A stretch of DNA of 45,040 bases from Thermodesulfobacteriota bacterium. GTDB taxonomy: Bacteria > Desulfobacterota > Desulfobacteria > Desulfobacterales > C00003060. The position numbers and the translations under genes are program-made. Below, in pieces: positions 1-45,040 of the stretch (positions are counted from its first letter, which is position 1; each line of letters starts with the position of its first letter). The DNA lies in contig JAXHVD010000021.1 of the NCBI GenBank assembly GCA_034189385.1, positions 1-45,040 of the forward strand. Direction: 5' to 3'. Under the pieces are notes generated by a model that saw nothing but the letters and a program-made list of their open reading frames with translations, was not told the DNA's origin and ran no database searches.

Positions 1-276
1 ATGCAACGTACGCCTTCTCCCCCTTTAGGCCTTGACTGACGCATAAAACTATGGCAATGTGACACAACTTAACTTTCCAATATCACCAGAGAAACTCACC
101 TTTGTTACGTATACCTGCTATCGATCTGGATTCTGCCCATTTTGGAGATTTTGGCAAGAAGTCTATAATCCTGCCTGGGTCAGCTAACCCCCCATATCCT
201 GTGTCTAAGCGGCTGAGCGGTGCTGGACGACAAGGCTTTGCCCCGTCCAGTTTCTTGCTTCTGTGCGAGTCCAACC

Positions 277-423
277 CTCAACGTTCTCTTAGACCAGTAA
301 TCTCCCGGTTAAAAATGAGGTGTCTGCCCATCCTTAAATCCGTAATTCTCCCAATTGCGTCATAGTATAATATGAGCTTTAAAGGCGTAACAATGGAGAC
401 GTGTGTAAAACGTCCGGGCTGGC
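277..423 (+). promoter_or_regulatory. Conserved leader/promoter region, copy 1 (upstream of glycoside hydrolase)
   Basis: Colinear with 3365-3512; shared blocks CTCAACGTTCT, CCGGYTAARAATKAGGTGT, AATCCGTAATTYT, GGAGACGTRTGTAAAACGT, GGCTGGC. Confidence 0.6.
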
Positions 424-689
424 ATCATTTTTTTAAGGCAACGATGACTAAAAGGACTCATTGCTAAAACGTTTCACTCCTCACAATAATATTCTTTTCT
501 AAGATACTGTGATCATCTTGGAACCATTGCATATTGCCCCGTAAGGAGCCTTTTTTCGTAGCATGCGGAGACGACGAAAAAGGCCCGATTTCTTATCTCA
601 AGCGTTTGGACCTGGATGGGGTGATAATGCGTATAGCGTTCGGCTATGCGGATAGAGCTCTCTCAATCAAAGTATGACGGAGGTTAGGA

Positions 690-2801
690 ATGAAAAAAGG
701 TTATAGACAGCACCATCGGAGGTTGTTGGGTATAGCACTTGTCACTTCCCTTCTTCTCCTCGGGGCGGGAGAAGTTATGGCAGAACCCTTCGGTTTTTTT
801 GGCCTAGGGAGCGCACTTGAAGGCACCTACCTTGAAGACGTGAACGTGAGCTTCCTTCGAGGAAATATTGTCTTTGACAGTGTCTATTCCGTGACGGAAG
901 ACACCTGGACCTTTGCGGTAAAGGATAGCCTATTCAGCCAGGTTTATTCCAGAAACGCCGACCTTGTCGCCACTTTCATGTCTCCAACTGATATGCAGCA
1001 CATTAGAGCCCCTTATTACCAGGATTTCATTTTAAGATGTGTGGAGAGATATGACGGTGATAGTGACTATGGTTGCACCGAAGCCTCTCCAGACTGCTAC
1101 GAAGCAGGCGATAACTTGTACCCGCCGTGGGCTGGTACAGGGGACGAGCCGGTTGTCAAGTACTGGCAGATGGAAAATGAAGTCGATATCAACAGTGAAA
1201 GCGGCCCTAGCTACTGGCTTGACCATCCTGCGGATTATGCTGAGCTGGTGAATCTGGTGTATCCTTTGGTGAAGCAGGCATGTCCCGATTGCACTGTCTT
1301 GTTGGGGAGTCTTGTGATGGATGATCTGGGGCACAGCTTCTATAATGCCTTCTTTCAGTTGACCCCTCAGTTCGATATTTTCGACATGCATCGTTTCGGC
1401 TTCAATACGAATCACTTTGCAGGCTTTCGGATGAGGATTGACTTCCTAAAAGAGTATGATCCCACCAAACCTATTTGGATGACGGAGTCATCGACCTATT
1501 CGGACTGCCCTAAAATGCCTGATGGCACCTACTGGCCGTGCCAGAGTGAGCTCGAACAAGCCACAGACCTTTTTAAACGATATATTACACCACCGTCCAT
1601 GGGGATAGAGAGACTTTTGTGGAACTTCCTCTATGAAAGGCCCGGCGGCGCGCAAGAAGGATGCTTCTGGTATACCGGACTAATCTATGACGGCGAGGGA
1701 GAGTTTGACAAAGGGGCTGGCGTCAAAAAGCTTTCCTATTTCACCAAGAAACTCTTGGTGCAGAAGTTGGGAAGTGCAGATTGGCAGAACATTGCCTACA
1801 CAAAGGTTGCCCCCGCCGTCTACCAGTACCGTTTCATGGTCAATGGACTGCCTATCTATGTAGTCTGGTATGATTGGTTTAGGGGTGAAGAAGACACCAA
1901 AACGGTTACACTTGATGTGAGTGACGTGAGCACGCCCCAGGTGAGGGTGACCGAGGCTGTGCCAGCATTCGATACGGGACAAGAGGCTGATACGGTCCTT
2001 TTTGAAGAGGCTTTTGCATCCTATGCCACGCCGATTACAGCAACCCGGATAAATATTACCTTGAGGAAACGGCCTGTGTTTATCGAGGAAACCGGGGCGG
2101 ACATTTCAGTTTCTCCCACAAGTCTTGATTTCGGAGAACTGCCACCCGGTACTTCATCGCCACCTATGTCGGTGACCATATCCAATTCGGGAGAGGCAGA
2201 TCTTCAGCTAGGAACCCTTTCGATAATAGGGACAAACGCAGCTGAGTTCACGATACAAGGGGACACCTGTTCTGATCAGATACTCGCACCGTCAGAAACC
2301 TGCGTAGTTGATGTGGTCTTTTCTCCCATATCGGAAAGGCTGGAAGGGGCAAGCCTTCGTATCCCCTCGAATGACCCTTACACGCCAATACTGGATGTGC
2401 CTCTCAGCGGGGGACTGGCAGCTCCCAAGGTTGTAATTACTGACGCCTATGTGACGGACAAAAACGACGTACGAAAAACAACTTTTAAACGCAGGGAGCC
2501 CATCAAACTGCATGTCATATATGATGTCATAGGCGATCCAGACACCAAATATAAGGTGAAGGGTTTGTTTACTGCCTTTCCGACCTACTATCCTGTTATA
2601 ATAAAAAAAGACAAACAGTTTCCTGGGACCGGGTATCACATGAAAGTAGGTCTGGCTTATGGCATTAGGATTCCAGCAAACAGTGCCTTCGGTGCCATCA
2701 AGACAATTAAGTTTAAACTGAAATTGATAAAAGACGGTGTACTGTTAGACAAAGACAAGGCTATTGCCGAAATCGTTGTTTTCGGGCGATATGATGATTA
2801 G
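690..2801 (+). CDS. Secreted clan GH-A glycoside hydrolase-like protein with choice-of-anchor D/ASH Ig-like domain and shared basic C-terminal domain
   Basis: RBS GGAGG; signal peptide; WQMENE (acid/base), FDIFDMH, PIWMTES (nucleophile); ISVSPTSLDFG..ISNSG..FSP..IPSNDP Ig-like module; last ~120 aa homologous to C-terminus of 3547-9588. Confidence 0.8.
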   Translation: MKKGYRQHHRRLLGIALVTSLLLLGAGEVMAEPFGFFGLGSALEGTYLEDVNVSFLRGNIVFDSVYSVTEDTWTFAVKDSLFSQVYSRNADLVATFMSPTDMQHIRAPYYQDFILRCVERYDGDSDYGCTEASPDCYEAGDNLYPPWAGTGDEPVVKYWQMENEVDINSESGPSYWLDHPADYAELVNLVYPLVKQACPDCTVLLGSLVMDDLGHSFYNAFFQLTPQFDIFDMHRFGFNTNHFAGFRMRIDFLKEYDPTKPIWMTESSTYSDCPKMPDGTYWPCQSELEQATDLFKRYITPPSMGIERLLWNFLYERPGGAQEGCFWYTGLIYDGEGEFDKGAGVKKLSYFTKKLLVQKLGSADWQNIAYTKVAPAVYQYRFMVNGLPIYVVWYDWFRGEEDTKTVTLDVSDVSTPQVRVTEAVPAFDTGQEADTVLFEEAFASYATPITATRINITLRKRPVFIEETGADISVSPTSLDFGELPPGTSSPPMSVTISNSGEADLQLGTLSIIGTNAAEFTIQGDTCSDQILAPSETCVVDVVFSPISERLEGASLRIPSNDPYTPILDVPLSGGLAAPKVVITDAYVTDKNDVRKTTFKRREPIKLHVIYDVIGDPDTKYKVKGLFTAFPTYYPVIIKKDKQFPGTGYHMKVGLAYGIRIPANSAFGAIKTIKFKLKLIKDGVLLDKDKAIAEIVVFGRYDD

Positions 2802-2958
2802 AGTTTAGCGGTGACATAGAAGGACTTGATGCCTGATGTAGATGGAAGAAATTGAGGGGGCTTCATGTCATTTCAGGCGATTGAACGGGAAGAAAAGGAT
2901 CGACTTCAGTACGAAATGCAACTGTTCGGTAACAATAGTAACTGATTATCTGAGAAAG

Positions 2959-2988
2959 AAAGGCTGAGCCATTTGGCTCGGCCTTTTT
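2959..2988. terminator. Intrinsic terminator, probably bidirectional
   Basis: AGGCTGAGCC-ATTT-GGCTCGGCCT stem, followed by a T run and preceded by an A-rich run. Confidence 0.75.
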
Positions 2989-3157
2989 CCTCCAAGCCTA
3001 CATCTTGTATGTGACCCGTGCATCTTAAAAGCACAGATGGCTGCTGATATATTTGAAATTGCCAATGAGGCAACACTTATCCATCCCTTGTTTCAAGGAT
3101 AGGTTGATTATCTACTCCACGCTCCGGAAAGAGCCGAAACTCACCTCCTGGTTTGTT

Positions 3158-3248
3158 GTTTAAACTGAAGTTATTAAGAGTTGGTGTACTGTTGGACAAA
3201 GACAAAGCTGTTGCCGAAATCGTTGTATTCGGCAAATGGGATGATTAA
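3158..3248 (+). pseudogene. Orphan 3' remnant of a paralogue carrying the shared C-terminal domain
   Basis: Ungapped match to 2711-2801; encodes FKLKLLRVGVLLDKDKAVAEIVVFGKWDD* vs FKLKLIKDGVLLDKDKAIAEIVVFGRYDD*; similarity continues ~25 bp past the stop. Confidence 0.8.
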
Positions 3249-3364
3249 GGCTTAGTGGCAATAGAAGGCCTCGACCAGCAGTGCGGATAAAGCAAAGTAG
3301 GGGGTGATACTGTTCGCTAATATGAGGTAAGAATCGCTGGCCCTTCGCTTGTGACAGCTCATTT

Positions 3365-3512
3365 CTCAACGTTCTATATTGGACCGGTACTTCTCCGGCT
3401 AAGAATTAGGTGTTTTCCTGCCTTTGAATCCGTAATTTTGCCCATTGTGCCCTATGCTTGATTTGGCTACAAAAGGCTGTATTAGGAGACGTATGTAAAA
3501 CGTGTGGCTGGC
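3365..3512 (+). promoter_or_regulatory. Conserved leader/promoter region, copy 2 (upstream of PKD protein)
   Basis: Colinear homology with 277-423. Confidence 0.6.
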
Positions 3513-3546
3513 CTATCTTCAGTTACCTCAACAATGGAGACAAATC

Positions 3547-6500
3547 ATGAACAGTGCTGGGGACAACGAACACAGGTATATGGCTTATAGGCTGATGATA
3601 AAAAGACCTCTACGGAGAGGGTCGATTTATGGTGTCTTTGTAGCGTTACTGGCTATGATGTGCCTATTCGCTATGGTTTCATCAGCCTATGCAGTGCCGC
3701 CAGTAGCTGATTTTTCCGGTAGTCCCACCACCGGCGTGGAGCCCCTGACGGTCACCTTTACGGATCTTTCAACAGGAGTGCCTACGTCATGGTCTTGGGA
3801 TTTTAACAACGACACGGTAGAAGACTCGACGCTGCAGAATCCATCCTTCACTTACAATACGCCAGGCACCTATACTGTTTCTCTTACAGCGACCAATGGG
3901 GAAGGCTCTGACACGGAGACAAAGATAGACTACATTACAGTGACCGATGCACCCCCTGTGGCGGACTTTTCCGGTAGTCCCACCACCGGCGTAGAAGCCC
4001 TGACGGTCGACTTCACGGACCTTTCCACAGGCAATGTCACGGGCTGGTCGTGGGATTTTGAAAACGACGGCACCCCGGACTCAACCCTGCAAAACCCCTC
4101 CCATACGTACAACACGGCCGGCACGTATACGGTCAAGCTCACAGCCACCAGCCCGGGCGGGTCAGACATTGAGACAAAGATCGACTACATTGCGGTCACC
4201 GATGCACCCCCTGTGGCGGACTTTTCCGGTAGTCCCACAACGGGCGTAGAAGCCCTGACGGTCGACTTTACGGACCTTTCCACAGGCAATGTCACGGGCT
4301 GGTCGTGGGATTTTGAAAACGACGGTACCCCGGACTCTACCCTGCAAAACCCTTCGCATACGTACAACACGGCCGGCACGTATACGGTCAAGCTTACAGC
4401 CACCGGCCCGGGCGGGTCAGACATTGAGACAAAGATCGACTACATTACGGTGACTGATGCACCCCCTGTGGCGGACTTTTCCGGTAGTCCCACAACCGGT
4501 GTGGAGCCCCTGACGGTCGACTTTACGGATCTTTCCACAGGCAATGTCACGGGGTGGTCGTGGGATTTTGAAAACGACGGCACCCCGGACTCAACCCTGC
4601 AGAACCCTTCGCATACTTACAACACGGCCGGCACGTATACGGTCAAGCTCACAGCCACTGGCCCGGGCGGGGCAGACATTGAGACAAAGATCGACTACAT
4701 TACAGTGACCGATCCGCCCCCTGTGGCGGACTTTTCCGGTAGTCCCACAACCGGTGTGAAGCCCCTGACGGTCGACTTTACGGATCTTTCTTCAGGCAAT
4801 GTCACGGGCTGGTCGTGGGATTTTGAAAACGACGGTATAGAAGACTCTACCCTGCAAAACCCTTCGCATACTTACAACACGGCCGGCACCTACACGGTCA
4901 AGCTCACAGCCACTGGCCCGGGCGGGTCAGACATCGAGACAAAGATCGACTACATTACAGTGACCGATCCGCCGCCTGTGGCAGACTTTTCCGGTAGTCC
5001 CACAACCGGCGTAGAGCCCCTGACGGTCGACTTTACGGACCTTTCCACAGGCAATGTCACGGGCTGGTCCTGGGATTTTGAAAACGACGGTATAGAAGAC
5101 TCTACCCTGCAAAACCCTTCGCATACTTACAACACGGCCGGCACCTATACGGTCAAGCTCACTGCCACCGGCCCGGGCGGGTCAGACATCGAGACAAAGA
5201 CTGACTACATTATCGTTTACCGCGTGGCGGACTTTTCGGCCACGCCCACAACGGGTGGAGAGCCCCTGACGGTGAATTTTACGGATCTTTCATCAGGCGG
5301 TGTCACGGGCTGGTCGTGGGATTTTGAAAACGACGGTATAGAAGACTCTACCTTGCAAAATCCCACCTATACGTATAGCAACGCCGGGACTTACACGGTC
5401 AAGCTGACAGTCACTGGCCCGGGGCCGTCAGACACGGAGATAAAGACCGACTACATCACCGTGAACCACGTGGCGGACTTTTCGGCCACGCCCACAACGG
5501 GCGCGGAGCCCCTGACCGTGAACTTTACCGATCTTTCCTCACATGGTGTCACGGGCTGGTCGTGGGATTTTGAAAACGACGGCATAGAAGACTCCACCTT
5601 GCAGAACCCGTCGCATACGTACAACACGACTGGCACCTATACGGTGAAGCTCACAGCCACCGGCCCGGCAGGGTCAGACGTTGAGACAAAGATCGACTAC
5701 ATTACAGTGACCGATGCGCCACCTGTGGCGGACTTTTCCGGTAGTCCCACAACGGGCGCGGGGCCCCTGACGGTCACCTTCACGGATCTTTCATCAGGCA
5801 ATGTGACGGGCTGGTCGTGGGATTTTGAAAACGATGGTACAGAAGACTCTACTTTGCAGAACCCGTCGCATACGTACAACACGACTGGCACCTATACGGT
5901 GAAGCTCACAGCCACTGGCCCGGCAGGGTCAGACATCGAGACAAAGATTGACTACATTACGGTGACTGATGCACCCCCTGTGGCGGACTTTTCCGGTAGT
6001 CCCACAACGGGCGCGGAGCCCCTGACGGTCACCTTCACGGATCTTTCTACTGGGGTTGTCACGGGCTGGTCGTGGGATTTTGAAAACGACGGTACATCAG
6101 ATTCTACCCTGCAGAACCCGTCGCATACGTACAACACGACTGGCACCTATACAGTGAAGCTCATAGCCACTGGCCCGACAGGGTCAGACATTGAGACAAA
6201 GATAGACTACATTACAGTGAGCGATGCGCCACCCGTGGCTGATTTTTCGGCGACACCCACCACGGGCGTGGAGCCCCTGACGGTCACCTTCACGGACGTT
6301 TCGACTGGGGTTGTGACGGGCTGGTCGTGGGATTTTGAAAACGACGGTATAGAAGACTCTACCCTGCAGAACCCGTCGCATACGTACAACACGGCTGGCA
6401 CGTATACAGTGAAGCTCACAGCCACTGGCCCGGGAGGATCAGACATTGAGACAAAGATAGACTACATTACAGTGACCGATGCGCCGCCTGTGGCGGAGTT

Positions 6501-9500
6501 TTCCGGTAGTCCCACCACGGGTGGAGAGCCCCTGACAGTCACCTTCACGGACGTTTCTACTGGGGTTGTGACGGGCTGGTCGTGGGATTTTGAAAACGAC
6601 GGTATAGAAGACTCTACCCTGCAGAACCCGTCGCATACCTACAACGCGGCCGGCACCTATACGGTCAAGTTCACTGCCACCGGTCCGGGAGGGTCAGACA
6701 CGGAGATAAAGACCGACTACATTACCGTGAACCACGTCGCGGACTTTTCGGCTACACCCACAACAGGTGGAGAGCCGCTGATCGTCACCTTCACGGATCT
6801 TTCATCAGGCAATGTGACGGGCTGGTCGTGGGATTTTGAAAACGACGGTATAGAAGACTCTACCTTGCAAAATCCCACGTATACGTATAGCAACGCCGGC
6901 ACTTACACGGTCAAGCTGACAGTCACTGGCCCGGGGCCGTCAGACACGGAGATAAAGACCGACTACATCACCGTGAACCACGTGGCTGACTTTTCGGCCA
7001 CTCCCACAACCGGCGTAGAGCCGCTGACGGTCACCTTCACGGATCTTTCATCAGGCGGTGTCACGGGCTGGTCGTGGGATTTTGAAACCGACGGTATAGA
7101 AGACTCCACCTTGCAAAACCCCTCGCATACCTACAACACGGCTGGCACCTATACGGTCAAACTGATAGCCACTGGACCGGGAGGGTCAGACAAGGAGAAA
7201 AAGATTGACTACATCACGGTAACGGATGCCCCGCCTGTGGCGGATTTTTCCGGCAGTCCCACAAGCGGCGGAGCGCCCTTAACGGTCAACTTCACCGACC
7301 TTTCTACAGGCAATGTTACGGAATGGTCGTGGGATTTTGAAAACGACGGTGTAGAAGACTCCACTGAGCAAAATCCCACCTATACATACAACGGTGCTGG
7401 CACCTATACGGTGAAATTGGTAGCCACTGGGCCGGGAGGGTCAGACATTGAGACAAAGGCCGGCTACATCACCGTGAACCACGTGGCGGACTTTTCGGCC
7501 TCTCCTACAACCGGTGACGAGCCCCTGACGGTTACCTTTACCGACCTTTCTACAGGCGGCGTCACGGGCTGGTCGTGGGATTTTGAAAACGACGGTATAG
7601 AAGACTCCACCTTGCAAAATCCCACTCACACGTATGGCAATGCCGGCACTTACACGGTTAAGCTGACAGCCACTGGCCCAGGGGGGTCAGACACGGAGAT
7701 AAAGACTGACTACATTATTCCCGCGCACAAGGCTGATTTTTCAGCCACAGCCACGAGCGGTAGCGAGCCGTTGACGGTCACCTTCACGGATCTTTCTACC
7801 CATACAGTCACGGGCTGGTCGTGGGATTTTGAAAATGACGGTGTAGAAGACTCCACTGAGCAAAATCCCACTCATACGTATAACGGTGCTGGTACCTACA
7901 CCGTCAAGCTCACGGTAACAGGCCCCGGTGGGTCAGACACGGAGAAGAAGATTGGATACATCACCGTCCACGTATATCCGTGGGCTTATGACTATGGGGG
8001 CAGCGGGTATGATCGAGCCCATAGTATTCAGCAGACCTTCGACGCCCATGGGAACCCTGATGCTTACATTGTAGCGGGTGAGACGTCCTCATTCGGTGCG
8101 GGAAACAAGGACGTTTGGGTCGCGAAGCTCGACCCAAGCGCAAGTGTTATCTGGGAAAAAACCTATGGCGACACTGGCGACGAGACCGCTTGTGGCGTCC
8201 AGCAAACATCGGACGGCGGATATGTCGTCGCAGGTCATACGGATTCGTTCAGTCATTCTATATGGGTTCTGAAGTTACACTCCGACGGGGCCATTGTCTG
8301 GCAGAAGACTTATGGTGGTTGGCTTGAGACGGGAGCAACGTGCCTGCAAGAAACTTCAGATGGTGGCTACATACTGGCAGGTGATTGGGATAATGGGGCA
8401 AGGAGTTCTGACATTTGGGTCTTGAAGCTGGATTCCACCGGGACCGTGGGCTGGCAAAAGACCTATGGCACGGGTCAGGCCGACTCGGCCGTTTCCCTTC
8501 GACAGACGTCAGATGATGGCTATATCCTGGCAGCCAATCGGGATGATGGACTGGGAAATGCCCACAGCTGGGTCTTGAAACTAGGTTCCAGCGGAACTGT
8601 GGACTGGTCGAAGACATATTCATTAGGCACTATCAGCACCGTGGGCTCCATTCAGCAGACGTCAGATAGTGGGTATATCGTAGCAGGCAGTACCGATTTT
8701 TTTGGTACGGGTACGGAAGTTGATTACTGGGTCTTGAAGCTGAATCCTGACGGATCCATTGTTTGGCAGAAGGCCTATGGGCTAACAGATTCTACGGATG
8801 AACATGCCCATGCCGTCCAGCAGACTTCAGATGGAGGGTATATCGTGGTGGGGGATGGCATCACAGCACTCAGGCTGGATTCAAACGGGGCAAGGCTTTG
8901 GGAAAAGACATATGGCGGTGCAGGGGATGATTCCATCCGCTCTGTCGAGCAAACCAGAGACGGTGCGTATATCTTGGCAGGTTTCAGTGATTCTTTCGGT
9001 TCTTACTGGACGGATGACATGTTTGTTCTGAGGCTGAATAGTGCTGGAGAAATCCCTAACTGCCAGATCATGACCACGAGTGCGTCCCTGTCCAGCGGCA
9101 CGGGCGGTTCCGGTGAAAATCGCTCATACGTCGCTGGCACTTCCCTCGTCGACGTTGTCGATACAAACGTTACCCCTCAGGATTCGTTGGCTGAAATATC
9201 CATGGTGTGTTCTTCAATTGGTACTGAAGCGGTTGTGATCAAGGACGCTTACACCTGTAATGACAGTGGCGTACCCCAGACCGTGTTTGCTCCCAAAGAG
9301 CCGATTCAGTTTCATGTTGTTTATGATGTTCTGGGCAATCCGGGTACGCAGTACAAGGTGAAGGCCCTCATCAATATTTTTGGAAGGACCTACGAGAAGA
9401 AGGCCCTGCAGTACCCGGGAACGGACTACGTCCTGATCAAAGATCGGGACGACGGGAAGAGGATCAAGGTTCCTTACACGGCTGCAGGTAAAATCAAGAC

Positions 9501-9588
9501 GATTGTGTACAAGCTGAAACTGAAGCTTTCGGGTGAACTTCTGGATAAAGAAAAGACCACATCTCAGTTTACAGTAACAGGGCTTTAA
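3547..9588 (+). CDS. Giant secreted/surface protein: 17 PKD domains, beta-propeller-like region (QQTSDGGYIVAG repeats), shared basic C-terminal domain
   Basis: ATG 3547 with GGAGA RBS (ORF opens at 3502); signal peptide ending SAYA; repeated VADF..P..G..PLTV.FTD.S..WSWDF..NP..TY..GTYTV.L PKD motif. Confidence 0.9.
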   Translation: MNSAGDNEHRYMAYRLMIKRPLRRGSIYGVFVALLAMMCLFAMVSSAYAVPPVADFSGSPTTGVEPLTVTFTDLSTGVPTSWSWDFNNDTVEDSTLQNPSFTYNTPGTYTVSLTATNGEGSDTETKIDYITVTDAPPVADFSGSPTTGVEALTVDFTDLSTGNVTGWSWDFENDGTPDSTLQNPSHTYNTAGTYTVKLTATSPGGSDIETKIDYIAVTDAPPVADFSGSPTTGVEALTVDFTDLSTGNVTGWSWDFENDGTPDSTLQNPSHTYNTAGTYTVKLTATGPGGSDIETKIDYITVTDAPPVADFSGSPTTGVEPLTVDFTDLSTGNVTGWSWDFENDGTPDSTLQNPSHTYNTAGTYTVKLTATGPGGADIETKIDYITVTDPPPVADFSGSPTTGVKPLTVDFTDLSSGNVTGWSWDFENDGIEDSTLQNPSHTYNTAGTYTVKLTATGPGGSDIETKIDYITVTDPPPVADFSGSPTTGVEPLTVDFTDLSTGNVTGWSWDFENDGIEDSTLQNPSHTYNTAGTYTVKLTATGPGGSDIETKTDYIIVYRVADFSATPTTGGEPLTVNFTDLSSGGVTGWSWDFENDGIEDSTLQNPTYTYSNAGTYTVKLTVTGPGPSDTEIKTDYITVNHVADFSATPTTGAEPLTVNFTDLSSHGVTGWSWDFENDGIEDSTLQNPSHTYNTTGTYTVKLTATGPAGSDVETKIDYITVTDAPPVADFSGSPTTGAGPLTVTFTDLSSGNVTGWSWDFENDGTEDSTLQNPSHTYNTTGTYTVKLTATGPAGSDIETKIDYITVTDAPPVADFSGSPTTGAEPLTVTFTDLSTGVVTGWSWDFENDGTSDSTLQNPSHTYNTTGTYTVKLIATGPTGSDIETKIDYITVSDAPPVADFSATPTTGVEPLTVTFTDVSTGVVTGWSWDFENDGIEDSTLQNPSHTYNTAGTYTVKLTATGPGGSDIETKIDYITVTDAPPVAEFSGSPTTGGEPLTVTFTDVSTGVVTGWSWDFENDGIEDSTLQNPSHTYNAAGTYTVKFTATGPGGSDTEIKTDYITVNHVADFSATPTTGGEPLIVTFTDLSSGNVTGWSWDFENDGIEDSTLQNPTYTYSNAGTYTVKLTVTGPGPSDTEIKTDYITVNHVADFSATPTTGVEPLTVTFTDLSSGGVTGWSWDFETDGIEDSTLQNPSHTYNTAGTYTVKLIATGPGGSDKEKKIDYITVTDAPPVADFSGSPTSGGAPLTVNFTDLSTGNVTEWSWDFENDGVEDSTEQNPTYTYNGAGTYTVKLVATGPGGSDIETKAGYITVNHVADFSASPTTGDEPLTVTFTDLSTGGVTGWSWDFENDGIEDSTLQNPTHTYGNAGTYTVKLTATGPGGSDTEIKTDYIIPAHKADFSATATSGSEPLTVTFTDLSTHTVTGWSWDFENDGVEDSTEQNPTHTYNGAGTYTVKLTVTGPGGSDTEKKIGYITVHVYPWAYDYGGSGYDRAHSIQQTFDAHGNPDAYIVAGETSSFGAGNKDVWVAKLDPSASVIWEKTYGDTGDETACGVQQTSDGGYVVAGHTDSFSHSIWVLKLHSDGAIVWQKTYGGWLETGATCLQETSDGGYILAGDWDNGARSSDIWVLKLDSTGTVGWQKTYGTGQADSAVSLRQTSDDGYILAANRDDGLGNAHSWVLKLGSSGTVDWSKTYSLGTISTVGSIQQTSDSGYIVAGSTDFFGTGTEVDYWVLKLNPDGSIVWQKAYGLTDSTDEHAHAVQQTSDGGYIVVGDGITALRLDSNGARLWEKTYGGAGDDSIRSVEQTRDGAYILAGFSDSFGSYWTDDMFVLRLNSAGEIPNCQIMTTSASLSSGTGGSGENRSYVAGTSLVDVVDTNVTPQDSLAEISMVCSSIGTEAVVIKDAYTCNDSGVPQTVFAPKEPIQFHVVYDVLGNPGTQYKVKALINIFGRTYEKKALQYPGTDYVLIKDRDDGKRIKVPYTAAGKIKTIVYKLKLKLSGELLDKEKTTSQFTVTGL
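3694..7971 (+). repeat. Tandem array of 17 PKD-coding units (mostly 255 or 246 bp)
   Basis: 17 WSWDF motifs counted; near-identical DNA units; TDAPP/TDPPP and short VNH linkers. Confidence 0.9.
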
Positions 9589-10011
9589 CAGAACAGCCAC
9601 ATTCATTGATGAACGAGGCCAAGTGGTCATCGGCTCTGCCCATATCTTGTGGTGGTGCCCTTGGCCCCAAGATTTGCTGGCATGTCACATCTCCGTTTTC
9701 TATCTCGAGCCCTTGTTTGATCATGCCGATTGGCAATATTGCATGCTATGCATAAGCAACGATTCGAAAGCCTAAATCGTTAGTAACGTTCAAAAGTGTT
9801 GACTTAGTGGATTTCTAGACAACCAACTTAGAGATAGGAATCATCGCTTCTCTTCGGCCTCCAATGCCTTTAGGTAGCCTATGCCATTTGTGTAGATGGC
9901 AATGGCTGTATGCCTGCGTTCAGCGATCATCCCTATCTCTAACTGCCGGCGAAGGCCTTTGCCTCAACTTTTGAACGTTATCAAATCGTTTAGGTATGCG
10001 CTGCGGCGTTC

Positions 10012-10926
10012 TTAAAGACCCCCGCGATTACTTTTGACCAATCTCTTGAGCGTTTTTGCGTTCTTGATGCCGTAGTTCTTGTAGCAATTGTTAAAAAGTA
10101 CAAAGGTCTCATCGGCTTTGGCGTGTACCTCCTGTACCTTTTCTGTCCACCCTTCCAGTTCTTTTTCATCATAAAGGTAGCGATAGCGCTCCACCGTTGC
10201 CACACCCTTTTTGAACCAGTTTTCGCGGTTTCGACCATGAAAACGGAGATAGACAATGGGGGCTGCCACTGCCAGGGGGGCTTCCCAGCCCCTGATCCAA
10301 GGGGCGTCGGTGACCACATAGCTCATGTCGTTTGCTTTTAGGAAGCGTAAGGCCCTGTCCTTCTCTGGAGCGACAATCCATCTCCAATGTCGAAACTCCA
10401 CAGCCAGGCGATGAAACAGGAGTTTTTCCCGGACCAGTTCCAGCCAGGCATAGGACCTGGCAGACGGCACAAACCAGGGCGGGAACTGAAAGAGGAGACA
10501 GCCCAGTTTGCCTGCTTCTTTGAGTGGCCTTAAGGCTGATTGAAACATATCAAAGGCCGCCTCCACGATCTCCTTTGGGAATTCCCTTGCCTGGGCCCTT
10601 TTCAGGATCGCTTTGGGAAGCTCTTGTCTCAGCACCCTTGGGATACCTTTCACCACGGTGGGATGGCCTGTGAGCATGGAATAGGCCTTGATATGGAATA
10701 CGAACTCTGGGGGCGTGCGCTTTGCCCATAAGACAGCGTTCCTTTCCGAGGGCAGGGCATAGTAGCTGGAGTCTACTTCTACGGTATCAAAATGCTCTGC
10801 ATAGAACCTAAGACGGCCTTCCGCGGTAGTTACTTGCCTCGGGTAGAAGGTGCCGCTGTCGATCAGGGTCTTGTCTGTCCACGAGGCCGTGCCTACCCTT
10901 ATTCTTTTTATCTTTGCTTCTTTCAT
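10012..10926 (-). CDS. DUF72 family protein
   Basis: RVGTASW, FYP, YAEHFDTVEVDSSYYALP, LFQFPPWF, AVEFRH, YLRFHGRN, YRYLY, FNN motifs. Confidence 0.9.
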   Translation of the reverse strand: MKEAKIKRIRVGTASWTDKTLIDSGTFYPRQVTTAEGRLRFYAEHFDTVEVDSSYYALPSERNAVLWAKRTPPEFVFHIKAYSMLTGHPTVVKGIPRVLRQELPKAILKRAQAREFPKEIVEAAFDMFQSALRPLKEAGKLGCLLFQFPPWFVPSARSYAWLELVREKLLFHRLAVEFRHWRWIVAPEKDRALRFLKANDMSYVVTDAPWIRGWEAPLAVAAPIVYLRFHGRNRENWFKKGVATVERYRYLYDEKELEGWTEKVQEVHAKADETFVLFNNCYKNYGIKNAKTLKRLVKSNRGGL

Positions 10927-11326
10927 AAAACCCTTTCACTGTCCAAAAGCGCTTTGCCACAATGGATACGCCGCGCAATCCGAAACGGTTCATGACGCCT
11001 TCTACCAGGAGCACCGTACTGGCCAGGATCTTTTTTGCATATCTCGCCTGCACATCTTCAAATACGGTGAGATCAAAGAGACCGTCTTCGTCTTCCAGGG
11101 TCAAAAACATGACCCTTTTTCTACTCTTGGTAGGGGGCGTGTGAATAATGATGACCCGCCCGGCTGCCTTCACCAGGCTTCCATGGGGTTTCCACTTTAA
11201 GGCGGAACTTTGGATAAAGCCGTACGTTTTAAGGTCCTCCCTAAAAGGGGTCATGATGTGTATGGAAGCAGATACCTGCATCACGTCAGACTCGGTTAAA
11301 AACAGGTAAAGGTCCTTTCTATCCAC
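10808..11326 (-). CDS. Stand-alone C-terminal OB-fold portion of DnaE2
   Basis: AGRV..HTPPTKSRKRVMFLTLEDEDG..DLTVF..LLVEG matches the Pol III alpha OB fold; GTG 11326 lies 7 nt after GAGGAGG and overlaps the dnaE2 stop; 3' end overlaps DUF72 by 119 bp. Confidence 0.8.
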   Translation of the reverse strand: MDRKDLYLFLTESDVMQVSASIHIMTPFREDLKTYGFIQSSALKWKPHGSLVKAAGRVIIIHTPPTKSRKRVMFLTLEDEDGLFDLTVFEDVQARYAKKILASTVLLVEGVMNRFGLRGVSIVAKRFWTVKGFYERSKDKKNKGRHGLVDRQDPDRQRHLLPEASNYRGRPS

Positions 11327-13901
11327 AGGCACGCCTCCTCTTGTTCAAGGGGAGCCCCAGGAAGGCACCGGCGAAAGAGAGCCTTAGGATGATCTCCTGT
11401 GGGAGTTTCACCCTGAGACAAAAGGCCTTGATGCTGGTAAAGGGTCCCTTTTCTCGTTCTCTTAAGATCCGTTCAGCAAATTTCGGCCCCAGACCATTTA
11501 TGGCTAAAAGTCCTATTCGGATGCTGTTTTTTTCTGCCGTATAATCTTGATCGCTGTGGTTGATGTGAGGCCTCAGTACCTCAACTCCCCGCCTCTTCGC
11601 CTCGTTTACCATAACGCCTTTGGGGTAAGAGCCCACGTGGCCTGCATTGAGAAGCCCCAGATAGAATTCAAGGGGATGATGGGCCTTGAGAAAGGCGCTC
11701 TGGTAGGTGATGTGGGCAAAGGAGGCTGCATGGGCCTTGCAAAAGCCATAACCGGCAAAGCCTGCCACCATGGCAAATATCTCCTCCGCTGTCTTTTGGC
11801 CGTGCCCTTGTCTTATGGCCCCCTGGATAAAGGCCCTTTTCATCTTTTCCATCTCAGCTGCCGACCGTTTTTTGGTCATGGCCCGCCGCAGGAGATCGGC
11901 CTCGGCAAGGGAAAAGCCGGCGATGCGATGGGCAATCTTTAAGACCTGTTCTTGGAAAAGGACAACCCCGTAAGTTTCTTTAAGGATCGGCTCAAGGTCT
12001 GCATGAGGATAACGAACTCGTTTTTTACCCCTTCTTCGCTCTACATAGGGAGTCACCATGTCTCCCTTCATAGGGCCGGGCCTGAAGAGGGAAATCTCAG
12101 CAATAATATCGGAAAATTTCTGGGGCTGAAGCCTTCCCAGGAGCTGGCGCTGACCAGGCGATTCGACCTGAAAGACCCCTACGGTTTCCGTGGTCCTTAA
12201 GAGACGAAAGGTCTTTTCATCATCTAAAGGGATCTGGTCAAGGTCCAGAAAAGTACCCCGGTCACCAAGACGGTCCAACGTCTTTTGGATGGCCGTGTGC
12301 ATACGGAGCCCTAATAGATCAAGCTTCACCAGACCAAGGGCCTCTACGTCGTCCTTGTCGTATTGGGCTACAGGAAACCCTTTGTTGGACATCTCTAGGG
12401 GAGTCCACGAGGCCAGTTCCTCAGGTGCGATGATCACCCCACCTAGGTGCACTGAAAGCTGATAGGGAAGGCCTGAAATCTTTGCCGCCATCTCTAGGAG
12501 TTCAGCCTCCTCTCTAAGGGGTGTGTCTTTTAGTTCAGGTAGGGTGTGAGATGCAGCTTCAATCTGGGAACTCTTCAAATAATATGGAAGAAAAGAGGTT
12601 AATCGATCAATCTTGTCATAGGAATATCCAAAGGCCCTGCCAAGCTTACGTATGGCCCCACGAGCCCTGAAGGTGGGAATCGTGGCCACCATGGCAGCCT
12701 GGTCTGCATATCTTTCCATGACATAGGTGATAACCTCGTCTCTTCTCATAGAGTCAAAATCAAGGTCCACATCAGGCATGTCTGACCGGCCCTCATTGAG
12801 AAATCTTTCAAACAAGAGATCGTGCTCCAGAGGGTCCACACCTCCAAGAAGCAAATAGGTCATGAGGGACCCGGCGGCAGACCCCCTCACGGTGCAGCGA
12901 ATCCGCCTGGACCTGGCGAAATCCCGCACATCTTTCACCAATAGGAAGTATCCAGAAAGTCCCTTTTGCCGTACAAGGTCCAGTTCCCGTTCCAGATCCA
13001 TAAGGACAGGATAGGGGACCGGCCTATAGGTCTTTGCCAAGGCGGAAAAACAGAGCCTGGTAAGGCGGCTGTCTGCGGACTCGCCTTCAGGCACGGGATA
13101 ATAAGGAGGATGCATTTGGTTTATAGGAAGCGTCAGTTTACAGTTTTTCGCAATACGCACGGCATTTCCCAGGGCCTCGGCATATGGGATTTCTGCCCGC
13201 ATCTCCTTTGCTGATTTGAGATAAAACTGTTCATTGGGAACTCCATGAACATCTCTATGGTGGACCGTCAGCTGGATATCGATAAGCCTTTGATGGACAT
13301 CGAAGTCATCTTTGTCCAAAAAGGCCACATCATTCGTTGCTACCACAGGAAGCCCAGCCTTTTTGGCAAGCCCTGCCGAGGCATCCATGACTTCGTCGTC
13401 GTCTTTAAGGCCATGGTGCTGGATTTCAACAAAGAGTTGCCCAGGCCCAAAACTTTCTTTGAGTCTGTAAAGCCAGTGGCAGGCCTGTTCCAAGTTGCCC
13501 TTAGAAATCAGTCTCTGAAGCCTTCCGTCCTTTCCTCCTGTCAGACAGATGAGATCCTGGGAGAACCGGGTCAGGGCATCCTGAGAACAGGCAGGTTGTC
13601 CCCTTGGATTGTTCATGTGTGCTTCAGACAAGATGCGGCAAAGGTTTCTGTAGCCAGCAAAGGAAAGGGCCAGCAATATCAAAGAAGTCCCATCCCGGAG
13701 GGTAATCTCTGACCCCAGAATCGGCTTCATAGCTTCTGCTGTGGCAGCCTTGTAAAATCGAACAGCCCCATAGAGACCGTTTTTGTCTGTAAGGGCCATG
13801 GCGTCAAACCCTCTCTTTTTTGCGCGCTGCACCAAGGCTTCGGGTGTAAAGGTGCCGTAAAGAAAGGAAAAAGCACTGTGAACATGGAGATGGGTGAACA
13901 T
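11319..13901 (-). CDS. dnaE2: Error-prone DNA polymerase III alpha (DnaE2/ImuC-type), lacking the C-terminal OB fold
   Basis: PHP HLHVHSAFS, RGSAAGS, PDVDLD, KLDLLGL, GVFQVESPG, YGFCKAHAASFA; located in a lexA operon. Confidence 0.85.
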   Translation of the reverse strand: MFTHLHVHSAFSFLYGTFTPEALVQRAKKRGFDAMALTDKNGLYGAVRFYKAATAEAMKPILGSEITLRDGTSLILLALSFAGYRNLCRILSEAHMNNPRGQPACSQDALTRFSQDLICLTGGKDGRLQRLISKGNLEQACHWLYRLKESFGPGQLFVEIQHHGLKDDDEVMDASAGLAKKAGLPVVATNDVAFLDKDDFDVHQRLIDIQLTVHHRDVHGVPNEQFYLKSAKEMRAEIPYAEALGNAVRIAKNCKLTLPINQMHPPYYPVPEGESADSRLTRLCFSALAKTYRPVPYPVLMDLERELDLVRQKGLSGYFLLVKDVRDFARSRRIRCTVRGSAAGSLMTYLLLGGVDPLEHDLLFERFLNEGRSDMPDVDLDFDSMRRDEVITYVMERYADQAAMVATIPTFRARGAIRKLGRAFGYSYDKIDRLTSFLPYYLKSSQIEAASHTLPELKDTPLREEAELLEMAAKISGLPYQLSVHLGGVIIAPEELASWTPLEMSNKGFPVAQYDKDDVEALGLVKLDLLGLRMHTAIQKTLDRLGDRGTFLDLDQIPLDDEKTFRLLRTTETVGVFQVESPGQRQLLGRLQPQKFSDIIAEISLFRPGPMKGDMVTPYVERRRGKKRVRYPHADLEPILKETYGVVLFQEQVLKIAHRIAGFSLAEADLLRRAMTKKRSAAEMEKMKRAFIQGAIRQGHGQKTAEEIFAMVAGFAGYGFCKAHAASFAHITYQSAFLKAHHPLEFYLGLLNAGHVGSYPKGVMVNEAKRRGVEVLRPHINHSDQDYTAEKNSIRIGLLAINGLGPKFAERILREREKGPFTSIKAFCLRVKLPQEIILRLSFAGAFLGLPLNKRRRACG

Positions 13902-13914
13902 AAATATAATGATT

Positions 13915-13979
13915 GGCATAAGGCGTAGGGCGCAAGGTGCGAAAAAATTGCTGCCTTAAAGCCTTATGCCGTGCGCCTT
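13915..13979. repeat. Degenerate heptamer repeats in two opposite orientations downstream of the four-helix-bundle gene
   Basis: GGCATAA GGCGTAG GGCGCAA GGTGCG ... TGCCTTA AAGCCTT ATGCCGT GCGCCTT. Confidence 0.8.
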
Positions 13980-13981
13980 TA

Positions 13982-14335
13982 TTATTTCTCTCTTGCCTGG
14001 ATAAGCCTCGCTAGCATACCTGAAAGGGCCTGACATTCTTGTTGGATATGGCCAAAATGCTCCTTCTTAAGGTAGCCGATCTCATAGGCTATCATGGCCT
14101 GCGTAAGAAGTTCTGCAGAGGAACCCTTTGCCGTATAAAAGAACTTGATAGCCTGCCGGTCCGTATCCAGTTCATCGCCTTCTGCTATGTTACTAGGAAT
14201 GGAAACAGCAGTGCGGCGCATTTGGTCTCTCAAGCCATAGTCTTTGGAAAATGCATTGCCCTCTGTCAATTTATAGATATATACGGCAAGTTCTTTTGAG
14301 CGCTGCCACACCTTAAGTTCCTGAAACTTTCCCAT
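13982..14335 (-). CDS. Four helix bundle protein (23S rRNA IVS-protein/TIGR02436-like)
   Basis: F.EL.VWQ, YGLRDQMRR.AVSIPSNIAEG, F..AKGS..EL.TQ motifs; RBS AAGGGAG. Confidence 0.9.
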   Translation of the reverse strand: MGKFQELKVWQRSKELAVYIYKLTEGNAFSKDYGLRDQMRRTAVSIPSNIAEGDELDTDRQAIKFFYTAKGSSAELLTQAMIAYEIGYLKKEHFGHIQQECQALSGMLARLIQAREK

Positions 14336-14347
14336 CTCCCTTAACTC

Positions 14348-14381
14348 CCTTATGCCCTACGCCTTACGCCCTATGCCTTAT
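14348..14381. repeat. Heptamer tandem repeats upstream of the four-helix-bundle gene, overlapping the lexA stop
   Basis: Minus strand AAGGCAT AGGGCGT AAGGCGT AGGGCAT; 14348-14370 is a 20/23 inverted match to 13915-13937. Confidence 0.8.
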
Positions 14382-14996
14382 ATTACCCCTCTTCCTTATG
14401 AGCCCCACCATGACTCCCAGGATTTTCAAGGATCGGCTCTCTCCCTTTTTAAAAATCAGAGGCCCATACTTTGGATTTGCCGACTCCAGTCTCACCTGGT
14501 TTTGTCTACGGACAAAATATTTCAGGGTCACCTCGTCATCGATAAGAGCAGCCACGATATCTCCGCTTTCAGCCTGCTCCTGCACCTTGATGATCACATA
14601 ATCTCCGTCTTGGATATGGGCATCCACCATGGAGTCTCCCCTGACTTGGACTGCAAAGTTTGTTTCAGTCCCAAAGAACCCCTTATCAATCCCCAGGAAG
14701 TCTTCAATATTCTCAAGGGCCAAAATCGGTGTCCCTGCTGCAATCCTGCCTACCAGGGGGATCTGTCTTTCAGACAAAGGGCGGGCTCCGGGCAGGGTGA
14801 TCCCTCGCCCTTTGCCTGGATGAATCTGGATATACCCCTTCTTTTCCAGGGACCGCAGATGAAAATGGGCCGTGTTGAGGGACCTAAATCCAAAGTGTTC
14901 ACACAGTTCTCTTATGGTGGGTGGGAGCCCATGGTCTGCATTGAAATCCATAAGAAACCTTAATACCTGCCCTTGCTTGCTTGATAGACCTTCCAT
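14364..14996 (-). CDS. lexA: SOS repressor LexA
   Basis: PPTIREL..HLRSLEKKGYI wHTH; GRIAAG cleavage site; GDSM (Ser); VTLK (Lys); ATG 14996 with GGAGG RBS. Confidence 0.95.
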   Translation of the reverse strand: MEGLSSKQGQVLRFLMDFNADHGLPPTIRELCEHFGFRSLNTAHFHLRSLEKKGYIQIHPGKGRGITLPGARPLSERQIPLVGRIAAGTPILALENIEDFLGIDKGFFGTETNFAVQVRGDSMVDAHIQDGDYVIIKVQEQAESGDIVAALIDDEVTLKYFVRRQNQVRLESANPKYGPLIFKKGESRSLKILGVMVGLIRKRGNIRHRA

Positions 14997-15013
14997 AACG
15001 TGTCCTCCACGAT

Positions 15014-15031
15014 ATAGAACAAATGTTCTAT
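15014..15031. promoter_or_regulatory. LexA box 1 (GAAC-N4-GTTC)
   Basis: Palindrome ATAGAAC-AAAT-GTTCTAT between the -10 element and the lexA RBS. Confidence 0.85.
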
Positions 15032-15037
15032 CTTCCG

Positions 15038-15065
15038 AGTATAGAACGAATGTTCTGTATGTCAA
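15038..15065 (-). promoter_or_regulatory. Sigma70 promoter of the lexA operon with LexA box 2 in the spacer
   Basis: TTGACA-16 nt-TATACT on the minus strand; ATAGAAC-GAAT-GTTCTGT at 15041-15058. Confidence 0.85.
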
Positions 15066-15269
15066 GGAAATTCAAAACAGGAAAGTGCCCCTAACCCTTC
15101 GTGGCCTAACCGTTGCAGTGTCAGCGATTCAAGTTGTAGACAGGATTCTGTCATTGACACACAACGCCATCCCTGCTACGCAACTTCCATCGGAAATCAA
15201 CTTGTTATGACCAGTTATCACCAGCCTCACTGTTGTAACCGTGAGTGGTACAGTGAGGTGTTAAGGGCA

Positions 15270-16046
15270 ATGAATCGACAAATCGCCGTCAAAAAGGCCC
15301 CTTCAAAAGAGCTGCATCAAGGATGGTTGCGCTATTTTGAATATCAACGGCAGGAACGAAACCCCATCTTCCGGCGGCGCTTTAAAATCATTGATTTTGC
15401 CGGTTTGAAAGTACTAGAAATCGGGTGCGGTCTTGGCAGCCTATGTATCGATGTGGCCGCCAGTGGGGCCCGCCAGGTGATAGGTCTAGATATCAATGCG
15501 CACAAGATCGATTTTGCCAACAAAATCCTAAGGCTTCATTATCCTCAATTCGTCCAGACCATCCGTTTCAGCACCACGCCTCTAGAGCAATTGCAAGAAG
15601 CCGATTTTGACATCATCCTGTCCAAGGCAGCCTTCGAGCATTGCCTCGACCTGGAAGGCCTGCTGCTACAAATGAAGAAACGCTTAAAACCCGGCGGTCG
15701 CGTCTATTCCGGCTTTGGGCCACTTTACCACAGCCCGTACGGGGACCACGGCTATTGTAAAGCTCTGATTCCCTGGGGACATCTTATTTTGAGCGAAGAC
15801 ACAATCGTCACGCGTCTAAACAGAAAACGAAAGGTCCCCATCCGTTCGATTAGCGATCTCGGTTTGAACCGCCTGTCTTTCAATCAGTATATGTCTGTCT
15901 TTGCCCAATGCGGTCTACGCATTGTCGATTTAAGGACCAACGTCCATGAGAACCTTTTGTATTCCATGCTTTCCAATATGCTGCACCGCATCCCTTTCTT
16001 AGGGAAATATTTCACCTTTAATATCTACTGCATCCTGGAAAAATGA
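15270..16046 (+). CDS. Class I SAM-dependent methyltransferase
   Basis: VLEIGCGLG, VIGLDI, FDIILS..AFEH, LKPGG; ORF opens at 15207, ATG 15270 has an RBS. Confidence 0.85.
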   Translation: MNRQIAVKKAPSKELHQGWLRYFEYQRQERNPIFRRRFKIIDFAGLKVLEIGCGLGSLCIDVAASGARQVIGLDINAHKIDFANKILRLHYPQFVQTIRFSTTPLEQLQEADFDIILSKAAFEHCLDLEGLLLQMKKRLKPGGRVYSGFGPLYHSPYGDHGYCKALIPWGHLILSEDTIVTRLNRKRKVPIRSISDLGLNRLSFNQYMSVFAQCGLRIVDLRTNVHENLLYSMLSNMLHRIPFLGKYFTFNIYCILEK

Positions 16047-16126
16047 GGAAGCGGCAAAAAAGGGGGGAACGCTGACCCCATATTCTCCTGCAGAGGAAAC
16101 AAGGGGAAAAGCCTTTGGGTTTGCAG

Positions 16127-16168
16127 CGAATCCGTCGGCCGCAAGTTCGAATCTTGCTGGGCGCACCA
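16127..16168 (+). pseudogene. 3' half of a tRNA (Arg-like); probable attachment-site scar
   Basis: CGAATCCGTCGGCC-GCAAG-TTCGAAT-CTTGC-TGGGCGC-A-CCA: perfect T-arm, acceptor 3' strand and CCA; no matching 5' half or D-arm upstream. Confidence 0.8.
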
Positions 16169-16176
16169 CACAACAC

Positions 16177-16209
16177 AAAGGGGTTATGGCAAGTTGCCGT
16201 AACCCCTTT
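16177..16209. terminator. Strong hairpin terminator after the tRNA fragment; also downstream of the convergent 936-aa gene
   Basis: AAAGGGGTTATGGCA-AGT-TGCCGTAACCCCTTT. Confidence 0.85.
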
Positions 16210-16263
16210 CTATTCTATTGCCATGGTGCTAAGCCCCATGGCCTTGTTACAAAAGCGCGAGCC

Positions 16264-19074
16264 TCATGAAGGGAGAACGTATTTTTTCCCTTTTCGAACG
16301 AGGGCATTCTCTTTTTCCATCTGTTTGAGATGTTCTCCTACGGTACCTCTCCGAATCCCAGTATTTCGGTGGATCTGTGTGACAGTGGCCGCGTGGTTCT
16401 CTTTCAGCCAGTCAAGGACAGCCTGTTTCACCTGCTGATATTTGCTGTCACTGCGCCGAAATCGGTGGGGGGCAATCTCGGCCCTAGGTTCACCTGCCTC
16501 GCCAAGGGACAAGAAAGGTTCATAGTCAGAAACAGGGTCTTTGGAGAGGATGTAGAAATCAACGTCGTGAATGATGTAATGGGTGAGGGCCAAGGCCCGC
16601 CTCTGTTCAGAGAACTGCAACGATTTTGTCAACTGACCAACCAGCGCGTAATCGTCCTTGTAGACACGCTCGCCAGTGGTTTCCTCCCGGGCCCAGAGAG
16701 TCGATTCTGTTGGGGTGCATCCATCAGCAGACAAGATATCTCGGATCCACTCTAGGGCCATGGCGACTTCCACTCCCTCTGAAGGGCGAAACCCTCCCAA
16801 GACAACGGCAATGTCGCAGTCTTTAGCGCGATGACCTCCGTGGTCAAGGCCTCCATAGGAGACTACCACAGGGTCTAACTCAGGATATTCCTTTTCCAGA
16901 AAGCCCTTAAGATATCCCTTTATGGTCGTTTCAGAGGCGACAAAGAAGTATCTGTGGTCCTTTCCCTGCTCCCGCAGCAGGTCCTGGATGAACTCCTGGA
17001 CCTTTTGTGCCTTCTCTCCTTGGCTCTTGCCCGGCAAATCAATCTCCCCATTCTGGGTTACCCTGATTCGCCCAAAAGGCTTTATGTCCAAGGTCATCTG
17101 TTCAAACTGAATGTCTTGCAGTTTCTTTTCCACCAGGTGATCTTCCGGCATAGTGGCATCGAAAAAAGCGTGGGCAGGGAGCTTCGAGAGATTGTAGGCC
17201 GTTGGGTTTGGAAAGTGGACTAAAAGGGAACCGTTCTTCCTCTCAACAACCACGCCCAGCCGTATAGCATGTTCAAGCCATTGCAAATAGTCTTCGACCC
17301 TGCCCACATCACGAAGGGCCTCCGGGATAGACAGTTGTGAATGGTGAAATGATTTCTTCCAGTTCTTTACCATGGCATTAGAAAACCTGAATGTGGCGTT
17401 TACAGGCGGCGTGATGGCAGTGTCATCGCACTTGGTGATCTCTTTAAAAAGCTGGTCCACGTGACCAATGGCCTTACCGGCCTTGTCAAAGGGAGACAAG
17501 AACTCCGTCGATTTCGTCAAGAACTCCTTGGTCTTTGCCTCGTCAAGGATAAGCGGCTGATAACACCTTGAAAAAATAAAGTCTTCGGCAAGTGCAAAAA
17601 CATCTCTTCCCACTGCGTCTCTTTTTTCATCAACCCCCTGTTTGAACCATTTGCAGAGATTCGGGTTCTCACAGAAGGGGGCATATTCATAATGGGTGGC
17701 GACAATGATTCTGGAAAAGGGGGCACGCTCCTGATGGGAGATAAATCTGCAGTATGCCTTCTTTTCGCAATCCTCGCATGTATCTTTGTTGAAGGTCCAA
17801 TGCTGGCGATACCCAGCGGCGAGCTCCTCATAATAGGGACACTCCTTTTCATTTAAGCTATCTACATAGTAGACTTCCTTTTGAAGAAGCTCCCTCTTAA
17901 GGTCCCTCTTTAGAAAACCGTTCTCGTAGTCGAAGTGCTTCCAATATTTAAGACCTTTTTTCTGTGCGATTCTGATTTTGAGGTATCGTACGATTTCCTG
18001 ACAAAGCCTGTGTGTAGGCATGAATATGATAGCGGACAGGGCCTCATTTTCCACCAAGGCTTCTGGCAGGGCATAAACCTTGCCCAGGCCCATGGGTCCG
18101 TCTACAAAGAGGGCCTTTTCCTTTGCAACCCTCTTTGTCCAGCCCAGGGCCTTGTTCCTGTCCCTTTCAAGGGCGATCTCCGTGCATATGGGATATATGA
18201 CGGGTCGAACAGCGTCTTGAAAGTGTTGCCATATGGTTTCTTCGAATCCAACCTGTGTGGAAAGGTGCTCAAGCGTTTCCGTTGGGTCATATTCTGACAA
18301 CCATAGGTTCCGCTCCAAGGCCTCCTGAAAGAGGTTTTCGTCGAAATCAGCATCGCCTCTCTCCGCCAGGCGGCTTCTCACAGCCTCTCTTAGAGATTCT
18401 CCAGCCGTTTGTTTCAGTATCTCAATCCACGCAATGCTTTTCTCTCCAAGTTGCTTTGGATCACCCTCGCTCCATTTGGGAGAGACGCCTTCCTCATCTA
18501 TTTCCACTCGCGATATCCTGCTGGGACTCAGGCACACCAAGAGGTTTCGGAACCTGGGGGTGTCTGGATAGAGCCTCCTGAGTTGAATCTCTCCTGTCTC
18601 ATTCTCTTTTTCCTGCTTTCTCTCTACGTCTCCTGGTATCATCATTAAGTAGGGAACGCCCGGCGTTGTATAGAGCGCATAGGAATCAGAGGGGTAACGA
18701 TTCACTAAGTCCACATAGCCAATCGTCTCATCTTCCCAGGCCGGGATAGACTTAAATTTTAGAAAATCGTGTTCATCGGCCATCCGTTCGCGCTGAATGA
18801 ACTGCTCCCACGTATTGGCTGCCGGGTTTGAGTTGGGGACAATGATGAAATCTCGAAGATCGACTAGAGGATTATCTCTGGGAAGGGGTTTGAGGCTGGT
18901 CTTTTTGCACTTGCGACATGTGATGCCTTGATAGATGAAGTTTCCACAATCGGCATAGACAACACCCCAAAGTCGTAAAAGGTCTTTGAACTCTTCTTGC
19001 CCATAGGCTTGTTGGCACTCTGGGTTTTCACAGATAAAAGGGAAAACGTCTTCACGGACCTTAGGGTCAAACAT
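16264..19074 (-). CDS. Large hypothetical protein: N-terminal Cys motifs, degenerate SF2 helicase-like core, C-terminal winged HTH
   Basis: CENPEC..CRKC; GPMGLGKV; IIFMPT; CPYY..CEDC....C; IIVATH; FFDAT; TVTQIHRNTGIRRGTVGEHLKQM..LVRKGKKY; RBS GAGGT. Confidence 0.7.
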   Translation of the reverse strand: MFDPKVREDVFPFICENPECQQAYGQEEFKDLLRLWGVVYADCGNFIYQGITCRKCKKTSLKPLPRDNPLVDLRDFIIVPNSNPAANTWEQFIQRERMADEHDFLKFKSIPAWEDETIGYVDLVNRYPSDSYALYTTPGVPYLMMIPGDVERKQEKENETGEIQLRRLYPDTPRFRNLLVCLSPSRISRVEIDEEGVSPKWSEGDPKQLGEKSIAWIEILKQTAGESLREAVRSRLAERGDADFDENLFQEALERNLWLSEYDPTETLEHLSTQVGFEETIWQHFQDAVRPVIYPICTEIALERDRNKALGWTKRVAKEKALFVDGPMGLGKVYALPEALVENEALSAIIFMPTHRLCQEIVRYLKIRIAQKKGLKYWKHFDYENGFLKRDLKRELLQKEVYYVDSLNEKECPYYEELAAGYRQHWTFNKDTCEDCEKKAYCRFISHQERAPFSRIIVATHYEYAPFCENPNLCKWFKQGVDEKRDAVGRDVFALAEDFIFSRCYQPLILDEAKTKEFLTKSTEFLSPFDKAGKAIGHVDQLFKEITKCDDTAITPPVNATFRFSNAMVKNWKKSFHHSQLSIPEALRDVGRVEDYLQWLEHAIRLGVVVERKNGSLLVHFPNPTAYNLSKLPAHAFFDATMPEDHLVEKKLQDIQFEQMTLDIKPFGRIRVTQNGEIDLPGKSQGEKAQKVQEFIQDLLREQGKDHRYFFVASETTIKGYLKGFLEKEYPELDPVVVSYGGLDHGGHRAKDCDIAVVLGGFRPSEGVEVAMALEWIRDILSADGCTPTESTLWAREETTGERVYKDDYALVGQLTKSLQFSEQRRALALTHYIIHDVDFYILSKDPVSDYEPFLSLGEAGEPRAEIAPHRFRRSDSKYQQVKQAVLDWLKENHAATVTQIHRNTGIRRGTVGEHLKQMEKENALVRKGKKYVLPS

Positions 19075-19588
19075 ACGCTACCTCACGTCGTGCCGCGGCT
19101 GCAAATTCAGCCGTGTGACGCAGTGCTTGGGGCTTGTTGATGGATTAGCGATATGTTACCTTAAATTGACTAAAAGTTCAAGTGTGATGGTCCCGCAAGA
19201 ACTCTTTTGCGAACGACTGTTAGCGTTTTGGGAGAACAGCAGTCACGATGTTTAGCGTTAAGAAATGCTAACTGTTTTAGGCCTTTAGGCAGGGTCTTAG
19301 TATTTTGCTGAACGTTTCGAGTGCGCCCAACATGCTCACGGAGAGAGGAAAATGAATTTTTTACGACTTCAGCAAATAGTTATACAAAGAAAAATGGAGG
19401 GGGTCAGAGTTTCATGGAATGAGCCGGTATGCCCCATGAGCCGATGGGTCCGTTAAAGGATTCGGAATCTTCTTTTAAGCGTTTTATTGAGGCCTTGGGT
19501 GCTGTTGGCGATGTCAGTCGGAGTGAGAAGATTCAGACATTTGCTCTATGGCAGAAGATGATTTTGTGGTAGCGTCACGGGGCATTTC

Positions 19589-19852
19589 ATGAGACGAGAT
19601 TTTTTTCTAATCGTTGGTCACGAGGGCCGCAAGAAGAGACGAAAGAGAGCGAAACCTGCCACCAGGCAGGAGGTTGAGCTTAACTTAGATCTCCTTCAGG
19701 AGAGTCCTTGTTTGCGCTGCGAGCTGTTTGTTGAGGACAAGTCCTGCCCTCATCGGAAGGGCTGTAGTAAGCTCGATGAATTTCAAAGGGTTGCAGCCTC
19801 TCACCGAACGCTGTCCAAGTTCCAGGACATATGGTCCATTTGCAAGATCTGA
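19589..19852 (+). CDS. Small Cys-rich hypothetical protein
   Basis: 87 aa; SPCLRC..SC....C cluster; sits in otherwise free space. Confidence 0.5.
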   Translation: MRRDFFLIVGHEGRKKRRKRAKPATRQEVELNLDLLQESPCLRCELFVEDKSCPHRKGCSKLDEFQRVAASHRTLSKFQDIWSICKI

Positions 19853-20025
19853 ACCGAGGCCCCAGCCCCTTTTTTCTGTGAATCTGAAGTGGCTCGAAGG
19901 CCAGCCAGTGCCCATCGGTGCATGACCTTTGAAAGGTTGGGTTCTGCCTGCGTTCTCCATTCAAGCGTGAGGTTCTTTTCATGAGCAAAGCCGCACAAGG
20001 GTTCTTGGAGACCCTACACTAGCCC

Positions 20026-20961
20026 ATGGGCCGGTATCTTCTGAAGCGACTCAGCCTGCTTGTTCCCACGGTACTTGGCGTGCTGACTCTGGTCTTTTTC
20101 TTCCGTCCTCTCATACCTGGGGATCCCATCGATTTCATGCTGGGCGAGACGGCCCAGCCTGCCGATCGTGCCTCGTTGCGGCACGCTTTCCACCTGGACC
20201 GTCCTCTCCACGAGCAGTACCTTATCTTTCTGAGGAAAGCCCTTTGCGGTGATTTGGGACAGTCCATTCATGCGCGCAGGCCTGTGAAAAGGATGATCGC
20301 CGAACGCATCCCTGCAACGGTGGAACTCACCTTGGCAGCTGCCTTGGTGGCTGTGCTCATTGCCGTGCCCGCAGGGGTCCTGTCGGCCCTGCACAAGGAC
20401 TCGTGGGTGGACAATGGCGCCATGTTATTTGCCATGTTAGGGGTCGCTATGCCCAATTTTTGGCTAGGCCCTCTTCTGATCATGTTCTTTTCCATATACT
20501 TGGGCTGGTTTCCAGTCTCTGGCCACGGAGGGCTTGCCCATCTCGTGTTGCCTGCCCTCACACTGGGTACAGCCATGGCGGCCATTTTGACCCGTATGAC
20601 CCGCTCCAGCATGCTTGAGGTCCTAAAGGAAGACTATATTACGACGGCTCGGGCAAAGGGGCTCTCAGAGAGGGTGGTCATATGGAAACACGCTTTCCGC
20701 AATGGCTGTATCCCCATTCTGACCCTGCTGGGGTTGCAGTTGGGAGGCCTGTTGGCCGGCTCCATCATTACAGAGACGATCTTTTCATGGCCCGGTATCG
20801 GGCGCTTAACCATTACAGCCATTTATTCAAGAGATTATCCCCTGCTCCAGGGTTGTGTCATAACGATTAGCTTCACCTACATCCTCATCAATCTGTTGAC
20901 GGATCTCGCTTATGCATGGAGCGATTCCAGGATACGTCTTGGCAGAGAGCCTGTTGCGTAG
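20026..20961 (+). CDS. Peptide/nickel ABC transporter permease (DppB/OppB family)
   Basis: PGDP, GDLGQS, MPNFWLG, EDYITTARAKGL (EAA), TETIFSWPGIG, RDYP. Confidence 0.93.
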   Translation: MGRYLLKRLSLLVPTVLGVLTLVFFFRPLIPGDPIDFMLGETAQPADRASLRHAFHLDRPLHEQYLIFLRKALCGDLGQSIHARRPVKRMIAERIPATVELTLAAALVAVLIAVPAGVLSALHKDSWVDNGAMLFAMLGVAMPNFWLGPLLIMFFSIYLGWFPVSGHGGLAHLVLPALTLGTAMAAILTRMTRSSMLEVLKEDYITTARAKGLSERVVIWKHAFRNGCIPILTLLGLQLGGLLAGSIITETIFSWPGIGRLTITAIYSRDYPLLQGCVITISFTYILINLLTDLAYAWSDSRIRLGREPVA

Positions 20962-20971
20962 AGGGTGCCAA

Positions 20972-21796
20972 ATGTTTTGGCCTAAGTCTTTTAACGTCAG
21001 AAATCGTCTCGTCCTTTTGGGCCTCGTCATTATTGTGATCATGATCCTTGCTGCTCTCCTTGCCCCCCTTCTTACGCCTTATGACCCGTTCTTGCATCAC
21101 CTGGATGAGGGCCTTAGTCGTCCCAGTTGGTCCCATCCCCTAGGCCAGGACAGATTCGGTCGCGACATTCTTGCCCGCATGCTCTATGGGGCCCGCATTT
21201 CCCTTTGGGTCGGGGTCTCTACGGCCCTGGTTTCTCTTATGATCGGGATGATGATTGGAGCCACTGCCGGGTTTTTGGGCGGGGCCTTTGATGAGATCCT
21301 GACCCGGGTCATCGATATCCTCTTGGCCTTTCCCGGCATTCTCCTGGCCTTGGTCCTGATGGCGCTCTTGGGTCCCAGCTTAAACAACGTCATATTGGCG
21401 CTCTGTCTTGTGGGGTGGGTGGGATATGCTCGCCTTGCCCGTGCCCAAGTGCTGTCCATCCGGGAGCGAACGTACATCACTGCGGCCCGCTCCATTGGTG
21501 CCACGCAAAAAAGGATTATTTGCTCTCACATTTTGCCCAACATATTGCCCCCCCTGTTGGTGGAGGCCACATTTGGCATGGGTGGGGCCATTGTCGGGGA
21601 GGCGGGCCTTTCTTTTTTGGGCTTTGGGGTCCAGCCGCCTACGCCGAGTTGGGGGGCCATGCTAAACGAGGGTCGGCAGTTCCTCCTGATTGCACCCCAC
21701 TTGACGACCTTTCCCGGGCTTGCGATCATGCTAGTGGTCCTTGGCTTCAACTTCTTTGGAGATGGGCTGCGTGATATGTTAGATCCTCGATTGTAA
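20972..21796 (+). CDS. Peptide/nickel ABC transporter permease (DppC/OppC family)
   Basis: HPLGQDRFGRD, YGARISL, YITAARSIGA, HILPN, LSFLGFG, PSWG, GDGLRD.LDP. Confidence 0.93.
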   Translation: MFWPKSFNVRNRLVLLGLVIIVIMILAALLAPLLTPYDPFLHHLDEGLSRPSWSHPLGQDRFGRDILARMLYGARISLWVGVSTALVSLMIGMMIGATAGFLGGAFDEILTRVIDILLAFPGILLALVLMALLGPSLNNVILALCLVGWVGYARLARAQVLSIRERTYITAARSIGATQKRIICSHILPNILPPLLVEATFGMGGAIVGEAGLSFLGFGVQPPTPSWGAMLNEGRQFLLIAPHLTTFPGLAIMLVVLGFNFFGDGLRDMLDPRL

Positions 21797-21854
21797 CCAA
21801 GAGTGCGGGGCCAAACCGAATCAGGCCCGCTTTAGCTGTGGAAGGGGACAGGCC

Positions 21855-22886
21855 ATGCATCGGGCAGACACTCTTACGAATGAGCAACTGGCGGGCCAGA
21901 GCCTGATGGTTGGATTCGAAGGGCCGCGATTGGACGATGACCTACGATCTATGATAGGCCAAATGCACGTGGGCGGCCTTGTCCTGTTTAAACGAAACGT
22001 ATCTGATCCCCATGGGTTGGCAGAGCTTTGTGGGGACGTGCAGGCCCTTTCACTGAGAACAGGTGATCCTCCCCTCATGATTTCTGTTGATCAGGAAGGT
22101 GGCTCGGTGGCCCGGCTGGGGCCCCCCTTCACGGTTTTCCCAGGAAACCGGGTTATAGGGAAAGCCAGATCTCAAAATGCCGCCAGAGCCTTTGGGACCA
22201 CCACGGCACGGGAACTGAAGCACGTGGGGATTACTATGAATCTTGCACCCGTACTGGATGTCATTGAGCAGGAGGGCGATTGCCCTGTCATGGCAGATAG
22301 GGTCTTTGGGGATGATCCGAAACTGGCAGCAGATATGGGCAGGGTCGTGATTGAGGCACTGCAGCAAGGCGGGGTCGCCGCCACGGCCAAGCATTTTCCA
22401 GGGATGGGGCGGGCAGTGGCCGATCCTCACAACGACGTTGCCCACATTGATACAGAAAGGCACGTTCTGGAATCGAGGGATCTGGTTCCATTTCAGTCTG
22501 CCATAGAAAGCGGTGTGGAAGTGGTGATGCTATCCCATATGGTATACGATGCCCTTGATCCCCTGTGGCCTGCTAGTCTGTCGTCAGTCATCGCCAAAGA
22601 CCTGTTGAGAGAAACCATGGGCTTTAAAGGGGTCACCATCACCGATGACCTGGACATGGGGGCTATTGATAGGCACTTTGACGTGGGGACCGTTGTGAGA
22701 CGGATCTGTGATGCGGACATTGACATTGCCTTGATATGCCGTGATCGGGCCAAGATGGAGACTGCCTACGAGGCCCTGTTGGCGGCCATGGGGGAGTCGC
22801 CTGAGAGGCGGAGAAGGAGACTCCTGTCTGTTCAACGTCTTCTAGACCTAAAAGGGCGTTACGCCCCTCAAGAGGTGGTTTGTTGA
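21855..22886 (+). CDS. nagZ: Beta-N-acetylhexosaminidase (GH3)
   Basis: GGLVLFKRN, VDQEGG.V.R, NLAPVLD, KHFPGxG....D.H, ITDDLDMGA. Confidence 0.88.
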   Translation: MHRADTLTNEQLAGQSLMVGFEGPRLDDDLRSMIGQMHVGGLVLFKRNVSDPHGLAELCGDVQALSLRTGDPPLMISVDQEGGSVARLGPPFTVFPGNRVIGKARSQNAARAFGTTTARELKHVGITMNLAPVLDVIEQEGDCPVMADRVFGDDPKLAADMGRVVIEALQQGGVAATAKHFPGMGRAVADPHNDVAHIDTERHVLESRDLVPFQSAIESGVEVVMLSHMVYDALDPLWPASLSSVIAKDLLRETMGFKGVTITDDLDMGAIDRHFDVGTVVRRICDADIDIALICRDRAKMETAYEALLAAMGESPERRRRRLLSVQRLLDLKGRYAPQEVVC

Positions 22887-23026
22887 CAGGGATGCCATAT
22901 TTTTCTATAGTGCCCAAGGTTGATCGGCAGCCAGCGGGATATTGCCGTCCTGGTCCACCAGAAGCAGTGCGAAACAGGGTCCGTTCATAACGCAGGGCTT
23001 GTGTTAGAATGTTTCAGGAGAAGTCC

Positions 23027-24514
23027 ATGTACCGCGAGAACTACATCAATTCGCTCCGGACTGAAGTGGTGGATATGGTGGCCGGTTACTTGACCCCTGT
23101 GGCCCTTCGCTACGGTTACAGCGACGTGCCTTTGGAGGCCAACATCAAGTGGCGGCCCCAGGTATTGGTGCTGGGCAATTACTCATCTGGCAAGTCTACC
23201 CTCATCAACGAGTTCCTTGGAGGAAACATCCAGGCCACGGGTCAGGCACCCACTGACGACTCCTTTACGGTGATTACCCACGATGACTCAGACACTGTTG
23301 GCAATATCGTGCGCGTCATTGAGGAACGGGACGGGAAGTTTTTGCTCAACGACCCTGAATTCCCTTACGAAAGCTTGAAAAAACACGGACAGCGTTTTGC
23401 CTCCCATTTCCGCCTAAAAAGGGTTAACTCGCCCTTTCTGGAAAACCTAGCTATCATCGACACACCTGGTATGCTCGACAGCATAACGGAACGGGATCGT
23501 GGTTACAACTATCAGGATATTATTGGCGACCTGGCACAGATCGCCGATCTTGTCCTAGTGGTCTTTGATGCCCACAAGGCGGGCACTGTCCGGGAAGCCT
23601 ACATCAGCATCAGGGAGACCTTGCCGAGCCGGACATTTGAGGACCGGGTGATCTTTGTATTGAACCGCATCGATGAGTGCGCGTCGCTGGCAGACCTCCT
23701 TCGGGTGTATGGGACCCTTTGCTGGAACCTGTCACAAATCACTGGACGCAAAGACATTCCCATGATTCGCTTGACCTATTCTCCCCATGTGACAGGTGGT
23801 TTTTTTGATGCATCGGACCAGGATTCAGGTTACCTTGGCCATCTCGAGAACCAGCGTGAGGAACTGAAGAAGGCCATCTTGCAGGCCCCTTGTCACCACC
23901 TTGATCACCTTGCCACATTCGTTGAAACCCATGGAGAGCGTCTGTCTCATTTGCTTGAAGCCCTCATCGGCTATCGCAGGCGGGCTCGCGCATTCCGCGC
24001 AAAATTCGTGCTGGCCGGTCTCTTGTTCAGTGTGCTCTGTGGGGGCGCAGCCACCTTTGCCATGATGACCACGACCGCGTTTGCTAGTATGGGGCCCCGT
24101 GCACTGTTGGGTGGAGGAGGCGTGGTGGCGCTAGTGGTGCTGTTTTTTTGGCTGACACTGCTCATGAGATACTTCACGTCGTCATTCCACCGCAATTGTA
24201 TGAAGGACCTTGATGAACTGACGCCCATTGAGAATCAGACGCGGCGGGACAGCTGGCAGGCAGTTCGACACCTGGCACAAAGTTACCTGAAAAAGAGCGC
24301 CGGACGTTTTTCCTTCAGGGCGGTAAAGCAGGAATATGCAGCCGTGCGCCGGGTTTTTGACAAGGGGTCCCGAGAGATCCGTGAAGCGCTCAATGAGCTT
24401 TCCACCATCAGTGACGGTGAGGGAAGGGCTGATGATGGTTCCATTTCCGCCCCTTCGCCCTTGCGGGGAGAAGAAATGGGAAAAGCAGTCCGGCTGAAGC
24501 AAAGAAACTCATGA
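23027..24514 (+). CDS. EHD-like dynamin-superfamily P-loop NTPase with two C-terminal TM helices
   Basis: GNYSSGKS, APTDDSFT, IIDTPGM, RGYNY, FDAHK, VLNRID, LLRVYGTL.WNL; AGGAG RBS. Confidence 0.85.
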   Translation: MYRENYINSLRTEVVDMVAGYLTPVALRYGYSDVPLEANIKWRPQVLVLGNYSSGKSTLINEFLGGNIQATGQAPTDDSFTVITHDDSDTVGNIVRVIEERDGKFLLNDPEFPYESLKKHGQRFASHFRLKRVNSPFLENLAIIDTPGMLDSITERDRGYNYQDIIGDLAQIADLVLVVFDAHKAGTVREAYISIRETLPSRTFEDRVIFVLNRIDECASLADLLRVYGTLCWNLSQITGRKDIPMIRLTYSPHVTGGFFDASDQDSGYLGHLENQREELKKAILQAPCHHLDHLATFVETHGERLSHLLEALIGYRRRARAFRAKFVLAGLLFSVLCGGAATFAMMTTTAFASMGPRALLGGGGVVALVVLFFWLTLLMRYFTSSFHRNCMKDLDELTPIENQTRRDSWQAVRHLAQSYLKKSAGRFSFRAVKQEYAAVRRVFDKGSREIREALNELSTISDGEGRADDGSISAPSPLRGEEMGKAVRLKQRNS

Positions 24515-24709
24515 TGGGCTTTCTGGCCCATCAAAGGATTAACTGACTTACGCCCGAACACCCTTCATTGCGGTGAACCACATCCCCCTCTGTCAGATCT
24601 TTGCCCTGCTCGGGGCCTGCCTCTGGCTCCCAATGTTCTTTTCGTCGTACTGAAGACTTCCATATCCCCATTGATTGATAAGAAACGGCTTTGTGGGACA
24701 GGGCACTGT

Positions 24710-26044
24710 CTAAAAGAAGGGAGATTGCCGTTTTGCGGCATTGATCCATGCTTCAACCCGGCGCTTCACCAGAGGCGTTTTTCGAAGTCCGACGGCCTTG
24801 TTGATGGTGAGGAGCTCTGCAAAAAGTTCATTGGGGCGTTGATGACGCAGGTCTTCTGGCCAGCAGATGCCGGCCATCTCCAGTAGTCGCGCATTTTCAG
24901 AGCCCATGTTGACCAGGGATACAAGGGTAAGACGACGGTGGATGGGGTCGCGAAAGGGGACGCTGATTACCGCTGATGCCTTGCCCCAGTCTGCCAGGAT
25001 TTCTGCAGGGTATCGCCATCCCTTCTTGGTGAGTGCCTCTGCTTCAGAGAGGCTGACATCTCCAAGGATCTCCTGGAGTGATTCGGAGCGACTGTCGATG
25101 GTACGTGTATTCATTTGGTCGTAGGACCATTCGCTCAGAAAGAGACCCAAAAGCACAAGAAGTGCGTAACCTGTCTTGTGGGTGAATCGTGAGGCCCTTT
25201 TTTCCCCTGTTGCCTCTGGCAGCCAATGGCGGCCACCGCGGAGCAGATAGACGGCGTTCGTCATGACGAAACATTCCACACAAAAGGGCGGAAAGCCCAG
25301 AAACCCCAGGTACGGCATTTCGAGCAGTTTGCCCTTTGCAAAAAAAGGCACCGTGTACACCCATTTTTCCAGGGACCAGAAATTGCAGAGCTCCCAGTAG
25401 CCGCCGCATAAGATTCCGGCAATGAGCAGACGGACCAGGGTGGTCCATTGTCCGGTTTCCACATCTCTCAGTAGAGAAGGCCCACCCCATTTCGCACAGA
25501 TTGGTTCCAGCAAGAAGATGAGGCCCCCCCACACCAAAGGAAAAAACCAGTCAGGATAGAGGAGAGGCAGTACCAGCATGGCACATCCGACCAACGGGCA
25601 TGCCTTGCGGCCCCACCCCTTCATGGTGGCCTTGGTTTTCACCTGCCCGGGGATCTTCAACCGACACAGGAGGCGGTATACCAAGAACATGCCCGGCAGC
25701 ACCGTGGCGAAGTCAAGATAGGCTTCCACATGAGCCCATGGCCCTTCCGACGGGGCACCGGCAAAATACCAATCCTTTAAGTGGAGATTCCAGATCTCAA
25801 AGTAAAACCAGAAGACGGCAGACCAGAACAGGAGGGTTACAAATTCCCTTGGCCTTGCGAGTATGAGTCCTTCCTTCCAACGCCACCAGAGGAACCCGTC
25901 CATGAAGACGATGAGTCCGTACCAGGCAAATGGATAGGTGTGGGCATAAAAGGGAAAGAGGTAGTTGGCAGTGCCCCAAAAGGTTACCAACAGGGTCAAG
26001 AGGCCTGTGGCCATCATCATTTTGCTGAGAGAGTGGCGGCTCAT
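24710..26044 (-). CDS. Multi-pass membrane protein with C-terminal DUF4332-like (HhH) domain
   Basis: Many TM segments; WE..N..W.Y; EMPYLGFLGFPPF; MG...ARLL..AGI..EDL..P.EL..WI..A. Confidence 0.7.
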   Translation of the reverse strand: MSRHSLSKMMMATGLLTLLVTFWGTANYLFPFYAHTYPFAWYGLIVFMDGFLWWRWKEGLILARPREFVTLLFWSAVFWFYFEIWNLHLKDWYFAGAPSEGPWAHVEAYLDFATVLPGMFLVYRLLCRLKIPGQVKTKATMKGWGRKACPLVGCAMLVLPLLYPDWFFPLVWGGLIFLLEPICAKWGGPSLLRDVETGQWTTLVRLLIAGILCGGYWELCNFWSLEKWVYTVPFFAKGKLLEMPYLGFLGFPPFCVECFVMTNAVYLLRGGRHWLPEATGEKRASRFTHKTGYALLVLLGLFLSEWSYDQMNTRTIDSRSESLQEILGDVSLSEAEALTKKGWRYPAEILADWGKASAVISVPFRDPIHRRLTLVSLVNMGSENARLLEMAGICWPEDLRHQRPNELFAELLTINKAVGLRKTPLVKRRVEAWINAAKRQSPFF

Positions 26045-26178
26045 GGAACATCAGCGTAAGGTTGTTGTCTTTTTAACTATACGCTCGCTAACCCCGCAGC
26101 CTGCGACGCACTGGCATCAGGCAGAGCCTACAGGGGCTGCGGTAGCTCTCCTGTGGAGAATGCGCTTGCTTATTCGGT

Positions 26179-27417
26179 TCAAGAAGAGATGGTCACCGAT
26201 TGGTGCAGCCCCTTAAGTACCTGGATGATCTCCTTTCCGAAGGCCTTTCTCTGCCATACCCTCATCTTGTCTATGGCCTTCAGGTCATCCACATGCTGTG
26301 GGTCATGCTCTGCGAAGGCATGGAGGAGCTGATTGTTGCACATCAGGCCAGGGTCCAGTTTGAGGTCTTTGGCTTTCAGGCCACGCCAGGTCTTTAACAG
26401 CTTCAAGCGGGCTTCCTTTTTGCGGTTTTGGGGTGGCCTGGGTGACTTTGGAAAAGAAGGCAGGCAGGAGCCCGGCAATGCAAGGGCCCGTTGAATGGCT
26501 CCCAGCACCCCATCTGCATAACGTTTCACGAAGTCGGACGGCAAATCGCCCACCTTTTTCAAGGCTGCACGGTGAACCGGTTTTGCTTTGACCAGTTTTT
26601 GTATCACACTATTTGGAAAGATCCTGAAGGGGGGTTTGTCCTTTTTCATGGCTATACTTTCGCGAAACCGGAGGATCTCTTCGAGAACGGCCAGATCCCT
26701 CGCTGCCAGTTTGCCCGCCCCTTTAAACCGTCTAAAGAGGGGAGGAGCAGCTCTCTTGGTTCCTTCAGGCACATTGCACTTTAGGCTGTTTGCCCTCTTA
26801 GCCTCACGGTGGCCAGGGTTGCCATCCACAACAGAGTCTCGCGAGAGGATCTCGCATTCCTCCTCAACCCAAGCCAACCTTCCTTTAGATCTTAGCGCCT
26901 TTTCCAGTTCGACATAGAGCCTGATAAGATAAGCACTATCGTGGGCAGCATAGAGCATCATATCATGGTTGAGAGGACGCTTTGACCAGTTGGCTCTCTG
27001 GTACTTCTTGTCCAGTGCGATTCCAAAACGGTTCTTCACCACAGCGGCCAGGGCCGCCTCCTTTTCTCCCAGGAATTGTGAGGCCACCATGGTGTCAAAG
27101 AGATTGCTCACTTCGATTCTGAAGCAACGGAAGAGGGACCGGACATCATAATCTGCTCCGTGGAACACCTTCTTGACCCTATGGTCGCCAAATATGGGGT
27201 GTAAAGGGTCCATGGTCTCTATGGACAGGGGGTCAATGACAAAGGTGTTTTGGGGGGTAGAAATCTGGATGAGACATACCTTCGGGAAGTAGTGGTAGAG
27301 TGAGTCGGCTTCTGTGTCGACTCCCAAGACCATCTGGCCGGACAATTCCCTGCAAAGCCGTTGAAGATCAGGCAATGTTTGAATGAGTCGGAATGGTCGA
27401 ACGGCAGGCGATGTCAT
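26179..27417 (-). CDS. rnd: Ribonuclease D (DEDDy exonuclease + HRDC domains)
   Basis: GVDTEADS, CLIQIS, FHGADYD, FDTMVA, NWSKRPL, YAAHD; HRDC DKPPFRI. Confidence 0.9.
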   Translation of the reverse strand: MTSPAVRPFRLIQTLPDLQRLCRELSGQMVLGVDTEADSLYHYFPKVCLIQISTPQNTFVIDPLSIETMDPLHPIFGDHRVKKVFHGADYDVRSLFRCFRIEVSNLFDTMVASQFLGEKEAALAAVVKNRFGIALDKKYQRANWSKRPLNHDMMLYAAHDSAYLIRLYVELEKALRSKGRLAWVEEECEILSRDSVVDGNPGHREAKRANSLKCNVPEGTKRAAPPLFRRFKGAGKLAARDLAVLEEILRFRESIAMKKDKPPFRIFPNSVIQKLVKAKPVHRAALKKVGDLPSDFVKRYADGVLGAIQRALALPGSCLPSFPKSPRPPQNRKKEARLKLLKTWRGLKAKDLKLDPGLMCNNQLLHAFAEHDPQHVDDLKAIDKMRVWQRKAFGKEIIQVLKGLHQSVTISS

Positions 27418-27666
27418 ATTGTCTTTGCTATCTGACTTCGCGCAAAAAATCAATAGGGAGTAACAGGGTGTGGCGGGGGCTCGCCACTCCGGACAAAAAC
27501 ATAAAGTAATGTATTATAGATGCACCTGATCTTGCCATTAAACGAGAATATATTAGCCAGGTATTTGTGGCAAAGAACGGTGCACTGCCAAGAAAGCCGC
27601 TGATGGAGGGGGCACTGGGAAGGCGTCTTGACCAGGCCTTGAGGAAGTCCCCCCCACGATCGGGAA

Positions 27667-28569
27667 TCATCCCCTGGGGTGATACTGGCTATGGACTGCC
27701 TTGAGCCTCTCTTGAGCCACGTGTGTATAGATCTGCGTGGTGGCAATGTCCACGTGTCCCAACATGACCTGTACGGTTCTAAGATCGGCTCCCCGTTCCA
27801 AGAGGTGAGTGGCAAAGGAGTGCCGAATGGTGTGCGGGGTAATGTCGTGGGAAATGCCGGCCCGTTTTGCATATTGTTTAAACAGCTTCCAGAAGCCTTG
27901 ACGGGTCATGGGGTTGCCAGAACGGGTGACAAAGATATAGGGACTCAGGCGTCCCTTGAGGAGGGCGGGGCGTCCTGATTGAAGAAAGGCATCGAGTTTT
28001 TTTCGGGCCTCTTGACCGATGGGCACGACGCGCTCTTTTGATCCTTTACCCAGGACCCTCACAAAACAGGCCTCCAGATCCACGTCTTGCATGGCCACTG
28101 TGACCAGTTCTGAGATCCTAAGGCCTGCGGCATAGAGAAGCTCCAACATGGCAGCGTCCCTCAACCCCAGAGGTTTGGAGGCATCAGGGCTGTCAAGAAG
28201 GCGTATTACATCTTCAACCCTTAACACGTCAGGCAATCGGCGGCCGATTCTGGGCAGATCGACAAGTTGAGCAGGGTTGCTTTCGAGGATTTTTTCCTTG
28301 ACCAAGAACCGATAGAAGCCCCTCAAGGTGACAAGATGCCTCGCCCGACTCCTGGGGCCAAGGCCCCCATCCCTCAGCGCAATCAAATGCTTCAGGATAA
28401 ATGGGGTATCTGAATCGCTGACGTTCTGAAGGTCATTTCCCTTGAGGAAGTCAAGATAGAGGTTCAGGTCTGCGCTGTAAGAGGAGACGGTGTTTGGGGA
28501 GAGCCCTTTTTCCACTACCAGGTAATTGATAAACCGATCTGCCAATGTGTGAAAACGGGTACCCTTCAT
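27667..28569 (-). CDS. xerD: Tyrosine recombinase XerD
   Basis: EKGLSPNT..Y..DL, RD.AMLELLYA.GLRISEL, GKGSKER, TRQGFW, PHTIRHSFATHLL, VQ.MLGH..TTQIYTH; start uncertain (28569 or 28596). Confidence 0.92.
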   Translation of the reverse strand: MKGTRFHTLADRFINYLVVEKGLSPNTVSSYSADLNLYLDFLKGNDLQNVSDSDTPFILKHLIALRDGGLGPRSRARHLVTLRGFYRFLVKEKILESNPAQLVDLPRIGRRLPDVLRVEDVIRLLDSPDASKPLGLRDAAMLELLYAAGLRISELVTVAMQDVDLEACFVRVLGKGSKERVVPIGQEARKKLDAFLQSGRPALLKGRLSPYIFVTRSGNPMTRQGFWKLFKQYAKRAGISHDITPHTIRHSFATHLLERGADLRTVQVMLGHVDIATTQIYTHVAQERLKAVHSQYHPRG

Positions 28570-28736
28570 CTTGTGGTTGGAACTCCCTTGCGTCATGATG
28601 TCGCAGGAAGACTTCTTGCCCTCTTGTCCAGTGTGACCGACTTCTCGGCATCTTGGACACAGGAAGCGCTTCAGCCCCGGAAAGAGCAAAGGTGCGACAG
28701 AAGCATCTGAATCGGGGAGGCGGTTGCAGGTGCCTT

Positions 28737-29843
28737 CTAGAGATCCATCATTCCCATTAACGGCTCCCTGTTTAAGATCTCAGCTCCGCCTTCCTGCACG
28801 ACAACCATGTTTTCCAGTCGCACCCCGCCCCATTGGGGTATGTAAATGCCCGGCTCCACCGTTGCCACCATGCCAACGTCAAGGTTTGTGGGGTGTGTGG
28901 GACCCAAACGGGGCTTTTCATGGACAGCCAGTCCCACGCCGTGCCCAAGTCCGTGTCCAAAGTGGCGGCCAAACCCCTTGGCCGCAATATGGTCTCGCGC
29001 AATCTTGTCTATGGCCTGTGTGCTGATACCTGGTCTGATAGCATCTGTAGCCATAGACTGGGCATCGCGGACGACTTGATATACAGTCCTAAAGGTATCA
29101 TCGGGCTCGCCTAGGACAATGGTGCGCGATATGTCCGAGCAGTATCCGTTCAGACGGCTCCCCCAATCAAAAAGGATGGGTTCGTTCTGACGGACAGGTC
29201 GATCCGTGGGAATGGCGTGAGGAAGGGCGGCGTTAGGGCCTGCAGCGACAATAGGGGGGAAGGCGAGGGATTCAGCACCCTTTTCACGGAGGGCCTTTTC
29301 CAGGCTCCATGCCAAGTTTTTCTCAGTAACGCCTGGTGAAAGGGTCTCCAAGATGGTTTTGAATGCAGATTCCGAAAGGGCCAAGGATTGAATGATAGCT
29401 TCCAGTTCCTTGGTGTCTTTTCTTATGCGAAGCTCTTCAACGACGTCTTTGGTGGGGACCAGGGACACAGGCGACCCTTGTTTTTTGAGTTCCTGTTCAT
29501 ACGCCTGAAATTGAAGGTACGATAACCTCACACTTTCAAAGCCGACACGTTCGGCTTGCAATGTCTGCAATATCTCAGGCAGGGCCTGGGCCAGCCCCTT
29601 CTGATAGCAATAGATTTGAAATTCAGGGGCTTCCATGGCCGCCTGGGTTTCGTATCTCGAGTCAGTGGCAAGCCATTGCTGGTCTGGCGTGATGAACAGG
29701 GCGCCAGAAGATTCGTCGAACTGGCCGTCTTCTCCGGTGAATCCACTCAGGTATCGACGATTCTCTCCTTGGAGTACAAGGAGGGTGTCAAGACCTTGGT
29801 CTTCCAGCTTGGCCCTGAGTCTGGTAAGGCGATTTTTGGTCAT
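28737..29843 (-). CDS. Xaa-Pro aminopeptidase/dipeptidase (M24B)
   Basis: YLSGFTG, TDSRY, ALPHA, D.G....GYCSDISRT, HGLGHGVG..VHE, TVEPGIY, GGVRLE. Confidence 0.92.
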   Translation of the reverse strand: MTKNRLTRLRAKLEDQGLDTLLVLQGENRRYLSGFTGEDGQFDESSGALFITPDQQWLATDSRYETQAAMEAPEFQIYCYQKGLAQALPEILQTLQAERVGFESVRLSYLQFQAYEQELKKQGSPVSLVPTKDVVEELRIRKDTKELEAIIQSLALSESAFKTILETLSPGVTEKNLAWSLEKALREKGAESLAFPPIVAAGPNAALPHAIPTDRPVRQNEPILFDWGSRLNGYCSDISRTIVLGEPDDTFRTVYQVVRDAQSMATDAIRPGISTQAIDKIARDHIAAKGFGRHFGHGLGHGVGLAVHEKPRLGPTHPTNLDVGMVATVEPGIYIPQWGGVRLENMVVVQEGGAEILNREPLMGMMDL

Positions 29844-30274
29844 TTGTCTAAAAAGCACCACTCCACAGGCGTTGGGGCTTCGAAGACGTGGTTTTTTGCC
29901 ACGCCTGTACGAGACCTTGGTACAAGCGCTTCTCTCATGATTCTGTGAGCTTGTTGATCCGCCAGGGCGGAGCGCTCACCGCAGCCGAATGGGTATCCCA
30001 AATAGCTTACAATGACCGTTCGAAAGAGTGATGCAAAGGTCTCTCTACAGGAGGGTAGGTAGCAGAATGTCTTACCCGGTGTCAACCTTGGGCTACCGCT
30101 TAGTCCCACAAATGGCTTGACAACAGGTCGATTTCAATAATAAATCCTTCGGTGAAAAAGAGTGCTCTTCCCGTTCTCCAAGGGGTGTTATCGGCGGGAA
30201 GGGGATGGGCTGGGCCAGCAGAAGTTGGCAGGCTGCAAATGATATGAGCTCCAATGCTCGGGGCGGTGGCTGTG

Positions 30275-31549
30275 ATGGTTGTAAAAGGCAAAGACAAGAT
30301 AGAGGGGCTCCTTCAAAAAGGGGTTACCATTCCCAGCCCTCAGACGGTGTTTATCGGCAAGGAGGTCTCTCTTGACCGCATTTCGGGTGACGGGGTGGTC
30401 CTTCATCCTGGATCCAGGATCCGTGGTAAGGAAACCCTCATCATGGCCGGTGCCAAACTCGGCTACGAAGGGCCTGTGACCATAGAGGATTGCCAAGTTG
30501 GCCCCAGTGTTGAGTTGAGAGGCGGTTTTTTTCGCAAATCTGTTTTCCTTGAAAAGGCGAGTATGGGGTATGGGGCTCAGATCAGGGAGGGATGTATCCT
30601 TGAAGAAGAGAGCAGCGGGGCCCACAGCGTAGGACTGAAGCAGACCATCTTGTTTCCTTTTGTCACACTGGGAAGCCTCATCAACTTCTGCGATTGCTTC
30701 ATGGCAGGTGGCACCAGTCGAAAGAACCACAGCGAGGTGGGGAGTTCTTACATCCATTTCAACTATACGGCGAATCAGGATAAGGCAACGCCCTCTTTGA
30801 TCGGAGATGTGCCTCGCGGGGTCATGCTGAATCAGCCGCCTATCTTTCTTGGAGGCCAAGGCGCCTTGGTGGGGCCTGTACAGCTGGAATACGGGACAGT
30901 CATTGCGGCAGGAGTGGTGTGCCGAAAAGACGTCCTTGAAAGGGGCCGGCTCGTTTTGGCCCAGGTTCTCTGTCGGGAGGGCGTTGAAAGGGTGGATCAC
31001 GTCTCCAAGGCCTACCCAGGAGTCTACTGGTACGTGAAGAGACGGCTCGTCAAAAACGTGCATTACATCGCGAATCTTGTGGCGCTGTTTCAGTGGTACC
31101 TGGAAATCCGGCCCCTATTTCTGAAAGGCGACGCCATGGCAACAGAGCTATACCACGGCCTTGTGGATAAGCTCCAAATGGCTATTGAGGAGCGGATCAA
31201 ACGATTCAAGGCGCTGGCCCAGAAGATGCCAGAATCTGCCGAGAAATACCGGTCGATCATGAAAGGGGAGGCAAAGGAGAGACTCCTAAGGCAGAAGCAG
31301 GAGTTATTTGACAGGTGGCAGGATCTAGAGGGCGTTTTTGTCAGAAACCTGGAGAATCAAGGCGATCCCTCTATTCGAGAGCCCTTTGTAGAGCACCTTT
31401 CAAGGCATGTCCAAAAAGAAGGCACAGGCTATGTGAGGGTTCTTCAAGGGCTGGATAGGAGCTGGTCGGCAGAGGGGACCAAATGGCTCCAAGGGATTGT
31501 AGGGACCGTGAAGGAAGAGGCCTTTCAAGTGATGCCGTCTTTCAAATAG
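30275..31549 (+). CDS. GlmU C-terminal-like left-handed beta-helix protein (no N-terminal nucleotidyltransferase domain)
   Basis: GVTI..P..V.IG..V, hexapeptide repeats, EVG......NY; helical C-terminal extension. Confidence 0.7.
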   Translation: MVVKGKDKIEGLLQKGVTIPSPQTVFIGKEVSLDRISGDGVVLHPGSRIRGKETLIMAGAKLGYEGPVTIEDCQVGPSVELRGGFFRKSVFLEKASMGYGAQIREGCILEEESSGAHSVGLKQTILFPFVTLGSLINFCDCFMAGGTSRKNHSEVGSSYIHFNYTANQDKATPSLIGDVPRGVMLNQPPIFLGGQGALVGPVQLEYGTVIAAGVVCRKDVLERGRLVLAQVLCREGVERVDHVSKAYPGVYWYVKRRLVKNVHYIANLVALFQWYLEIRPLFLKGDAMATELYHGLVDKLQMAIEERIKRFKALAQKMPESAEKYRSIMKGEAKERLLRQKQELFDRWQDLEGVFVRNLENQGDPSIREPFVEHLSRHVQKEGTGYVRVLQGLDRSWSAEGTKWLQGIVGTVKEEAFQVMPSFK

Positions 31550-31645
31550 TGGGAAATAGACCTTTTTAAACAGGCAAATTGATGCCATAGTTAAAGTTAT
31601 TTATAAATATTTTTTCCGCTTCCAGCACCGCCAGCCCCAAGAGCT

Positions 31646-32638
31646 ATGGGTATGGGTTTCCTCCTTCAGGTGAAGCACCTTACAACGAGTTTTCACACCG
31701 ACTGCGGTGTCACACGGGCTGTAGATGATGTCAGTTTTTCCGTAGATGATGGCGAAGTCATCGGCATCGTTGGTGAGTCCGGTTGTGGGAAGTCCGTGAC
31801 CGCCCTTTCCATCATGGGCCTGGTCCCCAGACCTGCCGGCGAGATCGAGGACGGGGCCATTCTCTTTCAGGGGCAGGATCTCTTGGCCCTAAATGAAAGG
31901 GAGATGCGGCAGATTCGAGGTGGGAAGATCGCCATGGTCTTCCAAGATCCGATGACCTCCCTCAATCCTGTCTATACCATAGGAAGCCAGCTTGCTGAGG
32001 CCGTTCGCCTCCATCAGGGCCGGAGCAGGCGTGAAGCCGTTAGGATTGCAGCACAAGCCCTTTCCAAGGTCCACATTCCTGACCCTGAAAGGCGTCTCCG
32101 TGAGCATCCCCATGAACTAAGTGGTGGCATGAGGCAGCGGGTCATGATCGCCATGGCCCTGTGCTGCGAGCCAGACCTGATCATTGCAGACGAGCCGACC
32201 ACGGCCCTTGACGTGACCATCCAGGCACAGATCATGGATCTCATGGGAAAGCTCCAAGCCGAGCAGGGTATGTCTATTATCATGATCAGCCACAACCTGG
32301 GTGTCATTGCCGAGATGACGAACCGTGTGCTGGTCATGTACGCAGGCCAGATCGTGGAAGAAAACAGTGTCCAAGGGCTCTTTGAAGCCCCCCTTCATCC
32401 ATACACCAGAGGACTCATTGCTTGTAGCGTTGGGAGAGAGGCTCAAGATGAGAGACGACGTCTCCATGCCATACCAGGGAGAGCGCCAAACCTTGTGGAA
32501 CTTGGCCACGCATGCCGGTTTGAGACGCGTTGTCAGGACCGCTTCAACAGGTGTGGTGTTGAGGTTCCAGATCTGATTGAAGTAGGGGAGGGGCGTCGGG
32601 TACGCTGCTTCAAGTACTCGAAACAGGAGGAAAAATAG
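31646..32638 (+). CDS. Peptide ABC transporter ATPase (DppD/OppD family)
   Basis: GESGCGKS, FQDPMTSLNP, LSGGMRQR, ADEPTTALD, HPYT. Confidence 0.95.
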   Translation: MGMGFLLQVKHLTTSFHTDCGVTRAVDDVSFSVDDGEVIGIVGESGCGKSVTALSIMGLVPRPAGEIEDGAILFQGQDLLALNEREMRQIRGGKIAMVFQDPMTSLNPVYTIGSQLAEAVRLHQGRSRREAVRIAAQALSKVHIPDPERRLREHPHELSGGMRQRVMIAMALCCEPDLIIADEPTTALDVTIQAQIMDLMGKLQAEQGMSIIMISHNLGVIAEMTNRVLVMYAGQIVEENSVQGLFEAPLHPYTRGLIACSVGREAQDERRRLHAIPGRAPNLVELGHACRFETRCQDRFNRCGVEVPDLIEVGEGRRVRCFKYSKQEEK

Positions 32639-32781
32639 TCAGTGCTCCCGCAACTGCTTACCCTTTACTTTGATCCGTTCTTCGCAGTAACCTTGGTCAT
32701 GTGACGCATTCAGCCGACTTTCATGTTGGCCTTTTCTTATTGCGGAGAGATGGTTGTCGGTGAACGCTTACTGTTTTTGAA

Positions 32782-33750
32782 ATGGAAGACAGCCCCATTA
32801 TCTCAATAGAAAAGCTGAAGAAGCACTATCCGGTGAAAGGGACATCCCTTTTCTCCAAACCAGTGTTACTTAAGGCTGTGGATGGTGTGGACTTGACCAT
32901 CGAACAGGGAGAGATCATGGGATTGGTAGGGGAGTCGGGGTGCGGCAAGTCCACCCTATGCAGGCTGGCACTTCGACTGGAGGAGCCGACCAAGGGCAGT
33001 GTGCTGTTTGAAGGAAAAGACCTGTCCTTGTACTCCCAGAAGGAACTCCGTTTGGCTAGGAGGTCCATGCAGATGATTTTCCAGGATCCTTACTCGTCCC
33101 TTAGTCCTCGCAAGACTGCAGGGGCCATCATTGAGGAGCCGCTGATTATTTATGGCCTGGGGGATCGCAAGTCCCGTGCCGCACAAGTGAAGGAACTCAT
33201 GAAAGAGGTGGGGCTTGACCCTGACCAGGCGAATCGATATCCCCACGAATTCAGCGGTGGCGAGCGGCAGCGCATCGGCATCGCCCGTGCGCTCGCCCTT
33301 AAGCCCCAGTTTGTCGTGGCCGATGAACCAGTGTCTGCACTGGATGTTTCCATCCAGGCCCAGATTGTCAACCTGCTACTGGATCTGCAGGAGAGATTTG
33401 GCTTGACCTATCTTTTTGTCTCCCATGACCTGAATGTGGTTGAGGCTGTGAGTGACCATATTGCCGTGATGTATCTCGGAAAAATGATGGAGGTTGTGGG
33501 AAAAAGGGACTTTGAGGTGTCAGCCCGACACCCCTATACAGAGGCCCTTTTGACGGCAGCTCCAGTGGCTGCGCCAGGGGGGAGACCGGTGAAGAGCGTG
33601 CTAGAAGGGGAGATCCCCAGCGCAGTCGCCCCGCCCTCTGGGTGTGTGTTCCGCACCCGCTGTCCTTACGCAGAATCTGTGTGTGCCGAAGAAGTTCCTG
33701 TCTTGAGGCAGATTAGGCCCAACCACAAGATAGCCTGCCATTTGAGGTGA
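32782..33750 (+). CDS. Peptide ABC transporter ATPase (DppF/OppF family)
   Basis: GESGCGKS, FQDPYSSL, FSGGERQR, ADEPVSALD, PPSGC.F.TRC, ACH. Confidence 0.95.
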   Translation: MEDSPIISIEKLKKHYPVKGTSLFSKPVLLKAVDGVDLTIEQGEIMGLVGESGCGKSTLCRLALRLEEPTKGSVLFEGKDLSLYSQKELRLARRSMQMIFQDPYSSLSPRKTAGAIIEEPLIIYGLGDRKSRAAQVKELMKEVGLDPDQANRYPHEFSGGERQRIGIARALALKPQFVVADEPVSALDVSIQAQIVNLLLDLQERFGLTYLFVSHDLNVVEAVSDHIAVMYLGKMMEVVGKRDFEVSARHPYTEALLTAAPVAAPGGRPVKSVLEGEIPSAVAPPSGCVFRTRCPYAESVCAEEVPVLRQIRPNHKIACHLR

Positions 33751-33783
33751 TTGGCCCGCCATGGAAAGGTGATGATGGCAGCG

Positions 33784-34989
33784 CTAGCAAATGGTTCCTG
33801 TTAATAGGGTCAACCTCAGGCCTCCATGAAAAAGACCGTGCACGTCCACAACAAAGGGGACTTTTCTGACAAAGCTTCTGTTTGGGGCAAGTAAGGCCAC
33901 TCTCCAGCCACTGAAATCCTTTTTTAACTTCTGGCATGTTTCAAGAAACACTTTCTCACTGTCACCTCTTTTCCCCAGTCGGCGGCCGTATGGGGGGTTG
34001 ATGGCCACCAGTCCCCTTTGCGTCGTCCTTGTCAGGGTCTTCACGTCAGATGGCAGAAGGTCAAAAAAATCTTTCTTAAACACAGAGACAGTATGGGACA
34101 AATTGTTATCACCAACGACTCTTTCTAGGACCTGGCAGGCATGGGCGTCGTTGTCAGAGGCGAACACCGTCGGTTCCTGCACAGGGGTTATGGACTTCTC
34201 GGCTTCACGACGGATGTGTTTCCATCTGGCACGTCTAAAACAGGGCCATCCCATGAAGGCAAAGTCCCGATACCACCCGGCGGGAATGTGGTTTGCCATC
34301 ATGGCGGCTTCAAGTGAAAACGTCCCGGTCCCACACATGGGGTCTATAAGGGGTTCTTGGCCATCGTAGCCTGCAAGGATCAGTATGGCTGCTCCAATGG
34401 TTTCGCGTATTGGTGCCTTGCCACCCTGTGTTTTCAAGCCGCGCCGGTAAAGCAACTCCCCGCTGCTATCTATGGACACGGTGAAGCTGTCGTTTAGTGC
34501 ACGGACAAAGATCTGCTGCATAAAAGGCGCTGTCTCCCCTGCCTCTTTTGAGCCACCACGGGAAAAGGCCCATCGCTGTGTCACACCCTCTTTGAAATGA
34601 TCTGAAATGGCCTCCTTATGAAAAAGCCTGGACCGTCTTGACGTGACATGGATGCTGTATGGGGCACCTTGGTGAAGATAGAGTTCCCAGGGCAGCCGGG
34701 TGACCTTTTTCGCCAACTGTCTGAAGTTTGTCGCCCTGAATGTCTCCATGCGCATCAATATGCGATTTGCCGTTCGGAGCCTCAAATTGGCAATGTAACA
34801 GTCGTGGACACGGCCCGTAAACTCAACCCCGCCTTTTACCAGCGCCGTGTTTGCTTTGGAGATACCCACCGACAGAAGTTCATCTAGGCAAAGGGGCGCC
34901 ATCCCCGGCGAAGTGGAAACGAAAAACCTTCGCACTTTACCCAGGACGTGGCGTTTGATCCGTTTTTCGATGTTTCCAAGATGATCCAT
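33784..34989 (-). CDS. THUMP-domain RNA methyltransferase (RlmL-like)
   Basis: NL.LR.A.RIL, SIDSSG..L.RRG, APIRET, DPMCGTGT, NPPYG.RL. Confidence 0.88.
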   Translation of the reverse strand: MDHLGNIEKRIKRHVLGKVRRFFVSTSPGMAPLCLDELLSVGISKANTALVKGGVEFTGRVHDCYIANLRLRTANRILMRMETFRATNFRQLAKKVTRLPWELYLHQGAPYSIHVTSRRSRLFHKEAISDHFKEGVTQRWAFSRGGSKEAGETAPFMQQIFVRALNDSFTVSIDSSGELLYRRGLKTQGGKAPIRETIGAAILILAGYDGQEPLIDPMCGTGTFSLEAAMMANHIPAGWYRDFAFMGWPCFRRARWKHIRREAEKSITPVQEPTVFASDNDAHACQVLERVVGDNNLSHTVSVFKKDFFDLLPSDVKTLTRTTQRGLVAINPPYGRRLGKRGDSEKVFLETCQKLKKDFSGWRVALLAPNRSFVRKVPFVVDVHGLFHGGLRLTLLTGTIC

Positions 34990-35238
34990 ATGCAAGGGAC
35001 TCGTGGTTTGATTGACGCTTACGCAACCTTGGCCATGGGACTAAAAGGGGGTATCCATGGGCATTTTCAAAAGAAAGTGAGCAATGGGAGCGGCAACCCC
35101 GGCACAGGCTCTGGCCTCGACAAACAAGGGAAGACGGGGAGACAAGATGGGAAGGGCTGGACAGGGGGCGGAAGAACAGGGGCGCTCTTTAGTTTCTGAC
35201 TGATGTCACGGCCATCTACGTGAGGCATCATGTCCCTT

Positions 35239-35607
35239 TCATTCCTTGCCGCTATGGCCTGTTGGCTTGGACTTGGCTTTTCCTGGATGGGTCCCAGCGG
35301 CAAACTCTTGGTCGTTTGTAAACCCATCGCCATCGGAATCCAATCGCCCGAGGGAATCTACATACTTATCCCCAGCGGCAAGGCCAAACTTCTCATAGTC
35401 CCGGCCAAAGGGATTTCTTTGGCCACCTCCATTAGGATCCATATGGCATGTGGCACAGCCAAAGTTCCTCCCCTTGTCAGGGGTCTTTGCAATGCGGAAT
35501 GGTCTGGCCAAGACATGGGCAACTGGTGCCCACGTCAGGGTGGTGGAAACGAAGAAGGCCAGTGCGCCAACGATGCATCGTCTGTTGAATGCCGTCATCG
35601 CCCTCAT
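35239..35607 (-). CDS. Exported monoheme c-type cytochrome with DxDxDG Ca-binding-like motif
   Basis: Signal peptide; CATCH; RNPFG; DSDGDGFTN.QE...GT.PG; RBS AAAGGA. Confidence 0.75.
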   Translation of the reverse strand: MRAMTAFNRRCIVGALAFFVSTTLTWAPVAHVLARPFRIAKTPDKGRNFGCATCHMDPNGGGQRNPFGRDYEKFGLAAGDKYVDSLGRLDSDGDGFTNDQEFAAGTHPGKAKSKPTGHSGKE

Positions 35608-35620
35608 TGTCCTTTCTTGA

Positions 35621-35815
35621 CTGGCTGTTGCCCAAATCCCTTTTCGCTTGGGCTAAAGCGTTTTTTGACAAATGTGGGGCTCGCTCCAGGCGATGTCAAA
35701 ACTCGCCCTTCGGGCTCAAGCAGTTGACATCGCTAGTCTTCCACTTCGCCAACATTTGTTGGCAAAAGACGCCTTAATGCCCGCTCAAAGGAATTCTTGT
35801 TTGGGCAACAGCCCG
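35621..35815. mobile_element. MITE-like non-autonomous element (195 bp)
   Basis: TIRs CTGGCTGTTGCCCAAA / TTTGGGCAACAGCCCG (15/16); TTGA direct repeat on both flanks; internal nested inverted repeats. Confidence 0.8.
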
Positions 35816-36057
35816 TTGACATGGGATCTATAGGAAATCATCGCCCCAAAACCCACAGGGATACGTTATTGGCACCAACGCACATCCCTTAAGACGCACA
35901 AGACGTGCAGGAGGTGGCCACCAAGGGCAAAAAACGATCCTCTCTGGGCACCTGTTCAGGTAGTATAGTATAGGATAGGGCCGGTGGCGCGTCAATGAGA
36001 TGTCTATTAACTCGTCACAGAAACAAGACGGTCCCGGTTGGCCCCCTTGTCATCTGA

Positions 36058-36573
36058 TTACAGGTCTCTATCTGAGGTAGTTTCCAGCTCAAGGATGCGC
36101 TTTTTGAGATTCCTTCCACCACCATAACGGCCTGGTGAGCCGTCTGCTAGGATGACACGATGGCAGGGGACCAAGATGGGGAAGGGGTTTTTGGCTAGAG
36201 TGGTTCCCACGAACCGATAGGCCCTTGGATGTCCTACCTGAGCAGCTATTTGGCCATAAGATCGGACCTCTCCGTGAGGGATACCGGTCACGGCTTGCAA
36301 CACGGAACACTGCAAGGGGGTCAGTCCGCCTAAGTTGAGGACCTCCCAGGGCGGTTTAATGGGGGTTCCTGAAAAATAGGCTTGCAGATCCTTACAAATG
36401 GCCAGGGCTGCCGGCGTGGATCCTGGTTTGGCTGGAGAAGCTGTTCCTTGGATTTGCATCACCAAGGCCCTCTCCTGGGAGTGGGGCAAAAAGACGCGAT
36501 TTAGGAGGAACGGATCGATTTGAAACAGGATACCCACGTATCCAAATGCCGTGATACAGGTGTGGTAGAGCAT
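36058..36573 (-). CDS. ogt: Methylated-DNA-protein-cysteine methyltransferase
   Basis: IP.GEVRSYG.IA, AYRFVG, NPFPILVPCHRV. Confidence 0.92.
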   Translation of the reverse strand: MLYHTCITAFGYVGILFQIDPFLLNRVFLPHSQERALVMQIQGTASPAKPGSTPAALAICKDLQAYFSGTPIKPPWEVLNLGGLTPLQCSVLQAVTGIPHGEVRSYGQIAAQVGHPRAYRFVGTTLAKNPFPILVPCHRVILADGSPGRYGGGRNLKKRILELETTSDRDL

Positions 36574-37823
36574 CAGAGGGGTTCCAGGTTGCCATTGTGG
36601 TCAAAGGCCATGGGTTGAAGAGAGCCCAGAATCTGGAGATCGGGATTGGATATCACCTCGCCCTCCAGGGCCTGGGATACCAAGAGCTTTTCCAGGGAAA
36701 GGGTATTTTTGATACGAACAATCCGTGCCGCCTCAGGTTCCACCTGGCCGATTGTCTTTAGGCAGGCCTCCAGACACTGGCGATCCGTCTGAAAATGCAT
36801 GGGAATCGCTGCCTTTTCAGGAGAGATGGCGGTCAGGGCATTTGTGTACGTTTTTTCAAGATCAAGGCCCTGTACCAGGCGTTGGGTCGTAACGTCTGCC
36901 AGGCCGATGCCATTTCCGTTTCCCCCAGTTCCTGGGCTCAAGTCCCTGACGAAGATTCGCTTCACGTGTGGGGCCGCGAAGAAGTCACCCACCAGATCCC
37001 GATGCCTTCCAGTCACATTGGAGTCCATGCCGATGCCACTAATGTCTTTGCCGATTTCATCTATGACAAGGACATCTATGGAGTCAAAGGGGATGCGCGC
37101 CAGCATGGAGCGGGCCTCTTTTAACAGCAAACGCTCTTGGTCGAGCCAATCCCTTGGCTCCACAGCCGAGATTTGAGCAATGTCGTGATACCCGTCTTCC
37201 AGTATGGCAAGCCCAAAGAGGACGGAGCGGTTCTTCAGAATCTCGCTGGCGGCATCCTGCAAGATAGTGAAGGAGTGTTGGATAGCAACCCGGTGATACA
37301 GGGCTGCCCCGTGGCCCTTGCCCAGGCCCACGGTAAGCATTTTGGTAAGGCCACTTTCGATGGAGTCGTGAAACTTCGTATGAGGTTTAACCCTGTTGAT
37401 AACAACGATGTGATCGGCCCCAGCTGCTCCTCTATCCATGAGGATAGGGATGCCCATGTCCAGATGGCCGATCTCCACAACCTCACTGGCGGCCTGGACA
37501 GGCACACCCATGGTCGACTCTGTGATCCCAAGACTGGCCAGGACCGAGAGCTCCCCTTCTGGTCTATTCCCTCCGTGGCTGCCCATAGCGGGGACGACGA
37601 ATGGCGAAAGGTCCTTTTCTTTCAAAAACGTCACGCATTCGTGTGCCACGAGCGAAATCTGGCTGATGCCGCGGCTTCCGATCCCTACAGCCACAGAGTG
37701 GCCAGGTGCGGCCCTCCTGTCAAGGTCAAGGTCTTGAAGGGCCTTTCTCACTGCGGTAGGGACGTCTTCCACTTTCTGGGCACAAAGCCGCTGCCCAACA
37801 AGGCTCATCTTTGGGAAGGACAT
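36573..37823 (-). CDS. LarA/lactate racemase-like N-terminal domain protein (DUF2088-type)
   Basis: GSRGI, VPAMGSHGG, INRVKPHT.F, ESGL.KM..VGLGK, GKDISG.GMD.NVTG, GNGNGIGLAD; TGATG coupling to ogt. Confidence 0.75.
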   Translation of the reverse strand: MSFPKMSLVGQRLCAQKVEDVPTAVRKALQDLDLDRRAAPGHSVAVGIGSRGISQISLVAHECVTFLKEKDLSPFVVPAMGSHGGNRPEGELSVLASLGITESTMGVPVQAASEVVEIGHLDMGIPILMDRGAAGADHIVVINRVKPHTKFHDSIESGLTKMLTVGLGKGHGAALYHRVAIQHSFTILQDAASEILKNRSVLFGLAILEDGYHDIAQISAVEPRDWLDQERLLLKEARSMLARIPFDSIDVLVIDEIGKDISGIGMDSNVTGRHRDLVGDFFAAPHVKRIFVRDLSPGTGGNGNGIGLADVTTQRLVQGLDLEKTYTNALTAISPEKAAIPMHFQTDRQCLEACLKTIGQVEPEAARIVRIKNTLSLEKLLVSQALEGEVISNPDLQILGSLQPMAFDHNGNLEPL

Positions 37824-37909
37824 GAGCAGGCTTCCGGCTGACTCTTTGGTTTTCAATGGCGCTTCTCAGACCTGAAGCCGGCGTCAGGATGAGCCACAGG
37901 TCCCTGTGA

Positions 37910-38755
37910 TCAATACGTATAAAACCCTTGTCCTGTCTTGCGGCCCAGGTATCCTGCATCCACATACTTCCTGAGCAGGGGACAGGGGCGATATTTGGAG
38001 TCACCAAGACCGTCTTGCAGGACCTCCATGATGGACAGGCAGGTGTCCAAACCGATCAAGTCGGCCAACTGGAGAGGGCCCATGGGATGGTTCATGCCCA
38101 GTTTCATGACCGAATCGATGGCTTCCGCTGTTCCCACACCTTCATAGAGGGCGAAGACGGCCTCATTGATCATGGGCATGAGGATCCGATTGGATATGAA
38201 GCCCGGAAAATCATTGGCTCCTACCGGGGTTTTCTTGAGCTTGAGAGCCAGGTCCTTGGTGGTTTCAAAGGTCTCGTCAGACGTGGCCAAGCCTCGGATG
38301 ATTTCAACTAGTTTCATGAGGGGCACAGGATTCATGAAATGCATGCCAATGACTTCGGAAGGCCGCTTCGTGGTCGAGGCGATCCGAGTGATAGGAATGG
38401 AAGAGGTGTTGGTGGCCAGGATAACGCCAGGCCTTGAAATCTCGTCCAGTTGCTTGAAAACCTCCAGCTTTAACCCCTCGTTTTCTGTGACAGCCTCCAC
38501 CACAAAGTCTGCCTCTTGGAAGGCCTTGATATCAATGGTGGTCTTGATTCTTTCCACTGTGGCCTTTTTTTCTTCCTCGCTGATCCGTTCTTTTTTTAGA
38601 AAGCTTGCAAGACTCTTTTCAATACGCCCCATAGCGCGGTCCAAAAAGGAGTCTTCTAGATCACTAAGGATGACGGAGAGCCCGTTCATGGCTGCCACTT
38701 GGGCAATCCCTGCACCCATCTGACCTGCCCCCACAACACCGACCTTTTTCATCAT
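37910..38755 (-). CDS. hbd: 3-hydroxybutyryl-CoA dehydrogenase
   Basis: [57 protein letters not shown]. Confidence 0.93.
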
Positions 38756-39030
38756 GATTCTCCTCCGTCCAACCAAGGCTCTTCGGCCTCTGATAGAATA
38801 TAAATCCCCTCTTGGTTTTGCTGGTATCCAAGGGCCCGCAGGTCCTCCTCTTGTTCGATGCGGACAAGGCAGTCCATCAATTGCTCCTGTTCCTGCCTGT
38901 TAAAATTGTAAATGTGATCTTCAAGAAAGATGTAGTCTGGCTCCATGCCCTCGGCCGATTTAATGTAAAATGGATAGTCATAGGCCTCGACCCCGTTAGC
39001 CATGCACCTGGCAATGGGTTTGTCATCCAT
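38752..39030 (-). CDS. Small acidic hypothetical protein
   Basis: RBS GAGGT; ATGA overlap with the hbd start. Confidence 0.7.
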
Positions 39031-39125
39031 GTTTAGACCTCAGATAAGAAGATATAGACCATGAGATTGGCAGTAAGGTAAGCCAACCAATAAAGGCTGA
39101 TGGGCAAAGGGAGGATATGTGGGAA

Positions 39126-39164
39126 CTGGCCCTTGATTCGAAGTCCTTCGATATCAAGGACCAG
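39126..39164. terminator. Hairpin downstream of ferredoxin (terminator or mRNA-stabilising stem)
   Basis: CTGG-C-CCTTGAT-TCGAAG..CTTCGA-T-ATCAAGG-A-CCAG; no clear U tract. Confidence 0.4.
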
Positions 39165-39185
39165 ATACCTGTTACCGGGATCACA

Positions 39186-39371
39186 TTAGGTTTCTTCTAC
39201 AGTAATGGCTTCCTGCTCGCAGACCTCTACACAGCTTTCACATCCTAAGCACTCCTCTGCGTTGACAGGCTCGGATTTCTCGTCTTGAAGTTCAAAGACC
39301 TCAACGGGACAAACCTCGACACATTCGCCGCAGCCGGTGCACTTGTCCTTATCGACGCTCGGTGTGAACAT
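39186..39371 (-). CDS. 2[4Fe-4S] ferredoxin
   Basis: CTGCGECVEVCP and CLGCESCVEVC; RBS AAAGGAGG. Confidence 0.93.
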   Translation of the reverse strand: MFTPSVDKDKCTGCGECVEVCPVEVFELQDEKSEPVNAEECLGCESCVEVCEQEAITVEET

Positions 39372-39565
39372 AAAGCAATGCCTCCTTTCTTATCTTTTTT
39401 CAATAAGTTTTACATCCAAACCGATATTCTAGGATGAACTTGTCAGGTTTTGGAATGTGTCCTCATACACCAATAATCTTAAAACGTCAAGCATTCTGGC
39501 TGATCTTGCCTGATTTTTATGGCCTATCCCCTCCGCCTCTGGAGCCCCCCTTCGTTCTGGTACCG

Positions 39566-40612
39566 TTACAAAACAAGGCCTATGATGCTGTTCTTGGCAC
39601 AGTCTCCGTGTTCAGGACCAGTCTTGAGGCCACATCTTTTCTGTAGGAGAGTGCAAGGGGCAAGGCCGGGTACGACGGACCAACAGATACGTACTGTTCT
39701 ATTCCCAGGCTGGCTCACAGAGGCTTCCCAAGCCTTGATCATATCGTCGATCTCGCGCCCTGCCACTTCAACCCTTTGTCGCAGCTGATCACGCCACTCT
39801 GTTGTGAGGATCGCACCAAGAAGCTCTTGCAGAAAGGGGCTCCAAGGGGCCTTTTTGTGCGACTGTCCAGTGCAGGGGATGGCCCGTTTAAGCGGTTCAA
39901 GGCTTTCTTGTGCAGCTTCAAGAAGCCAGGTATAAGCCACCGGTGAGTCAGTCAAAAGGATGGCTGACGTATCATGGTCTTCCTGAAACAGGTGATTCCA
40001 AGCAGACATTCGATGCTCAATCATGAAGCCGCCAGGATCTCTGTCAGAATCCACAAGAGCGGCTCCGGGCATGGAGATCTCACTCTCTTCTGTCCTGTCA
40101 ATACGAAAGAAGTCCTGCAAGGCCTGTTCCTGCAACTTGAATTGCTCAAGGTGCTCTCGCAATTCCAGGGACCGCTCATCATAGTCTTGGGCCAGACGCA
40201 GGAAGAGCTGAGGGCCGAGATCGCCGTCCCAGAACGTTTTTGTTGTCTTGTCCACAGGTGCCTCTGATGCCTTGATTTCAGAAACGATCTTTGGGGTCAG
40301 GGGATCTACTGGAGCAATGTGACTCCCCACGGCCTTAAGATAGGCCATGTCGGCGTCCTGATTCATAAGACCCCATGTTTTCCATTGCTGTAATTCGCCC
40401 TCAAGGGTTTTCTTGTCAACGACATCTTCAAAGGGAACGCGGATTTCCAAAAACCGGTCGCTACCTGTCTGAGCGCCCGCGAAAGGAGGGGAACCGACAG
40501 GTCGATATAGGGCCACCCGGTCAAAGCAACGGGACAAGGCCTCAAGGAGTGAGGAGCCCATGACAGTAAAGGGGAAATAGACCGGAGACAGGATTGTGGA
40601 TTCAGGCTTCAT
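39566..40612 (-). CDS. Hypothetical protein
   Basis: 348-aa ORF with ATGA overlap to the upstream fusion gene. Confidence 0.75.
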   Translation of the reverse strand: MKPESTILSPVYFPFTVMGSSLLEALSRCFDRVALYRPVGSPPFAGAQTGSDRFLEIRVPFEDVVDKKTLEGELQQWKTWGLMNQDADMAYLKAVGSHIAPVDPLTPKIVSEIKASEAPVDKTTKTFWDGDLGPQLFLRLAQDYDERSLELREHLEQFKLQEQALQDFFRIDRTEESEISMPGAALVDSDRDPGGFMIEHRMSAWNHLFQEDHDTSAILLTDSPVAYTWLLEAAQESLEPLKRAIPCTGQSHKKAPWSPFLQELLGAILTTEWRDQLRQRVEVAGREIDDMIKAWEASVSQPGNRTVRICWSVVPGLAPCTLLQKRCGLKTGPEHGDCAKNSIIGLVL

Positions 40613-42888
40613 ATGGTTGTCTTCTCATCCCTCACTTCTACCCCTAAGGCCCAAAGCTGTTCCCTGATTTCATCGGCACGGCCCCAGTCTTTTCTGCCCC
40701 TGGCCTCTTCTCTTTGGGCCATCAGGCCTTGCACGTGGGCGTCCAGCGAGGACTCCTCGAACTGGAAGACACCCAGCACCTCATCAATGCGTTGAAGGGC
40801 CGCCTTGATCCGTCTTGCTCCCTGGAGATCTATCTCTTTGCTTGAAACCAAGGCGTTGAGTTTTCTAACCACTTGAAAAATAATGGCTATGGCAGGGGGG
40901 ATGTCCAGATCGTCGTCCAAGGCATCGGTAAACCCTGTCCTCATGTCGTATAGAAGCTGGTCCAGGTCACTGTAAGGACGCCCATCCTCCACACGGTTCA
41001 ACCGATATAGGCACTCGTCAAGCCTGCGAATGGCGCTCCTTGCTTGGTCAAGGGCTTCAAAGGAGAAATCTAAGGGTTTGCGATAATTGTGGGAAAGCAG
41101 CCAATATCGAATAGCTCGGCCACTGTATCCTCGGTTCAACAGGTCCCTCACATAGGGCATGTCAGGACCTGCCTGCGCTTTTTTCCCCCCAGACAGCACC
41201 AATTCGCTGTGTATCCAATAACGTGCCAAAGGTTTTCCTGTGAGGGCCGTGGTGACGGCTATCTCGTTTTCATTGTGGGGGAACGTGAGGTCCCGGCTGG
41301 TTGCATAGATGTCAAACGTTTCCCCCAGGTGTTTCATGGCCATTGCCGCCGACTCAATATGCCAGCTGGGTCGCACAGCCCCCCACGGTGTTTTTGTATA
41401 GATCCCGCGCTTCAGTTCTGAAAGCTTGGACCGTTTGAGGAGAGTGAAATCCCTTGGATTGGCCTTTTCATATTCATCCAGGTTCACCGTAGAGCCGAGC
41501 CTAATCTTATCAAGGTCAATCCCAGAGAGCTTACCGTATTGCGTGAATCTTGAAATATCAAAGTAAACGGACCGGAGCTTCTCATAGGCAAAACCCTTTT
41601 CCAGGAGTCGGGCCACCAGGGCAACCATATCTTCAACATGCTCGCTGGCTCTGGCGTACTTGGCTGCCGGGGTCATGCCGATGGCCCCGGCATCCTCTAG
41701 AAACGCCTCGAAATACTCGTCAGTAAAAGGGGTTAGCTCCATACCCGCCTTCTCAGACCCAAGGATCGTCTTGTCATCTAGGTCTGTGATATTGACCACA
41801 TGGGTTACCCCATATCCCTTATAGGTTAGATATCGGCAGAGGAGGTCGGCCACTACAAAACGACGACACTCTCCAACATGGATGCGATCGTGGAGTGTCG
41901 GGCCGCAGGAATAGATGGAAACCTTGCCAGGGCTAAGGGGCTCAAAGGGTTCCTTGGTGCGGGTCAGGGTGTTGAAAAACTTCATGCTGACTTGTTCTCG
42001 CATGGCAAAGAGGGGGGTGCTTAAATAGCGCTCTCCACCATCGGGCAAGATCACCACGACCACACCGTCAGACAGGGACTTGACCTCTTCACAGGCGATG
42101 GCCATGGCAGCTCCCGAACTCATACCCACAAACATGCCTTCCTGCTTCGCAAGCCGTCTGGTCATCTCAAAGGCCCTTTCATCGTCTATATTGACCTTTC
42201 TGTCCAGACGGCTATTTTCAAATATTCCAGGCCTATAGGACTCCTTCATGTTTTTTAGGCCTTGGATTTTGTGGCCAAGATAGGGTTCAACACCCACGAC
42301 CTGAACGTTGGGATTGTATTCCTTGAGGCGCCGTGAGGTTCCCATGAGGGTGCCCGTGGTCCCCATGGTGGCAACTAACATGGTAATGCGCCCTCCAGTC
42401 TGTTCCCAGATTTCCCGACCAGTGCCATCGTAGTGGGCTCGCCAGTTGGTATTATTGTTAAACTGGTCCGTCATGAAATAGGTGTCGGGATCTTCGCGGG
42501 CGAGGCGGTAGGCTTCCTCTATAGCACCATCTGTTCCCAGGTGCGGAGGGGTGAGTCTGATGTCAGCCCCCAGGGCTTGAAGGATCTTGCGGCGCTCCAC
42601 GCTGGCAGATTCTGACATGGTCAGCAGGAGGCGGTATCCCTTGACTGCGCACACCAGGGCCAGACCTATGCCAGTGTTGCCGCTAGTGGCTTCCAGCACG
42701 ATCTTCTCAGGAGTCAGGGCACCAGAGGCCTCTGCCTCCATAATCATGGTTTTGGCAATCCGATCTTTTACCGAGCCACCTGGATTGAAGTATTCAAGCT
42801 TGGCCAGCAGGGTCACCTTGGGGTTGGGGTTGAGCCGCTTGATTTCAAAGAGCGGCGTGTTCCCAATAGCGTCTAGAATCGAAGTCAT
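40609..42888 (-). CDS. cysS: Cysteine synthase - cysteinyl-tRNA synthetase-like fusion
   Basis: N-terminus IGNTPL, NPGGSVKDR, ATSGNTG, GTTGT, DGGERYLS; C-terminus FNTL, CGPT, NITDLDDK, RP.WHIE, FPH.ENE, DDDL, AD.IR; no stop between the domains. Confidence 0.9.
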   Translation of the reverse strand: MTSILDAIGNTPLFEIKRLNPNPKVTLLAKLEYFNPGGSVKDRIAKTMIMEAEASGALTPEKIVLEATSGNTGIGLALVCAVKGYRLLLTMSESASVERRKILQALGADIRLTPPHLGTDGAIEEAYRLAREDPDTYFMTDQFNNNTNWRAHYDGTGREIWEQTGGRITMLVATMGTTGTLMGTSRRLKEYNPNVQVVGVEPYLGHKIQGLKNMKESYRPGIFENSRLDRKVNIDDERAFEMTRRLAKQEGMFVGMSSGAAMAIACEEVKSLSDGVVVVILPDGGERYLSTPLFAMREQVSMKFFNTLTRTKEPFEPLSPGKVSIYSCGPTLHDRIHVGECRRFVVADLLCRYLTYKGYGVTHVVNITDLDDKTILGSEKAGMELTPFTDEYFEAFLEDAGAIGMTPAAKYARASEHVEDMVALVARLLEKGFAYEKLRSVYFDISRFTQYGKLSGIDLDKIRLGSTVNLDEYEKANPRDFTLLKRSKLSELKRGIYTKTPWGAVRPSWHIESAAMAMKHLGETFDIYATSRDLTFPHNENEIAVTTALTGKPLARYWIHSELVLSGGKKAQAGPDMPYVRDLLNRGYSGRAIRYWLLSHNYRKPLDFSFEALDQARSAIRRLDECLYRLNRVEDGRPYSDLDQLLYDMRTGFTDALDDDLDIPPAIAIIFQVVRKLNALVSSKEIDLQGARRIKAALQRIDEVLGVFQFEESSLDAHVQGLMAQREEARGRKDWGRADEIREQLWALGVEVRDEKTTI

Positions 42889-42901
42889 TCCTGATGTCTC
42901 T

Positions 42902-43315
42902 TCACCCAAGGGCCTTTTGAATCTGTTCCCCCACAGACTTGATCTTTTGCATATCTCCTGGAACGATCTCCCAACGTGAGACGGTCACGCCGTCTCCTGA
43001 CCACCTGGGGACGATGTGTACGTGAAGATGGGGCACCACCTGATTTGCCGCCTTTCCGTTCAGCTGCATAAGATTGATTCCATCGGGATTGAGGGCCCCC
43101 TGGACAGCAACCGCCAGTTTTCTGGCGGCCGCCATGACGGCCAGGAAATCGGCTTCAGCGATTTCGTGAATCGTGCTAGCGTGGGCCTTGGGAATGATGA
43201 GAAGATGGCCGTCATTGATTGGGTTGATGTCCATGAAGGCGAGCACCCTGTCATCTTCATATACTTTGACCGATGGGATGTCTCCACTAACGATTTTGCA
43301 GAAGATGCAATCCAT
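42902..43315 (-). CDS. HIT family protein
   Basis: DCIFCKI, DI.P...GH.L.IPK.H, HLHVHIVPR. Confidence 0.93.
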   Translation of the reverse strand: MDCIFCKIVSGDIPSVKVYEDDRVLAFMDINPINDGHLLIIPKAHASTIHEIAEADFLAVMAAARKLAVAVQGALNPDGINLMQLNGKAANQVVPHLHVHIVPRWSGDGVTVSRWEIVPGDMQKIKSVGEQIQKALG

Positions 43316-43499
43316 AGTGACCTCCTCTCAAGATAGCTCTGGGGCGCCGAAGCGTCCATACCTATTAGAAAAGCCGTGACGCCTCGTCAAGGAAAATCCC
43401 AGAGAAGAGCAAAGGGGCGCATCGGCCGGGGAAAAGAACAGGGAACTCACAGGGGGCGGCGCCTTGGTTTTGTCCCAAAAGACCCCCATGACACTGCGA

Positions 43500-44528
43500 C
43501 TACTTGATAAAGTGCAGAAATCCAGGTGATTCAAGGCGGCTCCTGCCCCCTGGGGCCTCTAACCAGATGCCACTGTCTTCAATGATCTTGCCGATCCGTG
43601 TGGCCCGCCGGTCTGACGCCTTGGCGTTGAGGGAGCGGATCCTTGGTTCTTCGACCGGTGAGGCCGTAAATAGGAGTTCATAGTCCTCACCACCCTGAAG
43701 GGCCCAACGAAGGGGACTTTGTGCTACTTGATCGGCAAGCCTCTTGAGCGGATCTGACATGGGGAGGGAAGCTCCTTGGAGGAGGGCACCTACACCGCTT
43801 TGCTCGCAGATATGGCCCAGATCCTTGGCCACGCCATCTGACACATCGATCATGGCGTGTGCCAGTCCACCCGCTCCCAAGGCCTTGCCCAGCTCAAATG
43901 GGGGCATCGGCTTCTGATGGGCCAGTATCAGGGATGCATATTCCACAGGCGTGGGTCTCGCCTTGTTGCTGAGGAGAAAGAGCCCCCCGGCTGCATCTCC
44001 CAGTCGGCCTGTCACCCATATATGATCCCCTACCTCAGCCCCGGAGCGGTATACGACGCATTCTCTTGGACAGTCCCCTAGAAGGGTGACCGTGACAACG
44101 GTACAGGACGGGCTTTCCACGGTGTCGCCGCCGGCTAAGACAACCCCTGTTTTTTCTGAAAAGGCCCTAAATCCTACTAGGAATGCGTCCAGAAATGCCG
44201 GTTTTGTTTCCGGCTTCAACCCCAGGGAGAGAAATGCGGTTCGGGGCGTACCGCCCATGGCGGCAATGTCGCTCACATTGACGGCAAGGGACTTCCAGCC
44301 GAGGGCCTCTGGGGAGAGGGTCTGATTAGTGAAATGAATGCCTTCAATCAGGGTGTCTGTGGTCACAAGAAGGGCTGACGCCCCGTCTGCTTCCAAGACT
44401 GCACAGTCATCGCCTATGCCTTTTGTGACGTGGGAAGCAGGTCCAGTGGTCCCTTGGCCCTGGATCTGTTGGATGATACCAGCTTCGCCCATGTCATTGA
44501 GTGTATGGTTGCCTTTATCGTGCCTCAA
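43500..44528 (-). CDS. thiL: Thiamine-monophosphate kinase
   Basis: GIGDDCAV, TTD.L.EG.HF, NVSDIAAMG, GGDT, IDVSDG, GGEDYELL; TTG 44528 with GGAGG RBS. Confidence 0.93.
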   Translation of the reverse strand: MRHDKGNHTLNDMGEAGIIQQIQGQGTTGPASHVTKGIGDDCAVLEADGASALLVTTDTLIEGIHFTNQTLSPEALGWKSLAVNVSDIAAMGGTPRTAFLSLGLKPETKPAFLDAFLVGFRAFSEKTGVVLAGGDTVESPSCTVVTVTLLGDCPRECVVYRSGAEVGDHIWVTGRLGDAAGGLFLLSNKARPTPVEYASLILAHQKPMPPFELGKALGAGGLAHAMIDVSDGVAKDLGHICEQSGVGALLQGASLPMSDPLKRLADQVAQSPLRWALQGGEDYELLFTASPVEEPRIRSLNAKASDRRATRIGKIIEDSGIWLEAPGGRSRLESPGFLHFIK

Positions 44529-44833
44529 GATCGATTTCCTCCCCCGGCCAATCGTGTTGGAGCGATTGGCCAGCATTCAAGCAGTAACAATCATCGTGTG
44601 ATTTGTCCACAAATAAGGCAACCATGAAATGCGGTGTCACACAAGCATGAAGACCAGCCCCCAAAAAGGGGCCGTCAACGCAGGCAGAGGTATTCAAATG
44701 GGTCTAGGGCCCCGAAGGAGAGAAGGCTTCAGGTTGTATGTATGGCGGTGAAAGGCGGCCAGGTTAGCTGGCACTATGTTGTTGAGGCAAGGGGGAAGGT
44801 TCCAAGATCCGGATTGAAGTCCCAGAGGCGCTG

Positions 44834-45040
44834 CTAGCCTTCATCATCAGCCCCGTCGGGATCGTATTCCCGGAGGTAGAGGCCTCTATGGTCTTCCACT
44901 AGCCTATCTGCCCAGAGAAACAGCCACTGGGGATCTTCTTCGTTGAGCTGGGTCCAATCGGCGCCGTCAAAGTGCCAGAGGCCCAGGGTTCCAAAATCGA
45001 CAGCCAGGCCGGAGTTGTAGGCGACCATGGTATTTCCGGT
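44834..45040 (-). CDS. 3' end of a gene truncated by the window edge; DFG.LGLW..DG..W beta-propeller-like repeat
   Basis: Frame open to the window end; LAVDFGTLGLWHFDGADWTQL..DP. Confidence 0.55.
   Translation of the reverse strand, partial: TGNTMVAYNSGLAVDFGTLGLWHFDGADWTQLNEEDPQWLFLWADRLVEDHRGLYLREYDPDGADDEG

Follow-up and report, generated by a model that had tools for sequence, protein, structure and literature searches.

What is the function of a protein in which a cysteine synthase is joined to a cysteine--tRNA ligase (CysRS)-like domain with altered signature motifs? Such a gene was predicted in the window analyzed here (the whole stretch of 45,040 nucleotides from contig JAXHVD010000021.1 of a Thermodesulfobacteriota bacterium), at 40609..42888 on the minus strand, and Pfam, NCBIfam and alignments to solved homologues confirmed the fusion. 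The gene has 759 codons, starting from the ATG at 42888 and ending with the TGA at 40609-40611. Use of an in-frame TTG at 42909 would extend the open reading frame to 40609..42909 and the product by seven residues to 766 amino acids, but homologues align from residues 1-4 of the 759-residue form, corresponding to the ATG start. Databases annotate proteins of this kind as 'cysteine--tRNA ligase', the one in Desulfovibrio ferrophilus as 'cysteine synthase', and a literature search found no paper on a CysM-CysRS-like fusion family.

Domain architecture and the cysteine synthase half

The protein contains the Pfam domains PALP (residues 4-283), tRNA-synt_1e (315-617), DALR_2 (653-709) and CysS_C (714-757). 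The N-terminal half, residues 1-295 (42004..42888; this and all features of the window given below lie on the minus strand), is a CysM-type PLP cysteine synthase as judged by Pfam, NCBIfam and alignment to CysM. It is followed by a short linker of residues 296-300 (41989..42003), which is modelled with low confidence (pLDDT below 50 at 296-298), and by a full-length CysRS-like half of residues 301-759 (40612..41988) with Rossmann fold, CP domain, DALR helical domain (40762-40932) and CysS_C C-terminal domain (40618-40749). The predicted structure of the whole protein has a pTM of 0.60 and leaves the interdomain geometry undefined; the best match of the CysRS-like half among solved structures is 8QHP.

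Compared with the O-acetylserine sulfhydrylases CysM/CysK (E. coli CysM 2BHS; TIGR01136, TIGR01138), the N-terminal half shares the PLP motifs, is colinear over residues 2-295 with residues 2-293 of E. coli CysM (254 bits) and exceeds the cut-off of the NCBIfam cysKM model TIGR01136 (362.2 vs 344.15 bits), whereas it stays below that of the cysM equivalog model (366.4 vs 394.2 bits). The intact PLP motifs noted in the original prediction are indeed kept: all 27 diverse fusions compared have K41 within SVKDR, TSGNTG at 68-73, GTTGT (GTxGT) at 176-180 and QGLKN. We take K41 to be the PLP lysine, TSGNTG the substrate loop and GTxGT the phosphate loop; it is by its free alpha-carboxylate that the substrate is clamped in the TSGNTG loop. 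The fusions differ from CysM/CysK in the CysRS-like extension of 460 residues and in having an invariant QGLKN in place of the PGIRR of E. coli CysM. The N-terminal half is an intact CysM-type enzyme, which most likely combines O-acetyl- or O-phosphoserine in free form with a sulfur nucleophile to give cysteine or a close analogue.

Motif losses and constraint in the CysRS-like half

The C-terminal half matches the NCBIfam cysS model TIGR00435 (EC 6.1.1.16) over model positions 1-458 of 466 with 358.9 bits, above the cut-off of 340. Alignment to E. coli CysRS (1li5) and direct reading of the sequence bore out every one of the predicted motif changes. HIGH/HIGN is replaced by HVGE (residues 337-340, 41869..41880), so that His or Asn is absent from the fourth position; canonical GRPGWHIEC reads VRPSWHIES, in which the codon TCG (41350..41352) places Ser513 at the position of Cys209 of the E. 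coli enzyme; DIHGGG reads DIYATS (526-531, 41296..41313); and FPHHENE reads FPHNENE (536-542, 41263..41283) with His538 (H234) and Glu542 (E238) kept and H235 changed to Asn. The KMSKS loop is replaced by GKKAQA (568-573, 41170..41187) within GGKKAQAG (567-574), its equivalent reading K-AQA with the second, catalytic lysine changed to glutamine. Presuming that C28, C209, H234 and E238 in E. coli numbering are the Zn ligands of CysRS, three of the four are retained (C328, H538 and E542) and the fourth is Ser513. In the C-terminal domain all four equivalents of the residues by which E. coli CysRS contacts the anticodon, given as R427, W432, D436 and R439 in the available part of PMC13449415, are retained as R730, W735, D739 and R742 (40663..40701).

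The alignment of fusion homologues proposed with the original prediction showed that these changes are common to the clade. Among 120 close relatives (65-100% identity to the window protein) an exact KMSKS and a Gly at the position of G226 occur in none, the fourth HIGH position is never His or Asn and is Glu in 107, the C209 position is Ser in 98, and in 19 the C28 position is Ser as well. Given this recurrence, the substitutions are lineage traits and the alternative of sequencing errors, raised in advance, falls away. Loss of the Zn thiolate ligands is in progress in the sub-clade of the window protein.

In a wider comparison of 115 canonical CysRS with 89 sequences of the fusion clan, 36 of the 51 canonical-invariant positions are kept in the clan, one is switched and 14 are lost. 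The second KMSKS lysine (K269) is found in 0/89 clan members vs 115/115 canonical sequences, His or Asn at the fourth HIGH position in 19/89 vs 115/115, and G226 is kept in four of the 89. W205 (85/89), H234 (87/89) and C28 (79/89) are retained, as are H206 and T68 in most members. At the anticodon contacts, where 74 of the 89 sequences are aligned and 15 are not, R427, an aromatic residue at 432 and D436 are kept in 74/74 and R439 in 73/74; they persist even in degenerate members such as that of genome G041, and the Zn thiolate ligands have wholly gone from degenerate members that retain the CysRS-like domain. The KMSKS loop itself varies between lineages (KMSRS, KMSQA, KMDEN, KADRD, DENQQ), and some lineages (L019, L022, L026 and others) retain HLGN and KMSRS together with the full set of four Zn ligands, which makes residual or altered catalysis conceivable for the family. 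From the residues concerned, activation of an amino acid with ATP appears unlikely in a protein that lacks both the second KMSKS lysine and the fourth HIGH residue.

A separate housekeeping cysS is present elsewhere in the genome (contig C20, 10467-11891), scoring 577.1 bits vs 361 for the fusion and having all motifs intact; the second canonical gene that the original prediction had suggested looking for thus exists, which rules out the fusion as the sole cysS. The same genome carries a cysE-like gene beside cysK (contig C5) and, among 42 tRNAs, one tRNA-Cys (GCA); a dedicated second tRNA-Cys was not found among these, but at a genome completeness of about 90% a further tRNA or gene may have escaped detection. 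A sample of 301 genomes from the phylum contains the fusion in 122 (about 40%), and a cross-reading of two genome tallies gives at least two cysS matches in 119 of the 122, the exceptions being G008 (79% complete), G087 (62%) and G158 (95%). In a tree of 79 CysRS and fusion halves, 17 housekeeping CysRS form one clade (support 100) nested in the canonical group (99 SH-aLRT), and all fusion halves of the phylum fall outside that group. The CysRS-like half is a CysRS paralogue and not the housekeeping cysteine--tRNA ligase of the cell. With its full-length domain order it resembles canonical CysRS (E. coli CysS 1LI5/1U0B; TIGR00435) in fold, in the retained invariant positions and in the anticodon contacts, and it differs in the fourth HIGH residue, the GG of DIHGGG, the second KMSKS lysine and, in the window protein, C209, as well as in having an N-terminal PLP enzyme. 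Together, the separate canonical cysS and the loss of ATP-site residues across the clade uphold the earlier suspicion that this is no normal CysRS.

The divergence of the domain is unevenly distributed. Over 18 related genomes (153 pairs, which are not independent of each other, as also holds for the regional values) mean pairwise identity is 0.533 for the CysRS-like half, 0.542 for the housekeeping CysRS and 0.669 for the CysM half. By region, the C-terminal Rossmann half is less conserved in the fusion than in the housekeeping enzyme (0.589 vs 0.732), whereas the CP domain (0.700 vs 0.644), the helical domain (0.376 vs 0.329) and the C-terminal domain (0.449 vs 0.439) are not. The CP domain holds the acceptor end of the tRNA. 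Relaxed constraint is concentrated at the ATP-binding part, and the regions in contact with tRNA match those of housekeeping CysRS in their degree of conservation. Purifying selection acts on the CysRS-like half with the same strength as on essential CysRS, and most strongly on the parts that hold the tRNA. Catalytic residues are lost and the fold and the ligand- or tRNA-binding parts are under selection, as expected for a regulatory module derived from an aminoacyl-tRNA synthetase (aaRS), and the conserved tRNA-contact regions with their four anticodon contacts fit the originally considered option of a tRNA-binding or regulatory module.

Possible functions of the fusion protein

The explanation we favour, with a probability of about 0.45, is that an active cysteine synthase is combined with a tRNA-Cys-binding pseudo-synthetase that would couple synthesis to the state of tRNA-Cys, the adjacent 348-residue ORF described below acting as an accessory. 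The CysRS-like half has lost residues for the binding and activation of ATP (the fourth HIGH residue, the GG of DIHGGG, the second KMSKS lysine) and, as its pattern of conservation suggests, would still bind tRNA-Cys through the GCA anticodon but not charge it. The activity or location of the fused synthase might thereby be tied to the state of tRNA-Cys; we infer that coupling of cysteine synthesis to tRNA-Cys status is probably the role of the protein. A more specific version, in which uncharged tRNA-Cys, its anticodon read by the dead fused CysRS, would control the synthase as a GCN2- or T-box-like gate at the protein level with the partner as a system-specific third subunit, is tentative and should be regarded as a one-in-several possibility.

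Non-catalytic aaRS-like modules in amino-acid control are known, an example being the HisRS-like domain of GCN2. By analogy the most plausible model for how the window protein works is this domain or HisZ of histidine synthesis, which acts with HisG (role of HisZ according to the available part of PMC9734150): in each case an aaRS paralogue that lost catalysis would be joined to, or in complex with, an enzyme from the economy of its cognate amino acid. The likeness is one of logic and not of membership. HisZ and GCN2 belong to another aaRS class and family, and in the window protein the partner is part of the same chain and stands at the final step of the pathway.

If the protein were instead a working, unusual second CysRS, cysteine from the fused synthase could be channelled straight onto tRNA-Cys. 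The TIGR00435 score above cut-off, the retention of the tRNA-reading and most cysteine-pocket residues, and the lineages with HLGN, KMSRS and full Zn ligands speak for this, as does a Nanoarchaeota CysM-CysRS fusion (P0124, MFW6014224.1) of the same two-domain order and length (768 residues, 45% identity) which makes it probable that such a bifunctional design exists. That protein however has canonical HIGN, GRPGWHLEC and KMSKS and is placed by the tree within the canonical CysRS, so that from its sequence it is probably an independent, truly bifunctional fusion. With the second KMSKS lysine missing throughout the clan, HVGE, K-AQA, ATS for GGG and Ser for C209 in the window protein, another cysS match in nearly all fusion genomes, and a free drift of motif states of the kind that would follow an end of selection for catalysis, we regard a second CysRS as unlikely here. 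Loading of a precursor, O-acetylserine or phosphoserine, onto tRNA-Cys and its conversion to cysteine there by the fused PLP enzyme, another option of the original prediction, found no support. A PLP enzyme and a tRNA-Cys-binding domain in one chain do recall the SepRS-SepCysS pair, and an altered Zn site could accommodate another side chain; but the ATP-activation residues are gone, the invariant TSGNTG loop and the colinearity with CysM point to a free substrate, a normal cysS and the cysE-like/cysK pair are present, and a SepRS profile search of the about 90% complete genome gave a best match of 24 bits against a cut-off of 380.65. As no SepRS was found, there is nothing to support on-tRNA conversion, and we consider this reading very unlikely. 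SepCysS is, moreover, a PLP enzyme of a different fold type. The likeness to the SepRS-SepCysS-SepCysE transsulfursome, as described in the available parts of PMC5424206 and PMC8762117, lies in the joint work around cysteine of a synthetase-type module that binds tRNA-Cys with a PLP enzyme and perhaps also with an accessory third protein; the families are unrelated, SepRS being of class II and not found here, and the partner ORF has no invariant Cys. Still less probable, and close to negligible, is an MshC-like ligase that would join cysteine from the fused synthase to a non-tRNA acceptor, yielding a low-molecular-weight thiol. MshC is a CysRS paralogue (PMC9437257, available part), and there is a weak match to its model; at 172.3 bits against a cut-off of 485.1 (TIGR03447) membership was rejected, the ATP motifs required are lost, and the model covers residues 299-707 only, whereas the fusion has the anticodon-reading C-terminal domain with conserved contacts.

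The domain could also sense free cysteine as an allosteric module of the HisZ type, feeding back on the fused synthase with tRNA binding as a mere vestige, which would agree with the mostly kept W205, H206, H234 and T68, with the three Zn ligands left in the window protein and with the product of the fused enzyme being the cognate amino acid. We find this doubtful, because the Zn thiolates are going in the sub-clade and have vanished from degenerate members still holding the domain, and because the invariant anticodon-contact residues would be left without a reason. Alternatively, the CysRS-like half might bind charged Cys-tRNA-Cys or a mischarged tRNA-Cys and act on it without ATP (deacylation, transfer of the cysteinyl group to another acceptor, protection), or simply tether the synthase to the translation machinery. 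The loss of the ATP parts with retention of the tRNA-binding parts, and a CP domain more conserved than that of the housekeeping enzyme, would be in accordance with this; however, there is no conserved acceptor or transferase gene nearby (neighbours being tmk, surE, lptD, adk and thiL) and the fusion to a cysteine synthase would go unexplained, leaving this reading improbable as well.

A second CysRS copy, CysRS*, is described for the same bacterial group, the Desulfobacterales, in the available part of Mukai et al. 2017 (PMC5389517); CysRS* has no anticodon-binding domain, and its gene follows those for selB* and selC* tRNA-Cys(UCA). The fusion is not CysRS* as there described: it has DALR_2 and CysS_C, its neighbours are a HIT-family gene and the partner ORF, and its genome shows one tRNA-Cys, with GCA. 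CysRS* and MshC are the only CysRS-derived entries in the available part of a table in a 2022 review, and the fusion would add a further one to the short list of aaRS paralogues in non-translational roles. The label 'cysteine--tRNA ligase' is probably wrong for most fusion members, an error inherited by aaRS gene counts and by metabolic models of sulfate reducers and syntrophs. The family also offers a natural experiment in which tRNA reading appears to be kept and ATP chemistry discarded, with intermediates alive in different lineages. If gating by uncharged tRNA-Cys is true, some 40% of the anaerobes sampled in this phylum would tune cysteine synthesis directly to translational demand; with the fusion present in cultured species, the system lends itself to direct tests.

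The partner ORF and the upstream gene

Downstream of the fusion and overlapping it lies an ORF of 348 residues (39566..40612), whose ATG overlaps the TGA of the fusion gene (ATGA). Searches against Pfam, NCBIfam and the PDB gave no family and no fold match, and within its family no Cys is invariant. Its linkage to the fusion or co-occurrence with it extends across families. It adjoins the fusion in 14 of 30 loci and, in a wider set, in nine of 21 (seven downstream, two upstream). Of 301 genomes 56 have the partner, and 55 of these also have the fusion, often unlinked; conversely, a detectable partner is missing from 67 of the 122 fusion genomes. This association had previously gone unnoticed, and it provides a conserved family without a known domain or fold with a concrete functional anchor. 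We consider the partner a putative accessory component found in about half of the fusion-bearing lineages. In genome G058 it stands alongside a stand-alone CysM-like gene that lacks the CysRS-like half, suggesting that the partner may serve the PLP half only.

Directly upstream of the fusion is a HIT-family gene (42902..43315), the stop of which lies 13 nucleotides before the fusion ATG. With one occurrence in 30 loci it is not a conserved neighbour of the fusion, and it probably does not belong to the system.

The fusion gene and its genomic background

The fusion of a CysM-type PLP cysteine synthase with a CysRS-like half is encoded on the reverse strand in a single uninterrupted reading frame (40609..42909), and its start was placed at the ATG at 42888, where homologues begin, giving a protein of 759 aa. 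Pfam recognizes PALP (aa 4-283), the CysRS catalytic domain (aa 315-617), DALR_2 (aa 653-709) and the CysRS C-terminal anticodon-binding domain (aa 714-757), and both halves score above their NCBIfam cut-offs (cysKM 362.2 against 344.15, cysS 358.9 against 340). E. coli CysM is colinear with the N-terminal half. In the AlphaFold2 model (mean pLDDT 85.9, pTM 0.60) each half is confidently folded, and the linker 296-298 is of low confidence, so that the model leaves the relative orientation of the halves undefined.

The original prediction called for a check for a second, canonical cysS, and such a gene is indeed present in the same genome (64 contigs, about 90% complete): contig C20 carries a separate cysS in which CGPT, HIGH, GRPGWHIEC, DIHGGG, FPHHENE and KMSKS are all intact and which scored 577 bits in the profile search, the fusion scoring 361. 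The fusion is thus neither the only cysS nor the housekeeping enzyme. In addition, cysK with an adjacent cysE-like gene is located on contig C5. The search for a second, dedicated tRNA-Cys yielded none in this roughly 90% complete genome, one tRNA-Cys (GCA) being present among 42 tRNAs; a tRNA-SeC (UCA) of 98 nt lies on contig C31 (4024-4121).

In a sample of 301 genomes spread evenly over the phylum, the fusion, called at E <= 1e-130, is present in 122; of the 260 genomes of good quality 108 carry it, and it occurs in 79 of the 201 genera. The source names of relatives point to Thermodesulfobacteriota and Desulfobacterales, and a cultured species, Desulfovibrio ferrophilus, carries an orthologue (WP_126381224.1). 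At least two cysS matches (E <= 1e-40) were counted in 119 of the 122 fusion genomes vs 13 of the 179 fusion-free ones, as cross-read by eye. The three without a second match are G008 (79% complete), G087 (62%) and G158 (95%), in the last of which the fusion was the only cysS-type gene found. Genomes with a weak best score (G145, G264, G041 and G147) still carry a separate cysS, in G041 as two adjacent pieces and in G147 as a partial gene. Three cysS-type matches at E <= 1e-40 occur in the genomes of family f33 and in G025, G229, G236 and G279, where the third copy may correspond to CysRS* as described by Mukai et al. (2017) or to a different paralogue. The fusion is found as two adjacent, slightly overlapping ORFs, a CysM part and a CysRS-like part, in G286 (C15:206485-208753, loci L069 and L072), and as a CysM part followed by only about 40 residues in G071 (C96, locus L070); these arrangements could stem from a frameshift, from misassembly or from a genuine split of the gene.

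For the tree, 79 CysRS-type domains were analyzed with a quick IQ-TREE run (LG+G4, SH-aLRT support only), from which the canonical sequences of the genome studied here and of G264 are absent as they were dropped at ORF picking. The 17 housekeeping CysRS of the phylum form one clade (100) inside a canonical group of 41 rows (99), and across the branch of this group lie all fusion halves of the phylum together with some stand-alone or fragmentary relatives. Nested among the canonical enzymes is P0124, a CysM-CysRS fusion of 768 aa from a Nanoarchaeota MAG and the only one of the fused representatives whose CysRS motifs are all canonical, which is probably an independent, truly bifunctional fusion in DPANN archaea. 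P0136 and its relatives (468 aa, cluster of 58) are stand-alone fusion-type CysRS paralogues without a PLP half, with the motifs HIGL, VRPGWHIEC, DIHTSG and KMSRS.

Altered and retained residues

Alignment to E. coli CysRS (1li5) and direct reading confirmed every altered motif that had originally been read in the CysRS-like half, namely HVGE, VRPSWHIES with the Ser codon TCG at 41350-41352, DIYATS, FPHNENE and GGKKAQAG. Of the four Zn ligands, C328, H538 and E542 are retained, and the remaining one is Ser (S513). The substitutions recur across relatives; a sequencing error or a pseudogene is ruled out by these shared substitutions together with the conservation of the CysRS-like half.

Among the best 120 relatives (737-794 aa, 65-100% identity, both domains in all), none has an exact KMSKS, His or Asn at position 4 of HIGH (Glu in 107) or Gly at the position of G226 (E. 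coli CysRS numbering, unless stated otherwise), and all retain H234. The position of C209 is occupied by Ser in 98, coupled to Tyr at H224: the combinations are S+Y 98, C+H 19, C+Y 2, G+Y 1 and S+H 0. C28 is replaced by Ser in 19 of the 120, only on the Ser209 background.

HIGH, KMSKS and the GG turn serve ATP binding in class I synthetases, whose CP domain sits at the acceptor end. When 51 positions with an invariance of at least 90% across 115 canonical sequences were checked in 89 non-identical fusion-type sequences, 36 were kept, one was switched and 14 were lost, the latter including Y35, G202, G205, G227, G228, Q242, M268, K270, S271 and N274 (numbering of the genome's own CysRS). By our reading, the lost positions concentrate at or near the ATP site. 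The second KMSKS Lys is retained in none of the 89 (Arg in 33), G226 in 4 and His or Asn at HIGH position 4 in 19; retention elsewhere is 79 for C28, 66 for C209, 87 for H234, 70 for E238, 85 for W205 and 74 for T68.

According to a 2026 engineering paper, the residues through which E. coli CysRS contacts the anticodon in 1U0B are Arg427, bonding G34, Trp432, Asp436 and Arg439 (PMC13449415). They align, via 1li5, with R730, W735, D739 and R742 of the fusion. In the 74 of 89 sequences aligned there (P0127 and P0128 are unaligned at these columns), residues 427, 432 (as W, F or Y) and 436 are kept in 74 and residue 439 in 73, P0130 having Lys; degenerate members such as G041 still keep these contacts.

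Conservation was compared in 18 genomes that carry both genes; as the 153 pairs are related, the values serve for description only. Pairwise identity averages 0.669 in the CysM half, 0.533 in the CysRS-like half and 0.542 in the housekeeping CysRS, and in 70 of the 153 pairs the CysRS-like half is better conserved than the housekeeping CysRS. The values of 0.533 and 0.542 indicate that selection on the CysRS-like half is as strong as that on the essential enzyme. By domain, the identities of fusion vs housekeeping enzyme are 0.527 vs 0.579 (N-terminal Rossmann), 0.700 vs 0.644 (CP), 0.589 vs 0.732 (C-terminal Rossmann), 0.376 vs 0.329 (helical) and 0.449 vs 0.439 (C-terminal domain).

In the PLP half, all 27 diverse fusions compared, the most degenerate members included, share K41, TSGNTG (68-73), GTxGT (176-180), QGLKN (209-213) and many more residues; this invariance argues for ordinary chemistry with a free amino-acid substrate.

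Possible function of the CysRS-like half

At the level of sequence, our analysis established that the fusion is a paralogue in which the loss is selective at the ATP site, the tRNA-reading residues are retained, the synthase half is invariant and an accessory gene co-occurs. We infer that the CysRS-like half would bind tRNA-Cys without charging it, and such binding would link the fused synthase to tRNA-Cys status.

Several other readings were weighed against tRNA-Cys binding without charging. That the CysRS-like half is a sensor of free cysteine appears improbable, and it is likewise unlikely that it has residual synthetase activity; action on charged tRNA is just as doubtful. On-tRNA conversion by the fused synthase, which had also been proposed, is very unlikely, as no SepRS was found in the genome (about 90% complete), and a MshC-like ligase is more improbable still, the MshC model of NCBIfam reaching 172.3 with a cut-off of 485.1. 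The table of a 2022 review gives two paralogues of CysRS, namely CysRS* and MshC (PMC9437257). No description of a CysK/CysM-CysRS fusion was found in open-access papers or bioRxiv, including passages of PMC2922099, PMC5388404, PMC5389517, PMC9437257, PMC5424206, PMC8762117 and PMC13449415.

The partner ORF and other neighbouring genes

Downstream of the fusion, an ORF of 348 aa (39566..40612, reverse strand) overlaps the fusion TGA with its ATG (ATGA). It matched no Pfam or NCBIfam family, its 55 homologues are each annotated as hypothetical, and their alignment contains no invariant Cys or His. Its model (pLDDT 76.7, pTM 0.75) had no PDB match at E <= 0.001 in Foldseek; the best hit of the wide VIA-align search (Z 5.5) is confined to a helical hairpin (aa 247-306), and the best ESM Atlas feature score (0.87, TM <= 0.35) is too weak to use. 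HUP-type nucleotidyltransferases (PPAT, NadR, NMNAT) were dismissed as low-ranking rows with a probability <= 0.1. Profile-profile comparison with the fusion gave a probability of 0.07, longer, fused forms were not found (weak evidence according to the search tool), and the predicted complex with aa 1-650 of the fusion scored 0.00, which counts neither for nor against an interaction.

With flanks of 1.5 kb, 14 of 30 loci have the partner beside the fusion; with flanks of 6 kb, 9 of 21 do, the partner lying downstream in 7 and upstream on the same strand in 2, the latter from another family. Its profile matched 56 of the 301 genomes, 55 of them with the fusion (cross-read); kin among these do not count as independent, but the matches cover about 24 family labels. 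The two genes are distant on the same chromosome in G112, G017, G279 and G039, and the exception, G058, has the partner without the fusion, together with a CysM-like gene that stands alone and shares 52% identity with the N-terminal half of the fusion. At L054:8335-8961 and in L057 (family f40), a DUF3786 protein lies directly downstream of the fusion, where the partner would be.

The neighbours of the fusion (tmk, surE, lptD, HD-OB, adk, thiL, DUF3786, nitroreductase, DUF169) and of the unlinked partner (purL, carAB, glnS, enoyl-CoA hydratase, menaquinone genes), which are unrelated housekeeping genes, offered no hint of function; the HIT gene upstream of the fusion is not conserved, occurring in one of 30 loci. 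A gap of about 195 nt separates the partner from a downstream ORF of about 61 aa (39186-39370, reverse strand), which was read from the sequence as having two CxxCxxC-type Cys clusters, and its product looks like a 4Fe-4S ferredoxin-like mini-protein.

Elsewhere in the window, a protein of 2028 aa (3502-9588, forward strand) contains 17 PKD repeats; the ORFs flanking it, of 703 aa (690-2801) and 936 aa (16264-19074), matched no Pfam family. On the reverse strand, LexA (14364-15065), a 23S-rRNA-intervening-sequence protein (13982-14335), and a DNA polymerase III alpha-type gene were observed, the polymerase as an 866-aa ORF (11319-13919) with an overlapping OB-fold ORF of 174 aa (10808-11332); these two ORFs may represent an error-prone polymerase of the dnaE2 type that is split or frameshifted and controlled by the SOS response.
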